Assembly: GCA_041690295.1 (NCBI GenBank)
Contig: JAWLHR010000002.1
Span: 32,001 to 96,000, forward strand
Direction: 5' to 3'
From: Bdellovibrionales bacterium
GTDB lineage: Bacteria; Bdellovibrionota; Bdellovibrionia; Bdellovibrionales; UBA1609
Length of the DNA stretch: 64,000 nt
Part shown: one piece after another, positions 1 to 64,000 of the stretch
Numbering within the stretch: the first letter of the stretch is position 1
Layout of the letters: each line of letters opens with the position of its first letter
Program-made: the position numbers and the translations under genes
The notes under the pieces: generated by a model
What the model was told of the DNA's origin: nothing
Seen by the model: the letters and a program-made list of their open reading frames with translations, nothing else
Database searches by the model: none

Positions 1-461
1 GTGATTTCGATGGTCTTGGGGTTAACGACCTGAATGCCTTTAATCGTTTTTGCGCTCCCTCGCGTAAATTCATCCGCTCCTAGAATCACCGACAGTTCTG
101 TTTTAACGACGGAGTCGCCGCGCAAAAGACTTTCAATGCTGGCGAGAAAGTCCTCGGGTTTGAAGTCCGTACCGTCGGAATACTTTAAGTTGTCCCGAAT
201 TGTGAATACGTACTTGCGCTTATCGCGGGAGAGAGTCCAGTTGGTGGCGATTCCATTTTCGAGCTTGTTATCATCGCCGATAATCAAAAGGCCCAAGAGG
301 CATTGGCGCATGACCTGCACGGAGTATTCGTCTTCCAATACATGGGGCGAGAAGTTGATAGGTTTATGCGCGAGGATTTTACGAAAGACCTTCTTGGTTT
401 TTGGTTCCGCAACCACCAGGTTCGGAATAATTAGAATGAAAAATAAAATTACAGTTTTCAC
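1..461 (-). CDS. ABC transporter substrate-binding protein, family 5 (OppA/DppA-like); 5' part only, runs off window
   Basis: Not in ORF track. Manual translation from GTG at 461 (AAGGA upstream): MKTVILFFILIIPNLVVAE signal peptide, then GIATNWTLSRDKRKYVFTIRDNLKYSDGTDFKPEDFLASIE, matching the SBP family 5 signature (A..W..S.D...Y.F.LR....FSDG....A.D). Open to position 1. Confidence 0.85.
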   Translation of the reverse strand, partial: MKTVILFFILIIPNLVVAEPKTKKVFRKILAHKPINFSPHVLEDEYSVQVMRQCLLGLLIIGDDNKLENGIATNWTLSRDKRKYVFTIRDNLKYSDGTDFKPEDFLASIESLLRGDSVVKTELSVILGADEFTRGSAKTIKGIQVVNPKTIEI

Positions 462-472
462 GCCACAATTCC

Positions 473-1180
473 TTAACTTTTTCGAAGCTCAAAAAACCAA
501 TGAACCGAATCCGGGTGAATCGGTCTTAGATCAAAGTCACCGTACGACTGGGATACCGAAAATCCGGCTTCTTCGAATTCGCTCATCAGAGAAGAGAATG
601 GAATGATCGCCGTGGGGTAGCTGTATGTTTCGCGGCGGTTTCCGACTTCCATCGTAAAATCAAAAGTTCTAATGTTGGTGTTAAAATCTTCAGACCAGCG
701 AATATGAAAGGCGAGGGATTGATTTCCATCCAGAGGGATCAAGCTACGGCGTTCATATTCACGGCTTGGTGAATCGGTGCGAACATGGACGAACAAACGT
801 CCGTTTTTACGTAGATAGCAGTGAGCATTTTTTAGCGTTCGTATGCGTTCTTCGCGATCAAGTAGTAATGCGTAAGTGTTAGCCGCGATTGTGACCACAC
901 CCGCTTGATCAATTAAATCTTCATACCGATCTTGAAATCGGCCTTTGATAAATGAAATATTCGTCCGGTCCCGCAAACGCGTCTGACCCATCTCGATCAT
1001 CTCGGCGCTCTCATCGATTCCGATAGCTGGCAGTCCCAAGCGATCGGCGAATTCCAGCACTCGTCCACTGGCGCAACCAAAGTCGACTAAGGGACCGCCT
1101 GATTCGCGGAGAAGACCCTCTATGATCCGGTCATCCGGGTAGGAGAAAGCGCAATGGTAATAACGCGAGAGCAGGTCGAT
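473..1180 (-). CDS. Class I SAM-dependent methyltransferase
   Basis: Track ORF starts at GTG 1060, but the frame is open upstream to TAG at 1192-1190 and contains SAM motif I (PLVDFGCASGRV). Downstream are IGIDESAEMI (motif II) and a C-terminal YGDF typical of this family. AGGAGG sits 5 nt before ATC 1180. Start is inferred. Confidence 0.8.
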   Translation of the reverse strand: MDLLSRYYHCAFSYPDDRIIEGLLRESGGPLVDFGCASGRVLEFADRLGLPAIGIDESAEMIEMGQTRLRDRTNISFIKGRFQDRYEDLIDQAGVVTIAANTYALLLDREERIRTLKNAHCYLRKNGRLFVHVRTDSPSREYERRSLIPLDGNQSLAFHIRWSEDFNTNIRTFDFTMEVGNRRETYSYPTAIIPFSSLMSEFEEAGFSVSQSYGDFDLRPIHPDSVHWFFELRKS

Positions 1181-1276
1181 GGGGCCCTCCTAATCTAAGG
1201 AGATCAGATTAGATTCGCCGCGTTATAATATAGATTGGAGAGGAGGAAAATGTGAATTTTTTCAAAATATAGGGAT

Positions 1277-1306
1277 TTGACGGGGAGGCGGTTAATGGAT
1301 TATACG
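1277..1306 (+). promoter_or_regulatory. Putative sigma70-type promoter (TTGACG-N18-TATACG) for the small peptide / radical SAM operon
   Basis: TTGACG at 1277-1282 and TATACG at 1301-1306; ATG follows at 1316. Confidence 0.45.
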
Positions 1307-1315
1307 CTAGGGGTC

Positions 1316-1423
1316 ATGAAGTCGACGGACAAGTCTAAAAAATCCAGCAAGTTCATTAAGAAGAGCCAAAGGAAGAGCCATTTGGTTGCTCCTAAAACCG
1401 TGGAATTACGCGGTTTTTGCTAA
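1316..1423 (+). CDS. Small peptide, candidate RiPP precursor (35 aa; 42 aa if ATG 1295 is used)
   Basis: MKSTDKSKKSSKFIKKSQRKSHLVAPKTVELRGFC*. The in-frame upstream ATG 1295 (MDYTLGV) has GGAGG in front of it. Stop is 31 nt before the radical SAM start. Confidence 0.65.
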   Translation: MKSTDKSKKSSKFIKKSQRKSHLVAPKTVELRGFC

Positions 1424-1454
1424 GGCCTGCTTGTTTGATGGAGAATAGGGGTCG

Positions 1455-3206
1455 ATGCGGTTTGCTTTGGTATCAATGCCTCTATTCTCGTGCCATAAAC
1501 CGAGTCTTCAGCTAGCCCGCATTCAAGGCCAGGTGCGAAAGCTCGGGCATGAGGCTCAATGCTTTTACCTCAACGTTCATTTTGCAGTTGAAGTCGGGCC
1601 AGGGCTTTACAACGCCATCTATGAAAACAGTGACATTTTGCTTGGGCATTGGCTGTTTTCTCGGGCGGTTCCCGAGGTCAACACCAGTCCAGAATCCGCT
1701 CGTGAGTATCTGAAAGAATTTTCCTCACGTTTCAAAGGTCTGGAGGAGCGTCTTTTTGAACTTCATGATCAGGTAGCCCCAAACTTTATTCAAAGATGGG
1801 CACGCCAAGAAAATTGGGGTGAATTTGATTTCATCGGGTTCACTTGCACGTTCTCACAGCTTGTCCCTGCTCTGGCGCTCGCCCATGCTATCAAGAAGAT
1901 ACATCCTCATGTGAAAATCGTTCTTGGTGGGGCCGAAGTTCAATCCCACATGGGCGAAGAAGTCTTGCGACAGTGTTCTTATGTCGACTATGTGGTCGAT
2001 GGAGAAGGTGAAAACGCCGTTGCGCAATTAATCGAAACACCTTCCCGTGGCGTGATTAAGAGTGAGGAACCGGTCCATTTGGACGATCTTGATTTTCCGG
2101 ACTATGGGGAGTTTTTCGATTTAGTTGAGGGATTGAACGACGAAACCATTTTGGGAAACTCCTACGCTATTCCAATCGAAGGATCCCGCGGTTGTTGGTG
2201 GGGCCAAAAACATCATTGCACGTTTTGCGGATTGAATGGCGAGGATCTCAAGTTTCGTCGCCGTTCCGCGGATTCGATTTATAATGAGATCGTCACCCAG
2301 TCTCGCGCCTACGAACGATACGAATTCGAATTCGTCGACAATATCCTCGATTATAAGTTGCACGAAACTCTTTTGCCGAAGTTGGCGGCCAACAGGGGAA
2401 GCCTTAAATTTTTCGCGGAAACGAAATCCAATTTGAAACTTGAAGATGTATTGCAGTTTAAGAACGCGGGATTTTTTGCGATTCAGCCGGGAATCGAGTC
2501 GCTCAGTACAAAAACGCTTCGAATTATGAAAAAAGGAGTTACGGCCTCACAGAACTTGGATTTGCTGAAGTGGGGTACGCAGCATGGAGTTCGCATCATC
2601 TGGAACCTGTTATATGGATTCCCGGGCGAAGCGGACCAAGATTACCGCAATTTATCAGAGATTCTTAAGAAGATCGTCCATCTACAACCGCCTCAAGCCG
2701 CGGGTCGAATTCGGATCGACCGCTTTAGCCCTTACTTCAATGGTATCAAAGATCGACGATCGTCTGATTTCGATGAGTTGGGCCCGGCGAAGGCGTACAG
2801 CTTGATCTATCCTTCCCATTGGAACCTCTGGGATTTGGCTTACTTCTTTGAGGGCCGCGCCAAGAATAACGTTCAAACAGAGACTTACAATGAGATCTCA
2901 GAGATCGTGAATCGATGGGTATCAAGTTGGACAGCCTCATCAAAACCTTCCTTGGTTTTTAAAAGGGCGATCGGACATGGTCACGTCATTGACCAGCGCT
3001 CGGACCAATCGGATGTTTTTCAGCTGGACGGTCCGGCGTTTCAGATCGCCGTTTGCTTGAGTGAAAGCAGCAAGACTATCGAAACGATTTCTCGCCAAAC
3101 CGGAATTTACCAGGAAACCGTTGAAGAAATCATCGGCGATCTGTCGGATTTGGGTTTTTGTGTCGAACTCGATGAAAAAATAACTTTTCTTCCATTGCTC
3201 GATTAA
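1455..3206 (+). CDS. B12-dependent radical SAM methyltransferase, RiPP-maturation type (TIGR03975/PoyC-like)
   Basis: N-terminal LVSMP..PSLQL, cobalamin-binding domain (FIGFTCTFSQ...IVLGGAEV), EGSRGCWWGQKHHCTFCG (Cx7Cx2C), QPGIESLS, WNLLYGFPGE, RIDRFSPY; C-terminal winged-helix-like segment. Confidence 0.88.
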   Translation: MRFALVSMPLFSCHKPSLQLARIQGQVRKLGHEAQCFYLNVHFAVEVGPGLYNAIYENSDILLGHWLFSRAVPEVNTSPESAREYLKEFSSRFKGLEERLFELHDQVAPNFIQRWARQENWGEFDFIGFTCTFSQLVPALALAHAIKKIHPHVKIVLGGAEVQSHMGEEVLRQCSYVDYVVDGEGENAVAQLIETPSRGVIKSEEPVHLDDLDFPDYGEFFDLVEGLNDETILGNSYAIPIEGSRGCWWGQKHHCTFCGLNGEDLKFRRRSADSIYNEIVTQSRAYERYEFEFVDNILDYKLHETLLPKLAANRGSLKFFAETKSNLKLEDVLQFKNAGFFAIQPGIESLSTKTLRIMKKGVTASQNLDLLKWGTQHGVRIIWNLLYGFPGEADQDYRNLSEILKKIVHLQPPQAAGRIRIDRFSPYFNGIKDRRSSDFDELGPAKAYSLIYPSHWNLWDLAYFFEGRAKNNVQTETYNEISEIVNRWVSSWTASSKPSLVFKRAIGHGHVIDQRSDQSDVFQLDGPAFQIAVCLSESSKTIETISRQTGIYQETVEEIIGDLSDLGFCVELDEKITFLPLLD

Positions 3207-3272
3207 TTCATCGGTTTCGTTTCGCTCCCATGGTTGCTATACTCTGATTTTGGTTTCGAAAGGGGGGCGGGC

Positions 3273-4682
3273 ATGAAATTAATTTTATCTTTGCTTTTCA
3301 TTTTTGGAACCGCGAACGCGAACAAGCAGAAGGCGGATCTGGCCGCGCGATTCGAAAAGGTGATGAAGGCCCATCCGATCTCGAAAAAAGATCTCGGCCT
3401 TGCGGTTTATTCGTTGGATGTGGGGCATAACGGACAAGGCCAAGGGCTCATCTACGGTCTCAACGAAGAGCGCGATATGATTCCGGCTTCACTGACCAAG
3501 ATCGTGACCGCCTTTGCGGTTTTGCAAAACTTGGGACCCAGCGCGAAACTTCAAACCACGTTGTGGGCCGAAAACGAGCCGGTGAACGGTGTTTTGAAAG
3601 GTGATCTGGTTTTGAAAGGCGGCGGCGATTCAGGTTTCGTGTCCGAGACCATGTGGTTTCTAGTGAATGAATTTCTTCGTACGGGCGTTAAACGCATTGA
3701 AGGCAATATCGTCGTGGATGATTCGGAGTTCGACGGAATACGCACCGATAAGAGCCGGGATCCGGTCCGCGTGGACCGCGCCTATGACGCTCCCGTCGGC
3801 GCCATGTCTTTTAATTGGAATTCCATCAGTATTTTTGTTCGTCCGTCCCAGGCGGGATCTCCACCGACGGTGATTCTGGATCCGATCGACAATGGTTATA
3901 AGGTCAAAAACAAAGCTAAAACAGTGGCTGGAAGCGCCAGTAACATTCAGGTGGCTCGCCGTGGACAGAACATTACCGTCACGGGAACAATCGGTGAGTC
4001 CGCCACTGAGGCCGTGTCTTATAAAAACATCGACGATCCAGTGGAGTGGTCCGGAAGAAATCTGGTGTTTTTCCTCGGTCAGAGAGGCGTAAAGGTCACG
4101 GGGAAGGTCGTCTCGGGCAAGCGTAAGATGAGCATGAAGATGCTCGCCAAGGCGGATTCCAAGCCCATTAGCTTGGCGGTTCTCGACATGATGAAGTTCT
4201 CCAACAATTACGTCGCTGAAATGTTGGCCAAAACGCTTTCAGTCCATAGCGGAAAAATTCCCGGCACCTTGGAAGACGGAATGCGTGTCATTCGTGAATC
4301 CATCGTCAAAATCGGAATTCCGGAAAACCGATTCACCTTGATTAATCCTTCGGGATTAAACCGGCGCAATCAAATGAAGCCGGTGGATCTCGCCAAAGTG
4401 TTGGTGGAAGGTTTCAATCATTTTCCGACATTTTCAGAATTCGTGACTTCGTTTCCGCTGTCGGGCTTGGATGGAACGTTGAAGAGCCGCATGAAAGAAC
4501 AAGAAGGATGGATTCGCGCCAAAACCGGACTGCTGTCCGGTGTCGTGGGACTCGCGGGATACGCTGGACGCAAGGATGGTTCACATCGTGCTTTCGTCTT
4601 CATTTTCAACGGAAAAGCGAATGACGGCTATTCGGCGAGGCGCCTGTTTGACGATTTGGCCATGGAACTGGTCCAATTGTGA
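3273..4682 (+). CDS. dacB: D-alanyl-D-alanine carboxypeptidase/endopeptidase (PBP4, peptidase S13)
   Basis: Signal peptide MKLILSLLFIFGTANA; PASLTK (SxxK), LKGGGD, SNN and AKTG motifs. Confidence 0.92.
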   Translation: MKLILSLLFIFGTANANKQKADLAARFEKVMKAHPISKKDLGLAVYSLDVGHNGQGQGLIYGLNEERDMIPASLTKIVTAFAVLQNLGPSAKLQTTLWAENEPVNGVLKGDLVLKGGGDSGFVSETMWFLVNEFLRTGVKRIEGNIVVDDSEFDGIRTDKSRDPVRVDRAYDAPVGAMSFNWNSISIFVRPSQAGSPPTVILDPIDNGYKVKNKAKTVAGSASNIQVARRGQNITVTGTIGESATEAVSYKNIDDPVEWSGRNLVFFLGQRGVKVTGKVVSGKRKMSMKMLAKADSKPISLAVLDMMKFSNNYVAEMLAKTLSVHSGKIPGTLEDGMRVIRESIVKIGIPENRFTLINPSGLNRRNQMKPVDLAKVLVEGFNHFPTFSEFVTSFPLSGLDGTLKSRMKEQEGWIRAKTGLLSGVVGLAGYAGRKDGSHRAFVFIFNGKANDGYSARRLFDDLAMELVQL

Positions 4683-4684
4683 TA

Positions 4685-6022
4685 ATGGCCAAATCCTTCG
4701 TGTACGCCTTAGTCGCAATTGTGAGCCTCGCGGCCCTGGCGTCTCCGTCAGTTCCTCAGCTCTTCGTTTATTACGACAACGCCACGGCTCCCGCGCCTGA
4801 AATGGACGAAGAGGTCACGGAAACGCCCGAAGAGGTGATGCCTCCCGAAGCGGAGGCGCCGGAGTTCGCGCCGCTCAATCCGAAATGGACGCCACCGAAT
4901 TACGCCAATCAGGAAAAAGCGCTGGGTTGGACGCCGGAAACATTTTCCATCCCGAAGGGAATGGAAGAGCGCGTTCAGTTTTGGATGGATATTTACACCA
5001 AGTACAATTCCAATCAGGGACTGCTTCACGACAGCCGGTACGTTCACTTGGTTTACGAACGGGTTGATTTCGAAGATATCGACGCCAACACTTCGTTGAC
5101 CGGACGGCAACGGGAACGCGCGCGAAAAAAACGCGTTGATGCCCGAAAAAAAGATATCGCCAATCGCTTAAAACGGCTGCAAACGCTCTCATCAAAGGAC
5201 GGGCTGACCGGCGAGGATCTACGTTATTGGGAAATGTTTGAAAGCGTCGACGAACCGAGAAAATTCGCCGAGGCGGCCAAACGCGGTCGGTTACGGTTTC
5301 AACTGGGCCAGCGTGATATTTTCATGCGAGGAATCTACCAGTCGGGCCGATACTTGCGCCAAATGGAAGAGATTTTTCGCGAGGAAGGCCTGCCCATCGA
5401 ACTAACTCGCATGCCGTTCGTCGAAAGCTCCTTCAACCTTCGGGCGCGATCAAAGGTCGGCGCGAGCGGAATCTGGCAGTTCATGCGCTCCACCGCGCGT
5501 ATGTACATGCGTATGGATCGCTCCGCCGATGAACGAAACGATCCGTTGCGGGCGACACGGGCCGCGGCTAAGAAATTGCGCGAGAACTTCACGATGCTTC
5601 AATCCTGGCCGCTCGCGGTCACGGCCTACAATCATGGACCTTATGGGGTGAAGCGCCTGACGGAAAAAGCGGGAACCACGGATATTGTTGAGTTGGTGGA
5701 TGTGCGAAAGGGCCGGTTTGGATTCGCCTCGGCCAGTTTCTACGCTTCTTTTCTCGCGGCCTTGAAGGTGGAAGCCGAAGCGGAAAAGCACTTCGGACCG
5801 CTTGAGATCCTGCCCGAACTGCGAGGAGCGGAAATCAAGCTCACCCGGAACTTGGGCGTTAAAGAAATTCTGAAGTTTTTCGGTGGCGATGAAGCGTTGG
5901 CTCGCATGATGAATCCGCATATCAATGAAGTTGTGTGGAAAAATCGAAGCCCGCTCACGCGCCGACATGTCCTGCGCGTACCGATCAAAGAGGAAGCTCA
6001 AGCGCGAAGCGCGCTGGAGTAA
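4685..6022 (+). CDS. Lytic murein transglycosylase (SLT domain, MltD-like), secreted
   Basis: Signal peptide; VESSF catalytic Glu, GASGIWQFM, DER.DP, AVTAYNHG motifs; degenerate LysM-like C-terminus. Confidence 0.88.
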   Translation: MAKSFVYALVAIVSLAALASPSVPQLFVYYDNATAPAPEMDEEVTETPEEVMPPEAEAPEFAPLNPKWTPPNYANQEKALGWTPETFSIPKGMEERVQFWMDIYTKYNSNQGLLHDSRYVHLVYERVDFEDIDANTSLTGRQRERARKKRVDARKKDIANRLKRLQTLSSKDGLTGEDLRYWEMFESVDEPRKFAEAAKRGRLRFQLGQRDIFMRGIYQSGRYLRQMEEIFREEGLPIELTRMPFVESSFNLRARSKVGASGIWQFMRSTARMYMRMDRSADERNDPLRATRAAAKKLRENFTMLQSWPLAVTAYNHGPYGVKRLTEKAGTTDIVELVDVRKGRFGFASASFYASFLAALKVEAEAEKHFGPLEILPELRGAEIKLTRNLGVKEILKFFGGDEALARMMNPHINEVVWKNRSPLTRRHVLRVPIKEEAQARSALE

Positions 6023-6025
6023 CAC

Positions 6026-6556
6026 CTAGTTAATATTACTCACTTGGGCGATATAGGGAAGATTGCGATAGTAGCCCTGGTAATCCAGGCCGTAGCCGAC
6101 CACGAAATCACTGGGGATCTTGAATCCCACCAAATCGACTTCACAGGGTTCTTTCAATGAATCGGGTTTCAATAGCAAAGCCGCGGTCATCAAAGTCCGC
6201 GGTTTGTGGTTGGCGAAATGGCGCTTGAGGAAGTTCATGGTCAATCCGGTGTCGACGATGTCTTCGACGATCACCACGTCGCGGTTGTGAATGGAGCGGC
6301 TTATATCCAAAGTGAGCCGAATTTCGCCCGAGGAGGACATGCCGTCGTTATACGAAGAGACCGCGCAGAAGTCGCATGTCAGATCCGTATCGATGGCGCG
6401 AATCAGGTCGGCGTAAAACATGAAGGAGCCTTTTAAGACGCCCACCATGACTAAATCTTTGTTACGGAATTTGTCGGTGATATCCGCGCCCATCTTTTTG
6501 ACGCGCTCCTGGATTTCTTCCTCGGAGATCAAGGGGGATAACCGCATGCTTTCCAT
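6026..6556 (-). CDS. hpt: Hypoxanthine phosphoribosyltransferase
   Basis: VGVLKGSFMF, VVIVEDIVDTGLT (PRPP motif), FVVGYGLDY, YRNLPYI. Confidence 0.95.
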   Translation of the reverse strand: MESMRLSPLISEEEIQERVKKMGADITDKFRNKDLVMVGVLKGSFMFYADLIRAIDTDLTCDFCAVSSYNDGMSSSGEIRLTLDISRSIHNRDVVIVEDIVDTGLTMNFLKRHFANHKPRTLMTAALLLKPDSLKEPCEVDLVGFKIPSDFVVGYGLDYQGYYRNLPYIAQVSNIN

Positions 6557-6565
6557 TCCGCACTC

Positions 6566-7189
6566 CTATGAATCCGTCAAAGTTAATTGATCGGGGTGTT
6601 CTGTCAAGAGGCGAACGCTTAAATCCGGGTCAAAATGCGATCGGCAGCGGGCCTCGTAGGCCTCAGTGCTTCCCACGACGATGTCTTCTTCGGATGCGAT
6701 TAAACGTTGGGTTCGCGTGGCCGGTGCGCCACAGATGCGGCAAATGGCGTGTTGTTTATCGACGATTTCCGCGATGGCCATCAAATGCGGCATGGGGCCA
6801 AAAGGGCGTCCGCGCCAGTCCGTGTCGAGCCCCGCTATGATCACTCGCCGACCTTGCTCCGCCAAGATCGAAGCCACGGTTGGAAGTTCGTCGCCGAGAA
6901 ATTGCCCTTCATCGATTCCCACGACCTGCGTCGCCGGCTCCACCAGCGTCAGGATCTCTTCCACGTCGATAATCGGTTGGGCGCTGAGCCGAGTTTGATC
7001 ATGGGACGCTATATCGTTCACCGCATAGCGGGCGTCGATGCGAGGTTTGAAGCATTGGACCGGCAACCGGGCGATTTTGGCCCGGCGAAGACGGCGGATC
7101 AATTCCTCGGTCTTACCGCTGAACATGCAGCCGGCGATGACTTCGATCCAGCCGGAATCAGGTTGTGGGCGGGTGAATGCGGGTTTCAT
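6566..7189 (-). CDS. tdk: Thymidine kinase
   Basis: GCMFSGKTEEL P-loop, IDEGQF, AGLDTDWRGRPF, CxxC, YEARCR. Confidence 0.95.
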   Translation of the reverse strand: MKPAFTRPQPDSGWIEVIAGCMFSGKTEELIRRLRRAKIARLPVQCFKPRIDARYAVNDIASHDQTRLSAQPIIDVEEILTLVEPATQVVGIDEGQFLGDELPTVASILAEQGRRVIIAGLDTDWRGRPFGPMPHLMAIAEIVDKQHAICRICGAPATRTQRLIASEEDIVVGSTEAYEARCRSHFDPDLSVRLLTEHPDQLTLTDS

Positions 7190-7324
7190 AGATGCTCCTC
7201 GTGTTGCAAATGATGGGGCGGCCGGTTGTAACCGCGAAACACATGAAAACGGTATTCGCTAAACCCCAGTTGAGGGAAGCAAAAAAGCTATGATAGATAT
7301 TTCCTCGAAATTGGAGGTTTGGTT

Positions 7325-7969
7325 ATGGCTCGAAAAGCAAAAGCGTCGAAATCCCGTAAGACAAAAAAGAAGACCGCCAAGAAAGCCACCACGAAAAAAG
7401 CCGCAGTGAAAAAAGCGACCGCGAAGAAAGCGAAAGCGCGCGCAAAAGTTAAAAAAGCGGCGAAGGCCAAAAAGCCCGCCGTGAAAATGGTGGATAGCAA
7501 ACCTCAGGTGACCGTGGGGCAGGCCATCCCGGATGTGGTCCTGCCGGCGACGGGTGGACGAACGATCGCGTTGAGCGAGCTTCGCGGTAAAAACGTCGTG
7601 CTCTATTTTTATCCCAAGGATTCCACTCCGGGCTGCACGATCGAAGGTCATGACTTCACCCGTTTGCATGACGAGTTCAAATCCGCGAATACGGAAGTGT
7701 TCGGGATCTCGCGCGACTCGATTCGGTCCCATGAAAATTTCAAGGCCAAGCAAAATTATTCAGTGGATTTATTGAGCGATGAGGACGAAAAAGCGTCGCA
7801 ACTTTTCGGCGTCATCAAAATGAAGAACATGTATGGCAAAAAAGTTCGCGGCATCGAGCGTTCCACGTTCGTGATCGACCGCGACGGCCGTCTGGTCAAA
7901 GAATGGCGCAAAGTCAGCGTTCCCGGCCACGCCGAAGAAGTTCTGAATTTCGTAAAGACATTGTCTTAG
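7325..7969 (+). CDS. bcp: BCP/PrxQ peroxiredoxin with N-terminal Lys/Ala-rich (histone H1-like) extension
   Basis: GGAGG then ATG 7325; VLYFYPKDSTPGCTIE, GISRD, IERSTFVID; ~54-aa K/A-rich N-terminus. Confidence 0.9.
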   Translation: MARKAKASKSRKTKKKTAKKATTKKAAVKKATAKKAKARAKVKKAAKAKKPAVKMVDSKPQVTVGQAIPDVVLPATGGRTIALSELRGKNVVLYFYPKDSTPGCTIEGHDFTRLHDEFKSANTEVFGISRDSIRSHENFKAKQNYSVDLLSDEDEKASQLFGVIKMKNMYGKKVRGIERSTFVIDRDGRLVKEWRKVSVPGHAEEVLNFVKTLS

Positions 7970-7974
7970 TCCGC

Positions 7975-8133
7975 GGCCCGTACCGATTTGACGAAATGCG
8001 GGCCTGATCCTCGCACTCGCGCCCGATGTCCTCTCGTGATGAGGGGGCATCGGCAAGTGTACTCAAAGCTCGTGACTGTATTGGCTAACCGTGCCCGGGC
8101 ACGGTTGGGTTTGAAACCGAGCTTAACCGAGGG
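7975..8133. other. Highly structured intergenic element (candidate ncRNA or hairpin cluster)
   Basis: Stems GGCCCGTA/TGCGGGCC, CCGATGTCCTCTC/GAGGGGGCATCGG and AAGCTCG/CGAGCTT; perfect 20-bp palindrome AACCGTGCCCGGGCACGGTT (8087-8106); closing stem TCCTCG/CGAGGG. Confidence 0.45.
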
Positions 8134-8256
8134 AAAGAAGAGATTGCCAAAAAAATAGTGATTGGCTTGGCCGCTATAGGAACTGCCATTGCTACCACTA
8201 GCGTGATATCGCCCTTTCGCGTTTCTACGCCTTACTTCGGAGAGATCCCGCCTCGC

Positions 8257-9267
8257 TCACCGAATTTGGATCACGACCACCCAGTCGGTGATGCCGGCGC
8301 GGAAGACGTCGGAGGCGAAGACCGTCCAAGGTCCTTCACCGGCGCGGGCCACGAAGTCGAGGCGGGGGCTTCGGTTCACGGGCTCCATGACGATCAGGAG
8401 CAAAGAATTGGCATTCAATGTGGCGTTGCCGGACATCAGAGTTTCGCTGGCCGCGCGCACGGCGGGTTCCATGGAAGCCGCTTCCTGCGGTGTCTCCACT
8501 TGCGGTAACACCATTTGCGATTCCCAGCGCAGCCCCAGATCACGCTCTTCAAGTTTCACAATCTGCACGAACAATCCAAACTGAAAGGCTTCAACTGAAG
8601 TGGCGGGCGTGACTTGCGTCATCTGTCCGCCGGGTCCGACCGCGATTGTGCGCGGAAGCGTGAGCCGCTGGGCGTTCATTTGAAGTTGTTCGTTGATCTT
8701 GGATGCGCTTGAAAAAAGATACGTCCGGCCCGATTGACTTTCGCCCACCCGCTGCGCGGAGGAGAGAAGTGGCGCAAGAATGTCCCGGGGAATCTCCCAA
8801 TGGGCGATCTCCACCTTGTTTTCCGTCGAAATCGCGGGGATCGCGGGCTCGGCCGCGGCCACCGATTTTTTGGCGGCATCCGCTTCGCTGGCGGCTTCCG
8901 CGGTCATAATCGCCGCCGCCTCAGGAGTCTCATCCGGTTTCGCCTCCCGCGCTGACATCGCTCGGCTGCGCGCGCGTTCCCGTTCCTGAATATCATTGGG
9001 ATCCGCCGCGTCCCGCGAAGTGAGCGGCAGATCGTTCAGAAACTGATCCATGCGTTTTGAAACCAGCTCACTTTGTGTTTGGATGATGTAGCCGATCACG
9101 AGAACGATCAGGATTCCGATCAGGCCCAGGTGCAGGTTTGGATTTTGGATCAGTCGAACCCAAATGGGCTTCGGTCGAGCGAGAAATTGCTCGATATCCA
9201 CGCCGCAACTGGCGCAGTATTTATCCGCGGGTTGGCTGAAGCCACAGCGTGGGCACTCGATCATCAT
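8257..9267 (-). CDS. Hypothetical membrane-anchored protein with N-terminal zinc ribbon
   Basis: CPRC..x10..CASC at the N-terminus, one TM helix (LGLIGILIVLVIGYII), Ala/Glu-rich linker. Confidence 0.75.
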   Translation of the reverse strand: MMIECPRCGFSQPADKYCASCGVDIEQFLARPKPIWVRLIQNPNLHLGLIGILIVLVIGYIIQTQSELVSKRMDQFLNDLPLTSRDAADPNDIQERERARSRAMSAREAKPDETPEAAAIMTAEAASEADAAKKSVAAAEPAIPAISTENKVEIAHWEIPRDILAPLLSSAQRVGESQSGRTYLFSSASKINEQLQMNAQRLTLPRTIAVGPGGQMTQVTPATSVEAFQFGLFVQIVKLEERDLGLRWESQMVLPQVETPQEAASMEPAVRAASETLMSGNATLNANSLLLIVMEPVNRSPRLDFVARAGEGPWTVFASDVFRAGITDWVVVIQIR

Positions 9268-9315
9268 ATGAGTTCAGGCTAACATCTTAATGAAATTTCA
9301 TGCTACTGATTTCCT

Positions 9316-10179
9316 ATGCATAAACCTGTTCTGCTCAATGAAATCGCGGCGCTGGCGGAGGAATCCCAGCCCAAAAAAATACTCGACGCCACATTTGGCC
9401 GGGGAGGACACACGCGCGCCTTTCTTAACCTGTCCAGCGCGCCCCATGTGACCGCGCTCGATCAGGACATCGAGGCCATCCAGCATGGCCAAAAAGAGTT
9501 CAAGGAAGAGATTGAGCAAGGACGGCTTCGCCTGATCCACGGCTCATTTCACGGGATTCAAGATCTCCTCAACAAAGAAAGTTTTGATTTGATTTTGCTT
9601 GATCTCGGTGTGAGCTCTCCACAGTTGGACGAACCGGAGCGGGGATTCAGTTTTTATCACGAAGGGCCGCTCGATATGCGTATGAATCGTGACCAGAAGC
9701 TGACCGCGGCCGATATCGTCAACAGCTGGTCAGAAGTCGAGTTGAATCATCTTTTCTCAACTTATGGCGAGATTCGCCGTCCGCATCGCGTGGTCCGGGC
9801 GATCGTCCAGGACAGAAAAACCAAGCCGTTCACCTCAACGCGGCAACTCGCGGGATTGATCGAAAGAGTCGAAGGCTGGCGCCGCAAAGGCCATCATCCG
9901 GCGACGACTTACTTTCTGGCGCTGAGAATGGCGGTGAACAATGAACTCGAAGGGCTTAAAGCGGCCTTGCCCGACTTAATGCGGGCTTTGAATCCCGGCG
10001 GGCAGTTGATGGTCATCACATTTCACTCTCTCGAGGACCGCATCATCAAGTATGCTTTTAAGGAGAGCCCGGAGCTTGGATCTCCGCGTTTCAAAAAAGT
10101 GATCGTGCCCTCGCGTGAGGAGTGTGAACTGAATCCGCGGGCTCGCAGCGCCAAGCTAAGGGTTTTTCAACGGGAGTAA
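9316..10179 (+). CDS. rsmH: 16S rRNA m4C1402 methyltransferase
   Basis: HKPVLL, DATFGRGGH, DLGVSSPQLD, GPLDMRM, ITFHSLEDR, NPRARSAKLR. Confidence 0.97.
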   Translation: MHKPVLLNEIAALAEESQPKKILDATFGRGGHTRAFLNLSSAPHVTALDQDIEAIQHGQKEFKEEIEQGRLRLIHGSFHGIQDLLNKESFDLILLDLGVSSPQLDEPERGFSFYHEGPLDMRMNRDQKLTAADIVNSWSEVELNHLFSTYGEIRRPHRVVRAIVQDRKTKPFTSTRQLAGLIERVEGWRRKGHHPATTYFLALRMAVNNELEGLKAALPDLMRALNPGGQLMVITFHSLEDRIIKYAFKESPELGSPRFKKVIVPSREECELNPRARSAKLRVFQRE

Positions 10180-10184
10180 ACATC

Positions 10185-10487
10185 ATGAGGTCATACATCG
10201 CTCTTCGTGAAATGGTGCCCTTTTTTAGCGTTCTCATTTTCGTCGCCACACTGTTCACGCTGGTTCTTCTCAAAATGGAAGTGCGGCGAATGGGATACTC
10301 AGTGCTCAAGGCCACCCAGGAGTATCGCAACCTTCAGGATCAATACCGCCTGCTGAACATGGAATACGCCAAACGCACCCGCCCCGATGTGGTGCGAAAG
10401 TACGCGGTGTCGCGGTTGACCCTGATCGATGCGCGTGACGGACAAATCATTCAACTGACCGGTCAAAAGCTGGCGTTCCCGCAGTAA
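10185..10487 (+). CDS. ftsL: Cell division protein FtsL
   Basis: 100 aa, one TM helix followed by coiled coil, located between rsmH and ftsI. Confidence 0.75.
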   Translation: MRSYIALREMVPFFSVLIFVATLFTLVLLKMEVRRMGYSVLKATQEYRNLQDQYRLLNMEYAKRTRPDVVRKYAVSRLTLIDARDGQIIQLTGQKLAFPQ

Positions 10488-10489
10488 AA

Positions 10490-12430
10490 ATGAAGAATCG
10501 CATCCTCTTTCTATTTTCGTGCTTTCTCGCCATGTGGTCCGTGCTCCTGATGCGCGCCATGTTCCTGCAGATTTTTCCCGACGTGCGATTGGAAAAATTG
10601 AAACGAAAACAATTCGAGACGTCGCTGCAGATTCGGACCCGCCGTGGCGCCATCGTCGACCGGAACGGGCGGGAATTGGCGGCCAGTGTCCCGGCCTTTT
10701 CACTCTTCGCCGATCCCAAGTTAATTAAAAATCCCGAGCAGCTGGCCGATCGCTTGTCGCGTTACTTGAGGCTTTCCAAAAAGCATTTGCGATCCCGTTT
10801 GCGTGACCGTGATCGCCGATTCGTCTGGATCCGGCGCCAGTTGGATCAAAAGCAAAGAGATCACATTCGAAAATGGAATGAGCCGGGTCTGGGCTTCGTG
10901 GAAGAACCGAAACGCATTTATCCCAACGGCGCATTGCTCTCGCAGGTTTTGGGATTCGTCGGATCCGATGGGATCGGACTTGAGGGTTTGGAGTACGAAT
11001 TCAACGATCACCTTGAAGGTAAGTTGAAAAAAATCATTCTCCCGCGAGACGCCCGTGGGCGCCCGTTGCTGGCGGATGGTCGCGCGCTCACCGAGGTGCC
11101 GGATGGGGCGGATCTGGAACTCACGATCGACCAGGAAATTCAATTCACGCTCGAGCGCGAACTGGCTTCGGTGGTGGATCGCTTTTCCGCCCATTCCGCG
11201 GTCGGCGTGGTGATGGACGCGCAAACCTCGGAGATTCTCGCGATGGCGAACTTGCCCGCGATCGACGCCAACTCCGGTCCGCGAAAGGCGACGGCCCGGC
11301 GCAACCGCATCGTGACCGACGCGTTCGAACCGGGAAGCACACTTAAAACCTTCGTGATCGCGGCGGGCCTTAAGGAAAATCTCTTGCGGCCGGCGAGCAA
11401 ATACTTTTGTGAAAACGGCCGCATGAAAATCGGCAACCGCTGGATCACCGAGGCGGACTCCCACCACAAATTCGGAACCCTGACCGCGACGGAAATTTTA
11501 GCTTTGTCTTCCAATGTGGGAATCGCCAAAATCGCTTTCGAGTTGGGGGCGGAGCGATTGTACAAAACATTGGCCGACTTCGGCTTCGGCGCCAAAATGG
11601 GAATCGCTCTTCCGGGAGAATCGCGGGGGATATTAAACCCGTTGCCCTGGAACCAACATTTACTGAGTAATGTTTCCTTCGGACATGGCGTTTCCGTCAC
11701 ACCGATTCAATTGGTGACCGCTTACACGGCCATCGCCAACGGCGGTGTTTTGAAAAAACCTTTGCTCGTGCGCGCGGTTCGCGAGCCGGGCAAAGAGCCG
11801 AGATATTTCGAATCCGAAGAAATCCGCCGGGTGCTCAGCCCCGCGGATGCGGCCACTTTGCGGTTGATGTTGACCGCCGCCACTGGCGAAAAAGCCACCG
11901 GTTACAACGCGCGCATTCCGGGCTATTTCGTCGCCGGTAAGACGGGAACCGCTCAGAAGGTGGATTTGAAAAACGGCGGCTATCTGCCGAATTCGTACAT
12001 TTCCAGTTTCGCCGGCTTCGTGCCCGCTCACACACCAAGGTTCGTCATCTACATCGCGGTTGATGATCCAACGAAGGCCTATTACGGCTCCCAAGTAGCC
12101 GCTCCCGTTTTCGCCCGAATGGCCCAATATCTCGTGCGGCGAAGCGGCTTGCCGCCGGTGTTGATTTCCGAGCAAAACGTGATTGAGCGGCACGAGAAAA
12201 AAGAAGCACCGAGGGCCGCTCGGGAAGAAAACGTGAAAGTGAATGAAGCCACCATGTCGGTCTTTCCCAACCTCTACGGGATGACATTGCGCGAAGCTCT
12301 CAATCAAATCCGCCCCCATGTGAGCAAAATCGAGATTCGTGGTTCTGGTTTCGTGGTTCGCACGGTGCCTCCGCCGGGTGCTGAACTCGGTAAAAGGCGC
12401 CACGTGAAAATGGTGCTGGAAAATCCATGA
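10490..12430 (+). CDS. ftsI: Peptidoglycan transpeptidase PBP3 with C-terminal PASTA domain
   Basis: RGAIVDRNG, RIYP, GLEGLE, EPGSTLK, SSNVG, GKTGTAQK motifs; PNLYGMTLREA PASTA. Confidence 0.95.
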   Translation: MKNRILFLFSCFLAMWSVLLMRAMFLQIFPDVRLEKLKRKQFETSLQIRTRRGAIVDRNGRELAASVPAFSLFADPKLIKNPEQLADRLSRYLRLSKKHLRSRLRDRDRRFVWIRRQLDQKQRDHIRKWNEPGLGFVEEPKRIYPNGALLSQVLGFVGSDGIGLEGLEYEFNDHLEGKLKKIILPRDARGRPLLADGRALTEVPDGADLELTIDQEIQFTLERELASVVDRFSAHSAVGVVMDAQTSEILAMANLPAIDANSGPRKATARRNRIVTDAFEPGSTLKTFVIAAGLKENLLRPASKYFCENGRMKIGNRWITEADSHHKFGTLTATEILALSSNVGIAKIAFELGAERLYKTLADFGFGAKMGIALPGESRGILNPLPWNQHLLSNVSFGHGVSVTPIQLVTAYTAIANGGVLKKPLLVRAVREPGKEPRYFESEEIRRVLSPADAATLRLMLTAATGEKATGYNARIPGYFVAGKTGTAQKVDLKNGGYLPNSYISSFAGFVPAHTPRFVIYIAVDDPTKAYYGSQVAAPVFARMAQYLVRRSGLPPVLISEQNVIERHEKKEAPRAAREENVKVNEATMSVFPNLYGMTLREALNQIRPHVSKIEIRGSGFVVRTVPPPGAELGKRRHVKMVLENP

Positions 12431-13911
12431 AACTCGCGCAACTGCTATCAGCCTTTGATCAATTGAAATGGGGAAACGCCACCCACGCGGATGTCAAAGA
12501 CCTCACCCAGGATTCCCGTAAAGTCGGACCGGGGACGGTGTTCGTGGCCATTCGCGGTTCAAGTGGTGACGGTCACCGCTTTTTGGATAAAGCGGCCAAA
12601 GCCGGCGCCGTCGCGCTGGTGGTTGAAGACGAAAGCGCCGTACCGAAAGATTTCGCCGGCGCCGTGGTGAAAGTTCCGTCCACCCGCGTGGCTTTGGACC
12701 GGCTGGCTCCGAGGTTTTTCGGTAATCCCGCGGAGAATCTTTTTTGCGTCGGTGTGACCGGCACCAATGGCAAAACCACGGTCACTTACATGATCGAGGC
12801 GATCTTCAAAAAGTTCGGATGGCCCACCGGCGTAATGGGAACCATCGATCATCACTTGGGCGATCGGCGTTGGGTCAGTTCGCTCACGACTCCTGACCCC
12901 ATCACCTTGCATGGCCGGCTGAAGGAGTTTAAGGCCTTGGGCGCGCAGGCCGCGGCCTTCGAAGTTTCATCCCACGCTTTGCAACAACACCGGGCCGATT
13001 CCTTGCCATTCGCGGTCGGCATATTCACGAACTTCACTCGTGATCATCTGGATTATCATGGTGATATGGATCATTATTTTTCGGCCAAACAACGACTGTT
13101 TTCGGAGTTGTTGGGGCGACATCCCGACGTGAAGGTCGCGGTTTTGAATTCGGATGATCCATGGGTGCGTAAGACTCAAGTTCGCGAAGGCGTGTCCACG
13201 TGGTGGTACGGCCAAAGTGAAGATGCGGATTTTAAGTTCCGGCCGCTCAAGCAGGATCTGAACGGGACGCTTTTTCATCTGTCCACGCCGCGTGGAAACA
13301 CGGAAATTTCCGTTCCTTCTCCTGGGCTGCACAATGTGTACAACGCGGTGGCCGCGACCGCCGCCACTCTAAGCGCGGGTGTTTCACTCGAAACCGCCGC
13401 TGAAGCTTTGAGTCGTTTCTTCGGTGCCCCGGGGCGACTGGAGAAAGTGCCTAACAATCGGGCAATACATATCTTCGTTGATTACGCGCACACCGATGAC
13501 GCCCTGGCCTCGGTGCTGAATGCTTTGGCGCAAGCACGGGCGAAGAGTGGGGGATCGGGCCGCATTTTGACCGTGTTCGGCTGTGGTGGCGATCGTGATC
13601 GTGGAAAACGCCCGCTGATGGCCAAAGCGGCGGCGAATTTTTCCGACGTGGTCATTATCACTTCGGACAACCCGAGAAGCGAGGAACCGCGATCGATTAT
13701 TGACGACATTCGTGCCGGAATCCCGTCGGGATGGAAGGGAGAGTTGGCGATCGAGCCGGATCGTCGCCAGGCCCTTTCCCTCTCCTTGCAAATGGCACGG
13801 GAAGGTGATGTGATTTTGGTGGCTGGCAAAGGACATGAAGATTATCAAATCATCGGCGAAGAAAAATTGCCGTTTTCCGATGTCCATGTGATGAATGAAT
13901 TATTGCGATAA
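12427..13911 (+). CDS. murE: UDP-MurNAc-tripeptide synthetase (meso-DAP specific)
   Basis: GVTGTNGKTT, EVSSH, DHLDYH, VDYAHT, DNPR (DAP specificity), AGKGHE. Confidence 0.97.
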   Translation: MKLAQLLSAFDQLKWGNATHADVKDLTQDSRKVGPGTVFVAIRGSSGDGHRFLDKAAKAGAVALVVEDESAVPKDFAGAVVKVPSTRVALDRLAPRFFGNPAENLFCVGVTGTNGKTTVTYMIEAIFKKFGWPTGVMGTIDHHLGDRRWVSSLTTPDPITLHGRLKEFKALGAQAAAFEVSSHALQQHRADSLPFAVGIFTNFTRDHLDYHGDMDHYFSAKQRLFSELLGRHPDVKVAVLNSDDPWVRKTQVREGVSTWWYGQSEDADFKFRPLKQDLNGTLFHLSTPRGNTEISVPSPGLHNVYNAVAATAATLSAGVSLETAAEALSRFFGAPGRLEKVPNNRAIHIFVDYAHTDDALASVLNALAQARAKSGGSGRILTVFGCGGDRDRGKRPLMAKAAANFSDVVIITSDNPRSEEPRSIIDDIRAGIPSGWKGELAIEPDRRQALSLSLQMAREGDVILVAGKGHEDYQIIGEEKLPFSDVHVMNELLR

Positions 13912-13931
13912 TTTAATGAGCGAGGCGATTT

Positions 13932-15347
13932 TTGCGAGCTGAAGACAAAAAGTGGACATGTTCCGTGGCGGATCTCGCGGGGGCCACCGGGGGAAAGATT
14001 CTTCAGCCGTCGGTGTCCATGTTTTTGGGCGTGGGCACCGACACGCGAATGGATCTCACGTCCCGGCTTTATGTGGCGCTCAAAGGCGACCGTTTCGATG
14101 GACATGACTTTGTCGACCAGGCGATCGAAAAGGGGGCCGCGGCGGTGATGGTCCATGAGTGGCGTGAGGCCTGGAAACCGCTTCTTTCCAGGGCCTCGTT
14201 CATCCAGGTCGCGGATACACTACAGGGCTTGCAGGCTTTCGCAAGGCATTGGCGCCATAAGAACAAGTTCAAAGTTTTCGCCATCACCGGCAGCAACGGC
14301 AAAACCTCCACCAAAGAATTCACCACTAAAATTCTGCAAAAGAAATTTTCGGTCTTTTCGTCCAAGGGAAGCTTTAACAACCATTGGGGCGTGCCGCTTT
14401 CAATCCTGAGCGCGGGGCCTGAGCACACTCACCTGGTTCTTGAATTCGGCATGAACCATTCGGGCGAGATTTGGCGCCTTTGTCAGATCGCGGAACCCGA
14501 CGTGGTGGTGGTGACTTCGGTCGGCCGCGCCCATATCGGTGAGTTGGGTTCACAGGAGAATGTGGCCAAAGCCAAGGAAGAAATATACATGGCCTGCCCG
14601 AACAGCATTCACGTCTTCAACGTGGATAACGAATGGACCATGCGAATGCATGCCAACTCCCAGAGTCCGCAAAAAATCACCTTTTCCGCTTTCAATCCCG
14701 ATGTGGATGTCCATCTGCGCGCGCAACGCTTTAATTGGGAAGGTCTCGATATCGTGGGACATATCCGGCGCAAGGAAGGTCAGGTGAATGTGCGGGTGTT
14801 CGGCCGGCAAAACACGGTGAATCTCATGGCCGCGGCCTCGCTGGCGTTAGCCTCTGGGATGGAGCCCGACGCCATCTGGTCGGCGATGGGAACAATCGCC
14901 GATATTTCATGGGGGCGAAATCAGATTATTGAAACCAAAACGGGAGCGAAGATTTTATTCGACGCTTACAACGCGAATCCCGACAGCATGCAGGCGCTGC
15001 TTAAGAATTTGTACGAGATGGACGTGCAAGGACGAAAATTCTTCGTCGCCGCGGACATGGGCGAGTTAGGCTCGTTCAGCGAAGCGGCCCACGAGGAAAT
15101 CGGTGAAAAGGCGGGACGCGTGGGTTTTGAGATGATCTGGTACGTCGGTTCCTTCGGCGACGCCTTCGCCAAAGGACTTAAAAAATCCGGAGCGCCCACG
15201 GAATTCCATTACACCAAGGAAATGGATCCGGGCTTGGCGTCGACGATGTGGAATCGGTTGCAGGATGGTGATTTGGTGGCCATGAAAGCTTCGCGCTCCA
15301 TGGCCCTCGAACGAGTACTAAAACTGTGGGGAATTGATGCTGTATAA
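13932..15347 (+). CDS. murF: UDP-MurNAc-pentapeptide synthetase
   Basis: [44 protein letters not shown]. Exact start uncertain (TTG). Confidence 0.95.
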
Positions 15348-16422
15348 GTTTCTAGTTGAAGTTGGAAGCGCGTCGGAAACGTTTTCGGCCTTTAATGTTT
15401 TTCGCTACATTACCTTCCGAACGTTCATTTCGTTTTTCACCGCGTTTCTTTTTTGTTATCTGCTCGGTCCTTACTTCATAAGCACGCTGAAAAAACGGCA
15501 CTTCGGCCAAGCCATCCGCGATGACGGGCCAAAATCCCATCTCAAAAAATCCGGCACGCCAACCATGGGCGGCAGTCTGATCCTGTTCGCCATCTTGATG
15601 CCCACCTTGCTCTGGGTGGATTTATCGAATGTTTTTGTTTGGGCGACACTGGCTGTCACCATCGGCTTTGGCATGATCGGTTACTGGGATGACTGGCTGA
15701 AAGTCACCAAAAAGAATTCACGGGGCGTGAAGGGGAAAGTTCGTTTGGCCGGTGAGTTTTTGATCTCGGGTCTCGTGCTGTTTTTCCTGGTGCAACAGGG
15801 CCATTTGCCCACGGCGATCACCTTTCCGTTTTTCAAGCATCTGAGTTGGGAGCTTGGCTGGTTTTACATTGTTTTCGCCTCTCTGGTGGTGGTGGGCTGC
15901 GCCAATGCGGTCAATCTGACCGATGGACTGGATGGATTAGCCATTTTTCCGGTGATTATTTGTGCCGCCACCCTTGGGGTTTTTTCATACGTGGCCGGCC
16001 ATGCACGCATCGCGGAATATCTGGCCATCCCCTATATTCCGGGGACGGGGGAGCTTTTACCCTTGGCGGGCGCCGTGGTGGCGGCCGGAATGGGCTTTCT
16101 TTGGTATAACACCTACCCGGCTCAGGTCTTCATGGGCGATGTGGGAAGCCTTTCTTTGGGCGGCTTTTTGGGAATTACGGCCGTTATAACGCAAAACGAG
16201 CTTTTGTTGGTGGTATTGGGCGGTGTTTTTGTGGTAGAAGCCCTGTCAGTGATTACCCAAGTCATATCGTTTAAACTGACCGGCCGGCGCGTGTTCAAGA
16301 TGGCGCCGATTCACCACCATTATGAACTCAAAGGATTGGATGAAACCAAAATCATTGTGCGATTTTGGATCGTCTCCATTCTGCTGGCCGTCTTATCCCT
16401 GGCGACGCTGAAGTTGCGATAA
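15337..16422 (+). CDS. mraY: Phospho-MurNAc-pentapeptide transferase
   Basis: [38 protein letters not shown]. Confidence 0.97.
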
Positions 16423-16435
16423 TCGAGGTCACCCC

Positions 16436-17824
16436 ATGGAATTGAATGAATTAAGCGGCAAACGGATTCTTATTGTCGGCTTGGCCAAAACGGGCGTGTC
16501 GTTGGCCCATTTGCTGACTCGCTATGGCGTTCAGGTCACCATCTCCGATCACAAGTCGAAAGCCGAACTGTCAGGATTCCTTGAACAGTTGGAAGGCCTG
16601 AACGTCACTTTGGAGTTGGGCGGGCATACGCCGAAAACCTTTTTGAACCAGGACCTGATCATTCTCAGCCCCGGGGTTCCGCCGCATTTGAAAATTTTCG
16701 ATTACGCGCGCTCGCAGGGTGTTCAGGTGACCGGCGAGATGGAGTTTTCGGCGCAGTTCGTGAATGAACCGATCGTCGCCGTCACGGGCACCAATGGAAA
16801 AACCACGACCACCCATTTGATTCACACCTTCCTCACCGAGTCGGGGATCAAATCCTGGATTGGTGGAAACTTCGGCGAGCCTTTGAGCGAATACCTGAAT
16901 AAAGGCGAAAAGGCCGATGTGCTCGTGCTTGAAGTTTCCAGCTTCATGCTGGAGCACGTGCAGAAGTTTAAACCGACGAATATCGTTTTCACCAACTTGG
17001 CGGAAAATCACCTCGATCGTTACCGCACGATGGAAGAATACGTGAACGCCAAACGGAAGATCTTTCTCAATACGAACGGCAAAACCACAAGCATCTTGAA
17101 CGCCGATGACAACGCGGTCGTGGAATTGGCCCGGGATCCGATGGTTCAACAAGGCCGGATCTTTTACTTCTCACGTAAACCCATTCTTGAGCCGCAGATC
17201 ATGGAAATCGGCGGCGCCGTGACGATCAAGAACCAGGTGCGGATGCGCACTCACGCCCGCCCGGAAATCGAGTACTACTCGGTGGAAAATACCAAAATGC
17301 GTGGGAAACACTCTCACGAAAACATCATGGCCGCCATCCTGGCCGCCCGCGAACATGGCGCCAAGCACGAAGTCATTCAGCAGGTCATTGAGACTTACAA
17401 AGGAATGCCCCATCGCTTGGAGTACGTGCGCAAGGTCGGTGGCGTTGAGTTTTATAACGACTCGAAAGCCACCAATGTGCATGCGGTGATGCGCGCGTTG
17501 GATGCGTTTGATGAAAACGTGATTCTCATCATGGGCGGAAAAGACACCAACCTGAACTACGCTCCGCTTCGCGATAAAATTCAACGTAAGGTGAAAACGC
17601 TGATTTTGGTGGGTGAGGCGAAAGAACGCATCAACCGCGATATAGGCGATTACGCCGAAACCTTCTTGATCGGAACTTTTGAGGAAGCCGTGTTGATCGC
17701 CTACCAGAAATCACGCATCGGCGACACGGTTCTGCTCTCTCCCGGAGCTTCGAGCTTTGACATGTTCGATTCCTATGTGGAGCGCGGGAATTACTTCAAA
17801 GAGATCGTGAACAAGTTTAAGTGA
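16436..17824 (+). CDS. murD: UDP-MurNAc-L-Ala-D-Glu ligase
   Basis: ILSPGV, AVTGTNGKTTT, LEVSSF, NHLDRY, YNDSKATN, LLSPGASSFD. Confidence 0.97.
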   Translation: MELNELSGKRILIVGLAKTGVSLAHLLTRYGVQVTISDHKSKAELSGFLEQLEGLNVTLELGGHTPKTFLNQDLIILSPGVPPHLKIFDYARSQGVQVTGEMEFSAQFVNEPIVAVTGTNGKTTTTHLIHTFLTESGIKSWIGGNFGEPLSEYLNKGEKADVLVLEVSSFMLEHVQKFKPTNIVFTNLAENHLDRYRTMEEYVNAKRKIFLNTNGKTTSILNADDNAVVELARDPMVQQGRIFYFSRKPILEPQIMEIGGAVTIKNQVRMRTHARPEIEYYSVENTKMRGKHSHENIMAAILAAREHGAKHEVIQQVIETYKGMPHRLEYVRKVGGVEFYNDSKATNVHAVMRALDAFDENVILIMGGKDTNLNYAPLRDKIQRKVKTLILVGEAKERINRDIGDYAETFLIGTFEEAVLIAYQKSRIGDTVLLSPGASSFDMFDSYVERGNYFKEIVNKFK

Positions 17825-17829
17825 TCGGA

Positions 17830-18570
17830 TCAGCTTTCCGAGGCGCGAACAATCATGCGCGCCGGAGTTGAATCTGATTCTTCGGTGAAATCTTCATCCG
17901 TGTGCTCTTCCATTTCTTTTATGGCGTAGTGCTGGTTGAGTCCTTTGATCGGATTCACCAGAAAAACCAATGGAGTTGAACGCAACGCCGAGCGCCGACC
18001 GTTGCGTTCGATGATCGGCTGGCCGCTGAGAGCGTTGATCGAAACGGAATATTCAAACTTTCTCACCAAAACTTCCGCCGGATCAAAGGATTTAACGGTG
18101 ATAAAGCTATCACCCGCCGAAAGAGTCATCGTTGTGAACTCCTGAAGGCGAAGCCGCACTCCGCCGAATCCCAGTTGAACGTGGTGATTTTTGCGCAAAA
18201 CCACGAGAGTGTTGGATTCAGTTTCAACTGCTGATCCACCATGGAATTGAAATCCGGCTCGGGAAAACCTTCCGGCGTAAAGCGCCGTTTTGTCCACGAT
18301 CTGGCTTGACGGCGTGACGGCGGACCAGCGGTCTTTTAAGTGTCTTTTGGCCCGGACGTCATTCTTGGTGAAGGTGATTTCCCCGACTCCGTACTTTAAG
18401 GGAGCTGGACTGGAGATGGGTTGAGGCTCCGGCCGGGAAGGAAAATCGTTATAGAGAAGATCCAGACTTATGGCCAAGGCGAAAGCCGCGCCTATTGAGA
18501 CGACAACTTCAGGAAACGTATATTTTCTAACTGTTTGGATCACGATGTTGATATCGGCGGTGGGGGCCAC
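17830..18570 (-). CDS. Membrane-anchored FecR-like beta-strand domain protein
   Basis: TM segment, then VGEITFTKNDVR...W.....I.....LY.G..S.A...F..GS......NT.V.L pattern resembling FecR domains; start uncertain. Confidence 0.5.
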   Translation of the reverse strand: MAPTADINIVIQTVRKYTFPEVVVSIGAAFALAISLDLLYNDFPSRPEPQPISSPAPLKYGVGEITFTKNDVRAKRHLKDRWSAVTPSSQIVDKTALYAGRFSRAGFQFHGGSAVETESNTLVVLRKNHHVQLGFGGVRLRLQEFTTMTLSAGDSFITVKSFDPAEVLVRKFEYSVSINALSGQPIIERNGRRSALRSTPLVFLVNPIKGLNQHYAIKEMEEHTDEDFTEESDSTPARMIVRASES

Positions 18571-18607
18571 TCATTTAACTTTATCTGGTCTATCGTTTGA
18601 TCCAGGT

Positions 18608-21600
18608 TTATCTAAAAAAGCCATCCGTGGCACGGTGAAACTGTTGAACCCGGTTGCGCAAGCTTGAGGGAACGGCCGGGGTCAACAGAGGTTCACGAAT
18701 CGATAATTGAGTATCCACATCCACATAAGGCCACTGATCGCGCGGTTGTTGGGCGATATCCGCGAGATGGTTTTCGGCCTCATCCAAAAAGCGCGTCATG
18801 GCCCGAATTTCCGATTTCACAAAATGAGACATCGATCGGTCGAGCTGACGGTCAAAACTTTCGCTGAACGGAATCAACGGATAACCACGGCTGCGCGGTG
18901 AGCGGACCCGGAAATAGTTTTCACCGCCCCTGAAGACGGTCTGCCGCATCGGGCGCGCGCCCGGCATGGACGTGCCGTTTTGCTCTTCATCCCAGGTTTG
19001 ACCCAGTTGCTCATTGTCCATCATGAGAACGACAAAATCATAAAGTCCCCATGTGTCCTGTACACGCTTGAACTCTTCGTCCGTGAACAGGAATCTCTTG
19101 TGCAAGTGCATGCGCACCCAATCGATCCGGCTGTTATGATTGAGGGTGGCCATCAGTGACTTCTCAAACGGCGTGAATCGCAGATACTCCATGATCCGCT
19201 CGTGCAGCTGGAGCACTTTTTCCGTGGTGACTTCCGACTCTCCGTAAAGCTCATGGTCAAGCCTGTAGGTTGAAATCAGGCTTTTTAACAGTTCGGAGTG
19301 ATTCGATAGCGGGTAAGGTGTGACCAAATCCCAGAAAAGATATTTGGCCCGCTGATAGAAATAAGTTTTAAGCACGGAAGCCACGAACTCATCCTCGGAT
19401 TCGGTGAACGGAATGAATCTAATGAGGGCGTGGCGTACATGGTTCACATCCACGTCCAGACGTTCACCGAACTCGATTTGCAGGTGGGGCGCCAATTGGT
19501 TCATGTAGCGGCTGATCCGAATCCACAAGTCGATATCGCTGACCGTGTATCCGGTTTCGGTGATGCGATCCAGCCCTTTGAAATCGCTCGGCAGTCCGGA
19601 GAACCGGATCGAGTTCATGATCTGTTCCCGCTCGACCTCGGAGATCTCGGGCGCGCGCAGTTTTTTGATCGAACGATGAACGCTCCGCAAGTAATCGATT
19701 TCCATGCGAAGGGATTTTTCAACGTAATCTTTAATCGACAGTCCAAGCTTGATGTAACAGAAGGCGAATTCGCGATGGGCGTAGTTGGCCAACTTGGAGA
19801 CCTCTTCGCGCTTGGCCCGGATCTGACGCAGATAGGTTCGGGTCTTGCTCGTTCTTCGCGTGAGTTCCGCGCTTAAACGGGCGCCGCTGAAACCTTCGGC
19901 GGGAAGGATGAATTTCTCAAGCATCTCGGAATAGGTGGCGATCATCGCCTCACCCATCCGCTCAAGCGAGCCAAGGTCCAATCGCGCGATCTCGATGACC
20001 TCGTTGAAATCCATGTCGGCGTAGCTCAGGCCGAATCTGATCTTGCCATCCGCATCGGCGTTTTTCGTGGCCATGCCGTTGTAGATGTCAAAAGGTAAGG
20101 CTCCGTAATAGGGGGTTTGTTTGAGGTCGGCGAAATAAATTTTCCGGCGCGCTTTGGGCCCGCCCGAAAGTTCGCGGCAAAGGTTCACGAAGTCACGGGC
20201 TTTGGCCGTTTCTTGCAAGCGCTTCGGTATGCGCGTGAGCGCTTCGTTGACTTGGTTCCACTGACCTTCGATGATACGACGAATCGAATCGGAGATGAAA
20301 TCATCGACGTCGATCTTCACCGACGCGAAAAGACCCGTGCGCACGGCCATGTCGAAGGAGTGCAGCACGCCGAAATGATTGGGTATGGAGATGTCGTTGG
20401 AGTAAGGGAAAAGCGGCGGAAGCCGGCCTTCCAGCAACCAGCGGATCAATTCCGCCGATGAGAACGATTTACCGAAAGCGGGAATGTAGATCTCGAAATT
20501 CTTTTTCGATAAAAGATGAAAGAGAATCATCATGTGCGGGTAAGTGGCCGCGCGTGAGATGGTTCGCGGAACGGATTCGAACAAACTCTTGATTTTATCT
20601 AGTTCGACGGTGTCCTCGCGGGTGACCAATAAAGCGAAGCCTTTGAGCGGAAGCGCGCGGGACTCGAACTCACTCCAGATATTTCGAACGGTGGCCGTCT
20701 CCGACAAAGCATGACGAAGTAAAGCGTCGGTGCCCACGGGCGCCGTGAAGATTTCGCTCGCCTTGCGCGTGCTTTCCATAAGGGCGCGGAGAAACTGGAT
20801 CCGCAGATAATTCTCGATCCCGTCGCGGGCCCGGCGGGCGTCGATGTTCAAACCTTTGAGCAATATCGCGGCGGATTCGGCATCCAGTGTTTGGGTCATG
20901 ACGGCATCGAGCACGAACTGCATTTCATCGTAAACCGATGAGATTCGTCCGCTGACCGCCGCCGGAAAAAAGTTCTTCTGGTTTTGCAGCTGTTTGGTCG
21001 TGCGCACGATTCCGTGCGGATGATTCTTCATTTTCTCCATCCAGGACGTTAAATCCGGATGTGCGCGGCCACGATCATCCTTGAAATAACCGGCGCGAGC
21101 CACGACTTCGAGGATCGATTTTTTGGCTGGATCGTTCAAAGCGAAATTTTCATTGGCCAGCAAATGCCAGGGTTTGACGGAATCCAAAAAACGGCGCGCC
21201 TGCTCCTTATCCGTCAACTTTTGCGCAGCCCCCGTGAAAGCGGTTAAAATCAATGAACGCGCCCGATCCAGGTCCTTCTGTTCCTCGGCGGAAGTCGCCT
21301 GGGAGGGAAGAGCCAGGAGGAGATCCATCATCTCCTGATCCCAAAGTTTGTTCTTCAGTTCGATGGCGATCAGAAGCAAGCGTAGACGGTGTTCACGGGA
21401 GCGGGCCGCGATATTGCGAATCACGGTGGACGAGTTCGCCGCCCGGCTGAAATAGCGAAGTCCCGTGCAACTGTCCCGATAGTCTCCGCAATCCAAGAGC
21501 ACGGCCCGGGTGTAAAGTTCGCCGATCCGCTGCATTTCGGGCCGCCGCCAATCCGATTCGGAAAGATTAAGCAAAAGCCGGTTGAAAACCAACAACTCGT

Positions 21601-21907
21601 CACGAGTGGACCGTTCCGTCAGCGAAGCGGCCCGGCGAATGCGATTTTCATCCAGAACCCGCGCGGAGAGAGGGACGATGACTTCTTTTAATGGATCTTT
21701 CGCATTTTGAAATTGGGATTCCCAGGCCATGGCTTCGGCGCTCGGTCGGTCGGAGGCCGAAGGTTCAGTGGCTGACGGGGACCCGTCTTGCGCACGGACG
21801 TCACCCTCATGCCGATGAATCGGCTTGCCCTTCTCGGTGCACGACACCGAGATCAGGATCGGGATCAGAATGAGTATTCGGGTTAAGCGCAACACAAATT
21901 CCCTCAA
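18608..21907 (-). CDS. Large predicted lipoprotein of unknown function (1099 aa), paralog of 22743-26285
   Basis: Signal peptide with lipobox-like ISVSC; helical-looking body; collinear similarity to the 1180-aa neighbour; start overlaps the stop of the upstream gene. Confidence 0.8.
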   Translation of the reverse strand: MREFVLRLTRILILIPILISVSCTEKGKPIHRHEGDVRAQDGSPSATEPSASDRPSAEAMAWESQFQNAKDPLKEVIVPLSARVLDENRIRRAASLTERSTRDELLVFNRLLLNLSESDWRRPEMQRIGELYTRAVLLDCGDYRDSCTGLRYFSRAANSSTVIRNIAARSREHRLRLLLIAIELKNKLWDQEMMDLLLALPSQATSAEEQKDLDRARSLILTAFTGAAQKLTDKEQARRFLDSVKPWHLLANENFALNDPAKKSILEVVARAGYFKDDRGRAHPDLTSWMEKMKNHPHGIVRTTKQLQNQKNFFPAAVSGRISSVYDEMQFVLDAVMTQTLDAESAAILLKGLNIDARRARDGIENYLRIQFLRALMESTRKASEIFTAPVGTDALLRHALSETATVRNIWSEFESRALPLKGFALLVTREDTVELDKIKSLFESVPRTISRAATYPHMMILFHLLSKKNFEIYIPAFGKSFSSAELIRWLLEGRLPPLFPYSNDISIPNHFGVLHSFDMAVRTGLFASVKIDVDDFISDSIRRIIEGQWNQVNEALTRIPKRLQETAKARDFVNLCRELSGGPKARRKIYFADLKQTPYYGALPFDIYNGMATKNADADGKIRFGLSYADMDFNEVIEIARLDLGSLERMGEAMIATYSEMLEKFILPAEGFSGARLSAELTRRTSKTRTYLRQIRAKREEVSKLANYAHREFAFCYIKLGLSIKDYVEKSLRMEIDYLRSVHRSIKKLRAPEISEVEREQIMNSIRFSGLPSDFKGLDRITETGYTVSDIDLWIRISRYMNQLAPHLQIEFGERLDVDVNHVRHALIRFIPFTESEDEFVASVLKTYFYQRAKYLFWDLVTPYPLSNHSELLKSLISTYRLDHELYGESEVTTEKVLQLHERIMEYLRFTPFEKSLMATLNHNSRIDWVRMHLHKRFLFTDEEFKRVQDTWGLYDFVVLMMDNEQLGQTWDEEQNGTSMPGARPMRQTVFRGGENYFRVRSPRSRGYPLIPFSESFDRQLDRSMSHFVKSEIRAMTRFLDEAENHLADIAQQPRDQWPYVDVDTQLSIREPLLTPAVPSSLRNRVQQFHRATDGFFR

Positions 21908-22746
21908 AACGCGTAATTCATCATCAATCGAAAAATCCGGCGGTACTCATCCACATACCAGAGCCGGATGTAGCCATCGTCCGTGAAACCGCCGTTGTCA
22001 TAAGACAAGGTGGCGGTGAAATTGTTCCAGGTTTTAGAGATACTGAACGTGCTGGTGTAAGAATAACCGACGAAGTTATCGAGGTAGCGGGTGACTTTGG
22101 CGCCGAAAGCGTAAGTCGCCTTGTACGTGCGGGCAAACCGTAAATCATTGCGCCATTTGTAAATGAAGAAATGGTCGGGGTTGGCGGTGCCTTTCGAATT
22201 TTCGCGATAAGTGTTGATCAGTTTGGCCGTGTCCAGCGTATGCGACATGCTGTAGCGCTTGTTGAAAAAAAAGAACTGAATGTTCCCGGCGCTGCCGATC
22301 AAGGCGCGATGACCTTCAAGCCGCGCATCCTCGTCCCAGAGCGGTTGACCATAGACCGTGAATCCCCAGCTGTGTTTCTCGAAGGCCGGCGCGAGATAGG
22401 AGACGTTGGCCGCCGTACTGGGATAGAGCACTTCGGTGTAGCCTTGTTCCTCACCTTTGGGAATTTGGCCGTTGATCGTGTCAGCCTTAAGGTTCAGATT
22501 CAAACCGAGACTCCAGTTCTTGGAATATGTGTAGTCCACCGTCGCGCCCAGGACATGCGAGTAAGTGCGGGGCGAACGCGAGTCGGCGAAGTCGCTGGAG
22601 ACTCCGTAAAGCACCGAACCATTGTAATGGTTCAGGGCCGCGCGTTCCTCGGGCAAAGGGAGGACTCCTTCCCGGGTTTTCGCGCCGGCTGGTGCCGAGG
22701 TGGCGGCCAGGATCGCAATTAAGGTGATGAGGCCCACTCGGCTCAT
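21904..22746 (-). CDS. Predicted outer-membrane beta-barrel protein (280 aa)
   Basis: Signal peptide, alternating aromatic/polar beta-strands, C-terminal LMMNYAF (terminal Phe, BAM signal-like); ATGA overlap with upstream gene. Confidence 0.7.
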   Translation of the reverse strand: MSRVGLITLIAILAATSAPAGAKTREGVLPLPEERAALNHYNGSVLYGVSSDFADSRSPRTYSHVLGATVDYTYSKNWSLGLNLNLKADTINGQIPKGEEQGYTEVLYPSTAANVSYLAPAFEKHSWGFTVYGQPLWDEDARLEGHRALIGSAGNIQFFFFNKRYSMSHTLDTAKLINTYRENSKGTANPDHFFIYKWRNDLRFARTYKATYAFGAKVTRYLDNFVGYSYTSTFSISKTWNNFTATLSYDNGGFTDDGYIRLWYVDEYRRIFRLMMNYAF

Positions 22747-25700
22747 GGGACCTTCACTTTCTCCCGGATGCGATAAAAGTCATTGGTCTGAGAAGTAAAC
22801 TGTTTAATAAAGCTGTTCAGGTCGTCGCGCTTGTAGGAATCCAGGAAATACGTGTCGCCTTTGATATACCAATATTTTTCGATCTGGCCTTCGAGGAAGA
22901 ACGGGCGGCTGAGTTTCATTTGCAGCTCGCTGGCTTCTTCTTTTCGGGCCAATCCTTTTCCGATTTCACCCAGATGATTGATTTGGCTCAAATGGTTGAA
23001 GAGTTCGCTCACGCGGCTCATTCGGCGCAAGACCGGCTCGCGGAACACTTCGCGAACGGCCAGGTTCACATACTTGATATCCTTCTTTTGACCGTTTCGC
23101 GCCGCCAGGTCATTCACCGTCCGCGGTTCGAAGACGAAGGTCTGCAGGTTATTCAACTGTTTCGCGAACTCGAGCGCCTCGTACATCGGGCCTTTATCAA
23201 TAGTCAGCTTGCCCTCGCTGTAAGCTGATTTCATGAGTTCGTGGAAAAGAGGCAAGCGCGTGCGGTAGTCAGGTTCAAAGATGCGGCCTTCAACCTCTTT
23301 CTTGTCGTAAATTCCATCGACGCCGAAATCCCGCGCGTTAAGCACGTCGAATTCATCCATCGATTGATCGGCCATGGCGGTCAGGTAGGCGCTGGTCACC
23401 TGTTCTTTGGTGACTTCATAGGTTTCCTTGCCGTCCTGAATGGGGCCGAGAAGATAAAATCGAACCAGTGTGTTGGCATAATCCCTCAGCGGATTCGATC
23501 TGGAGTAGAAACGGCGCCAGTCGATGTAGGAGCCGGTTTTGCCGTTGAGAGCCACCATGCCCTGGCGGATGAAATCGTCGCGATCTCCGCGGAAATGAAG
23601 CGGAATGGACAAACCTTTCGCCACCATATCGTCGCGGACCAATCCTTCCGGCATGAAAATCGATACCGGCCGCGGTTTCACCCGATCCGTGCCGTAAAGC
23701 TCAACCTCTCTTGCGGTCGGATTGGCGAAAATGTCGCGTTCAATTCGCGATTTGATTCGCATAAAGAGATCGTATTTCGACATCCGGTAGCTCAAGCCCT
23801 CGATGCGGTCGAACCTGAAGCCCTTGCTTTCTCCAAAGTGGGTTTCGTTAATTTCTTTGATCCGGGCTTCCAATTCGTTGGCATCCTGGATCTTGAACAG
23901 AGGTTCGATCAGGTCGTAGACCTGGCCCAAATGCAATCGCTCTTCATGGTAGATGCGATTGGCCCGGCGACGCTCAACCTCACGTATGGTTCGCAAGCAA
24001 TCCGCGTAATATTGGTGCTTGGATAAGAATCGCCGCGCGAGACGCGCTTTGAGTGATTCAAGCTCGCGCAAATTCTCGTAAGCGCGGGCGGTGAATTCAT
24101 TGGGCTCACCACGTTTTTTGCCGGTTTTCTCCAGTTCATTCTCGAGGATTTCCAGCATGACACGGATGTAGATCGTCCGGCGTTCGAGGCGGTCCTGAAT
24201 CACATTGGCGATACGGCCCGAAGCGGTGACCGCGTGCTTGAGAACGGCGTGAATGGACGAGTCGTCCAATCCCGCGTAGTTGTACTTGTGCAGATCGAGA
24301 AAATTAATTTCGATATTGGGTGCGTAACGGCTGATCCCAAGCTCGTAGTCGCAAATGTTTTTCAATGCCGCGCCCCGGGCGTCACCGGTGGTCTGCCGTT
24401 CATAATCAGCGATGTCGGTGCGCAGTTCATCAAGGTCATTATCAACGTACTTGGCGAAAATCAGGTCAAAGAATTTGGCTTGCTCCGAGCCTCCGGTGCT
24501 CGTGTTGCCTTCTTTAGAGGTGAAAGAGTGGAGCGCGCCCGTGGTCAGGAGATATTCCCACGCGTAAAGCAGCATGGGTCGGGTCAGCATCTCCGCGTCT
24601 TTTCCGAAGCGGAACCAGGGGCTGGCCACCTGGCCGTCGAAGAAAGCGTCAAGAATCTGGTCGGCATCGATTTCAAACCGGCCCCACCACGAATGAACAA
24701 TGATTTTTCCCTTCATCTTGGCGAGGAAGTAATTCATGACGATCATGTTGGGAAAAACGGACAGGTAATGAATGTTCCGGTTCACCGCCCGGATCAACTG
24801 AACCGTTTTATAGTACTCGTCCATTGAAGAAGCCCGACCCGAGCGGAAATAAGTTCCCATCATGCGCTCAAGCAACTCGATCTGGGATTGCATGAAATGC
24901 CACTGGCTGGTCAGGTCCCGGCTTCGGGTGACGGCGTGCTCGAAAACCTCGCTGCTGGCGATTCCTGAATGATAAACCTGCTCCGTCATGAAACGATTGG
25001 TCTTCACCACCATATAGGCCATGTTGATCCGGATGTAATCGGCCACCATCTTCGGAAGTTCAGTCCTGACGGTTTCGGGATTGGCGTTATTCAACACCAT
25101 TTCCACATCACTCGAGCCAAGATGTCCGCGATAGAGTTTGTCGACCACGAAGAAGAGTTCGTTAAAGAACTTGCCGTCACGGGCTTCGATGCGAGCGACC
25201 AATTCGGAAAGGCCCAAATTCTCCACCAAACGCGGAACCAGTTTGATCTCATCTTTCATTTTAACGAAAGGCAGACCGACGCTGTCGTTTTCTTCCTGTG
25301 ATGCCAGAATCGCTTCTTTGACGGCCTCACTGAGTTCCTTCTTGCTCGCGTCTTTATAGAGGCAGCATTGGGCGCCAAGGTTGAACATCACACGGGTTCC
25401 ACGCTGGAAAACATCGGCCTGCTTGTTGGAGTAGGTCCACGGGTTGAAATTTTCAACAAAGGCGCGGAATTCGGGATCGTTGGGATCTTTGGGTTGAAAT
25501 TTGGCGATGATGGTTTCAAAAATTTTAGCGTGACTGTCGCCGATGTAACTTGAAGCCATCGCGCTTTCGCCCTGGCTGATGAGCGCGGCGAACACTCGGG
25601 CGTACTTTAAGTAAGCGAAGGCGAAATCGGGATCGTCATACCGGTTGCGCTTGTAAACCGCCATGGCCAAAAGGCGATAGCGCTCTTCGATATCGGCGCG

Positions 25701-26285
25701 GCACTGGGCGCTGTTCGCCACGCAGAGGATGGGACTGTTTTTATGAGCCTCGAGTTCGCGTTTGATACGCGAGTCATACTCTTTGGCCAAAAACGTGAGA
25801 ATCCGCGTGTGTCGGGTGTCGCGGCTGAAGAGTTCGGCGTTATGGCAGTTTTCCTTTAGATCGCGGCTACAGCCGGAGAACAATGTCTGATAATACCGGT
25901 TGCGCAGATCTTTGAATTCGCTTGAGCTTTCGCCCGCTTCCAGGAGTGTCAGGAAAGCGGCGTTGAAAATCTGGATCATGTGGGTCATGCGAAGCGTGCG
26001 GTATTGAGGATCCTCAATGAACTTGGAGTTGAGAACGTATCCCGAAAGCGGCTTGAGAATGGTCTCCATGAACTGGCTGCGATCGCCGTTCAACTTCGCA
26101 TAGGCTTCTTTGATATCGAACTTGTTGAATGAACTTTCTTCCACGCTCTCGTCCCGAGGCGTGGCTTGGGGCGTCCATTCGCGTTTGCCTTCGTGTTCAA
26201 CCTTCGCCCGGTTTTTAACCGGGCATGCGGTGAGGATCGGCGTGATCAGGAGAAGTGATATGTAAAGTCTGATATTCATGATCAC
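22743..26285 (-). CDS. Large predicted lipoprotein of unknown function (1180 aa)
   Basis: Lipobox LTAC after a hydrophobic signal; no recognisable catalytic motif; overlaps both neighbours by 4 nt. Confidence 0.8.
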   Translation of the reverse strand: MIMNIRLYISLLLITPILTACPVKNRAKVEHEGKREWTPQATPRDESVEESSFNKFDIKEAYAKLNGDRSQFMETILKPLSGYVLNSKFIEDPQYRTLRMTHMIQIFNAAFLTLLEAGESSSEFKDLRNRYYQTLFSGCSRDLKENCHNAELFSRDTRHTRILTFLAKEYDSRIKRELEAHKNSPILCVANSAQCRADIEERYRLLAMAVYKRNRYDDPDFAFAYLKYARVFAALISQGESAMASSYIGDSHAKIFETIIAKFQPKDPNDPEFRAFVENFNPWTYSNKQADVFQRGTRVMFNLGAQCCLYKDASKKELSEAVKEAILASQEENDSVGLPFVKMKDEIKLVPRLVENLGLSELVARIEARDGKFFNELFFVVDKLYRGHLGSSDVEMVLNNANPETVRTELPKMVADYIRINMAYMVVKTNRFMTEQVYHSGIASSEVFEHAVTRSRDLTSQWHFMQSQIELLERMMGTYFRSGRASSMDEYYKTVQLIRAVNRNIHYLSVFPNMIVMNYFLAKMKGKIIVHSWWGRFEIDADQILDAFFDGQVASPWFRFGKDAEMLTRPMLLYAWEYLLTTGALHSFTSKEGNTSTGGSEQAKFFDLIFAKYVDNDLDELRTDIADYERQTTGDARGAALKNICDYELGISRYAPNIEINFLDLHKYNYAGLDDSSIHAVLKHAVTASGRIANVIQDRLERRTIYIRVMLEILENELEKTGKKRGEPNEFTARAYENLRELESLKARLARRFLSKHQYYADCLRTIREVERRRANRIYHEERLHLGQVYDLIEPLFKIQDANELEARIKEINETHFGESKGFRFDRIEGLSYRMSKYDLFMRIKSRIERDIFANPTAREVELYGTDRVKPRPVSIFMPEGLVRDDMVAKGLSIPLHFRGDRDDFIRQGMVALNGKTGSYIDWRRFYSRSNPLRDYANTLVRFYLLGPIQDGKETYEVTKEQVTSAYLTAMADQSMDEFDVLNARDFGVDGIYDKKEVEGRIFEPDYRTRLPLFHELMKSAYSEGKLTIDKGPMYEALEFAKQLNNLQTFVFEPRTVNDLAARNGQKKDIKYVNLAVREVFREPVLRRMSRVSELFNHLSQINHLGEIGKGLARKEEASELQMKLSRPFFLEGQIEKYWYIKGDTYFLDSYKRDDLNSFIKQFTSQTNDFYRIREKVKVP

Positions 26286-29200
26286 TTCTCCAGGTATTCG
26301 GGGGTAATCGCGAGCCAGTAACCGTTCAAGAGCGCGGCGGATGCGGCGATCTGTCCGATTCCGCGAATGGCTTCATCGCAAACACGGCGCATGGATTTCA
26401 CGGGGTATTTGCCGGGGATGCGATCCTGCGCCCATTTTTCATACTTTTCAAAGGCCTGATCGACGGATTTATAGAACTGGCCGATCTTTTCTTTACCGAC
26501 CTCTTCAGCGATGCCCGGCGGGATGTAAAACCCTTCGAACGCGTCTTGGTTTCCGTCGTTTCCAATATCAAAGTAACTGCTCAAACCATTGCCGGCGAAT
26601 CCATCCACGCAAAGGCTGGCGATCTCGTTATGTCGCTCCGTCAGCGCGGCCTTAACGCTTTCATCAACAAGCTCGTCGCCTTCTTCGTAATCATAAGCCA
26701 CCTTGTAAGCGATCACGTAAGCGTCGTTGCCTGAGTAGAAACGGAGTTTGGTGACGGGATAGAGGAACATGCCGTTGGCCCAGACGAAAACTTCACCTTT
26801 CGGTAAAATGTAAACATCCCGGGCCGTGGCGCTTTGACCGGTCACGAAATCGAAAACCGTGGCGGTGAACTTCTTGTAATGATCCGCTTTCACATTGGAA
26901 TTGGCGTCCGGTTTGGTCGGCTTGATCAAAACCGCCACAATGCTCAATTGGAATTCGGTCTGGCTGTTCAAAAGATCATTGAACTCACGAGGCAGCTTTG
27001 CGGCGTCGTTGGTTCCCCAACGGCTCAGTCCCATGAAACCACCGGTCATGAGAAGCGTGCGTCCGATATTCGTGGTGTCGTTCAAGCCCGTGGCGGCGAA
27101 CCGCATGTTCTGCTGAACGGCGTCCGAAATGATCTTGGTGTAAGTGCGCGGATAAAGCGTGCGATAGAGGAAACGGTTTTCCTCATGATCGTAATAAGGA
27201 TTGGGGAAGAATCCGCGTCCCAGCATCAAGAACGGTTGCGGGAAAGTCAGGTTGAAGAGCGCGGAAATTTTAAACGGCAGGTTGGACATCTGATACCAGC
27301 TGCCGAAGATGTGTCCCCAGTTGCGGTCCGCATCACCTTCGAGATAGCCGCCGCTGACATAACGTTTGTTATGATCGATCTTCGTGTAATCGGCATCGGG
27401 CAGATTCAGGAAGAAGCGGAACTCCTCAAGAGCCACGCGGTTGGCGCGGCAAAGATCGATCATCCCTTTAACGGCGAAGATTTCCTGTAAAACACTGCCT
27501 TTTTTGATCCGCTCGGGATTGAAACAAGCTTGTTCGAATTCCATCAGCGCGTCTTTGTCCATGCGCAAGCGGTTCCAAAGCGGTTTCAATTGCGGATCGC
27601 TGCGCAGGCGCCGGCGCATTTCATCGTAAAACAACCGGACGCGGGTGAACGTATCGAGCGAAGAGAGCCACAGACGGCCTTCCGCTTCAAAAGAGTTCGC
27701 CCCGCCACCGACCATGGAGTAAAGGTTCGAGAGCAGATTGTCGCTGACCAGTTCGAAGTACGACCGCACGATGTCCTCGGCCTTAGAGCCACGATCCCAG
27801 CGGTTACAGAAGGGATCCGCGCCCAAGCTCGCCTCGTAGTCGTTACAAGCGGGGAAGTAGGCGGTCGGCAGATTCTTCACTTGGCCGGACTGAAGGCGAA
27901 GTTGCGACATCGTGGGAATCTTTCCGCTCACCGGAACTCGGGCGAAAACGAAGTCATCCGCTTCACGATCGTAAGTGGCGTACTCTCCTTTATATATGTA
28001 GCGAAGCACAAGTTCGTCATGGGGGCCGGGGTTCAAATCCTTGGCGGGGATCATCATTTCCACGCGACCGCTCCGATAACCCATCACCGAGGTGTAGTTG
28101 GTGAATTCATTCTGGGCCGTAGCCTTCTCGCTCAGTTCCTTCACGAAACGCGAGGGAACCGTGCCTTCTTCGGGGACGATGTTTTCTTTGAACTGGTGTC
28201 CAAGTCCCAGGAAGTGACCGATTTCATGGAGACTCAAATCCATGACCACGCTATCGAGCAATTCGGGAAGCGGCCGGGTTTTACGGGCCGGGGAGTTCAT
28301 CCAGGAGCCCGACTTGTTGGCCACGGTCAGGCCCTCTTCGATGAAGAAGGAGGAAGAGGGTTCTTTTATTTTGGACATCAACTTCGCCAAATTCGGTTTT
28401 TGTTCCGAGGCGTGCCCATCGACCGCCGCATGTCTGAGCAGGGAAGAGCCGAAGTGATCGATCAGCTTGCGGGAGGCGAAATAGTTTCTAACGGTTGTCG
28501 TCTCGGCGGTGGCTTGGCCGATCAAGTCGTTCAAGATCATCCCCAGTGCGGGATTTTGCGACTGGATGTTTTTCAACTGCTCGTTCAAAGCTTCAACTTG
28601 AACGCGAGCCAATGCGGTCGGGTTCGACGACAGTCGCTGAATCTCGCTGCGTAAGAAACTTTGATATTCCGTCATGAGATTGTTCATGAGGGCGGGACGC
28701 GTGCTGAAATCGATCTTGGTGAAGTTGTCCGCCACCGAGAACGTCTTCGGCAGGAAGCCGGCGATCACGCCGATCGGAGAAATCGCATCGTCCGCGCGCT
28801 CCGCCGTCTTGGCGAAGCCGGAAAGACCTGACTCCAGAGGCGTGTAGCGGTTGATGTAATCTTCAATCATGCCGCCGTAAATATTCACGCTGCCCCAGAG
28901 GATTTTTCCGTTACGAACATCGGCGTGAGCCATTCCGATTCCGAGCGGCGAATAGATGGAAAGCCGGCGGTCACTGATCCAATTGAACGAAGGATAGCGC
29001 AAGTCAAACGGATGCTTCAGATTTTTCACCACCGGTTGAAACGCCACATGATCTTTGGGAATGGCTCCGATTTTTCTCAAAGTTTCGTTCCACTTTTCAA
29101 AGGCCGCTTTCACCGTGGCTTCATGTTCGGTCGGCACGCCGTTAAGGTAAATGGTGTGAGTCTTGGTCAAATCCCAGCGGGCGGCGTAAAGTTCGGGCTC

Positions 29201-29950
29201 GATGCCCTCGACTTTGCGACCCATGACGTGAAGCACGTTCATGAAGCGCGCATTTTCCTGGTGGTAAGGGATCTTTTTAAAGTTGGGATCATGATCAAAA
29301 GCGAGGAAGTTCACCCGGAACTTACCTTGAAGTTCACCGTCGGTCCCTTTCATTTCCGAAACCATATGGGTCGTGAAGCCCAAAAAGTTGCGCTCGAAGT
29401 CCCACTCTATTTCCGAAACCGAAGAACTTACATGCGTGCCAAGCGGATAAAAGTTGTGAACCGACATGTTCATCAGATCCAGCTTCATTTTCGGGCGCGC
29501 GGACCAGTGGCTGCGTTGATCATTCTCGATCCAGGTGTTGGTGTCGCGACCATGTTCATCTTTTTGGCGCTCGTAGTAGAAGTGCTTCGTGATGGGGATT
29601 TTTAAAATTTCAGCCCAGCGGCTGCGATCGTCATAAAACGAAGGGTGAATTCTTCGGGCGATCAGATAGTTCTCGGTGATTTCAAATTCGACGTTGCAAT
29701 GGAGGGCCGCGTTCACCAGAGCCGTCATCGCCATTTCGCCGTAAAGACCCTGACCGATTTCCGGAGCCCACGCGCATAAAAACGTTTTCGGTTTCCCATC
29801 AGGATTCACGAAAAAGCTTTTATCGACGGCCTCTTCGACCGGGGGTGGTGTTTCGGCGGCTCGCTCTTTAAACAATTTGGTGCAAGCCAGCGGGCTGGCG
29901 AACAAAAGAACAAATATGGCGGGACCGATGGGGCCTAATTTTATGCGCAT
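26282..29950 (-). CDS. Lipoprotein zinc-dependent metalloprotease (metzincin-like)
   Basis: Start ATG 29950 with GAGGG; lipobox PLAC; HEIGHFLGLGHQF zinc motif, downstream TSVMGY Met-turn; DLRYPSFNW and CNRWDRG resemble DUF4953-type proteases. Confidence 0.85.
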   Translation of the reverse strand: MRIKLGPIGPAIFVLLFASPLACTKLFKERAAETPPPVEEAVDKSFFVNPDGKPKTFLCAWAPEIGQGLYGEMAMTALVNAALHCNVEFEITENYLIARRIHPSFYDDRSRWAEILKIPITKHFYYERQKDEHGRDTNTWIENDQRSHWSARPKMKLDLMNMSVHNFYPLGTHVSSSVSEIEWDFERNFLGFTTHMVSEMKGTDGELQGKFRVNFLAFDHDPNFKKIPYHQENARFMNVLHVMGRKVEGIEPELYAARWDLTKTHTIYLNGVPTEHEATVKAAFEKWNETLRKIGAIPKDHVAFQPVVKNLKHPFDLRYPSFNWISDRRLSIYSPLGIGMAHADVRNGKILWGSVNIYGGMIEDYINRYTPLESGLSGFAKTAERADDAISPIGVIAGFLPKTFSVADNFTKIDFSTRPALMNNLMTEYQSFLRSEIQRLSSNPTALARVQVEALNEQLKNIQSQNPALGMILNDLIGQATAETTTVRNYFASRKLIDHFGSSLLRHAAVDGHASEQKPNLAKLMSKIKEPSSSFFIEEGLTVANKSGSWMNSPARKTRPLPELLDSVVMDLSLHEIGHFLGLGHQFKENIVPEEGTVPSRFVKELSEKATAQNEFTNYTSVMGYRSGRVEMMIPAKDLNPGPHDELVLRYIYKGEYATYDREADDFVFARVPVSGKIPTMSQLRLQSGQVKNLPTAYFPACNDYEASLGADPFCNRWDRGSKAEDIVRSYFELVSDNLLSNLYSMVGGGANSFEAEGRLWLSSLDTFTRVRLFYDEMRRRLRSDPQLKPLWNRLRMDKDALMEFEQACFNPERIKKGSVLQEIFAVKGMIDLCRANRVALEEFRFFLNLPDADYTKIDHNKRYVSGGYLEGDADRNWGHIFGSWYQMSNLPFKISALFNLTFPQPFLMLGRGFFPNPYYDHEENRFLYRTLYPRTYTKIISDAVQQNMRFAATGLNDTTNIGRTLLMTGGFMGLSRWGTNDAAKLPREFNDLLNSQTEFQLSIVAVLIKPTKPDANSNVKADHYKKFTATVFDFVTGQSATARDVYILPKGEVFVWANGMFLYPVTKLRFYSGNDAYVIAYKVAYDYEEGDELVDESVKAALTERHNEIASLCVDGFAGNGLSSYFDIGNDGNQDAFEGFYIPPGIAEEVGKEKIGQFYKSVDQAFEKYEKWAQDRIPGKYPVKSMRRVCDEAIRGIGQIAASAALLNGYWLAITPEYLEK

Positions 29951-29972
29951 AGAATTTCCCTCGCGGTTATTC

Positions 29973-29988
29973 TGCAGGGGTAGTGCCA
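29973..29988 (-). promoter_or_regulatory. Sigma54 (-24/-12) promoter for the antisense lipoprotein/protease operon
   Basis: Minus strand TGGCAC-TACCC-CTGCA with exact GG-N10-GC spacing, 22 nt upstream of ATG 29950; AT-rich tract further upstream. Confidence 0.7.
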
Positions 29989-30161
29989 CCGTTCCCTGAA
30001 TTTCTTTTAAACATTTAAAACGACTAGGTTTTTTAAGATAAATAAACGGTCTCCACGCGGAAAAATCGGCGTAACTTGTGGGAATCGCCGTGATTTTCCA
30101 CCTGGACCGTTGACAGGGACCGACAATTTTTGGCTTTCCTAATGATTTAGAGCACTTAGGG

Positions 30162-30190
30162 TGGACAAAATGGGGCGCTGACCCTACCCT
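30162..30190 (+). promoter_or_regulatory. Putative sigma70 promoter for ftsW (possibly leaderless mRNA)
   Basis: TGGACA-N17-TACCCT, 7 nt before ATG 30198; no SD sequence. Confidence 0.5.
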
Positions 30191-30197
30191 TTAAAGA

Positions 30198-31310
30198 ATG
30201 CGGTTGGATCGCGGAATACTGCTGGCGGTGTTCTTTTTAATCGGGCTCGGGCTGGTTCAGGTCTATAGTTCCAGCTACATCTTCGCCACGGAAACCTATG
30301 GCGACGGCCTTTATTTTTTCCGCAAGCAAGTGCTTTTCGCCTTTCTCGCCATCGTGGCTTTGTTCACCAGCTGCTATTTGCCGTGGCGGATTTCGGAAAG
30401 ATTCGGCCTTGTCTGTTGGTTCCTCGCCTTACTTTGCGTGATCGGAACTTTCATTCCCGGCTTGGGCGTCAAAGCCGGCGGAGCGAGCCGCTGGTTGATG
30501 CTTCCCTTCGGTTATCGGTTTGAGCCCGGAGAACTTTTGCGAGTGACGTATCCATTCGCCTTGGCCCCTTTGATGGGCGCGTTTTCGCGCGGGCAAATGG
30601 ATCGTGCCTGGTGGACGCGGTTGGCTTTGGTGTTGTCGCCGATGCTTTTGCTTTATTTGCAGCCCGACTTCGGCAGTTTCGTCATCGTGTTATTGCTCGT
30701 GGGTTGTTTGTTCATCGCTTTTGGACTGCGCTGGCGCTGGATTTTGGCCGGACTCGCCGTGACTCTGCCGGCGTTGGCCATCATGATTCTCACTTCACCG
30801 TATCGGCGCTCGCGGATCGAAGCGTTTTTGAATCCGTGGGCCGACCCTTCGGAAAAAGGATTTCAAGTCATTCAAAGTTTGGTGAGCTTTTACTCGGGCG
30901 GTCTCACCGGCGTGGGCTTGGGGCAGGGCCAGGGAAAACTTTTTTTTCTGCCCGAGGCGCACACGGATTTCACCTTGGCGGTTCTTGGTGAAGAGATGGG
31001 ATTCGTCGGCTTTTTTATTTTGTTGATGGTGTATGGATTTTTGGTGTTCCGCGGGTTTCAAATCGCGCTTCAATTCAAGCGGCATAAAGAGCGCGCGCTC
31101 GTGCTTTCGTTTTCACTGCTTTTGGTGATTTCGGTGTTCATCAATGTGGGAGTGGCGCTGGGACTGTTACCGACCAAAGGGTTGACTCTACCGCTTTTAA
31201 GTTATGGCGGGAGTTCGCTGCTCGCCACCGGTTTGATGTTGGGTTGGATCTTGAATCTGGAGAGAGCGAGTGGGCAGCCGCTGACGTTCCGTGAACGAGA
31301 GATTGATTAG
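30198..31310 (+). CDS. ftsW: SEDS peptidoglycan polymerase FtsW
   Basis: VYSSS, GASRW, LQPDFG, GLGQG, LPEAHTDF, PTKGLTLPLLSYGGSS. Confidence 0.96.
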   Translation: MRLDRGILLAVFFLIGLGLVQVYSSSYIFATETYGDGLYFFRKQVLFAFLAIVALFTSCYLPWRISERFGLVCWFLALLCVIGTFIPGLGVKAGGASRWLMLPFGYRFEPGELLRVTYPFALAPLMGAFSRGQMDRAWWTRLALVLSPMLLLYLQPDFGSFVIVLLLVGCLFIAFGLRWRWILAGLAVTLPALAIMILTSPYRRSRIEAFLNPWADPSEKGFQVIQSLVSFYSGGLTGVGLGQGQGKLFFLPEAHTDFTLAVLGEEMGFVGFFILLMVYGFLVFRGFQIALQFKRHKERALVLSFSLLLVISVFINVGVALGLLPTKGLTLPLLSYGGSSLLATGLMLGWILNLERASGQPLTFREREID

Positions 31311-32417
31311 ATGAATGTGAGAATTCTCATCGCCGCCGGTGGGACAGGCGGGCATATTTATCCCGCGTTAGCCGTGGCCGATGCGATTAAAAAAATCCGG
31401 CCGGACGCGGTGGTCGAGTTCGTCGGCACCGCCCATGGTTTGGAAAACAAGCTCGTGCCCGCCGCGGGTTACAAAGTTCATCATCTTCCGGTGGGAAGGT
31501 TGAATGCGAACGTCGGCTTGGGCGAGCGGATTCGAACTTTGTTTCAACTTCCATTCGCGTTCATTCGCAGTTGGCGCCTTTTGCGCCGGTTTTCTCCCGG
31601 TCTGGTTCTCGGTGTGGGGGGACACGCCTCGGGGCCGTTGTTGTTGGTCGCTTCCCTGCTCAAATATCGAACCGCGATTTGGGAGCCGAACGCGATGCCG
31701 GGATTGGCCAACCGGTGGCTTTCCCGCTTCGTCGATGAAGCGTGGGTTGTTTTTCGCGAAGCTGAGAAATACCTGCGCACGCGCCAAACTCATTCGGCCG
31801 GAATGCCGGTGCGCTCGGTGATCGAACATGCTGGTCGCGCGGTTCAAAACTCAAATCAGCGCTTTCGTGTTCTCGTGTTCGGCGGAAGCCAAGGCGCGCG
31901 AGGAGTGAACACCGCGGTGGCGGAGATGATCAAAAGCGGTGGTGATTGGCTGAATGATTACCACTTCGTTCATCAAACGGGTGCCGCCGATTTCGCCAGG
32001 GTCACGCAGCTTTATGGATCGGATCGTGAGCGATGGCCGGTGGAAATCCACGAATATCTCTATGACATGGCGGAGCAGTACGCCAAAGCCGACTTGGTGA
32101 TCTGTCGCTCGGGCACAGGAACTCTCTCTGAACTCGCGGCTTGTGGCAAACCGTCGATTTTAATTCCTTTTCCCTTTGCCTCCGACGATCACCAGCGTAA
32201 AAATGCCGAAACCTTCGCGCAGAAAGGCGCCGCCGTGGTGATTCTGCAGAAGGATCTGACGCCCGAGCGGCTGCGGGAAACCATAAGTGGGTTGCGATCC
32301 GATGCGAGCCGCTTGGCGATGATGGCCGAACGGGCCCGCGAATTTCATCAACCGGCGGCGGCGGAGAATTTGGCGCGGCAATTCTTGGAAAGGGTGAGTG
32401 CGCATGCGGTTAGCTAA
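31311..32417 (+). CDS. murG: Undecaprenyl-PP-MurNAc-pentapeptide GlcNAc transferase
   Basis: GGTGGHIYPA, EPNAMPGLANR, FGGSQGA, DHQRKNA. Confidence 0.97.
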   Translation: MNVRILIAAGGTGGHIYPALAVADAIKKIRPDAVVEFVGTAHGLENKLVPAAGYKVHHLPVGRLNANVGLGERIRTLFQLPFAFIRSWRLLRRFSPGLVLGVGGHASGPLLLVASLLKYRTAIWEPNAMPGLANRWLSRFVDEAWVVFREAEKYLRTRQTHSAGMPVRSVIEHAGRAVQNSNQRFRVLVFGGSQGARGVNTAVAEMIKSGGDWLNDYHFVHQTGAADFARVTQLYGSDRERWPVEIHEYLYDMAEQYAKADLVICRSGTGTLSELAACGKPSILIPFPFASDDHQRKNAETFAQKGAAVVILQKDLTPERLRETISGLRSDASRLAMMAERAREFHQPAAAENLARQFLERVSAHAVS

Positions 32418-33759
32418 AGCCAAAATTCATTTCATCGGGATCGGCGGGATCGGCATGTGCGGTTTGGCGGAACTTCTGCGCAACCTGGGGGCCCGAGTGA
32501 CTGGGAGTGATGCGGGTGAGAACGCGCAAACCGTAAGGCTCAGGCAGTTGGGCATTCCGGTCGCCCATGGACATAAGCCGGAAAACATCGGCGATTGCGA
32601 TGTGGTGGTTTATTCCAGCGCGGTCAAAGAAAGCAATGTGGAATACATGGCCGCGAAAGCCGCCGGGATCCCGCTGATTCGTCGGGCCGAAGCGTTGGCG
32701 CAAATCATGAGCTTGAAACGCGGGATTGCCATCGCCGGCACCCATGGCAAAACCACCACCACAAGTCTGACGGCCTCGGTGTTTTTGGCCGCCCAAATGG
32801 ATCCCACCATCATCGTCGGCGGGCGCTTGGATGTGATCAAGTCCACGGCGCAACTTGGGCAAGGGGAGTGGTTGATCGCGGAAGCGGATGAGAGCGACGG
32901 CAGCTTCACTCATCTCAGTCCGGAAATCGTGATCATCACCAACATCGATAATGATCATCTCGATCACTACAAGACATTCCCAAATTTGCAGAACGCCTTT
33001 TTTGACTTCGCTTCACGCATTCCTTTTTACGGAACTCTGATTGTCTGCGGTGACGACCCGAAGACCAGGGAGCTTTTCTCGAAGTTCGGGAAGAAATGGA
33101 TTTCTTACGGCACGCAGCCGGGGAATGATTACCTTCTTGAACGCCAGAACGGACAATGGCGGGTCACACGCCATGGAAAACATGTGGTGGATCTCGCGCC
33201 GTCCATGCCGGGAACGCATAACGCGCTCAACGCGTTGGCCGCGTGTTTAGCGGCGCAAGAGGCGGGAATTCCGATGGTGACGGCCGCGGCGGCGATTTCC
33301 AACTTCCAAGGCGTGGACCGGCGTTTTCAGCACAAAGCCACGGTCCGCGGTATCGATTTCTTCGATGATTACGGACATCATCCAACCGAAATTCGAGCCG
33401 TATTGGCGGGATTCAAAGAGAAATTTCCCCATCGGCGTCTGGTGACGGTGTTTCAGCCGCACCGTTATTCACGCACCAAGCTTTGCTGGGATGAATTCTT
33501 GAGTTGTTTCAAAGATACGGATGTCCTTTTCCTGTTGGATCTTTATCCGGCCGGTGAAGAGCCGATCGAGGGAATCAATAGCGAAACATTGAGCGCGCAA
33601 ATCGACCATCCGGATTGCCGGCTTCTGAAACGCAACGAGGACCCGCGCTTGGAGGCGGTGAAACGGGAACTTAAATCCGGTGATCTGTTATTGACCTTGG
33701 GGGCGGGTGATATCTCCCGCTTGGGTGAACAATTCATTGAATCTTTCGTGAAGAGTTGA
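32404..33759 (+). CDS. murC: UDP-MurNAc-L-alanine ligase
   Basis: HFIGIGGIGM, AGTHGKTTTT, EADESDGSF, DDYGHHPTE, FQPHRYSRT. Confidence 0.97.
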   Translation: MRLAKAKIHFIGIGGIGMCGLAELLRNLGARVTGSDAGENAQTVRLRQLGIPVAHGHKPENIGDCDVVVYSSAVKESNVEYMAAKAAGIPLIRRAEALAQIMSLKRGIAIAGTHGKTTTTSLTASVFLAAQMDPTIIVGGRLDVIKSTAQLGQGEWLIAEADESDGSFTHLSPEIVIITNIDNDHLDHYKTFPNLQNAFFDFASRIPFYGTLIVCGDDPKTRELFSKFGKKWISYGTQPGNDYLLERQNGQWRVTRHGKHVVDLAPSMPGTHNALNALAACLAAQEAGIPMVTAAAAISNFQGVDRRFQHKATVRGIDFFDDYGHHPTEIRAVLAGFKEKFPHRRLVTVFQPHRYSRTKLCWDEFLSCFKDTDVLFLLDLYPAGEEPIEGINSETLSAQIDHPDCRLLKRNEDPRLEAVKRELKSGDLLLTLGAGDISRLGEQFIESFVKS

Positions 33760-33760
33760 A

Positions 33761-34648
33761 GTGGATTTTCTCGAGCAAGTTTCATTAAAGGAATACTCAT
33801 GGTGGAAAATCGGCGGTCCGGCGGATCTTTTCTGCCTGCCCCAATCCATCGAAGAGGTTCAGCAAGCGGTTCGCTACGCTCACGAGAAAAATCTGCCGAT
33901 CACGGTTCTGGGCGGCGGGACGAACGTTTTGATCAGCGATAAGGGTATCGCGGGATTGGTGATTTGTTTAAGGAAGCTGGTCGGCGTGAATGTTTCCGAA
34001 GACGCCGAATCAGTTCGAGTCGACGCGCTCGCGGGAAGCCCGAAATCCGAACTCACGAAAATTTTTCTGAGAAAGAAAATGGCTCCAGCTTTGTTCTTGT
34101 GCGGTTTGCCCGGTGATGTGGGTGGCGGCGTGGTGATGAACGCCGGCGTGGGTGAAAATATAAAACCCAGGGAATTTGTTGAAATTGTGGAGTGGGTGGA
34201 GTGCGTGAAGATTCCCGACGGCACGGTTCAACGGTTTCAGAAAGATGAGCTGCAGTGGCATTATCGGCATTCGAAAGGCTGGGAGCCTGGCATTATTGTA
34301 CGTGCGGGCCTGGCGTGGCCGAATGAGCCTGATGACACGATTCCTCGAAAAGTGACCGAAGCGACGAAGAACCGCCGGGGAAGACAGCCTTTGGAATGGC
34401 CGAGTTGCGGAAGCACGTTCAAGAATCCGGAAGGGCATAAAGCTGGCGCGCTAATTGAAAAGGCCGGATTGAAAGGATATCGCGTGGGAGGCGCTGAGAT
34501 TTCGACCAAGCATGCGAACTTCATCATCAATCTTGGACATGCGACAGCGGCGGACGTTGATCGCATCATTCATCATGTACAAGAGGAAGTGAGCAAGCGC
34601 TTCGGCGTGAACCTCGAAACCGAAGTGCGATATTTAGGCCGATGGTGA
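33761..34648 (+). CDS. murB: UDP-N-acetylenolpyruvoylglucosamine reductase
   Basis: KIGGPA, LGGGTNVL, PGDVGG..MNAG, PSCGSTFKNP, KHANFIIN. Confidence 0.96.
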   Translation: MDFLEQVSLKEYSWWKIGGPADLFCLPQSIEEVQQAVRYAHEKNLPITVLGGGTNVLISDKGIAGLVICLRKLVGVNVSEDAESVRVDALAGSPKSELTKIFLRKKMAPALFLCGLPGDVGGGVVMNAGVGENIKPREFVEIVEWVECVKIPDGTVQRFQKDELQWHYRHSKGWEPGIIVRAGLAWPNEPDDTIPRKVTEATKNRRGRQPLEWPSCGSTFKNPEGHKAGALIEKAGLKGYRVGGAEISTKHANFIINLGHATAADVDRIIHHVQEEVSKRFGVNLETEVRYLGRW

Positions 34649-36369
34649 CCGCTTTTTTTCTGCTGGCGCTCTTATTTTCGGGATCGGCTTGGGCGGATCA
34701 GCGGATATGCGGCAACGTTATTCTCAAAGAAGGCTCGCTTTCACTGAGCGCCAATGAAAAAATACTGATTTGCGGAAGTCCAAAGGGCGGTGAAGCGTGG
34801 AAAAGCGTTCCCTTCACCCAAGCCGAATACCATTTGCGGGTCTTTCTGCAGAACGAAGGCTATCCGCATCCGAGATTCGAAAGACACGGCGATGAGCTTT
34901 GGGTTTGGCCAGGGCCACGGCTTCGCATTCGTTCATTCCATATCAACTCGGATGTGGAAGTGATTTCGACTCAAACTCGTCGGCACGTGATCGGGCACCC
35001 GATGAGTTCCAACAAACTGAATGAGATTCAGCAATGGGTTGAAACCAGCTTGCAATCCGCCGGTTATCCTTGCGCCAAGGTCGAAGTTCGCGCTCAGGCT
35101 TGGAATCAGCACGTGGTGGTGAATGTCAAGGCGGGCCCCCGGGCTCGCATACGAAGAATCGATTGGGACGGGCGGGATGGCTTGGATCCTCGGATTTTAC
35201 AACGGTATCAGGCGTTTCGTACCGGTGAAGTTTACGATTATCGCAAAAGCCAGTTGACCATGAATCGTCTATTCAACGATGGATTGTTCGAAACGGCGCA
35301 CGTGACACCCGTTTGTGAAGGCGATCATGTGAATTTGCGCCTACGGACATCGGTCGGTAAGCCGCGATTGGTGACGTTCGGGATCGGCGCCTCGACCGAG
35401 GAATTTCCCTTCTTGGATGTGGGCTATCGCAACGCCCGTTTGGACGCGATGGCGTCCTCGATCCATATCGGCGCGCATGTTTCGCCGCGGATTCAGAATT
35501 TGGCCGTGGGCTCGGAGCTTTATTCGTTCAAGAACTGGCCGACCCTTTTCTGGGGCCCTCGATTCAGTGCCGGCCGCGAATCGGAGCGGGAATTTGAAGT
35601 CACGCAAGCCAGAACCGGAGTCGATCTCGGGCGATATTGGGACGCTTGGGATTCACGGTTTCATCTGCGTGGCGGTCCCACATTGAACTTCGTCAATACG
35701 GTTAAAGGTATTGGTCCGGAAGAAGCTTCGTTCGTGAGTTGGGAAGCCGCGCTCTCGGCCATGAGTCATGTTTATGAGTTTAATCTGAGGGAACAATATG
35801 AAGGCTGGACCGGCCGCTTGGAATATCGCGGACAAAGGGATCGTTTAGGTTCCAAACTCAACGTTGATCGCTTCGATGTGAAGTTAAAGCATCTTTGGAA
35901 TATGGGTGGATTCGCGCCGCCGCTTTTCGTGCTCGCCAGCCGCGCTCATGCGATCGGAGTGAACGCCAATCCCGTCGATCTCCGCTCGGATCAGGAATTA
36001 TTGCCTCTGGATTATCGTATATTTTGGGGTGGTGATCAAAATTTACGCGGATTTTCGAGGCAACGCTTGAACAATGGTGAAATCGGTTTTTTAACCGGTG
36101 CTTATGCGGGTTTCGAACTCCGCCTTGTTGAGGAATTTCCCTTTCACCTTCAACCGTTCGCGCTCTTTGACGTCGCCCAATTGGGCGCTCGCCGGTTCAC
36201 GTTGGATCCACCGGTTTATCTCTCGTGGGGTGGCGGGGTTCGCTGGGCTTCGCCCATTGGCACGATTCGATTCTCCGCCGCGAAAGGCGAAATTGAAAAC
36301 ATTGATGAGACAACCTTGGCGTATCCAAAGGAATGGGTGTATTTTTTTAGTTTCGGACAGGAGTTTTGA
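34642..36369 (+). CDS. Omp85 family outer-membrane protein (TamA-like)
   Basis: Signal peptide, POTRA-like segments, GGDQNLRGF (VRGF-like lid motif), GVRWASPIG, C-terminal FSFGQEF. Confidence 0.85.
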   Translation: MVTAFFLLALLFSGSAWADQRICGNVILKEGSLSLSANEKILICGSPKGGEAWKSVPFTQAEYHLRVFLQNEGYPHPRFERHGDELWVWPGPRLRIRSFHINSDVEVISTQTRRHVIGHPMSSNKLNEIQQWVETSLQSAGYPCAKVEVRAQAWNQHVVVNVKAGPRARIRRIDWDGRDGLDPRILQRYQAFRTGEVYDYRKSQLTMNRLFNDGLFETAHVTPVCEGDHVNLRLRTSVGKPRLVTFGIGASTEEFPFLDVGYRNARLDAMASSIHIGAHVSPRIQNLAVGSELYSFKNWPTLFWGPRFSAGRESEREFEVTQARTGVDLGRYWDAWDSRFHLRGGPTLNFVNTVKGIGPEEASFVSWEAALSAMSHVYEFNLREQYEGWTGRLEYRGQRDRLGSKLNVDRFDVKLKHLWNMGGFAPPLFVLASRAHAIGVNANPVDLRSDQELLPLDYRIFWGGDQNLRGFSRQRLNNGEIGFLTGAYAGFELRLVEEFPFHLQPFALFDVAQLGARRFTLDPPVYLSWGGGVRWASPIGTIRFSAAKGEIENIDETTLAYPKEWVYFFSFGQEF

Positions 36370-36372
36370 CCA

Positions 36373-38682
36373 ATGCGCCTTCTCGCATGGATAGCGGCCG
36401 CGCTCTTTTCGCTCATGGTTCTGGCGGGTGGACTTCTCTATTGGGGAATTCAAAATCCCGCGAAGGTTTGGAACATCGTTAAACACCGCGTGTTGCCGGA
36501 AAACACCGAAACCAAGTGGGAATCGGCGGACTTCGTGTTGCGCCGTATTTCGTGGACTGAGTGGCGGGTCGAGTGGTCCATGGTCGGGTTTGAAGTTTCG
36601 CGAACTGAACCGCAAATCGCGATTAAAGTGAATTTACAAACCGCCGGTCGGCTTTTTCTCTTTCGCCCGCGGACCTCATTGCACCTTGAAACTTTCGAAT
36701 TGAGCGGAAACGGCCAGGTGAACGTGGCCGGACCGGATGGTGAGGCGGCCAAACAAAGTCTTTTTCAAGTGGCGGAACACTGGCGCCAACGTTTGGTGGC
36801 GCTCACCCATCGTGTGCGAATGGATAAGGCCAAAATCGATTTGACCGATTGGCAAATCAAAACGCCGGATGTGATCACCGCCACATTAAGTTTGCAAAAG
36901 CCGAGCGCGACGGACCCAACTGGAATGGACTGGAATTTGACTTTCAAACTGCCGAGTGGGGAAGCGGTATTCAAGGCCAGATCCCGTTTTGACCTTATTG
37001 GGCAAACGGAACCCATCATGTGGTTCGAAGGCGAGATGAAAGACACGAAATGGCTGAATCAAATGTCCGGAACCATCTCAGCGCCCGCGGATCATTTCAC
37101 TGCGCAAGTGAAAGGAAGCGGACGCTATGAGCGTTCCACCGTCCGATATGAGGCGGATATCAAGTTGAACAAGGCGGAATTTCGCGCCGAGATCAAAGGC
37201 GACGCGAATCAGCTCTCATCCGTTATCCCCTTTGTTCGGGATGTGAATGGTTCGATTCATGTTCCGCTCGTCGATGGAAGTTTGTTCGAGCGAACTCAAG
37301 GCACTGTAAAATTGAACGGTAAAGCCTCGCTCGCCGGATTGGATGCGAAAACCAAAAAGGACCTCGAAAGGCATTGCGAGTGCCAACTGCCCGACGTGAT
37401 CGGGTTTAACCTCAACGGATCGATTTTTGTGAATAATCTGGTGAATGTCCCGTCCACTGAGAAAGCGGTGGCGGATTTTAAAATCCAGTTTGATCCTCTG
37501 GATAATCCGTTGCTGACGTTGAAGTTGAACGGGAATTATCAGGCCATTCATGCGACGAGCGGAGCCTACAAGCATCTGTATTCAATCGACGGTGACTTGC
37601 GGGTTAAAAGCTTTCAGAAAATCACACCGATTCTTGAATCCCGTAAGATCATGGTGCCGGCACCCTTTGATCGGCTTGATGGAACCGTTTCGGCCAGTGT
37701 GAAAGCCAGCATCGATCAAAATTCGCGAGGTTTTGTGGTTCCCATGGATATCGGGGTGGATCTGAAGTCGCAGGATCAAAAGGTCAATGTACAAATCAAA
37801 TCCACCATGACCGTGTCGCCGGATTTCAAAACCATGGACCTTCTGGCGACATTAGTGGTGAACGATTTCATCATCGATCTGCCGCCTTTTGATCCCATTC
37901 AAGGGTTGCCGAAGCTGACCAAAGACGAGCGGATCGTCACCAAGCCGGATGAAGGCCAGCAGGCAGGCACCAAACTGAGAATCGTTTATGGCATCAAGAC
38001 CACCCGGCCGGGCGCGATTCGCTTGCGCTCGCCTCTCGCGCGTCCACATATTCCCATGACCATGGATGTGAGTCGCAATTGGACCGGCGATACAGGCGGG
38101 ACCATCAGTTTGGAACCCTTTGTGCTGGAGTACTTCCATCGAACTGTTCATGTGGATCAGCTGCGGGTGGTTTTGGATGACCGGCAGAATGCCGATTACG
38201 TGGTTGATGGCCGACTTCACATGGAACAGGCGCAATACAAAATCACCATGGTGGTCAGCGGAACTCTTCGTCAACCAATGATCAAATTGGCCAGCGAGCC
38301 GGATCTGTCGCGCGCGGATATTATTTCGGTTCTGCTTTACGGGCGAACAACGGATAAGCTGTCTCCGGCGGATCGGGAGACCGTTGGCAATTTCGACGCC
38401 GCGGTCGCCGATCGCGCCATCGGCTTGATCGGTCTTTGGGTTTTCGCCAGCACGCCCATTCAGAGTTTTTCCTATAATCCGACGACCAAGGTTTACACCG
38501 CCACCGTGCAATTGGCGTCGGGGACCACCGCTTCCGTCGGCACCGACTGGGAAGAAGCCGCCCATCTGGAAGTTCGCAAGCGGGTGACCAAGAGCTGGGT
38601 CTTAACCGCCACGTGGAATCCCGCGACCGAAGTTAAGCCGGATAGTGGCAAGGTCATCCTGCAATGGGAAAAGCGCTTTTAA
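36373..38682 (+). CDS. TamB-like protein (C-terminal DUF490-type domain)
   Basis: N-terminal TM anchor, beta-rich body, V.GT...P.I.L.S.P.LS..DI.S.LLYG motif, C-terminal WEKRF; directly follows the TamA-like gene. Confidence 0.75.
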   Translation: MRLLAWIAAALFSLMVLAGGLLYWGIQNPAKVWNIVKHRVLPENTETKWESADFVLRRISWTEWRVEWSMVGFEVSRTEPQIAIKVNLQTAGRLFLFRPRTSLHLETFELSGNGQVNVAGPDGEAAKQSLFQVAEHWRQRLVALTHRVRMDKAKIDLTDWQIKTPDVITATLSLQKPSATDPTGMDWNLTFKLPSGEAVFKARSRFDLIGQTEPIMWFEGEMKDTKWLNQMSGTISAPADHFTAQVKGSGRYERSTVRYEADIKLNKAEFRAEIKGDANQLSSVIPFVRDVNGSIHVPLVDGSLFERTQGTVKLNGKASLAGLDAKTKKDLERHCECQLPDVIGFNLNGSIFVNNLVNVPSTEKAVADFKIQFDPLDNPLLTLKLNGNYQAIHATSGAYKHLYSIDGDLRVKSFQKITPILESRKIMVPAPFDRLDGTVSASVKASIDQNSRGFVVPMDIGVDLKSQDQKVNVQIKSTMTVSPDFKTMDLLATLVVNDFIIDLPPFDPIQGLPKLTKDERIVTKPDEGQQAGTKLRIVYGIKTTRPGAIRLRSPLARPHIPMTMDVSRNWTGDTGGTISLEPFVLEYFHRTVHVDQLRVVLDDRQNADYVVDGRLHMEQAQYKITMVVSGTLRQPMIKLASEPDLSRADIISVLLYGRTTDKLSPADRETVGNFDAAVADRAIGLIGLWVFASTPIQSFSYNPTTKVYTATVQLASGTTASVGTDWEEAAHLEVRKRVTKSWVLTATWNPATEVKPDSGKVILQWEKRF

Positions 38683-38714
38683 CCGCGTGAACCTTCACGT
38701 AAACTTTATGTGAA

Positions 38715-39440
38715 ATGCGTTGGACACTCGTAATTCTGTTTTTGGTGGCGGGCCTTGGCGCTTTCGTCATCCAGCGGAATCCCAGATGGGTTAAGGTTGA
38801 AAATTTCGTCATTGAACTGGCGGAAGATTCTCAGGAAGAGGTTTTGTTTCAACGGATATCGACTTCCTTACGCGCGCAGCTCGCCGCTTATCAGGGAGAA
38901 TATTTTTGGGATTTGCCGCTTAAAAAATTACATGAGCTGGTCAGTCGCGACAAACGGGTGAAGAGTGTTGAGATTTTCCGCGAATTTCCCTCGCAGGTGC
39001 GAATTAAAATCGAGCCGCACACGCCGGTGCTGGCGTACCTCGCGCGCGACGGCCGAATTTATCCGGTGGCGACCGACGGCGCCCTTTTGCCGGCCGTGGC
39101 CGTGGCGGATGCGCCGGATTTGCCGGTTCTTCGCGGTGACGCTTTCAAAGATGAACTGGGACTTCGCGAACTCGCGATCGAATTACTGTCTTTGGTTCCG
39201 ACGGAAGGCAGTTTCACCAAAAAAGATGTTTCGGAAATCGTTTATTCACCCAAGGAAGGTTTCAAGGTTTTCATCAGCGGGGCGCGATCGGAGTTGAAAT
39301 TCGGTGACTCGGACTTTGGTCCAAAGATTTCGCGCGTACAGAAAGTCTTGTCCTATCTGGAGAGTCAGAGCATTAAAGGTCGCGTCATCGACGCGCGCTT
39401 CTCTAAGAAAGTTGTTGTCAGAGTGCGTAACAGTCCCTAG
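38715..39440 (+). CDS. ftsQ: Cell division protein FtsQ/DivIB
   Basis: TM helix, POTRA (V..VEI.REFP..V.I), DLPVL, IDARF; located before ftsA. Confidence 0.88.
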   Translation: MRWTLVILFLVAGLGAFVIQRNPRWVKVENFVIELAEDSQEEVLFQRISTSLRAQLAAYQGEYFWDLPLKKLHELVSRDKRVKSVEIFREFPSQVRIKIEPHTPVLAYLARDGRIYPVATDGALLPAVAVADAPDLPVLRGDAFKDELGLRELAIELLSLVPTEGSFTKKDVSEIVYSPKEGFKVFISGARSELKFGDSDFGPKISRVQKVLSYLESQSIKGRVIDARFSKKVVVRVRNSP

Positions 39441-39486
39441 CCTAAAATCAGGGAGACCAAGGAAGTGCTCCTTGAGGGTTATGCGG

Positions 39487-40713
39487 ATGGCAAAGGACGC
39501 CAAACAAACGCGAATGATCGCAAGTCTGGATATCGGCACGACCAAAGTGTGCTGTGCGATCGGCCGATTCGATAATGGACAATTAGACATCATCGGCGTG
39601 GGCAACGCTCCCAACGTGGGAATGCGACATGGAGTCGTCGTCAATATAGATTCCGTCACCGACGCCATCAAAAAAGCCAAAGACGAAGCTGAACTCATGG
39701 CGGGTGTGCGGGTCGAGGGCGTGTGGCTCCCGGTAGGTGGTCAGCACATTCAAAGTTTTTCGTCGAGCGGAATGGTCGCGATCCGCAACAAAGAGGTTCA
39801 GCAGGAAGACGTGGACCGCGTGATCGAAGCGGCGAAGGCCGTGGCCATCCCGCAAGATCGTCAAGTGCTTCATGTGTTGCCTCAGGATTTTAAGATCGAC
39901 GGGCAACTCGGCATATTCGATCCGATTGGCATGGCGGGCGTAAGGCTCGAAGCCAGCGTATTCATCGTGACCGGCTCCACTTCGGTGATTCAAAACGCCA
40001 TCAAGTGTGCCCAAAGAGCCGGTTTGAAAGTTGAAGGGCTGGTGTTGCAGCCTTTGGCGTCCGCGCTGGCGGTGTTGAGCGCTGACGAGAAGAATCTCGG
40101 CACATGTGTGGTCGATATCGGCGGCGGAACCTGTGACATGATCACATTCCACCACGGCAGCGTCATTCACACCGGATTGCTTCCGGTGGGCGGAAACAAT
40201 TTCACCCATGACGTGGCGATCGGTTTGAAGACCACGCAAAGCTATGCGGACACTTTGAAGCGCAAATACGGTTGCGCCCTTCCGGAAATGGTGAATGAGG
40301 ACGAAGCCATCGAAGTGGAAAGCGTGGGCGGACGTAAACCACGAACATTGATGCGGCGGGATCTTTGCGAAATTCTGGAAGCCCGGGCGGAAGAAACGCT
40401 TGAGCTCATTCATGCCGCGCTGGTGGAAACAGGTCTGCTGGGAAAACTCGGATCAGGTGTGGTGCTCACCGGCGGTGGATCGTTGCTCCACGGTTTGGTG
40501 GAGATGGGTGATTTCGTATTGGATGTACCGGTTCGGCGTGGCTGGCCCGAAAAAGTGGGCGGCCTGGTGGATGTGGTTCGGCAGCCGTCGTGTTCGACCG
40601 TTGTCGGCGCCATGGTCTATGGGCTTTCCACGCAAGATAAGGACGCCAAGGGACATCTGGATCAGAAGGCCAGCGACTGGACTCAACGAATGAAGAATCT
40701 TTTGGGGATTTAA
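39487..40713 (+). CDS. ftsA: Cell division protein FtsA
   Basis: LDIGTTKV, VDIGGGT, VGGNNFT.D, VLTGGGS; start moved to ATG 39487 (GAGG upstream). Confidence 0.97.
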   Translation: MAKDAKQTRMIASLDIGTTKVCCAIGRFDNGQLDIIGVGNAPNVGMRHGVVVNIDSVTDAIKKAKDEAELMAGVRVEGVWLPVGGQHIQSFSSSGMVAIRNKEVQQEDVDRVIEAAKAVAIPQDRQVLHVLPQDFKIDGQLGIFDPIGMAGVRLEASVFIVTGSTSVIQNAIKCAQRAGLKVEGLVLQPLASALAVLSADEKNLGTCVVDIGGGTCDMITFHHGSVIHTGLLPVGGNNFTHDVAIGLKTTQSYADTLKRKYGCALPEMVNEDEAIEVESVGGRKPRTLMRRDLCEILEARAEETLELIHAALVETGLLGKLGSGVVLTGGGSLLHGLVEMGDFVLDVPVRRGWPEKVGGLVDVVRQPSCSTVVGAMVYGLSTQDKDAKGHLDQKASDWTQRMKNLLGI

Positions 40714-40722
40714 GGGGGAGAT

Positions 40723-42105
40723 ATGTTCGAACTCGAAGAGAACGCCAATTACGGAGCCAATATCAAGGTGATCGGAATCGGCGGTGGTGGTGGAAATGCC
40801 GTTCAAACCATGATCGAAGGCGGTTTAACCGGCGTTCAATTCGTGGTGGCCAACACGGACAAGCAGGCGCTTGCGGCCAACAAAGCGGAAGGCAAGATTC
40901 AACTCGGCCGTGATTTAACCAAAGGCTTGGGTGCCGGCGCCAATCCGGAGATCGGTCGGCGTGCCGCCATCGAATCCTACAACGACATTGTGGCGGCTCT
41001 CGAAGGTTCGGACATGGTTTTCGTCACGGCCGGTATGGGCGGTGGTACGGGAACCGGTGGCGCTCCCGTCGTGGCGAAGATCGCCAAAGAATTGGGCGCG
41101 CTCACGATCGGTGTGGTGACCAAGCCCTTCATCTTCGAAGGTAAAAAGCGTAAAAAGCAAGCCGACGAAGGGATCAAAGAACTTCAGGAGAACGTCGATA
41201 CTTTGATCTGCATTCCGAACCAAAAACTTCTCACCGTGGCCAGCGAACGCACTCCGCTTCTTGAGACGTTCCGCCGCGCCGACCAGGTTCTTCTCCATGC
41301 GGTGAAGGGAATTTCGGATTTGATCAACATCCGCGGTTTGATCAACTTGGACTTCGCCGACATCCGCACGGTCATGGCCGCCAAAGGTATGGCCATTATG
41401 GGTTCGGGTCTGGCGAACGGCGAGAACCGCGCGATCGAAGCCGCGACCGCCGCGATTTCTTCGCCGCTGCTTGAGAACATCTGCATCGACGGCGCGACCG
41501 GCATCATTATCAATGTGACCGGCGGCCCCGATCTTACGCTTTGGGAAGTCAACGAGGCGTCCACTCTCATCACCGAAGCCGCTCACCCGGATGCCGAAAT
41601 CATTTTCGGCGCGGTCATCGACGAGAAAATGGCCGACAACGTCAGCGTTACGGTTATCGCCACTGGTTTTGGTACCACGGTTTCCAAGTCCGCCCACATG
41701 GCGGACACGCATAGACTCACTCAGGAGCTGAACGCTCAGTCGTTTGAAACCATCAGCCTGAGTGTGGAATCACCGGCGATGGACGGTGCGCCGGCCGACA
41801 CACCGGCGGAAAGCGCGCCGGCCGAGGCGCCCAAGCCCCAGTTCGCGTTGAAAAACGAACCCAAGGATAAAGGGTTGCTGCCTCGCGATGTTTTACTGGC
41901 TAAAGCTAGGGCCTATCGCGAAAGCCAAGCCCAGCGCGAAGCCTCTCAACCCGAACAGCTCACCATGAACATGGACGACGCTATGCCGCCGCGTCTTTCG
42001 CCGGAACCCGCGCGCTCACCGTTTGAAGCGGACGCGCTAGAGGTTCCTTCCTACTTGCGTCGCAAGCGTGGTTTAGGTGCTGATCAAACCGAAGGAATAG
42101 AGTAA
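40723..42105 (+). CDS. ftsZ: Cell division protein FtsZ
   Basis: [17 protein letters not shown] signature, INLDFAD, C-terminal LEVPSYLRR. Confidence 0.99.
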
Positions 42106-42117
42106 GACTAGGGCTCT

Positions 42118-42873
42118 GTGAGTCGAGCCCTTTTCATTTCTGATCTTCATATCCGGTCCCACAAGGATCCGAAATGCGAACTTTTCGCGCGCTTCCTGGA
42201 GCGATGCGCGCGTTTGCGTCCGGAACATTTATTCCTTGTGGGTGACATTTTCGATCTTTGGGTCGCCGACCGGGATTACTTCGTCAGCGCCTATGACGAG
42301 ATTATTTCCCGAATCCGCGCCTTGATTGATTCCGGCGTGGATATTTACTACTTCGAAGGCAATCACGATTTGGATCTTCGCCCGTTCTGGCAGGAGCGTT
42401 TGCGTCTCAAAGTTTTTGAAGGGCCGGCCTACTTTGATTTACTGGGGCGGACCGTGCGGGTGGAGCACGGTGATCAAATGGATCCCGATGACAAAGGTTA
42501 TTTGTTTCTGCGTTGGCTGTTGCGAACTCCGGCGCTCCGTGGCTTGGGCCGCAATCTGCCCAACGCCGCCGTTCGCTGGATCGGCGAACGCGCCAGCCGC
42601 TTGAGTCGCGATTACACCTCGCAGGTGAAGGTCATTTCCGAATCGGAGGTGCGGGCGAAGTTCCTCCGCCACATCGATTCCGCTTTCGCTGAGAAGTCCT
42701 TCGACGTCTTGGTCTGCGGCCATGTCCATGTGGCCGACGATCTCACCTTGGACCGCGAAGGCCGCACCGTCCGCGCCTTCAACCTCGGCACCTGGCTCAA
42801 GGAACCACTGGTCCTGGACCTGACCCCAACCTCGGAAGCCCTTGTCCCCGTCGCTCAGTTTTTGACCGATTGA
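42118..42873 (+). CDS. lpxH: UDP-2,3-diacylglucosamine diphosphatase (LpxH family metallophosphoesterase)
   Basis: ISDLH, GDIFDLW, GNHD, HGD, GHVH, NLGTW. Confidence 0.85.
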   Translation: MSRALFISDLHIRSHKDPKCELFARFLERCARLRPEHLFLVGDIFDLWVADRDYFVSAYDEIISRIRALIDSGVDIYYFEGNHDLDLRPFWQERLRLKVFEGPAYFDLLGRTVRVEHGDQMDPDDKGYLFLRWLLRTPALRGLGRNLPNAAVRWIGERASRLSRDYTSQVKVISESEVRAKFLRHIDSAFAEKSFDVLVCGHVHVADDLTLDREGRTVRAFNLGTWLKEPLVLDLTPTSEALVPVAQFLTD

Positions 42874-43178
42874 ATTCGCGGGCCTCGCGTTCGGGTTTGT
42901 GGGACGAACTTTGGTTTTTTTGCGACTCAGTCTTTCGCGTTTCTGCTAGTGTGATCGCCCTTTCTTCACAGTCACATTGGGCGTAGCTTTGGGTTCGCGG
43001 GCGTCAGGTTCAGTCGAGAGGCTCCTTGATTTTCCTTTGTGGTTTCGGTCGCGCCCATGTGAGAGGTTGAACGGCAGATTCCTTTCTGACGATTATAAAT
43101 CAAGGCTACACCCGCTCATGGGATTCCGAGGAAAAGCGTTTCTAAAATTGTGCTCTGTCACGACCTGTCCGTCCGCTT

Positions 43179-43368
43179 GGGAGCGATGGGTGAGTGCATG
43201 AATGATTCACATCGATCAGACGAATTCTTTTTGTGAGACAGCTGAACTGAAAACCTCTTCGTCTTTATTGAGATGAGCCCCTTTGAAAACGGGAGCGATG
43301 GGTGAGTGCATGAATGATTCACATTGATCAGACGAAGTATTTTTGTGAGACACCTGAACTGAAAACCT
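43179..43368 (+). repeat. Two near-identical 78-bp direct repeats (43179-43256, 43291-43368)
   Basis: GGGAGCGATGGGTGAGTGCATGAATGATTCACAT(C/T)GATCAGACGAA...TGAACTGAAAACCT occurs twice with period 112 and few mismatches. Confidence 0.95.
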
Positions 43369-43414
43369 TTTGGCTATTGCAATGAGTTCCTCCGAACGGT
43401 GCGCACTTGAGAGC

Positions 43415-43503
43415 GGGAGCGATGGATGGCGTTTTCGTATGAGAATCGGTTGTGAGGGCGACGGATGGCGTTTTTATATGAGCATCTGTTGGGGAGCGAC
43501 GGA
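43415..43503 (+). repeat. Degenerate ~39-bp tandem repeat, each unit beginning G(G/A)G(A/G)GCGA(T/C)GGA
   Basis: Units start at 43415 and 43454, with a partial unit at 43492: ...GCGA(T/C)GGATGGCGTTTT..TATGAG.ATC.GTTG. Confidence 0.8.
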
Positions 43504-43779
43504 GTTTCTTGTTGGTGAAAACTCATCTGCGCGAAAGAGATGGGGCGCAGATAGGGTGTGCCGTCGTTCAATGTTTAAGAGCTTTATTCGTATATTTTTC
43601 GCATTTTGTTCGACATTGTAATTCGCCAAATCTTCTCATTCCAAAATCTGAGTGCGACATGAAAAGTCGCAAGGGAAATCCTCACGAAAAAATTCTTCGC
43701 GCGGCTTTCGACGAATTGTGACAAACAAAAAAAGTTGACACTTGTCGATTGACTGGGGAGCGATGGGTGGATAAAAAGC

Positions 43780-44334
43780 ATGGCCATGGCGAGACGGCGA
43801 GCAAAGCAACTAGAATTCATTGGGCGCGGGTTACAAAGACCGCGAAATGAGTTTGGCGGAAGTCTTCTTAAAGGAAATCCAAAAACCAAGCGGCCGCTCG
43901 ATTCGAAGCTTCCGATTCATGTTGTTTTGAGGGCGAGCCGAAGTGGGATGCGCTTGCCGAAAACAGTTGGGATCGTGAGCGAAATTCTTAAAGAAGCCAG
44001 CCGCAAATATGGTGTGACCGTTTACCGGTTCGCGAATGTCGGGAATCATCTTCACCTACTGATCAAAGTCAGTCGAATTCAAATGTGGGCTCCCTATATT
44101 CGGGAGTTATGCGGGCGCATCGCGCAGCAGGTTCGCGCGGTCATCGGGCTCGCGGCCGAAGAGCGTTTTTGGCTCTTTCGCCCATTCACGCGAATCGTAC
44201 GGGGGTGGCAGAAGGCGTTCAAGAGCGTGTGCGACTATGTTTATCTGAATCGATTAGAAGCGGAAGGCTTCATTTCACGAAAAGAAACGCGGACTCTAAA
44301 GGACTTGCGCGCCATCTGGTCTGATGGTGGATAA
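43780..44334 (+). mobile_element. RAYT-like / IS200-family Y1 HUH transposase, copy 1
   Basis: PIHVVLR, HUH motif GNHLHLLI, FW..RPF.RIV, catalytic-Tyr helix DYVYLN. Confidence 0.8.
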
Positions 44335-44583
44335 TGGCGAAACGAGTTCGCACTGAACGGGTAATTTCGATCATCGACCCGTTTCGTTCAAGGCGTGATT
44401 CGGTCTTAGACAAGTGTTTCAGATGAGTAAAAAGCGCGCGCTACCACGCCAATCTTAGATTTCGACCCAATCGCCGAACAAGAAAAAAACGGAGTGCCCA
44501 AAACTCGCCTAACCGAAATTAGGCCCGGCCACCGCGCCCGACCGGCGGCACACACCCACCACGCCAGAACGACCGGCGCCGCG

Positions 44584-45579
44584 CTATCGCGTCGTCGACG
44601 AGTTAGACGTCGCGCCCGCGCCAGAACCAGAATTCAGTCCGGCGGCGGCGACTTGGAGTAAACAGTCCTTGTCCTGGCAGCAAGAACTCATGCGGGTGAA
44701 GGGCAGACCGCCGCGGATGGTGTCGATCAGGTCGCCAGGTTCGGATGAACAGTAGTTGTCGTTCTGGTAAATGATCCGGCCTCTGTTGACTTTTCGATTG
44801 CAAAGCGGGCTTCCCGCGGACGCATTGACCGCCACGATGCGGCCTTCGCGATCGGTTTTCACGTCGTAGACAATGGAGCTGACCTTAACAGTCTTTAGAT
44901 CTCCCTTTTCGCCACATTTGAAATCGTCGATGATGCCCGCTTTCTTGGCGAGTTTGATGATGGAAGCGTCTGAATAAAAGGAACAGAAGGCGGCCGGTTG
45001 TCCTTGAGCCTTGCACTGTTCGCGGGAAAAATCGGGCACCACAGTGGTCATCACGGCACCGACGATGCCGACATAAGCGGCGACGGCGACCACGACCGGC
45101 GCAACGGCCGGCAGCGCGCGGGCTTCAGGCAAAAGGATCGAGAGCGGTCCTCTCGACAGCAGAAATTTTTTAATTATTAACCTCTCGATCTGCTCCACAT
45201 TTTTGGTGGCGCTGTTCTTTTCAAAATAAATATTTTCGCCACCCAACTTGATCAGGGTGCGGGGCTTGGTACTGACGGTCAGCTCAACCGGCTTAAGGCC
45301 GTTCACATGAATCGTGACTTTGTTCTTTTGAGTCACGAACTCAGGCATTTTCGCGTCCACGGCTTTACGTTGACGTGCGATATTGAGCAGTTCCTCACGG
45401 TAAGCCGGCAAAAGCCCTTCCGCCTCCGTGATGAAGTTTCCAATCGTGGTGGCGGCCTTGGCATGCAGAGCGGCCAATTGCACCACTTCCGTGTCCGAAA
45501 TCATGGGTGATCGTGCCTGAGCTTGGAACGCGGTCACGATCAAACAAAGAGTGATTGAGAAAATTCTCTTGGCGGTCAC
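44584..45579 (-). CDS. Secreted hypothetical protein with internal hydrophobic segment and Cys-rich C-terminus
   Basis: Probable GTG 45579 after GGAGG; signal peptide ending AQA; internal LLPEARA followed by a hydrophobic stretch; 8 Cys in the C-terminal half. Confidence 0.7.
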   Translation of the reverse strand: MTAKRIFSITLCLIVTAFQAQARSPMISDTEVVQLAALHAKAATTIGNFITEAEGLLPAYREELLNIARQRKAVDAKMPEFVTQKNKVTIHVNGLKPVELTVSTKPRTLIKLGGENIYFEKNSATKNVEQIERLIIKKFLLSRGPLSILLPEARALPAVAPVVVAVAAYVGIVGAVMTTVVPDFSREQCKAQGQPAAFCSFYSDASIIKLAKKAGIIDDFKCGEKGDLKTVKVSSIVYDVKTDREGRIVAVNASAGSPLCNRKVNRGRIIYQNDNYCSSEPGDLIDTIRGGLPFTRMSSCCQDKDCLLQVAAAGLNSGSGAGATSNSSTTR

Positions 45580-45635
45580 GGCCCCTCCCTGTTTTTTCAT
45601 TCTAAAGTCATTCCGGATTTTTGCAACCGTCCGCC

Positions 45636-47828
45636 TTAGGGATAAAAAATGCGCTCCCAACCCGGTCCTTTGACATAGGATCGGGGATGAATCAGGAATT
45701 CATCGCGAACACGACTTTGCCACGGCCGCAGGGCCGAGGAATGAACTGGTGGAGGAATGCGGCCAACAGCGAATTGGCGCCAAACGATCTGGCCGTTTAA
45801 ATTTTCGGCATTTACATTCCATCGGTTGATATCCTGAAAATCCCGATGAAGACGCAAGACCTCGACTTCCCGCCCGCCTTCATACCGGTGGACGTGAATC
45901 CCGCCGTTCTCCCAACGGTGAAATTCGGCGAAAGAGAGGTCCGCGGCCCAAGTCACACCAAACCAATCAGCCAATGCCGGTGTCATATGAAAGGCCGCCG
46001 TCCAAGCGCGCCTTAAATCCCCAGGATTCTCTCGATCGAACCATTGATAAATTGGAGTCACGATATCCCGATCCGAACGCGCTTCAAATCCCCACTGAAA
46101 ACGGGGCCAAGAATCGTCAGTGAAATCCCGGGGAACCTCGATCGCCGTTTCCCAATATTGTCTGACCTCCACCGGCCAAGAATCGTCGAATTCGCGCCAC
46201 TTCTCATCAAAGCGGTGAAGAAACAAAGGAAGGAAATCCGGATTCTCCCCATGACGAATCCGACGAGCGGCATCGGACGGCTCACATTCCGCCTCGGCTT
46301 TGTCCTTAAACCGGATGGGAAACAAAACGCTATTTACTTTGCCGGGCGTGGATGACATTTGCTCAAGGGTGGATTGACGCGAAATCAGATTCATCAAAGT
46401 TTGATTATCCACGCGGGGAAATAGCGTTCGATAGTCAAAACTCAACTCATGATCGGTGGAAGCGGCGATAAAAAAATCCTCGGTGCCGAAAGCAAAAAGC
46501 TTCGCCAACCCTGCGGCTTTTAAGGTCGAAATCAAATGGGGAAGCGGATCGGACGCTGAATCCGGTAAAGGGAAATCCAGCGCAATGATCCCATCGGCGG
46601 CCAGCCGCTTTCGAACCCAGGAATAAAACTCCTTGGTGTAAAGCAGGCTGAGCTCGTAAGTCGCCGGGAAAGGGAAATCGATCAGGATCAATTCATAGTT
46701 CGGCCCTTCTTCGCGCACGAACTGAGCGGCATCGCCGATATGCACATGAACCCGGGCATCGCTTAATGAACCACCATTCAGCTTTCGCAACTCAAATTGG
46801 TTGCGGCCAAGTTCGATCATTCGGGGATCGATCTCCACGAGATCAATGCGTCGGATGTCGTTGTGACGAAGAAGGACCCGCGCGAGAAGTCCATCGCCGC
46901 CCCCTAAAATCAAAACCCGCTCCGGCGTTTTTCGTAAAAGATTGATCGCGCCTTCCGCCAGGCTTTCGTGATAACGAAGCCATTGACCGGAGCTGAGCTG
47001 GAGTTTGCGATCTAAATAAAGCTGAAAATCCTGGCGGCCCTGAACTAGTGAGCTGAACTCGGGCGGTAAAATGTCTATCCATTGATAAGCGCTTCGCACG
47101 CGCAACGGCAAATCCAGCTTGCGCAGTAAATTCACTGCGCCCGTGAAATCCGCGGAGCTGGAAATTTTCGCCGGAAAATAAATCATTCGCAGGTGAACTT
47201 GGTTAAGTATCGGACCGACCAAAAAGACTCCAAGCAACGCGAGAGAAAAAAAAGCATGCAGAGTCACCACGAAACGCGTGCGATCGAAAATCAAAAGCCA
47301 ACAGGAAACGATAAAATTAATTAATCCCAAAGCCAATGCGGTGTTCGTCACATCCATGGCGGGCACCACAACCGCCGGAATCAGTACGGTGGCGGCGAAG
47401 GCCCCCAAATAATTGGCGCAAAAGAGGTGACCGGGACGATGACGGTGAGCCAAGCGAAGAAGAAGCGGCAGTTCAAAGCCGGTCAAAGCTCCGATCATCA
47501 AGATGACCGATCCAGCCAGAATGTACAAAAGGGGCGTCCAACCCACGAAGGACGCGGTCGCTTCGAACAAGCCGATGGCAAAAACAGAAAGAGCGCCGAT
47601 AAGACTTAAGATCCATTCGATGAAAATCAAGTTCGTCCAAGTGGAACGAACGCGGTCACTCCAAAGACCGCCCAAACCCATGCCGGTTAGAAAAATTCCC
47701 AGCGTGAGCGCCTGACTGAAAACGAAATCACCCGTGGAGTCGCTTAAAGTCAGCGCCAGGATTTGTTGGTATCCCAAGCTGCAAAAGCTCAGAAGAAAGG
47801 CTAAAGCGTAAGGCGATAACTGAGCCAT
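45636..47828 (-). CDS. Membrane-bound spermidine synthase-like (polyamine aminopropyltransferase fold) protein with extra C-terminal domain
   Basis: ~7-TM N-terminus (GFELPLL motif), SAYQWI, YHESL, VLILGGGDG, LVEIDP, GDA, LYTKEFY; ~200-aa Trp-rich tail. Confidence 0.8.
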   Translation of the reverse strand: MAQLSPYALAFLLSFCSLGYQQILALTLSDSTGDFVFSQALTLGIFLTGMGLGGLWSDRVRSTWTNLIFIEWILSLIGALSVFAIGLFEATASFVGWTPLLYILAGSVILMIGALTGFELPLLLRLAHRHRPGHLFCANYLGAFAATVLIPAVVVPAMDVTNTALALGLINFIVSCWLLIFDRTRFVVTLHAFFSLALLGVFLVGPILNQVHLRMIYFPAKISSSADFTGAVNLLRKLDLPLRVRSAYQWIDILPPEFSSLVQGRQDFQLYLDRKLQLSSGQWLRYHESLAEGAINLLRKTPERVLILGGGDGLLARVLLRHNDIRRIDLVEIDPRMIELGRNQFELRKLNGGSLSDARVHVHIGDAAQFVREEGPNYELILIDFPFPATYELSLLYTKEFYSWVRKRLAADGIIALDFPLPDSASDPLPHLISTLKAAGLAKLFAFGTEDFFIAASTDHELSFDYRTLFPRVDNQTLMNLISRQSTLEQMSSTPGKVNSVLFPIRFKDKAEAECEPSDAARRIRHGENPDFLPLFLHRFDEKWREFDDSWPVEVRQYWETAIEVPRDFTDDSWPRFQWGFEARSDRDIVTPIYQWFDRENPGDLRRAWTAAFHMTPALADWFGVTWAADLSFAEFHRWENGGIHVHRYEGGREVEVLRLHRDFQDINRWNVNAENLNGQIVWRQFAVGRIPPPVHSSALRPWQSRVRDEFLIHPRSYVKGPGWERIFYP

Positions 47829-48415
47829 TCACGCAAACCTGGTTCTAAGAAAATTCCAGTCATCAAGAGCAAAGGGAGTAAATAATGGGCCGGACCCGCG
47901 CGTCCAAGACTCAGCCGAACAAGCGAATTTAAAAATGCGGTGGAAAAAAGTGTGGTTAACACTCCGAAATAGGGGAGGAGCAGGAGCGGAAAAAGAAAGC
48001 ACGCCATCAACATTCCCGCGTAATCGGCGGAGAGGATCATGGCCGCGCTGGCCCGCGATTTCAATTTCATTAAAAAAGGCAACTCCATTCCGGTCAAAAT
48101 TCCGATCGTGATCATCGCGGAATAAGCGAGAAGCCGCGCCATGAGCATTTGATTGAAGGCGGCGGCCAGCCACACCCCGATCACCGCGAGCGGAGCCATC
48201 ACGCTGATCCAAACCTGGCAGCGGCCGAGAATCACGCGCGGGGATTGAAAACGCTCGGATAAATGGGCGCCCAACCCCATGAAACAAAGAAAAAGCCCGA
48301 TCGTGAGCCCGTACTGGACAACCGAATTGCCGAAGAGAACCGATAAGGTTTGTGCGAAAACAAACTCATAAATGACGCCGCAAAAACCGAGAATCGCGGA
48401 AAGAGCTATTGGCAT
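47801..48415 (-). CDS. Membrane protein homologous to the N-terminal TM domain of the adjacent SpeE-like protein (204 aa)
   Basis: Start moved to ATG 48415. FCGVIYE vs FCSLGYQ, IGLFL.FMGLG vs LGIFL.GMGLG, GILTGMELP vs GALTGFELP, DYAG vs NYLG. Confidence 0.8.
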   Translation of the reverse strand: MPIALSAILGFCGVIYEFVFAQTLSVLFGNSVVQYGLTIGLFLCFMGLGAHLSERFQSPRVILGRCQVWISVMAPLAVIGVWLAAAFNQMLMARLLAYSAMITIGILTGMELPFLMKLKSRASAAMILSADYAGMLMACFLFPLLLLPYFGVLTTLFSTAFLNSLVRLSLGRAGPAHYLLPLLLMTGIFLEPGLREWLSYRLTL

Positions 48416-49254
48416 AACTGGCAAAGGTAGGTGTTCTTCAATTCCGGAGTGAATCGACTGTGGCCTTGTTGGGACAAATCGGAAAGAAAGGAATCGCCGA
48501 AAATTTTTCCGCACTGTTTTTTGTCGGTGACCGAACCGGCGATTCGGCAATTGGCGACCGGCGTGACCTTTGTGGCTTGGCGGCGAACGGTTCGTAAGGA
48601 CATCCGGCAACTCATGTGATACGGATCGGTGCCCGGAACGAAATACCCGCCAAGATCGTTACAGAGTGAAGCGGCCGACTGTCGGCCGAAACAAGCGGTG
48701 ATTTCCTTCGTGTCCTCGACCACCCAGACATAAAACGGAATGCCGGAGCTTTGCCGGCCTTCTTCATCAAAGCGCACATCGCCGGAGGTATCCAGCGCTT
48801 CTCCGTTCGGTTTGGCGAAGCCCAGGTGCAAATGGGCGGGATACCGTTCAAGCTGCACCAAGACGCCGTGGGAATCGATGATTTCGGTGCGCATGTCGTG
48901 GACCGCGGTGGTTTCGAGTTTTAAGGCGGAGAGATAGAGTGATTGTGTGACAGGCAACCCGGCGCTGAGAAATTTATTTTCCACGCCATCGTCGTAGACA
49001 TACTTCAAGGCCACATCGGCGGCTTGTCCCGGAGTGATGATTTCACCGCTTAAGGCGGCGGTGCAGGTTTCAGGAATCTCAAGCCGCGTGGCGATGGTGT
49101 GACTGACGAGTTCGGATTCGGAAACCAGCGCGGAATCGCGGCTGCGTTTCAAGTTCAGCTGCGAGCGATTCCAGAGTTCCACCGTGACCGCGGCCATTAC
49201 GGCTAAAAGTCCGAGAGCCAGAATTTTGGTGTTTCCACGTTGTGAAAAAATCAT
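48406..49254 (-). CDS. Pilin/pseudopilin-like protein with Cys-rich C-terminus
   Basis: ATG 49254 overlaps the upstream stop (ATGA); SQRG|NTKILALGLLAVMAAV prepilin-like N-terminus; CTAAL motif shared with the neighbour. Confidence 0.55.
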   Translation of the reverse strand: MIFSQRGNTKILALGLLAVMAAVTVELWNRSQLNLKRSRDSALVSESELVSHTIATRLEIPETCTAALSGEIITPGQAADVALKYVYDDGVENKFLSAGLPVTQSLYLSALKLETTAVHDMRTEIIDSHGVLVQLERYPAHLHLGFAKPNGEALDTSGDVRFDEEGRQSSGIPFYVWVVEDTKEITACFGRQSAASLCNDLGGYFVPGTDPYHMSCRMSLRTVRRQATKVTPVANCRIAGSVTDKKQCGKIFGDSFLSDLSQQGHSRFTPELKNTYLCQLCQ

Positions 49255-50102
49255 GTCCCTGGACACCGAAAACATTGCACTACAGCATCATACGTGAGGC
49301 GATCACAACCTTTCACGCAAACGGTATTGATGTTCACCGCGCCCGCCGACACCGGTGTGTATCCGGCGGGACATGAGCAATCTCCCGTCGCGGGATTGAT
49401 ATCGCCGGGCCCGCAGGTTCCCAAACGGCGCGCGGTGTAGGCTCCACCATAAAGACAGGCGTTGGTCATCACACACTGAGGCGGCACGCTTCCCACATCC
49501 CAGCGATATCCCATCGCTTGGCAGGCATCGCCGATATTGATTTCGTTGTTACACATTTCGATCGCTTTGCTTTTCGTGTTGTAGAGCACCGGAACTTCCA
49601 GGAATCTGGGCCTGAACCGTGAGTCATCCGACGTGTTCTTCACCACCAGTTTGATCTTGGCGAGATGACGCCGAACCGTTTGCTCGCTCACTCGGCCCGA
49701 GGAATCCGCCACACCAATTTTAAATTCGATCGGTTCCGGAGTCTGATCCTCAATGGTGAGCTCGTCGATCTCCATCGAGTCGCCAGCGAATTTGAAGCCT
49801 TTTTTAATGGCCACATTCACTTGACCGGCATAGCTGGTGTTGATCTCCAAATCGCCCTTACCGCCGATGGGAAAGGGCAATCCATGAAACGCGGCCGTGC
49901 ACGTGGAATCGGATGAAATCACACTCTTCAAATAAGAGGTGAACTCACTCAGCGCATCCCGGTCCGTGACTTGGCGCTGTCCGCGAATAACACCACTGAT
50001 GATTGTCGTGACCATCACGGCGATCAAGCCGCCGATCGCGATGGCGATGAGTGTTCCCGTGAAACTGAAGCCGGAATCGGAAAAAGATCTTCTTTGAATC
50101 AC
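49251..50102 (-). CDS. Type IV pilin/pseudopilin-like protein with Cys-rich C-terminus
   Basis: DSG|FSFTGTLIAIAIGGLIAVMV class III signal-like (no Glu5); CTAAF; NPATGDCSCPAGY and ~11 C-terminal Cys. Confidence 0.65.
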   Translation of the reverse strand: MIQRRSFSDSGFSFTGTLIAIAIGGLIAVMVTTIISGVIRGQRQVTDRDALSEFTSYLKSVISSDSTCTAAFHGLPFPIGGKGDLEINTSYAGQVNVAIKKGFKFAGDSMEIDELTIEDQTPEPIEFKIGVADSSGRVSEQTVRRHLAKIKLVVKNTSDDSRFRPRFLEVPVLYNTKSKAIEMCNNEINIGDACQAMGYRWDVGSVPPQCVMTNACLYGGAYTARRLGTCGPGDINPATGDCSCPAGYTPVSAGAVNINTVCVKGCDRLTYDAVVQCFRCPGT

Positions 50103-50140
50103 TCCACTAGGATATTCTTATCAAGGAGATCAAGTACAGT

Positions 50141-50851
50141 ATGAATTCGTTAAACAAACATGTACCGACAATCGTATTTATCATCGGCTTATCCCTGTTG
50201 ATCTTCTCGATCCGCACCTTTTTTAATCCTTCAACATTGCCGCACATGACGCCAATCGTAAATCGCTCTCTCCCGGAGAATGCGCCGGCGACGGCACCGA
50301 CCACTCCAGAGGCCTTGAAGCCGAAGAAGCCGGCCGCGATTGTTTTTCGTCCAAATGTGAAACCTCCGCCGTCAGTGGGGCGTCTGGATCCGCGCGAAGA
50401 GTTGATCCGAGCGATGAAAAAGGTCGCGGAAGATTATTTCGGTCAATTCAAGCTACGCGTTAATATTCCCGATGGCTTCGCCTTCGCCGAGGAAAGTGAT
50501 GGACCGGTGAAGGTGTTGATTGGTGCCAGCGAGCCGGGGAAAAATGATTTTTATTTCTTTTCCGCCAAGGGAAAATATCTTCCGGATCGGGCGGTGGGTT
50601 ATTTGCGCGAGTACTTTTCCGATCAAGCTTCGGTTTCAATTAAAGGAAAGCCGCAACCCTTCTACAGCCGAAACGAATTCAAGGACCTGCGGCGGATTAA
50701 CGGCGTGATCGGCAAGGGCACGGAATTCCAAGCGTACTATTTCACCAATGCCAAAACCAATCACACTCACATGCTGGTCTTAACCAATCGGTTGTACCTC
50801 AGATCACAAGCGAGGGTGAGGGCGTTGATCGATTCGATCAGCCGGCGCTAG
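50141..50851 (+). CDS. Hypothetical membrane-anchored protein
   Basis: N-terminal TM helix, Pro-rich linker, globular C-terminal domain; AAGGAG upstream. Confidence 0.65.
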   Translation: MNSLNKHVPTIVFIIGLSLLIFSIRTFFNPSTLPHMTPIVNRSLPENAPATAPTTPEALKPKKPAAIVFRPNVKPPPSVGRLDPREELIRAMKKVAEDYFGQFKLRVNIPDGFAFAEESDGPVKVLIGASEPGKNDFYFFSAKGKYLPDRAVGYLREYFSDQASVSIKGKPQPFYSRNEFKDLRRINGVIGKGTEFQAYYFTNAKTNHTHMLVLTNRLYLRSQARVRALIDSISRR

Positions 50852-50853
50852 GG

Positions 50854-51300
50854 TTAGTGGGTCTGTTCTTTTTGTTTCAGGATCTCCGCCAGTTCCCGGA
50901 GTTCTTTCATAATGGCGCCGAGTTCGTCATTTTTCCTTAAGCTTCGCTGAATGTCGTAATTGCCTTTTTTTAATTCCTGAATGTAGGAGCAAATCGCCAA
51001 AACCGGACCGCCCACGCGCTGCCCAAGCACGATCATGTAAAACACCGTTGAAACCATGAAGGCGGTAAAACAAAGAAAAAATAAAACTCCCACTGTGAGC
51101 AGACGGTCTTGAATGCCGTTCACCATTTCCAGATCCGGCAAGGTGGCCACGACGGCCTGAACTTCGTTAAGCAGTCGGGAAACATACACCATGACGATTC
51201 CTAAAAAGGCGACGCCGCCGGCGAACATGTGAAGATAATAACTTTTGCTGAGACCCGAGACTTTCAGATAATTCGAAAACTTGCGTTGATCCTTCGCCAT
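50854..51300 (-). CDS. Small two-TM protein with C-terminal HAMP-like domain
   Basis: Two hydrophobic helices, then GPV.AI...IQEL.KGNY....LR.NDELG.I...L. Confidence 0.65.
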   Translation of the reverse strand: MAKDQRKFSNYLKVSGLSKSYYLHMFAGGVAFLGIVMVYVSRLLNEVQAVVATLPDLEMVNGIQDRLLTVGVLFFLCFTAFMVSTVFYMIVLGQRVGGPVLAICSYIQELKKGNYDIQRSLRKNDELGAIMKELRELAEILKQKEQTH

Positions 51301-51421
51301 AACGCCACCCCAGTTCTTGCTTCATTGTGGTCGATCACGCCCGCGAAGACAACCGGAGTGAAATTCTTAAGCCAATCGATACAGAGCACGCTCATCGCGC
51401 GCGAAGATGTTACATAATATT

Positions 51422-53116
51422 TCAGGTCGATTCCGCGATCAGCTGCCGCGCGTGTTCCAAGCTGGCCGGTGAAATTTTCTCGCCGGAAATCAGGCGCGCG
51501 ATTTCCCGGACTCGATCTTCGCGGGACAGTTCATGGACGGTCATTTTGACGTTTCCACGCTGAGTGGATTTTTCGATCAGGAAATGTTGATCGGCGAAAC
51601 TGGCCACCTGCGGAAGATGGGTGATGCAGATGAGTTGTTGGCCTTTGGCGATGGCTTTTAACTTTTTGCCGACTTTTTCCGCGGTGGGGCCGCTCACGCC
51701 TGTATCAACTTCGTCGAAAAGATAAGTGCGCGGCCGGTCAGAAGCGCCCACCACACGTTTCAACGCCAAGAGAATCCGGCTCAATTCACCGCCGCTGGCG
51801 ATTTTGGCCAGTGGTTTGGGGTGATCTTTCTTTGAAGTTTGCAAGAGAAATTCAACGTCACTGCGGCCGCTGGGACCAAGGGATTCTTCGCGGTCCACAC
51901 GGACGGAGAAAATAACTCCCTTCATGTTGAGATCACTTAACTCGTCATTAACCCCGGACGTCAGAAGCTCAGCGCCGGATTTGCGCCGTTCATGCAGGTC
52001 ATTGGCGATTTTCATTAAATCGGACTCAAGTTGCGCGCTCTCCTCTTGAAGGGCCCGCAGGTTTTCTTCGGATCGCTCGAGGGAATCGATTTCTTCTTCA
52101 ATGCGGCGTTTGGTGGCGAGAATTTCTTCGACAGTCGTGCCGTATTTTTTCTGAAGCTTTCGGAACTGGCTCAACCGTTCTTCCATTTGATTGAGCGATT
52201 CAGGGTCGATCTCCAGGCCGCGACCGTATTGGCGCAACTCAAAAGTGCCTTCTTCCAAAAGGGCTTTGGCATCGCGAAGACTTTGCAGCCGATTCGGGAG
52301 CGAGGGATCAATCGCCGCCAGCTCAGAGCCGCGCTGAAGGACCTGATGTAAAATAACCAGCGCCGCCGCGTCGCTGGCGTAAAGCGAGTTCACACTTTGC
52401 TCAACGAACTCGGCCAAGCGAGCCGAGTGCCGAGCCCGCGTGACCATGGATTCCAGATCGGTCTCCTCGCCGGGCTGTAAGCCAAGGCCCGCGATTTCGT
52501 CCCGTTGAAAGGTCAAGAAATCCAGGCGCTGTTCCCGTGTGCGATCGGCCTCTTCGCGGTCTTTTATCTCTTTTTGTATTTCCAGATAGCGGGAAAATTT
52601 CTTTTCAAACTCGTGGCGCGTGGGCCAGGTGCCCGAGTAATGATCGAGCAAATCCAGATGATACGCTTTGGATTGAAGGTGGCGGTTGTCATGTTGGCCG
52701 GTCATTTCGATCAACGGAGTTTGCCGCCCGGTTAACGTGATCAGCGGCGCCACAATCGCCCGCAAAGAAGACAGCGGACTCAAAGCTCCGTTCAGATAAA
52801 CTTTGCCTTTCCCTTGCTGGGAGATAATCCGCCGAACGACCAGGGATTCGTCGCTGGTTTCCAGTCCCAGCTCATCCATGGATTCAATAACATCCGGGCG
52901 TTGGCTCAAATCAAAAAATCCCTCGATCACGGCCTGATCAACACCGCTTCGGACCACGTCGGCCTCGGCTTTTTCACCCATTAAGAGGCTTAGGGTTTTA
53001 AGTAAAATGGATTTACCGGCGCCGGTCTCTCCACTCAAAATATTGAGACCGGGTTTGAATGAGAGGGTTAAATTTTCGATGATCGCGAAGTTTTTGACTT
53101 TAAGCTCTATGAGCAT
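51422..53116 (-). CDS. recN: DNA repair protein RecN
   Basis: NFAII, SGETGAGKS, ASGGELSR, FDEVDTG, ITHLPQVA. Confidence 0.97.
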   Translation of the reverse strand: MLIELKVKNFAIIENLTLSFKPGLNILSGETGAGKSILLKTLSLLMGEKAEADVVRSGVDQAVIEGFFDLSQRPDVIESMDELGLETSDESLVVRRIISQQGKGKVYLNGALSPLSSLRAIVAPLITLTGRQTPLIEMTGQHDNRHLQSKAYHLDLLDHYSGTWPTRHEFEKKFSRYLEIQKEIKDREEADRTREQRLDFLTFQRDEIAGLGLQPGEETDLESMVTRARHSARLAEFVEQSVNSLYASDAAALVILHQVLQRGSELAAIDPSLPNRLQSLRDAKALLEEGTFELRQYGRGLEIDPESLNQMEERLSQFRKLQKKYGTTVEEILATKRRIEEEIDSLERSEENLRALQEESAQLESDLMKIANDLHERRKSGAELLTSGVNDELSDLNMKGVIFSVRVDREESLGPSGRSDVEFLLQTSKKDHPKPLAKIASGGELSRILLALKRVVGASDRPRTYLFDEVDTGVSGPTAEKVGKKLKAIAKGQQLICITHLPQVASFADQHFLIEKSTQRGNVKMTVHELSREDRVREIARLISGEKISPASLEHARQLIAEST

Positions 53117-53986
53117 TCAAGCCCTTTCCCCGAACTTCAACTTTTCTTTCAGCAGATCAAAATAATTGCTTCCCGGTCGCCGTAAAAAGGCATGGTCCGA
53201 GGCGTCACGAACCACACTGATTTCATCATCCGCCGACAGAGTCGCCACCTTCACACCATCGACCGTCACTTCCGCTTGCCCTTCGGTGGTTAATTGAATG
53301 CGCCGGTCTTCCGGGCAAATGAACGGGCGGCTGGTCAAACTGTGCGGGCAAATGGGCGTGACCACGAGCGCGTTCACTTCTGGATGCAGAATCGGTCCGC
53401 CGGCGGCGAGGTTGTACGCGCTGGAACCTGTCGGTGTGGCCACGATCAAACCATCCGCCTTCAGCGAAGTGATCGGTTGATCTTCAACCGCCATATGAAT
53501 GGAAATCAAGCGGCTCAGTGAACCCCGCTCGAGCACCAGATCGTTCAGCGCCGTCAGGGATTTTTTCACTTTGCCCTTGGAGCGAAGTTCGATGCGGATC
53601 ATGGATCGGCGCTTGATCTCAAGCTTTCCGGTCAAGGCCATTTCCAGCATCGTGTAAACATCCTTCGACCTGTTAACGGTTAAAAAACCGAGCCCGCCGA
53701 GATTGAAACCAAGAAGAGGCACGCGCTCACCCTTCAGCATACGAACCGCTTCGAGGTAGGTTCCATCTCCCCCCAAGACCACGACGAGATCCAAATTCTT
53801 GGCGGCGGAGACCTTCTTTGCGCCTTTCAAACTTTGCTCAGGGTGGGAGTAAACTTCGATCTTGCGCTTTTTCAGCCAGTCCGCCACCTGTGAAGCCAGT
53901 CTTGCCGCATCCTTCGTGCCGAAGCGATGGACGATCGCGACTCGTTTTACCTTTTCTTTGAAGAGTTCAATTCTTCTAACCGCCAT
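53117..53986 (-). CDS. nadK: NAD kinase
   Basis: LGGDGT, GLGFL, ALND, ADGLIVATPTGSSAY, PICPHSL; canonical nadK-recN order. Confidence 0.96.
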   Translation of the reverse strand: MAVRRIELFKEKVKRVAIVHRFGTKDAARLASQVADWLKKRKIEVYSHPEQSLKGAKKVSAAKNLDLVVVLGGDGTYLEAVRMLKGERVPLLGFNLGGLGFLTVNRSKDVYTMLEMALTGKLEIKRRSMIRIELRSKGKVKKSLTALNDLVLERGSLSRLISIHMAVEDQPITSLKADGLIVATPTGSSAYNLAAGGPILHPEVNALVVTPICPHSLTSRPFICPEDRRIQLTTEGQAEVTVDGVKVATLSADDEISVVRDASDHAFLRRPGSNYFDLLKEKLKFGERA

Positions 53987-53997
53987 CGTCTCAATCC

Positions 53998-56022
53998 TTA
54001 AGAGATCAATCCGTCGCGCCGGAGCAAAGCTTCAGGGTCCGGCTTGCGTCCGCGGAACTTCTCATAAAGCCGCATCGGGTGATCACTTCCCCCTTTTGAC
54101 AAAATACATTCTTCGAATCGCCGGGCCGTTTCGCGATCAAAAATTCCCTTTTCTTTGAAATATTCGAACGCATCCGCATCCAGCGCTTCCGCCCACTTGT
54201 AGCTGTAGTAACCGGAGGAGTAACCACCGCCGAAAATGTGTTGGAACGCTGTGGATGTGCAGGTTTCCGGGATATCCGGAAGGACGCTTATATCACCTAA
54301 CACCTTGGCTTCGAACGCGGTGATGTTATTGTCCGCCGGCGGGTTCATGAACCAGTTCATGTCGAGCATGGCGAAGCGAAGTTGACGAAGCGCCAGGTAA
54401 CCCGCCTGGAATCTTTGCGAGGCTTTCAAGCGTTGCAAAAGGTCACGGGGCAAAACTTCACCCGTTTGGTAATGAACCGCGAAGGTCTTCAACAGTTCTT
54501 CTTCCTCGGCCCAATTTTCCATGATTTGCGAGGGCAGCTCCACGAAGTCCAAATACACATTGGTTCCGGCGAGCGAGCGGTATTTCACGTTCGACAAGAG
54601 ACTGTGAAGGGCATGGCCGAATTCGTGGAAAATGGTTTTGACCTCATCAAAGGTCAAAAGCGAAGGACGCTCCGATGTCGGCTTCGTGAAATTACACACG
54701 ATACTGACGTGGGGGCGGATGCGCTCGCCACGGAAAGTCCCCTGCTCGAAAAAGTTGGTCATCCAGGCGCCGCTGGACTTGGTCGCGCGAGGGAAGAAGT
54801 CGGCGTAAAACAGTCCCATGAACTCGCCGGTTTTTTCGCGCGTGACCTCATAGACCTGGACATCCGGATGATAAACGGGAAGATCTTTGTTCAACGTGAA
54901 CTTCAGATTGAACAACCGGTTGGCCAGATGGAAAACACCGCTCAGAACGTTTTCCAGTTTGAAGTACGGCCGCAATGACTCCTCGTCAAAAGCGTACTTC
55001 TTCTCTTTGAGCTTCTCCGAGTAAAATAAGAAATCATATTGTTGAAGGGGATTGGGCCCACCCATCTCGTCGGCCAATTGCTGAACTTCTCGCACATCTT
55101 TTTCAGCGGCCGGTTTCACCACGGTCAACATCTTGTGGAGGAATTCCATGACCGTTTGCGGAGTCTCCGCCATGCGGGTCTGCAACGCCCATTCGGCGAA
55201 ATTCTTCGACCCCAGAAGATTGGCTTTCTCGGTCATGAGCGCGATGATTTCTTCAATCACCGGCCGGTTATCATATTTTCCGCCGAGGCCGTTTTTGAAG
55301 TAAGCCCGATAAAGTTTCTCGCGCAACTCCCGCTTTTCACTGAAGCGCATGAAGGGCTGATAAGAAGGATATTGCAAAGTGAAAAGCCATTTATCCGGAT
55401 GACCTTTTTCCTTGGCGGCCTCTTTGGCGGCGTCACGCGCGGTTTTCGGAAGGCCCGCGAGATCCGATTCTTGGTCGATCCAGAGTTCAAAATCGTTCAC
55501 GTACTTGAGCACGTTCTCGCGGAATTTGGGTTGCAGCTGGGAGAGGCGCTCATCGATGGCGCGCAATCGGTTTTTCGCCTCGGGATCGAGGTTCGCGCCG
55601 CTGCGACTGAAGTCGAGATAAAGTTTTTCAACCAGATATCGCCCTTCCGGATCGGAGGCGAGTTGATCGCGCTTGTCATAAACTTCCTTCACGCGCGCGA
55701 AGATGTCCGGGTCGAGCAGGATATCATTGGTGAACGCGGCCGCCTTCGGTCCCATTTCCATGGAGAGCTTTTGCAGTTCATCATTGCCATGGGCGAGCAG
55801 AAGGTTATTGAAGACGAGATTCACGAACTCGACGTCCTCGGTGCTTCGCTCGAGGCCGAGAATCGTGTTTTCAAAACTTGCCGGTTTGGATTTGATCTCT
55901 TCGAGAATCCGGCGACCCTTGTTGATCGCTTCATCCATCGCGGGCAAGAAGTGATCCGGTCGGATTTGATCAAAGGGAACAGCATTATATTTTAACGTGG
56001 ATTTTTCGATGATTGGGTTCAT
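53998..56022 (-). CDS. M3 family metallopeptidase (Dcp / oligopeptidase A type)
   Basis: FHEFGHALH, DFVELPSQIMENW, HIFGGGYSSGYYSYKWAE, FRGRKP; probable start ATG 56022. Confidence 0.93.
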   Translation of the reverse strand: MNPIIEKSTLKYNAVPFDQIRPDHFLPAMDEAINKGRRILEEIKSKPASFENTILGLERSTEDVEFVNLVFNNLLLAHGNDELQKLSMEMGPKAAAFTNDILLDPDIFARVKEVYDKRDQLASDPEGRYLVEKLYLDFSRSGANLDPEAKNRLRAIDERLSQLQPKFRENVLKYVNDFELWIDQESDLAGLPKTARDAAKEAAKEKGHPDKWLFTLQYPSYQPFMRFSEKRELREKLYRAYFKNGLGGKYDNRPVIEEIIALMTEKANLLGSKNFAEWALQTRMAETPQTVMEFLHKMLTVVKPAAEKDVREVQQLADEMGGPNPLQQYDFLFYSEKLKEKKYAFDEESLRPYFKLENVLSGVFHLANRLFNLKFTLNKDLPVYHPDVQVYEVTREKTGEFMGLFYADFFPRATKSSGAWMTNFFEQGTFRGERIRPHVSIVCNFTKPTSERPSLLTFDEVKTIFHEFGHALHSLLSNVKYRSLAGTNVYLDFVELPSQIMENWAEEEELLKTFAVHYQTGEVLPRDLLQRLKASQRFQAGYLALRQLRFAMLDMNWFMNPPADNNITAFEAKVLGDISVLPDIPETCTSTAFQHIFGGGYSSGYYSYKWAEALDADAFEYFKEKGIFDRETARRFEECILSKGGSDHPMRLYEKFRGRKPDPEALLRRDGLIS

Positions 56023-56359
56023 TACTGAGGAGTACCAACTTGCCCTGTGGGACGCAAGATCCCCCGTCGTTGACAATCCGCGTGCACGGCTCCGGTGAGC
56101 CCTTGTCGTCCGCCGGTCGGACGGGCGTCTGTTCTGATGGGCAATCTAAACCCTCCTCCGAAACGGTCGCCGCCGTTCATGGGACGAATTCGTCCAGTTC
56201 CCAAGCCCCAACGCCGTGGCGGGAGCTATCGATGAGAAATAAATTTGTTCTGGATGGTCAGTGGAATCCCAATTTGAGCTCGGCATCCGAACGCCATCGG
56301 GTCCACTTTCGCATCTCTGAAGTCACCCTCACCGCGACACGCCACCTTGTGCCTTCAGC

Positions 56360-56388
56360 TTGACCGTGGAGCGATGGGGTATTAGGTT
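56360..56388 (+). promoter_or_regulatory. Putative sigma70 promoter of transposase copy 2, with GGAGCGATGGG motif in the spacer
   Basis: TTGACC-N17-TAGGTT; equivalent TTGACT-N17-TAAAAA at 43749-43777 before copy 1. Confidence 0.55.
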
Positions 56389-56418
56389 GGCGGGAGTCCG
56401 AGCAAAGGCGAGGTGAAC

Positions 56419-56967
56419 ATGGGCGCGCGGGGGCGAGCCAGACAAATGGAATTCGATGGCGCGGGGTTGGGGAAACTCGGTGACCGGTTTGGGGGGAGTC
56501 TTCTTAAAGGCCATCCCAAGCGAGGTCGTCCCCTGGAGTCCAAGCTTCCGATCCATGTTGTGCTTCGAGCCACACGGGGTGGGATGCGCCTGCCGAAATC
56601 GTATGCGACGGTGAATGGAATTGTGAACCAAACAGCCAAAAAATACGGCGTCACAGTTTATAAGTTCGCGAACGTGGGCAATCATCTTCACTTGCTGATT
56701 AAACTCCCAAAAGTTCAACGATGGGCGGGCTTTATCCGTGAGCTCACGGGCCGGATCGCTCAATTTATGCGTGAATCCGTCGGTGTCCCGAGCGATGAAT
56801 CTTTTTGGCGGTTTCGGCCCTATACGAGAATCATTCGTGGCTGGAAACAGGCCTTCCGCACCATTCTTGAATACATTCACCTGAATCACCTTGAAGCCGA
56901 GGGATTTATTTCGCGAAAAGAAACGAAGACGCTTAAGGACCTTCGCGCGATCTGGGCGGATGGGTGA
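56419..56967 (+). mobile_element. RAYT-like / IS200-family Y1 HUH transposase, copy 2
   Basis: GAGGTG then ATG 56419; PIHVVLR, GNHLHLLI, EYIHLN; long identical blocks shared with copy 1. Confidence 0.8.
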
Positions 56968-57196
56968 GAGGCTGTTACGAATAGGCCCGAGCCGCGGCCA
57001 TCCGAAGCGCGGAAGCTCTATCCGTTGGCTTATGACGTGTTCCGTTCCAGTCCGTGTCGGCTGTTTCAACCGGAGGAGTTCACCACTTCCGGTTGAATGA
57101 GCGGGCCGTGCGCATCACGCCGCTCAATCGATTTTCGTTGCGGTCCAAGTAAGAGAATTTCCGGCGTCAAGCCGCCACCCGGCCCATCTCGCAACC

Positions 57197-57586
57197 CTAC
57201 TGTCGGAACAAAAGTTTTATCGTGTCCGAATAAGGTTTGGCGAAAAACGCGAGGTAACTTAATAGGACGCCCGCGAGAATGGCGATGGGGAGTCCGCTGG
57301 GCGCCATGAAGGCATGAACCAAAAAAATATTGAGAACGATCGGAGCCAACACGACCAGCGCGAGGGGCACGAACCGGCCCGTCAGCAAAAGCAATCCGCA
57401 AATGGTTTCCGTTCCCTTCAGCAATGTGAAAAAGTAACCACTGGCGGCCAAACCGTTATTGAACGTCTGCAAGCGCTCCGGCAGATCCGGCGGCGGTGGA
57501 ATCAGGTTAAATAGTCCAATGAGTCCAAATACGAAAAAGATTAATCCCAATAGGATTCGTGCGATCAAGGGAAGCTTGGCCTTCAT
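57197..57586 (-). CDS. DoxX family membrane protein
   Basis: ARILLGLIFFVFGL, E.ICGLLLL, LAPIVLNIFL.H; four TM helices; AGGAG upstream. Confidence 0.8.
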   Translation of the reverse strand: MKAKLPLIARILLGLIFFVFGLIGLFNLIPPPPDLPERLQTFNNGLAASGYFFTLLKGTETICGLLLLTGRFVPLALVVLAPIVLNIFLVHAFMAPSGLPIAILAGVLLSYLAFFAKPYSDTIKLLFRQ

Positions 57587-57661
57587 GATGTCTCCTTTTC
57601 ATCAGTTGAGCGGACGATTGGCGATTTGTCCATCGCATCTCACGATAAAAAGGCGCACCAA

Positions 57662-57690
57662 ACAAAAAACCCGGACTTTTTAGTCCGGGT
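57662..57690 (-). terminator. Rho-independent terminator of the 57725-58339 gene
   Basis: Minus strand ACCCGGACT-AAAA-AGTCCGGGT followed by a T-tract. Confidence 0.85.
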
Positions 57691-57724
57691 CGAGCTCACG
57701 CTCCGTTGAAATTCCGAATCACAA

Positions 57725-58339
57725 TTAGAAGCAGAAGTTACCGCCGAAGGGGAGTCCGTAGCTGGTCAAGTCGATGAAGATCGAGTTGCCGCAGTACCCG
57801 CCGTTATCAACGTAAGGCGGATAGTAGTAGTAGTAATCATAGTTGCGGTAGTACGGAGTTCCGTAGGTGTACTGATCGATATTGATCCCGCCGTAACCGA
57901 TGTTCACGCACTGAAGTTGACCTTGGAAATACATCGGAACATAGAAGGCGCCGAGATGCCAATATTGTTGGTTCCAGGTATCGCAACCTTGCCCGATGAG
58001 TTGTCCGTAGGGGTACTGACCCGGATAGTACCAAGTCTGATTGTTAACGGTGACCGTCGTGCCGGGCGTACACTGAACCAGCTGTCCGAACTGATTGGTG
58101 TAGTAGTTGTTCGGTGCGGCCGGGCAGGTGATCTGCTGGGCGGCCGGCGTACACGGATTGTTCGTTCCAATCACCGTGTATCCACCAGTGAGCGGATTCA
58201 GAACACACTGGCTTCCGGGAGTCGAGGCGGCGGGCGCGCTGGGCGACGAGCTGGTTTTCTTCTTATTACCGCAAGCACCCAAGCTCACCACCACGAAGGC
58301 GGCCAGCAATGTCGTTGCTAAATAGTTAAAGGGTCTCAT
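57725..58339 (-). CDS. Tyr/Gly/Cys/Gln-rich lipoprotein of unknown function
   Basis: GGAGG SD; lipobox LGAC; low-complexity Tyr-rich C-terminus (YYRNYDYYYYYPPY). Confidence 0.8.
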   Translation of the reverse strand: MRPFNYLATTLLAAFVVVSLGACGNKKKTSSSPSAPAASTPGSQCVLNPLTGGYTVIGTNNPCTPAAQQITCPAAPNNYYTNQFGQLVQCTPGTTVTVNNQTWYYPGQYPYGQLIGQGCDTWNQQYWHLGAFYVPMYFQGQLQCVNIGYGGINIDQYTYGTPYYRNYDYYYYYPPYVDNGGYCGNSIFIDLTSYGLPFGGNFCF

Positions 58340-58408
58340 AGGACTCCCTCCAAATTAAAAGTCCAAAACCTTAAAGCCACTAAATGGGGCTATACACAGC
58401 CGATATAT

Positions 58409-58424
58409 TCCAAAGCCTGTGCCA
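58409..58424 (-). promoter_or_regulatory. Sigma54-like promoter (TGGCAC-N5-TTGGA)
   Basis: Minus strand TGGCACAGGCTTTGGA; -12 element reads GG instead of GC. Confidence 0.5.
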
Positions 58425-58513
58425 CCTTTGTAAAAAATATATGGCAGCCTGGCGCCCTCAGGTGCCGGGAATTGTCACTTTAAAGGGGGCTGGGACCGAA
58501 AATCGCCAGCCAG

Positions 58514-60097
58514 CTAGGGGGCCGTCCCTATCTTATATATATTGAGTCCGGAATAGGGGCCTGAATCCGCCTGCTCGCTTAAATACAATTGGCCATCCAG
58601 CTCCGTGAGAACCCCCGAATAAGGAAGGGACTTGGCCGGGCGGGCTGAAGCTCGGCGGGGGGCCGTGGGGTAAAACCGCGAACCCTGGCGATCGGAGACG
58701 GCCAACCAGGTGGAGGCGCCGGATTCGAAGGGGTGGGGATTGGTGAGGCTCGCTCCCTCAGGTGTGATGGCCTTGAATTGAGGTGATTTCCGGGCTTCGC
58801 TTAAGTCGGCGACCTCGATTCGATTTTGAAACTCGGCGAAAATCAATAACCGTCCATCGGCACTTTGAAAAAACAGAGGGGCAACCGAGGGCCTTCGGGG
58901 CTCAAGTAAGCTTTTCGAGGGTTGGTCATCCCGGAAGTTTCGGATGGAGAGTCCCACAGCCCTCTGGGAGTACGCCACCCACAATTCACTTTCATCGGTG
59001 GCGTACATCGCGGGATGTGTACACTCCCGACAATCGATTTGCCATTTGAGCTGCCATTGACCAGCCCGGTATTTTAAGACTTGAAGCCGATCGCCATCGA
59101 TTCGAGTAACCCACAATTGAGAACCCCGCCGGGAAAAGTTCGCGGGCGTAAACGCGACGGCTGAGGTCAACGAATTTTGATGATTCAGGTCCGCCAGCCA
59201 GAATCGGCCGTCGGCCGACGACCAATGCAAAAACTCCTGATCATGGTCAAAGCTGAGGATGCCTTGGACTCGGCCCTTCGGGGAGAGGTCGAATGTGTCC
59301 GAGGAAATCACATCGCTATAGAGTCTTGTCTTCAGCCGGTGGAGTTTCGCGCTTCTGAATATGGGCGTCGGCGGGATCCAGTAAACATTGAGAACAGGCG
59401 GTTCCGGATGCTCCACATGCCAGGACATGTGGATAAAGCCCCCGGTTCTGAGATCCTCCAGGTGGATCGGAAGACTCCAGACGTTTTGTTTTCTAAGTAG
59501 CGAATGCGCCTCGATGGACCCATCGCCGGTGGCGATCGCGAAAACCGGTTCGGAATTATGGTCCCGGATAAACACCGGGCCGGATTTCACTTCTATTTTC
59601 GGCACGCTGTAAATGGGAGTTATTGAGAAATCAGCCGGTGCCTCCTTGGAACCGGACGGCTTGATGCCGCGGGATCCAAGGTGAGTGACCGATATATAAA
59701 ACTCTTGAAGTTCCAGCGTGATCAGGGGCCACTCACTCCGCAGAGACGGAGATCGAATCATTAAGTTGAAGCTCCGCTCGTAAGATTCCGCCAGGGATCC
59801 GGGCCGGCTCATTGAAATCGGGTTCTCCGGCATCGGAGCATGCGCGATCTGATAGATGCGCTCGGCTGAAATCACTTTCGAGGCGTAGGCTTGTTCAACC
59901 AGGAGGGTGAAGCGATGACGGGGGTGGAGTGCTTCCTCGCAACCCACGGCCAAGGACGCCTTGCCTTTCCCAACGGTTAGCAAAAAAAGAGCGGAGAACA
60001 GCCAGCCTTTAATTTTCTGGTGTGGGTTGTTCGGGAGGAACTTCCGGTTTTTCCGGCTCTTGCGGCGGTGTTTCTGTTTTATCGTGATACTTCTCAA
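58514..60097 (-). CDS. Hypothetical, probably secreted protein with beta-propeller-like C-terminal region
   Basis: Long ORF with repeated short beta-strand/Trp segments; true start probably near 60013-59983, because the track start overlaps the upstream gene. Confidence 0.55.
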   Translation of the reverse strand: MRSITIKQKHRRKSRKNRKFLPNNPHQKIKGWLFSALFLLTVGKGKASLAVGCEEALHPRHRFTLLVEQAYASKVISAERIYQIAHAPMPENPISMSRPGSLAESYERSFNLMIRSPSLRSEWPLITLELQEFYISVTHLGSRGIKPSGSKEAPADFSITPIYSVPKIEVKSGPVFIRDHNSEPVFAIATGDGSIEAHSLLRKQNVWSLPIHLEDLRTGGFIHMSWHVEHPEPPVLNVYWIPPTPIFRSAKLHRLKTRLYSDVISSDTFDLSPKGRVQGILSFDHDQEFLHWSSADGRFWLADLNHQNSLTSAVAFTPANFSRRGSQLWVTRIDGDRLQVLKYRAGQWQLKWQIDCRECTHPAMYATDESELWVAYSQRAVGLSIRNFRDDQPSKSLLEPRRPSVAPLFFQSADGRLLIFAEFQNRIEVADLSEARKSPQFKAITPEGASLTNPHPFESGASTWLAVSDRQGSRFYPTAPRRASARPAKSLPYSGVLTELDGQLYLSEQADSGPYSGLNIYKIGTAP

Positions 60098-60326
60098 ACC
60101 ATCCCCTCAATTCATCGTATTTTGGACTCTCGATGGGTTTCGGAACTGGAATTTCATAGTTGGTCGGACTGATGAGCAGCGACATCGGGAAAATCAACTC
60201 GGTTTCACATTCGTTGATATGAGCCTCGCGATCCGCCACCGCGAGGTTGGGGATCAAAAGGGCGATGATTGTGGCGAAAACGGTCGCTTGAGTACACTGT
60301 TGGAAGTGGGATTTAAGATATCGCAT
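60009..60326 (-). CDS. Small secreted Pro/Glu-rich hypothetical protein
   Basis: Hydrophobic signal ending AVA; PE-rich tail. Confidence 0.5.
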   Translation of the reverse strand: MRYLKSHFQQCTQATVFATIIALLIPNLAVADREAHINECETELIFPMSLLISPTNYEIPVPKPIESPKYDELRGWFEKYHDKTETPPQEPEKPEVPPEQPTPEN

Positions 60327-60383
60327 TTCGACTGGAGCCGCTGCAAAGTCTGTGCATATAATTGGAAGTTGGGGAGGGATAAC

Positions 60384-60929
60384 ATGAAACGGTTGGTATG
60401 GGCTTCGATCCTATTGGTTGGACTGGTCCCAAGCACATGGGCGGATTCGCCGTACAAGCGTACGCTCTCGGTTAAAAAGAACAACTTCTCGGATGACGGC
60501 GTTTTCATCGGCGGCAAAGCCGGCTCGGGAATTTCTTTACTTAATGTGAGGCGATTTTATTCACCGAAAAAGCATCTTGAACGCGTCGTTATAGAGGTGG
60601 GAGATAAGGACGCGAATCCCCATTTGAAAGAATTGGGCTATTTCCAGGTGAGCCTTGATAAACAACATAAGCGGATCGTGGTGGATCTCGCGCAGCTTAA
60701 GCTTTCGCGAGTGTCCGAGAGAGCGGTGCAGCGTCTGTTCAAAAAAAGTCCAATCGTATCGGAAGTGAACTTGACTTTGGACCCGGAAGATAAGGCGGCG
60801 ACCTTGGTGCTGAATTTGAAGCACCCCGTCCGAATGGAGGTCTTTCAAAAAACGAAGGCGAATGAACCTGGACGAATCGTCATCGATTACATGCTCGCCA
60901 AGAACGCAGAGGTCGGGGTAAAAAGATAG
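60384..60929 (+). CDS. Secreted AMIN-like domain protein
   Basis: GGAGG then ATG 60384; signal peptide ending TWA; ERVVIE, RIVVDL and PGRIVID repeats typical of AMIN domains. Confidence 0.6.
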   Translation: MKRLVWASILLVGLVPSTWADSPYKRTLSVKKNNFSDDGVFIGGKAGSGISLLNVRRFYSPKKHLERVVIEVGDKDANPHLKELGYFQVSLDKQHKRIVVDLAQLKLSRVSERAVQRLFKKSPIVSEVNLTLDPEDKAATLVLNLKHPVRMEVFQKTKANEPGRIVIDYMLAKNAEVGVKR

Positions 60930-61679
60930 ATGTTTCGGATCGGCTATATCCTGCTCATCCTAGCGCTGGTCCCGGCCGAGGCCCGCGTCTTCAGTTACAA
61001 GGATTCCGGAATCGGAATGATGTTGCGGACAACCGGCGGCTTATCAAAAGTGGGCAACGAACCCTACGCCCATTCAAGCGGCACGGACACGGTTTTAGAT
61101 GACGGGAGTAAATACTTTTATAGTGGTGAGCTGGCCGTCTCCTTTGCCTTATTGAAAGACGTCATTATCCGGATCGGCGCGGAGTTGATACAGCATCGTC
61201 CGGTGGAAGTCACGGGGACCAACCCGGCCGGCGACGCCCGCTTTACCCTGAATTCCACAACCGGCGCATGGAATCCCAATGTGGCCTTTGAATTCATACT
61301 CAAAGAATCCGGTCACACGCGCTATTTGATGGAAGTCGGCGCGGGCTATGCGGACATCACGGTTGAAAACCGTTACAAAATGGCCGACGGAAACGACCTC
61401 GGGGTTGGCGACTTCAATGAGAAGTTATCGGCCACGGGAATTTCAGGTCACCTGGCTTTTGGGGTTGAAACCCATTTTGTTGATACGGTCACGTTCATCG
61501 CGCTACTTGGCTACCGCTATATGCCGGTTCCGGAATTAAAATATAAAGGCGATGTGCAAAACATCGTGAATCCCGCGGGCGCGGCGGAGGGCGAACCGGC
61601 GTTGAATCACGAGGGCGGTAAGCGAACATTGGACATGGGCGGACCTTTTTTAGGCTTGGCTCTTCGCTTTCATATATAG
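60930..61679 (+). CDS. Outer-membrane beta-barrel protein
   Basis: Signal peptide (AEA), VGAGY and LGYRY strands, C-terminal GPFLGLALRFHI. Confidence 0.7.
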   Translation: MFRIGYILLILALVPAEARVFSYKDSGIGMMLRTTGGLSKVGNEPYAHSSGTDTVLDDGSKYFYSGELAVSFALLKDVIIRIGAELIQHRPVEVTGTNPAGDARFTLNSTTGAWNPNVAFEFILKESGHTRYLMEVGAGYADITVENRYKMADGNDLGVGDFNEKLSATGISGHLAFGVETHFVDTVTFIALLGYRYMPVPELKYKGDVQNIVNPAGAAEGEPALNHEGGKRTLDMGGPFLGLALRFHI

Positions 61680-61708
61680 GTCATCGTCCAATAGGTATCG
61701 CGCCCTCT

Positions 61709-63433
61709 TTAGTAGAGGGCGTCGATTTCCGTTTTAAATTTCTCGTCGCAAACCCGGCGCTTGACTTTCAATGACGGCGTCAATTCGCCTCTTTCAATGG
61801 AAAAATCCTGGGGAAGGATCTTGAAATTCTTGATCGTTTCATAACTGGCCAGTTGTGAATTGGCGCGGGCCACTTCCTTGCGCACCAGTTGCACGACTTC
61901 CTCGCGTTGAATCAGCGATCGGTAATCCTTGTAGGTCCAATTATTTTCGCGCGCCAATTTCTTGATGTACGGTTCATTGAGCGTGATCAACGCCACGACG
62001 TATTTCCGGCGGTCACCATGAATCAAAACCTGTGAAATCAGCGGGCTGAGTTTCAGAAGATTTTCCAGTTTTTGAGGAGCGACGTATTTTCCACCGGCGG
62101 TTTTAATCAGATCTTTCTTGCGGTCAATGATGCGTAAGAATCCCCGGGGGGTCCATTCGCCGATGTCACCGGTACGGAAAAATCCATCCCCGTCAAAGGC
62201 TTGTTGGGTGGCGCTTTCATCACGGTAATAACCGGTCATGACTTTCTTCGAGCGAACCAGGATCTCACCGTCGGAATCTAGTTTGATCTCGACGTCCGTG
62301 AGCGGCCGTCCCACGGTTCCGAATTCATAGGCGGTCGGCGTGTTGGCGCAGATCGCGGCGGTGGTTTCGGTGAGCCCATAACCTTCCAACAGGAGCAAAC
62401 CCGCGCGATGAAAGAATTCGGCCAACTTGGGTTCGAGGGGAGCGCTGCCGCTCACGACGAAGCGAAGCCGTCCGCCGAGGTGCTCGCGGAGTTGGCGGTA
62501 AATCAGCAAGTCCGCCGCCATCTGGGGCAAAAAAGATTCCTTGTCGCTCAGCCAGTGAAACAGGCGTTTGCGAAGCGCGCTTCCTTCGATGGACGTAATA
62601 AGTCCGGCGTGGATTTTTTCAAAAATGCGGGGAACGCCGATCATCACCGTGGGTTTGACTTCGCGGATGTTCTCACGAAGACGCTCAATGCTTTGGGCGA
62701 AGTTCAGGGTGAAACCCACATGCAGATTCAACCACATCTCCGTTCGCCCAAGGACATGGGCGAAGGGTAGAAAACAAAGACTGGAATCCACCGGCGAGAT
62801 GGGAAACGCCCGGGTGATATCCTCGACCTCGCTCATGATTTGTTGATGAGTCAGCATGGCGCCTTTGGGTTCGCCGGTCGTGCCGGAGGTGTAAACAACG
62901 GTTGCCAGGGTTTCCGGGGTGACTTGATGAATCCGTTCTTCGAAATAAGTTGAACTCGCACCGAACTTTTCAAGGCCCAGATGAAGAAAAGAATCCCAAT
63001 CCAAAACCGGTTTGGAGCTTTCACCAGCGTCGATGCAAATCACTGATTCAACCGAGTTGATGCGTTTCGCGATCTGCTCCCACTTGCGCAGTTGAGCTTG
63101 ATTCTCGACCACCAGGACACGGGCGCCGGAGTGATTCAATATCCACTCGACTTCCTCGGACCGGTTCGATTCGTATATCGGAACAATGACAGCACCCAGT
63201 CCCATGGTGCCCAGGTCCAGGGCGGCCCATTCCCATCGGGTCGAAGACAAAACGGCCACGCGATCACCGGCTTTCACGCCGAGGGCGGCAAGACTCAAGC
63301 CCACGGCTTCGCAAGTGCGGTAATAATCCTGCCAGGAAAGTTCGAGCCACGTGCGATGCCGCTTAAAACGAACCGCCGTCCATTTCGAAGGACGCTGACG
63401 CGCGGTTAGCAATTGTTGCACGATGGTTGGCAT
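61709..63433 (-). CDS. Long-chain fatty acid-CoA ligase (AMP-dependent synthetase)
   Basis: YTSGTTGEPKG, EGYGLTET, FRTGDIG, IDRKKDLI, ELTPSLK. Confidence 0.93.
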   Translation of the reverse strand: MPTIVQQLLTARQRPSKWTAVRFKRHRTWLELSWQDYYRTCEAVGLSLAALGVKAGDRVAVLSSTRWEWAALDLGTMGLGAVIVPIYESNRSEEVEWILNHSGARVLVVENQAQLRKWEQIAKRINSVESVICIDAGESSKPVLDWDSFLHLGLEKFGASSTYFEERIHQVTPETLATVVYTSGTTGEPKGAMLTHQQIMSEVEDITRAFPISPVDSSLCFLPFAHVLGRTEMWLNLHVGFTLNFAQSIERLRENIREVKPTVMIGVPRIFEKIHAGLITSIEGSALRKRLFHWLSDKESFLPQMAADLLIYRQLREHLGGRLRFVVSGSAPLEPKLAEFFHRAGLLLLEGYGLTETTAAICANTPTAYEFGTVGRPLTDVEIKLDSDGEILVRSKKVMTGYYRDESATQQAFDGDGFFRTGDIGEWTPRGFLRIIDRKKDLIKTAGGKYVAPQKLENLLKLSPLISQVLIHGDRRKYVVALITLNEPYIKKLARENNWTYKDYRSLIQREEVVQLVRKEVARANSQLASYETIKNFKILPQDFSIERGELTPSLKVKRRVCDEKFKTEIDALY

Positions 63434-63475
63434 GAATGGCGAATTAGCATGCGCCCGATTTTGAGTCCAGCGCCT

Positions 63476-64000
63476 TTATTGTGAAGAGGGGCTGCGGCCG
63501 CGACGCGGGTTCAATTGTACGCGCATCCGCTTATCGGCGGGAACGGTCACGACTTTCTCCTCGAAAGAGCCGCCGCTCGCCGTCTCGGCCCGGACTCGAA
63601 CCGGCGTATTCCCGGGTATCGGCACTTCTTTCACCGCGCTCCGACGCAAGGAGTATTGTTTGCCGTTGATGAAGACCACGGCCGGTTGTGGCGGAAAGAT
63701 TTCCACGTCTAAATAGGCGATATTTAACTTCTGCAGATTCACGTCCAGCCGGTTGCCCAGGGATTCGCGGGTGGCGTTTCGCATTTTGTACTCGGCGTAG
63801 CCTTTTTTTCGGATCTCGATCGCGAAGGGGTGAGCCGGCACATCCACGCGGCTGGGAGTCACCATTCCGGTGGACTTGTCATTGATAATGATTTCCGCGC
63901 CCGATGGGTTACTTGTAACCACCAATCCCGTGCTCACCGGGATCTGTGTGCCGGGGATGAAGGGTTGGGAGTCGCCGGTTAAATGACGCGTGGGCTTGAC
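63476..64000 (-). CDS. PEGA-domain protein, C-terminal part (5' end outside window)
   Basis: VTSNPSGAEIIIND..TG.VTP...I.IRKKGY PEGA pattern; frame open to 64000. Confidence 0.8.
   Translation of the reverse strand, partial: VKPTRHLTGDSQPFIPGTQIPVSTGLVVTSNPSGAEIIINDKSTGMVTPSRVDVPAHPFAIEIRKKGYAEYKMRNATRESLGNRLDVNLQKLNIAYLDVEIFPPQPAVVFINGKQYSLRRSAVKEVPIPGNTPVRVRAETASGGSFEEKVVTVPADKRMRVQLNPRRGRSPSSQ

Follow-up and report, generated by a model that had tools for sequence, protein, structure and literature searches.

The window (the whole 64,000-nt stretch analyzed here) carries at its left end part of a six-gene block that, judging from its genes, may well make a methylated peptide from a short open reading frame (ORF), export it and detect it in the periplasm, where it would act as a self-signal, a reading for which we consider the balance to be about even. 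The peptide ORF, a radical SAM enzyme that depends on B12, a class I methyltransferase, a peptide-binding protein, an MFS transporter and a sensor kinase make up this block, of which the last two genes lie outside the window on the same contig of the host genome (G000).

1 to 461, minus strand: 5' part of the gene for an OppA-like family-5 peptide-binding protein, which leaves the window at the left end
473 to 1180, minus strand: class I SAM methyltransferase, CorZ/CypM/CgnL-like, with an inferred ATC start
1181 to 1294, no strand assigned: divergent control region with a sigma70-like site, a hairpin and a mini-ORF
1295 to 1423, plus strand: putative precursor peptide of 42 aa, with an alternative start at 1316 (35 aa)
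1455 to 3206, plus strand: predicted B12-dependent radical SAM C-methyltransferase of 583 aa (TIGR03975), with a Cx7Cx2C motif and a C-terminal RRE-like domain
G000:C2:29788-30924, same strand as the binding-protein gene, outside the window: MFS transporter, 378 aa
G000:C2:28440-29798, same strand as the binding-protein gene, outside the window: two-TM sensor histidine kinase, 452 aa

These six genes are one inserted unit. The block spans 6,767 bp with a GC content of 0.471 versus 0.525 for the genome, and the genes that flank it are adjacent to each other, i.e., form an empty site, in 13 of 17 congeners. Of the other four, two were uninformative (contig ends) and two had neither the left flank gene nor a cassette match. 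No direct repeat of ≥9 nt flanks the island ends. The gene directly 3' of the radical SAM gene is a core gene, which we named dacB-like by eye.

A sequence-only reading of this DNA had placed the radical SAM enzyme in TIGR03975 and proposed an HMM search as a check; in that search, the enzyme scored 505 bits against a cut-off of 281.85 over model positions 2-606. The Cx7Cx2C motif noted earlier was located at C247, C255 and C258, and the Pfam domains are an N-terminal B12-binding domain (PF02310) and Radical_SAM (PF04055). The fold resembles those of the B12 radical SAM enzymes OxsB, TsrM, CysS and TokK. Going by its family membership, the enzyme would C-methylate a ribosomal peptide. As for the winged-helix/RRE-like segment previously suggested at the C terminus (residues ~497-580), the AlphaFold model of the enzyme (pLDDT 90) shows three strands followed by three helices and a wing of two strands at residues 499-578, and we call this tail RRE-like on the basis of this topology. 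Its neighbors by ESM features include DUF5825 clusters (0.90). The α3/wing part of the tail has a net charge of −7 (−6 in clade mates), compared with a mean of −3.0 (SD 2.5) in 241 other homologs, 14 of which have −7 or lower. The charge of the RRE taken as a whole (−7) stands out only slightly.

The closest homologs of the enzyme are 49, 46, and 43% identical to it, and the branch joining them to it had an SH-aLRT value of 98 in a quick tree without bootstrap, in which the nine nearest rows sit inside a 15-row branch rather than forming their own clade. We found 79 homolog loci in genome contigs at 30-40% identity and at least 80 in metagenomes at 31-38% identity (16 of 64 parts scanned), while viral contigs yielded none. 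Full-length orthologs were absent from 60 relatives and from 384 genomes of the order, and weaker B12 radical SAM loci in relatives had the cassette layout in 0 of 20 cases. A search of 432 genomes of other groups gave three matches, namely G742, G226, and G700; in the parts of their loci listed, G226 and G700 are not cassettes.

The short ORF lies immediately 5' of the enzyme gene. Rereading the coordinates confirmed what had been reported for it: the ATG at 1316 gives a 35-aa peptide and the ATG at 1295 a 42-aa peptide, the stop codon ends at 1423, and 31 nt separate it from the enzyme ATG at 1455. The 42-aa form appears to be the likelier product because GGAGG, the better ribosome site of the two starts, precedes ATG 1295 by 6 nt and because the corresponding entry in our protein collection (P0263) is the 42-aa version. 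The context TAGGGGTC is common to ATG 1316 and the start of the radical SAM enzyme, and 1316 may also be used as a start. The peptide consists of a Lys/Ser-rich leader, the segment LVAPKTV (residues 30-36) and the tail ELRGFC; it has a net charge of +8 and no Sec signal. Over its 34 codons, codon usage gave the ORF small support, between +2.3 and +4.5 bits, and one low-depth contig carries the substitution E37Q. The peptide matched no NCBIfam or Pfam family and had no sequence homolog among 5.8 billion proteins. A motif scan detected no similar peptide in 189 enzyme-homolog loci or elsewhere in the genome, and neither did a scan for K-rich ORFs in 159 loci, which returned four matches (one unrelated family).

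The earlier suggestion that this peptide is the substrate of the radical SAM enzyme stands as likely, in that it is the sole small ORF of ≥25 aa within the gaps of the co-inserted block and that the acidic α3/wing is matched by a strongly basic peptide. A comparable arrangement is described for crocagin, in which CgnA has a basic leader that is proposed to contact its enzymes at an acidic patch (PMC10070186). Nor are short precursors out of the ordinary among B12 enzymes of the Cx7Cx2C kind: in clavusporin biosynthesis, the precursor MpcA has 39 aa, and MpcB, a Cx7Cx2C B12 radical SAM enzyme, β-methylates Pro, Val, Ile and Thr, for which it requires the partner MpcC (PMC10849626). PoyC, the bottromycin enzymes and MpcB are reported to modify Val, Pro or Thr (PMC11285071, PMC10849626); with these precedents, the best candidates for methylation in LVAPKTV are Val31, Pro33, Thr35, and Val36. 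In the proteusin system with PoyB/PoyC, TIGR03975 membership and the Cx7Cx2C motif (reported for PoyC) are shared with the block enzyme (PMC11285071). Proteusins, however, have NHLP/Nif11 leaders, whereas the block precursor of ~40 aa lacks such a leader and the block has no epimerase. In the 99.9% complete genome, no Nif11 precursor was found (the positive control registered), and the search for NHLP was empty with an equally silent positive control.

Divergent from the peptide ORF, the reading frame of the methyltransferase runs without a stop from 1180 to 473 and contains no ATG, GTG or TTG before motif I; the inferred start is an ATC with AGGAGG 5 nt upstream. Because of this ATC and the lack of a standard start codon, gene callers shorten the protein to 175-195 aa. 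An assembly error at this start is unlikely because an independent contig from run X5 (depth 2.4) spans it with two synonymous changes only. The best three PDB matches were CorZ (9sot), CypM (7wzg) and CgnL (7pd7), all of them distant (E 3e-8 to 5e-6). CorZ (PMC12951456), CgnL (PMC10070186) and CypM (PMC11285071) are N-terminal methyltransferases of RiPP cores; their systems differ from the block, which is without a P450, a dioxygenase or a linaridin dehydratase. With the daptide methyltransferase model, the score was 47 bits (cut-off 175), and a single-sequence fold model was unusable (pLDDT 46). A homolog search returned only the protein itself at E 1e-5, with the fused protein P0124 being outside the length range of that search. 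In the control region, a sigma70-like site (1256-1227, minus strand) was at chance level, as were the promoter and terminator scans of the locus; a hairpin adjoins the methyltransferase Shine-Dalgarno (SD) sequence (z −2.0), and a mini-ORF of 6 codons (1252-1272, plus strand) is preceded by a perfect SD.

The OppA-like protein has 519 aa (G000:C2:30902-32461) and no adjoining permease genes. For the MFS transporter, we found only one weak homolog match in 300 genomes. The six-gene block contains neither a response regulator nor a protease; the genome encodes one S9 peptidase family member, on another contig.

The enzyme, methyltransferase, binding protein (SBP) and kinase are linked in two classes. 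G742, the genome of another class, carries a homologous cassette with the gene order 122-aa Sec-type ORF, 790-aa radical SAM-methyltransferase fusion, SBP and hybrid kinase. The fusion scored 488 bits against TIGR03975 and is 34% identical to the block proteins in the radical SAM part and 30% in the methyltransferase part (E 4e-29 for the latter); the fused methyltransferase takes the place of the last RRE helix. No SBP found was closer than that of G742 (269 bits, the next one reaching 139), and of all kinases in the pool, only the G742 kinase has a sensor half matching that of the block kinase (E 9e-8). There is no MFS gene on the 10-kb G742 contig, which fits Sec export there versus MFS export in the G000 block. 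The G742 precursor, which occupies the same position 5' of the enzyme, differs from the 42-aa peptide in length, export route and tail. Near the C terminus, it has LxAxKxV (LSAKKIV in G742) in common with residues 30-36 of the 42-aa peptide (4 of 7 residues), a match that arose in 1.3% of 5,000 shuffles and was recognized post hoc; this comparison of homologous cassettes involves one cassette, G742. A further frame, of 18 aa and with a weak SD, overlaps the G742 precursor where the latter ends; we put it down to chance.

Related cassettes occur within the host genome as well. Among the kinase paralogs of G000, the closest four include three with a family-5 SBP and three with a small Sec-type ORF plus a candidate modifier (YcaO, radical SAM or ICMT-like). 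Some sister cassettes have a sigma54 regulator. When 20 loci with SBP or kinase homologs were retrieved from relatives, 14 of them had an SBP next to a kinase.

The sequence-only reading had proposed a stand-alone RiPP; with the methyltransferase, binding protein, exporter and kinase found, the interpretation shifts to a module that makes and senses its product. In such a module, the acidic α3/wing of the RRE-like tail would bind the basic leader of the 42-aa peptide, and the radical SAM enzyme would move methyl groups from methylcobalamin to β-carbons in LVAPKTV, both as expected from the chemistry of the family. A host protease might then cut off the leader, and the CorZ/CypM-like methyltransferase would N-methylate the new N terminus; in the case of myxarylin (CorZ/BytZ), a prolyl oligopeptidase is described as likely to remove the leader (PMC12951456). 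The MFS transporter would export the product, standing in for the Sec signal of the sister precursors, and the orphan OppA-like protein would bind it and switch the kinase, which could signal to a regulator encoded elsewhere. On the other side of the ledger are the distance of the methyltransferase matches, a block that holds no protease, response regulator or MpcC-type partner, a peptide that has no homolog, a methyltransferase that has no standard start, the post hoc nature of the LxAxKxV match, the single homologous cassette reached with its differing precursor, and the count of 0 of 20 for the cassette layout at weaker B12 radical SAM loci.

In the agr and ComQXPA systems, a peptide is modified, exported and sensed via a membrane kinase, and in LuxP-LuxQ a periplasmic binding protein acts as the co-receptor of a kinase. 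As in peptide quorum sensing, linked genes for a precursor, a modifier, an exporter and a sensor kinase are present in the block, a likeness at the level of the genes; the block differs by its Gram-negative host, the predicted mark of radical C-methylation, the predicted OppA-type receptor and the lack of a regulator. A peptide signal of this type in a Gram-negative bacterium would be of a kind not described so far. Neither this precursor nor cassettes of this sort turned up as described in our literature search, and the published list of 22 short precursors from the clavusporin work (PMC10849626) may bear on this novelty.

Alternatively, the peptide is methylated, but the product is an effector (an antibiotic, a surfactant or a prey-directed peptide), and what the SBP and kinase detect is something different, or they protect the producer itself. 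Among the competing explanations, this one fares best, and we nevertheless consider it unlikely. Clavusporins are cationic surfactants made from a precursor of similar size by a Cx7Cx2C B12 enzyme with an MFS transporter (PMC10849626), and the activity of cypemycin requires methylation by CypM (PMC11285071). The clavusporin genes (mpcA/B/C/P/T) resemble the block in the short precursor, the enzyme type and the MFS transporter, and the Val/Ile/Thr/Pro-rich core fits in part. By contrast, clavusporin clusters have a DUF5825 partner, whereas none follows the block enzyme (a genome search for PF19142 was empty, with an equally silent positive control); they have an S9 peptidase and MFS upstream, whereas the block has the MFS and no peptidase; and the block peptide has a basic leader instead, with no acidic follower. 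The block also adds the N-methyltransferase, the SBP and the kinase, and clavusporins are actinobacterial. The cluster would work like clavusporin biosynthesis with an N-methyl cap and is itself neither a clavusporin, a proteusin nor a pearlin cluster. Several observations argue against an effector. Between G000 and G742, the SBP and the sensor half of the kinase vary together with the enzymes. P0002, which is the nearest homolog of the enzyme (49% identity), has a fused C-terminal H-box, and in G000 the five kinases of the cassette type take the first five places among its matches. Moreover, sister cassettes exchange enzymes on the same SBP-kinase core, and the peptide core is less hydrophobic than that of clavusporin.

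The block could also be a decaying or incomplete island that yields no product; the ORF would then be a relic or a frame open by chance, and the methyltransferase would go untranslated. We see only a small chance of this. In 5,000 shuffles of the 274-nt gap between methyltransferase and enzyme, 8.8% had an ATG ORF of ≥35 aa ending ≤60 nt from the next gene, so the bare ORF is weak evidence. The orphan nature of the peptide, the ATC as the only start of the methyltransferase and the lack of both a protease and a regulator likewise fit decay, and a sister cassette in the same genome (C14) has a split kinase and no enzyme. On the other hand, all six frames of the block are open. A strong SD with an ORF of 30-60 aa ending near the next gene occurred in only 4 of 299 comparable gap-strand cases genome-wide, counted with criteria picked after the ORF was seen; among the other three cases is a sister cassette's precursor. 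Near-identical copies of parts of the block are present in seven runs of five studies, one of which is possibly the source sample, and at low depth 8 of the 15 differences within the six genes across runs are synonymous. For the methyltransferase, changes over the start are synonymous only, as noted above, and three of the four SNPs in the gene are synonymous (tiny sample, low depth).

The sequence-only reading had also considered methylation at the terminal Cys, as in pearlin biosynthesis, and this part of its interpretation, unlike the family assignment and the substrate ORF, was not borne out. In its fullest form, the class I enzyme would S-methylate Cys42 and the B12 enzyme would extend it to a branched, prenyl-cysteine-like S-alkyl group, which we regard as quite improbable. 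The block has both enzyme types and a C-terminal Cys; in the pearlin 3-thiahomoleucine pathway (TmoA/B/H/I/S/D/G), which likewise combines a class I methyltransferase, a B12 radical SAM enzyme and a terminal Cys, TmoS and then TmoD act in this way on the C terminus of the peptide (PMC9303977), and a proteusin S-methyltransferase, PtyS, is known (PMC11285071). However, as reported, TmoD acts only after excision by TmoHI and S-methylation by TmoS, and TmoS is inactive on a plain C-terminal Cys and requires the MNIO product (PMC9303977). The genome search for an MNIO (PF05114) found none, with a positive control that registered. TmoD works on an S-methyl thioether and is reported to be a network singleton (PMC9303977). 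The pearlin Cys is added by a PEARL, whereas the block Cys is gene-encoded; the six-gene block contains neither an MNIO nor a PEARL, and genome searches for the latter (PF04738 and PF14028) were empty, with equally silent positive controls. The methyltransferase resembles N-terminal methyltransferases, and the G742 precursor, which goes with the fused enzymes, has no Cys at its C terminus or in its tail. Thus, the expectation of a conserved short Cys-ending ORF beside homologs failed in the one cassette homolog reached. Lys-rich ORFs of 45-49 aa also lie near sub-cutoff TIGR03975-like enzymes in G224 and G093, and none of them is Cys-terminated.

Least probable of all, in our estimate, is that the enzymes have their substrate outside this ORF, be it a Sec-type precursor from some other cassette or the mini-ORF at 1252-1272, and that the 42-aa peptide has a helper or regulatory role: the G742 cassette uses its 122-aa Sec-type precursor, three Sec-type ORFs exist in other G000 cassettes, the mini-ORF is well led by its SD and CorZ works on a very short core (PMC12951456), but each Sec-type ORF sits with its own enzyme, the 42-aa ORF is in the precursor position as in G742 and shares LxAxKxV, and the block was inserted as a unit.

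If the methylated peptide is indeed exported and sensed by the cell that makes it, the block would be a compact case of a chemically modified Gram-negative peptide signal in which the mark is B12-radical methylation. Where products of such enzymes have been characterized, they are, in the literature available to us, membrane-active peptides, antibiotics or surfactants, with no signals among them. More tentatively, and with odds that we place somewhat below even, predatory-type Gram-negatives might possess modular signaling in which radical C-methylation and N-methylation provide an identity code on an LxAxKxV core that is read by an orphan OppA-like protein and a kinase, the precursor coming in two interchangeable forms, one of 122 aa exported by Sec and one of 42 aa that has only a leader and is served by a separate MFS transporter. 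For export route and enzyme fusion, the cassettes of G000 and G742 provide a natural experiment. Since gene callers truncate the ATC-started methyltransferase, such cassettes are likely under-annotated. Aminopyruvatides offered no usable similarity in the parts of their description available to us. The host encodes a B12-cap protein of methionine-synthase size. Because the enzyme has an apparent RRE of its own and no partner gene, a single protein could, if this reading is right, suffice as a simple tool to β-methylate short peptides.

Shortly upstream of the precursor gene, the region contains a potential translation start:

window 1241-1272, + strand: perfect Shine-Dalgarno (SD) sequence, AGGAGG, followed by a mini-ORF

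A GTG located 5 nt past this SD opens a 6-codon ORF, and an ATG-TGA lies 3 nt past the same SD. The SD-led 6-codon ORF may be a regulatory mini-ORF or may have arisen by chance. On the opposite strand (window 1160-1240, -), the apparent start of the divergent methyltransferase gene is an ATC preceded by AGGAGG, and this SD is abutted by a 9-bp hairpin (z -2.0), which could possibly dampen translation. The called methyltransferase product (P0264; 175 aa) is without motif I and had no Pfam match.

P0002, the closest homolog of the B12 radical SAM enzyme, carries a HisKA H-box fused at its C-terminal end (residues 590-661); this H-box belongs to the subfamily of the cassette kinases and has no accompanying ATPase domain. 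Further kinase-containing loci were as follows:

L202 (G000:C14:72669-76823): family-5 SBP, kinase divided over two ORFs, and divergent MFS gene
L200 (G000:C4:28663-34341): cassette of Sec-type small protein, ICMT/PEMT-like membrane methyltransferase, alpha/beta hydrolases and kinase
L238 and L239: the gene set of L200 plus SBP and response regulator

At L202, we saw neither an enzyme nor a precursor, and this locus is possibly a listener-only or decayed cassette.

In two other genomes, Lys-rich ORFs of 45-49 aa lie near TIGR03975-like enzymes scoring below the family cut-off:

L194:10936-11073 (G224): Lys-rich ORF(s)
L191:3822-4143 (G093): two Lys-rich ORFs, both with a double-Gly site

The Cys spacing is shorter in these enzymes of G224 and G093, and G371 has tandem pairs of such sub-cutoff enzymes. 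Separately, at L251:7544-10549 (G538), an acidic 54-aa ORF with a Gly-rich tail at its end lies ahead of genes encoding a radical SAM protein and a transporter of the ABC type.

Elsewhere in the window, the cell-division gene cluster contains genes of opposite orientation:

window 17830-29989, - strand: five genes on the strand opposite to the cluster

Three of the five encode proteins of 1099-1235 aa with signal-like N-termini, and the set is flanked by murD-like and ftsW-like genes (named by eye).

Follow-up and report, generated by a model that had tools for sequence, protein, structure and literature searches.

Four consecutive genes in the 64,000-nucleotide stretch of Bdellovibrionales DNA analysed here (the window) encode a lipoprotein metalloprotease (A), two giant paralogous lipoproteins (B and D) and a small outer-membrane barrel (C), and form a co-inherited unit. 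The parts and the gene set match no described system, and the novelty of the module rests there and does not include its mechanism. As to function, we tentatively favour the explanation, which falls a little short of probable, that A-D form a protease complex on the outer-membrane surface and that contact with prey turns it on. In the available parts of two studies, the named Bdellovibrio entry enzymes act on peptidoglycan (PMC12546842, PMC11003981). The module ties a giant unannotated lipoprotein family and an unnamed barrel family to Bd3137 and Bd3133, an abundant pair of proteins that peak as prey is entered, in a predator amenable to genetics.

Gene layout and genomic setting

All four genes lie on the reverse strand, between two forward-strand genes that we take, from sequence features, to be murD (16436..17824) and ftsW (30198..31310), the latter divergent from A. 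Gene A spans 26282..29950 when read from the ATG at 29950 (1222 aa; database call P0205) and 26282-29989 when read from an upstream GTG (1235 aa). It is followed by B (22743..26285, 1180 aa; the database call, P0001, starts at an ATG two codons later and has 1178 aa), C (21904..22746, 280 aa) and D (18608..21907, a lipoprotein of 1099 aa). The preliminary description had the four genes chained by 4-nt stop/start overlaps between murD and ftsW; the open reading frames and the overlaps (GTGA at A/B, ATGA at B/C, TTGA at C/D) were confirmed. Across 32 modules of the same gene order, 95 of 96 junctions have an in-frame start at -25 to +30 nt relative to the stop codon of the preceding gene.

Each of A-D is single-copy in the host genome (99.9% complete), and misassembly is excluded because contigs from other public runs span the B/C and C/D junctions as well as that between murD and the gene downstream of D (E). 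The closest relatives of murD are Bdellovibrionales records, at up to 92-93%. The suggestion that no integrase or IS borders are present also stood: the murD-ftsW gap holds no integrase ORF, GC3 is 0.66-0.70 in A-D and 0.61-0.68 in the dcw genes, and the locus thus has neither the integrase or IS gene nor the deviant composition by which recent mobile elements and genomic islands are recognized.

Two other features that had been read as part of the story are of less consequence. Gene E (17830..18570, reverse strand, 246 aa), FecR-like by sequence pattern only, had been described as following the module; it does not belong to the module, is separated from D by 37 nt, has no homologue in the 185 fetched loci and gave no match in a Pfam search. 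Likewise, murD and ftsW had been called normally adjacent and the operon that splits them noteworthy. Among 80 murD loci of the order, the gap is shorter than 300 nt in only 12, measures 300-800 nt in 32 and exceeds 1.5 kb in nine; a further 16 show no ftsW over 5 kb or more, and 11 are uninformative. The dcw position of the module is incidental, since the gap is often filled by varied unrelated genes in relatives and most other modules are located away from murD-ftsW. A role in cell division or wall synthesis would explain the site, and the module does adjoin murD or ftsW in eight fetched relatives; it lies there in either orientation, however (antisense in six, sense in L102 and L152), and with unrelated genes occupying the same gap and most modules elsewhere, such a role is scarcely credible.

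Co-inheritance of the four genes

Profiles built from module members were searched for each gene separately across the whole genomes of 384 members of the order, with strong matches defined as E<1e-30 for A, E<1e-10 for B/D and E<1e-15 for C. Strong matches were found to A in 79 genomes, to B/D in 77 and to C in 75, with all three in 74. Every genome with B/D or C is nested within the A set, and the five genomes short of the full set are assemblies of 130-480 contigs. Six weak B/D matches (E about 1e-4) and the weak A and C matches were left out of these counts; many of the latter are paralogues of the barrel-zincin pair type described below. In an even sample of the phylum, 21 of 401 genomes carried B/D, including two from beyond the order.

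The order A-B-C-D was kept at 33 of 49 A loci; the barrel gene precedes A at six and is absent from the operon at five, and the remaining five are cut short or carry a divergent D. All five genomes with barrel-less operons have a strong C elsewhere (in G144, inside a second module), and G569 has two barrel-less modules and one strong barrel elsewhere. Gene trees of 39 modules are congruent (r 0.82-0.94; 1-3 conflicting pairs of strong splits); D is the fastest-evolving of the module genes and B the slower of the two paralogues. On the question of whether the components occur independently, nesting and congruence thus agree that A-D are a co-inherited unit. The earlier claim of a stoichiometric machine is doubtful, given the five barrel-less loci and the single barrel serving two modules in G569. 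We note that kin share their history, and tree congruence is hence no proof of protein contact.

The protease and the barrel

Protein A is a lipoprotein (lipobox Cys23), and 59 of 60 A homologues and 145 of 150 B/D homologues retain the lipobox cysteine. The zinc motif and Met-turn attributed to A are present, as HEIGHFLGLGH and SVMGY. The former (H575-E576-x-x-H579-x-x-G582-x-x-H585; 28196..28228, reverse strand) is invariant in 15 of 15 alignment rows, and H575, E576, H579 and H585, as well as M623 of the Met-turn (28082..28084, reverse strand), are invariant in 60 of 60 homologues. A therefore has the sequence features of the metzincin clan, an HExxHxxGxxH motif with a downstream Met-turn, and its predicted secondary structure is consistent with the alpha/beta fold of zincins. 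The structure is predicted with confidence (pLDDT 87.6, pTM 0.85): a beta domain at the N-terminus, a zincin domain into which a variable helical segment is inserted, and a large helical and beta C-terminal part. In a Foldseek search with the whole model nothing reached E<=0.001; metalloproteinase II of B. fragilis came up at E 0.42. The zinc motif and Met-turn are shared with PF16313 (DUF4953, a Met-zincin family with the EcxA zinc-binding domain), against which A of the window scores 15.2 bits (cut-off 24.2) and the three A homologues tested, P0214, P0232 and P0287, pass at 26-31 bits, the match to A covering the motif region only. EcxAB-type AB5 toxins differ in having a small B-subunit gene, of which there is none next to the protease gene of the module.

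As had been described, the 280-aa barrel protein C ends in phenylalanine (C-terminus YAF). We assigned 12 alternating amphipathic strands to it, with some 35 residues preceding strand 1; the loops at one end of the barrel are long and conserved, and the turns at the opposite end are short and variable. In outer-membrane barrels a C-terminal strand ending in phenylalanine places the long loops on the outer face, and because C ends in this way its long loops would face outward. Mean conservation is 0.46 in the predicted outer loops and 0.27 in the periplasmic turns, and 15 of the 21 residues conserved at >=70% are in the outer loops and none in the periplasmic turns. The outer loops are also longer than the turns, and the loop and turn topology is our own assignment, not that of a model.

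C matched no Pfam or NCBIfam family, a protein atlas search retrieved only unnamed or generic barrel clusters, and none of 51 C members matched a TonB-dependent-transporter Pfam family. One barrel alignment contained two rows from outside the C family, and the resulting matches, P0056-P0062, were excluded. C and the module were compared with known systems. Slam proteins of type XI secretion resemble the module in that a barrel gene lies beside lipoprotein genes, yet they combine N-terminal TPRs with a 14-stranded barrel, whereas C has 280 aa and 12 strands and is devoid of TPRs. SusC/SusD, RagAB and the BamG-BamH-BamM canopy of Bacteroidota would resemble the module only if its lipoproteins were to dock at the surface on the outer loops of the barrel; SusC is a TonB-dependent, plugged 22-stranded transporter, unlike the 280-aa barrel C, and no SusC/SusD, RagAB or BamG-BamH-BamM chain was found among the listed sequence or fold matches of the module parts.

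The best natural PDB match of C is the 12-stranded porin KdgM, a weak hit (E 0.18) that would suit a role in protein foraging, in which A cuts proteins at the surface, B and D trap or channel what is released, and C serves as a small diffusion pore for peptides, the whole being a TonB-free analogue of SusCD/RagAB. Conservation of the outer loops is also compatible with foraging. Against it, inspection by eye of the genes beside the fetched modules turned up neither a TonB-dependent nor a peptide transporter, and G569 has one barrel for two modules; we consider foraging unlikely. About equally unlikely in our estimation is a role in the upkeep of the predator's own envelope, along the lines of BepA, in which periplasm-facing lipoproteins would let A trim or degrade the cell's own outer-membrane proteins at the switch from attack to growth, with B and D as a chaperone scaffold. 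Lol-sorted lipoproteins do face the periplasm by default, and the N-terminal part of B is a generic helical solenoid (see below). Conservation of C on its predicted outer face, with no residue conserved at >=70% in the periplasmic turns, and the presence of the module in only 79 of 384 genomes argue against upkeep.

The paralogous lipoproteins B and D

The two giant lipoproteins share 20% identity (E 1e-13 to 5e-15) and are paralogues within a family that numbers 534 representatives at 50% identity. All 45 B-type proteins, together with one D-type protein, form one clade (support 0.95 in a midpoint-rooted tree, with no clade test), and this single clade of B-type proteins points to one old duplication as the origin of B and D. 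Neither matched any Pfam or NCBIfam family or PDB sequence, and a protein atlas search with B gave no usable match. The best-kept residues of the family are Cys, Trp, Pro, Phe and one Arg, and no catalytic motif stands out in its conservation; Asp at position +2 is rare in the lipoboxes (6 of 145). The notion that B and D are dead copies of the zincin was rejected (hhalign probability about 1).

The predicted fold of B (pLDDT 90.4, pTM 0.79) is mostly helical, with an N-terminal solenoid, helices of 35-44 residues, conserved cysteines at positions 137, 145, 643 and 761 and a beta hairpin at residues 525-538 (24666..24707, reverse strand) whose tip carries the aromatic motif W-W-G. An aromatic residue is found at the hairpin tip in 45 of 45 B-type sequences (two aromatics in 35) and in 28 of 45 D-type sequences. 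Foldseek with the whole chain returned generic solenoids only (TMq <=0.14), and the best match of a wide fold search with whole B (Z 7.2 over residues 44-309) was a generic helical solenoid. These searches do not prove a new fold for B, as whole-chain searches can miss single domains.

An obligate B/D pair from one old duplication, together with the long helices and aromatic hairpin tip of B, which resemble two-component alpha-pore formers, invites the idea of export and delivery, in which C would be a dedicated translocon releasing A, B and D, and B and D would insert into the prey envelope as a two-component assembly that is processed by A. ClyA-family systems such as XaxAB/YaxAB likewise have two paralogous helical proteins per operon and a hydrophobic hairpin; B and D differ in carrying lipid anchors and in having about three times the length, and ClyA-family chains are absent among the listed whole-chain fold matches of B. 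Nor is any pore-forming protein found among the best 50 matches of either B fold search. Given also a family-averaged hydropathy peak of only 0.74, the retention of the lipid anchors and a barrel devoid of a periplasmic receptor domain, delivery appears improbable.

In keeping with the preliminary description, which could assign the locus to no named system, sequence, fold and family searches matched no described one. A literature search, covering mostly papers outside subscription, found no description of the four-gene module and no report of sigma-54 control of its genes.

A candidate sigma-54-like promoter

A sigma-54-like -24/-12 site that agrees at 10 of 11 positions with the sigma-54 consensus lies at 29973..29988 on the reverse strand, 22 nt upstream of the ATG of A. 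It overlaps the upstream GTG, which favours the ATG at 29950 as the start of A. The host genome carries rpoN/RpoN, an equal score (10/11) occurs at 35 of its 1207 operon starts, and the site recurs in the closest relative (L096) amid diverged flanks. A score >=9 was reached in only eight of 47 module upstream regions; shuffled sequences gave 1.1 (maximum 4) and the reverse strand 3. A 6-mer scan of the 47 regions found no shared motif other than A/T runs; several of the regions were anchored on a later cysteine, which lowers the sensitivity of the scan. Sites scoring 10/11 precede eight of the 12 pair-type starts tested, those of both genes at locus L176 included; six of these eight come from three related genomes. 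Taken together, these sites are suggestive of sigma-54 control of the operon.

A cousin pair in Bdellovibrio bacteriovorus and the proposed mechanism

Two-gene pairs of a barrel and a zincin homologous to C and A occur beside several modules, alone in many genomes and in six of six fetched Bdellovibrio-family loci (L174-L179). The zincin of L176 is identical to Q6MIL8/CAE80895, that is, Bd3137; the barrel beside it is CAE80892, which by the equal offset of three accessions would be Bd3133/Q6MIM1. Two genes separate barrel from zincin at this locus, which has no B/D genes. In profile comparison, the match between A and the Bd3137 family spans mature residues 64-759 (probability 99.4, E 5.5e-21) and ends there, with only 18% identity in the aligned part; Bd3137 (1636 aa) has about 450 extra N-terminal residues relative to A. 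C matches the CAE80892 barrel family from end to end (probability 98.4, E 9e-15), and the B/D profile matches neither the Bd3137-type zincin nor the barrel family. A weak B/D match beside a Bdellovibrio zincin (L174) was confined to the first 100 residues and was not counted. Pair and module further share the lipobox, the sigma-54-like sites and genomic slots, namely murD-ftsW (modules in L096 and L098-L102, pairs in L033/L162) and a slot that we take, from sequence features, to be rnhA-addAB (module in L103, pairs in L175-L178); they differ in that the pair lacks B and D. Loci of genus g35 match named Bdellovibrio records, and none of its genomes gave a strong match to A or B/D; the prey-entry expression data therefore concern a cousin without B/D.

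In the available tables of a predation proteome, Bd3137 is represented by 83 unique peptides and falls in the entry-peak cluster (log2FC +1.5 at 45-60 min), its level climbing from 7.9 to reach 9.4 at 1 h before dropping to 5.8 by 7 h; Bd3133 shows a parallel time course (4.0, 5.3 and 3.9), and both are up by 15 min, high to 2 h and down from 3 h (PMC12546842). Because distant counterparts of A, and probably also of C, rise at prey entry in this way, switching of A-D at prey contact is plausible, and the prey-attack half of the earlier proposal of a machine for prey attack or foraging gains indirect support, foraging being retained as a rival. High levels to 2 h, into the feeding phase, would fit foraging, and the increase seen by 15 min and the fall that sets in at 3 h speak against it (PMC12546842). 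The timing would also be compatible with the envelope remodelling expected of upkeep, against which stand Bd3137 peptides in uninvaded prey: the protein was detected in empty bdelloplasts, that is, killed but uninvaded prey (fold-change 3.23, two peptides), with the authors' caveat of contamination by burst predators (PMC11003981). This two-peptide evidence is thin, and Bd3133 is absent from the supplement of that study as available. In the available parts of both studies, Bd3137 is mentioned only in tables of omics data and in a single sentence, and no functional test of it is described (PMC12546842, PMC11003981); the text of the former terms it uncharacterised.

In the surface protease complex that we favour, a sigma-54 promoter would drive the operon and the three lipoproteins would reach the outer membrane through the Lol system. 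There, the conserved outer loops of C would dock A, and C may also assist in its surface exposure. B and D are predicted to pair as a large helical scaffold, with the aromatic hairpin of B touching a membrane or a partner and possibly keeping the protease in contact with envelope proteins of the prey while the predator attaches or enters. Barrel and protease would represent the older and wider core, and B/D an add-on. A bolder version, which we hold to be rather unlikely, sees an undescribed prey-breaching machine whose 12-stranded barrel both exports and anchors the metzincin, and whose new-fold 130-kDa helical B and D lipoproteins reach out as a heterodimer, which grips the prey outer membrane by the aromatic hairpin and brings the protease there. 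If true, Bd3133/Bd3137 would be its reduced form in a model predator, and the protein-cutting step of prey entry would become testable.

A gene of the same neighbourhood may be mentioned in this context. The MIDAS gene bd3132 is up on prey contact in the available data (PMC11003981), and the gene directly upstream of the L176 barrel, in the position where bd3132 would fall, has a weak vWA match.

Exported proteins as a candidate RpoN regulon

Across the genome carrying the window (G000), a sigma-54-like site scoring at least 10 was found at 35 of the 1207 operon starts. These high-scoring sites lie in most cases 40-110 nt from the end of the region scanned at each operon start, and many of them are followed by proteins with signal-peptide-like starts. 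The set is a candidate for a regulon under RpoN control whose products are exported.

Genomic surroundings of the module and its relatives

The dcw cluster that houses the module also contains, 3' of murB, a TamA-like gene (POTRA and Omp85) and a TamB gene (window 34642-38682, plus strand). The murD-ftsW gap of three loci (L066, L060 and L054) has a small lipoprotein-like gene of about 120-130 aa just after murD. Gene E, the FecR-like gene at window 17830-18570, has a single paralogue in G000, of 468 aa (contig C8, 100503-101906).

Elsewhere, a MAT fibre gene (NF053851; 2453 aa; L131:2203-9564) lies convergent with a module and immediately behind it. A vWA/MIDAS-type gene (L176:3398-5047) directly precedes the barrel gene of the Bd3137 locus, L176; in L175 and L177 the barrel gene has no such gene in that position.

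Variant arrangements and gene integrity

Three modules occur in the single genome G025 (L106, L107 and L132, with which L153 is grouped), two of them divergent, back to back, with their barrel genes first. Genome G569 (L139, L140 and L183) has two modules devoid of a barrel gene, and a solitary 404-aa barrel gene followed by the gene of a 506-aa lipoprotein that has no match in Pfam. A third arrangement, in L180 and L181, consists of an approximately 810-aa lipoprotein, a 1054-aa zincin and then the barrel; L180 has an additional zincin and barrel pair close by. Gene D of L097 (5092-8513) is split into two pieces of 146 and 994 aa, reflecting either a frameshift or an assembly error.
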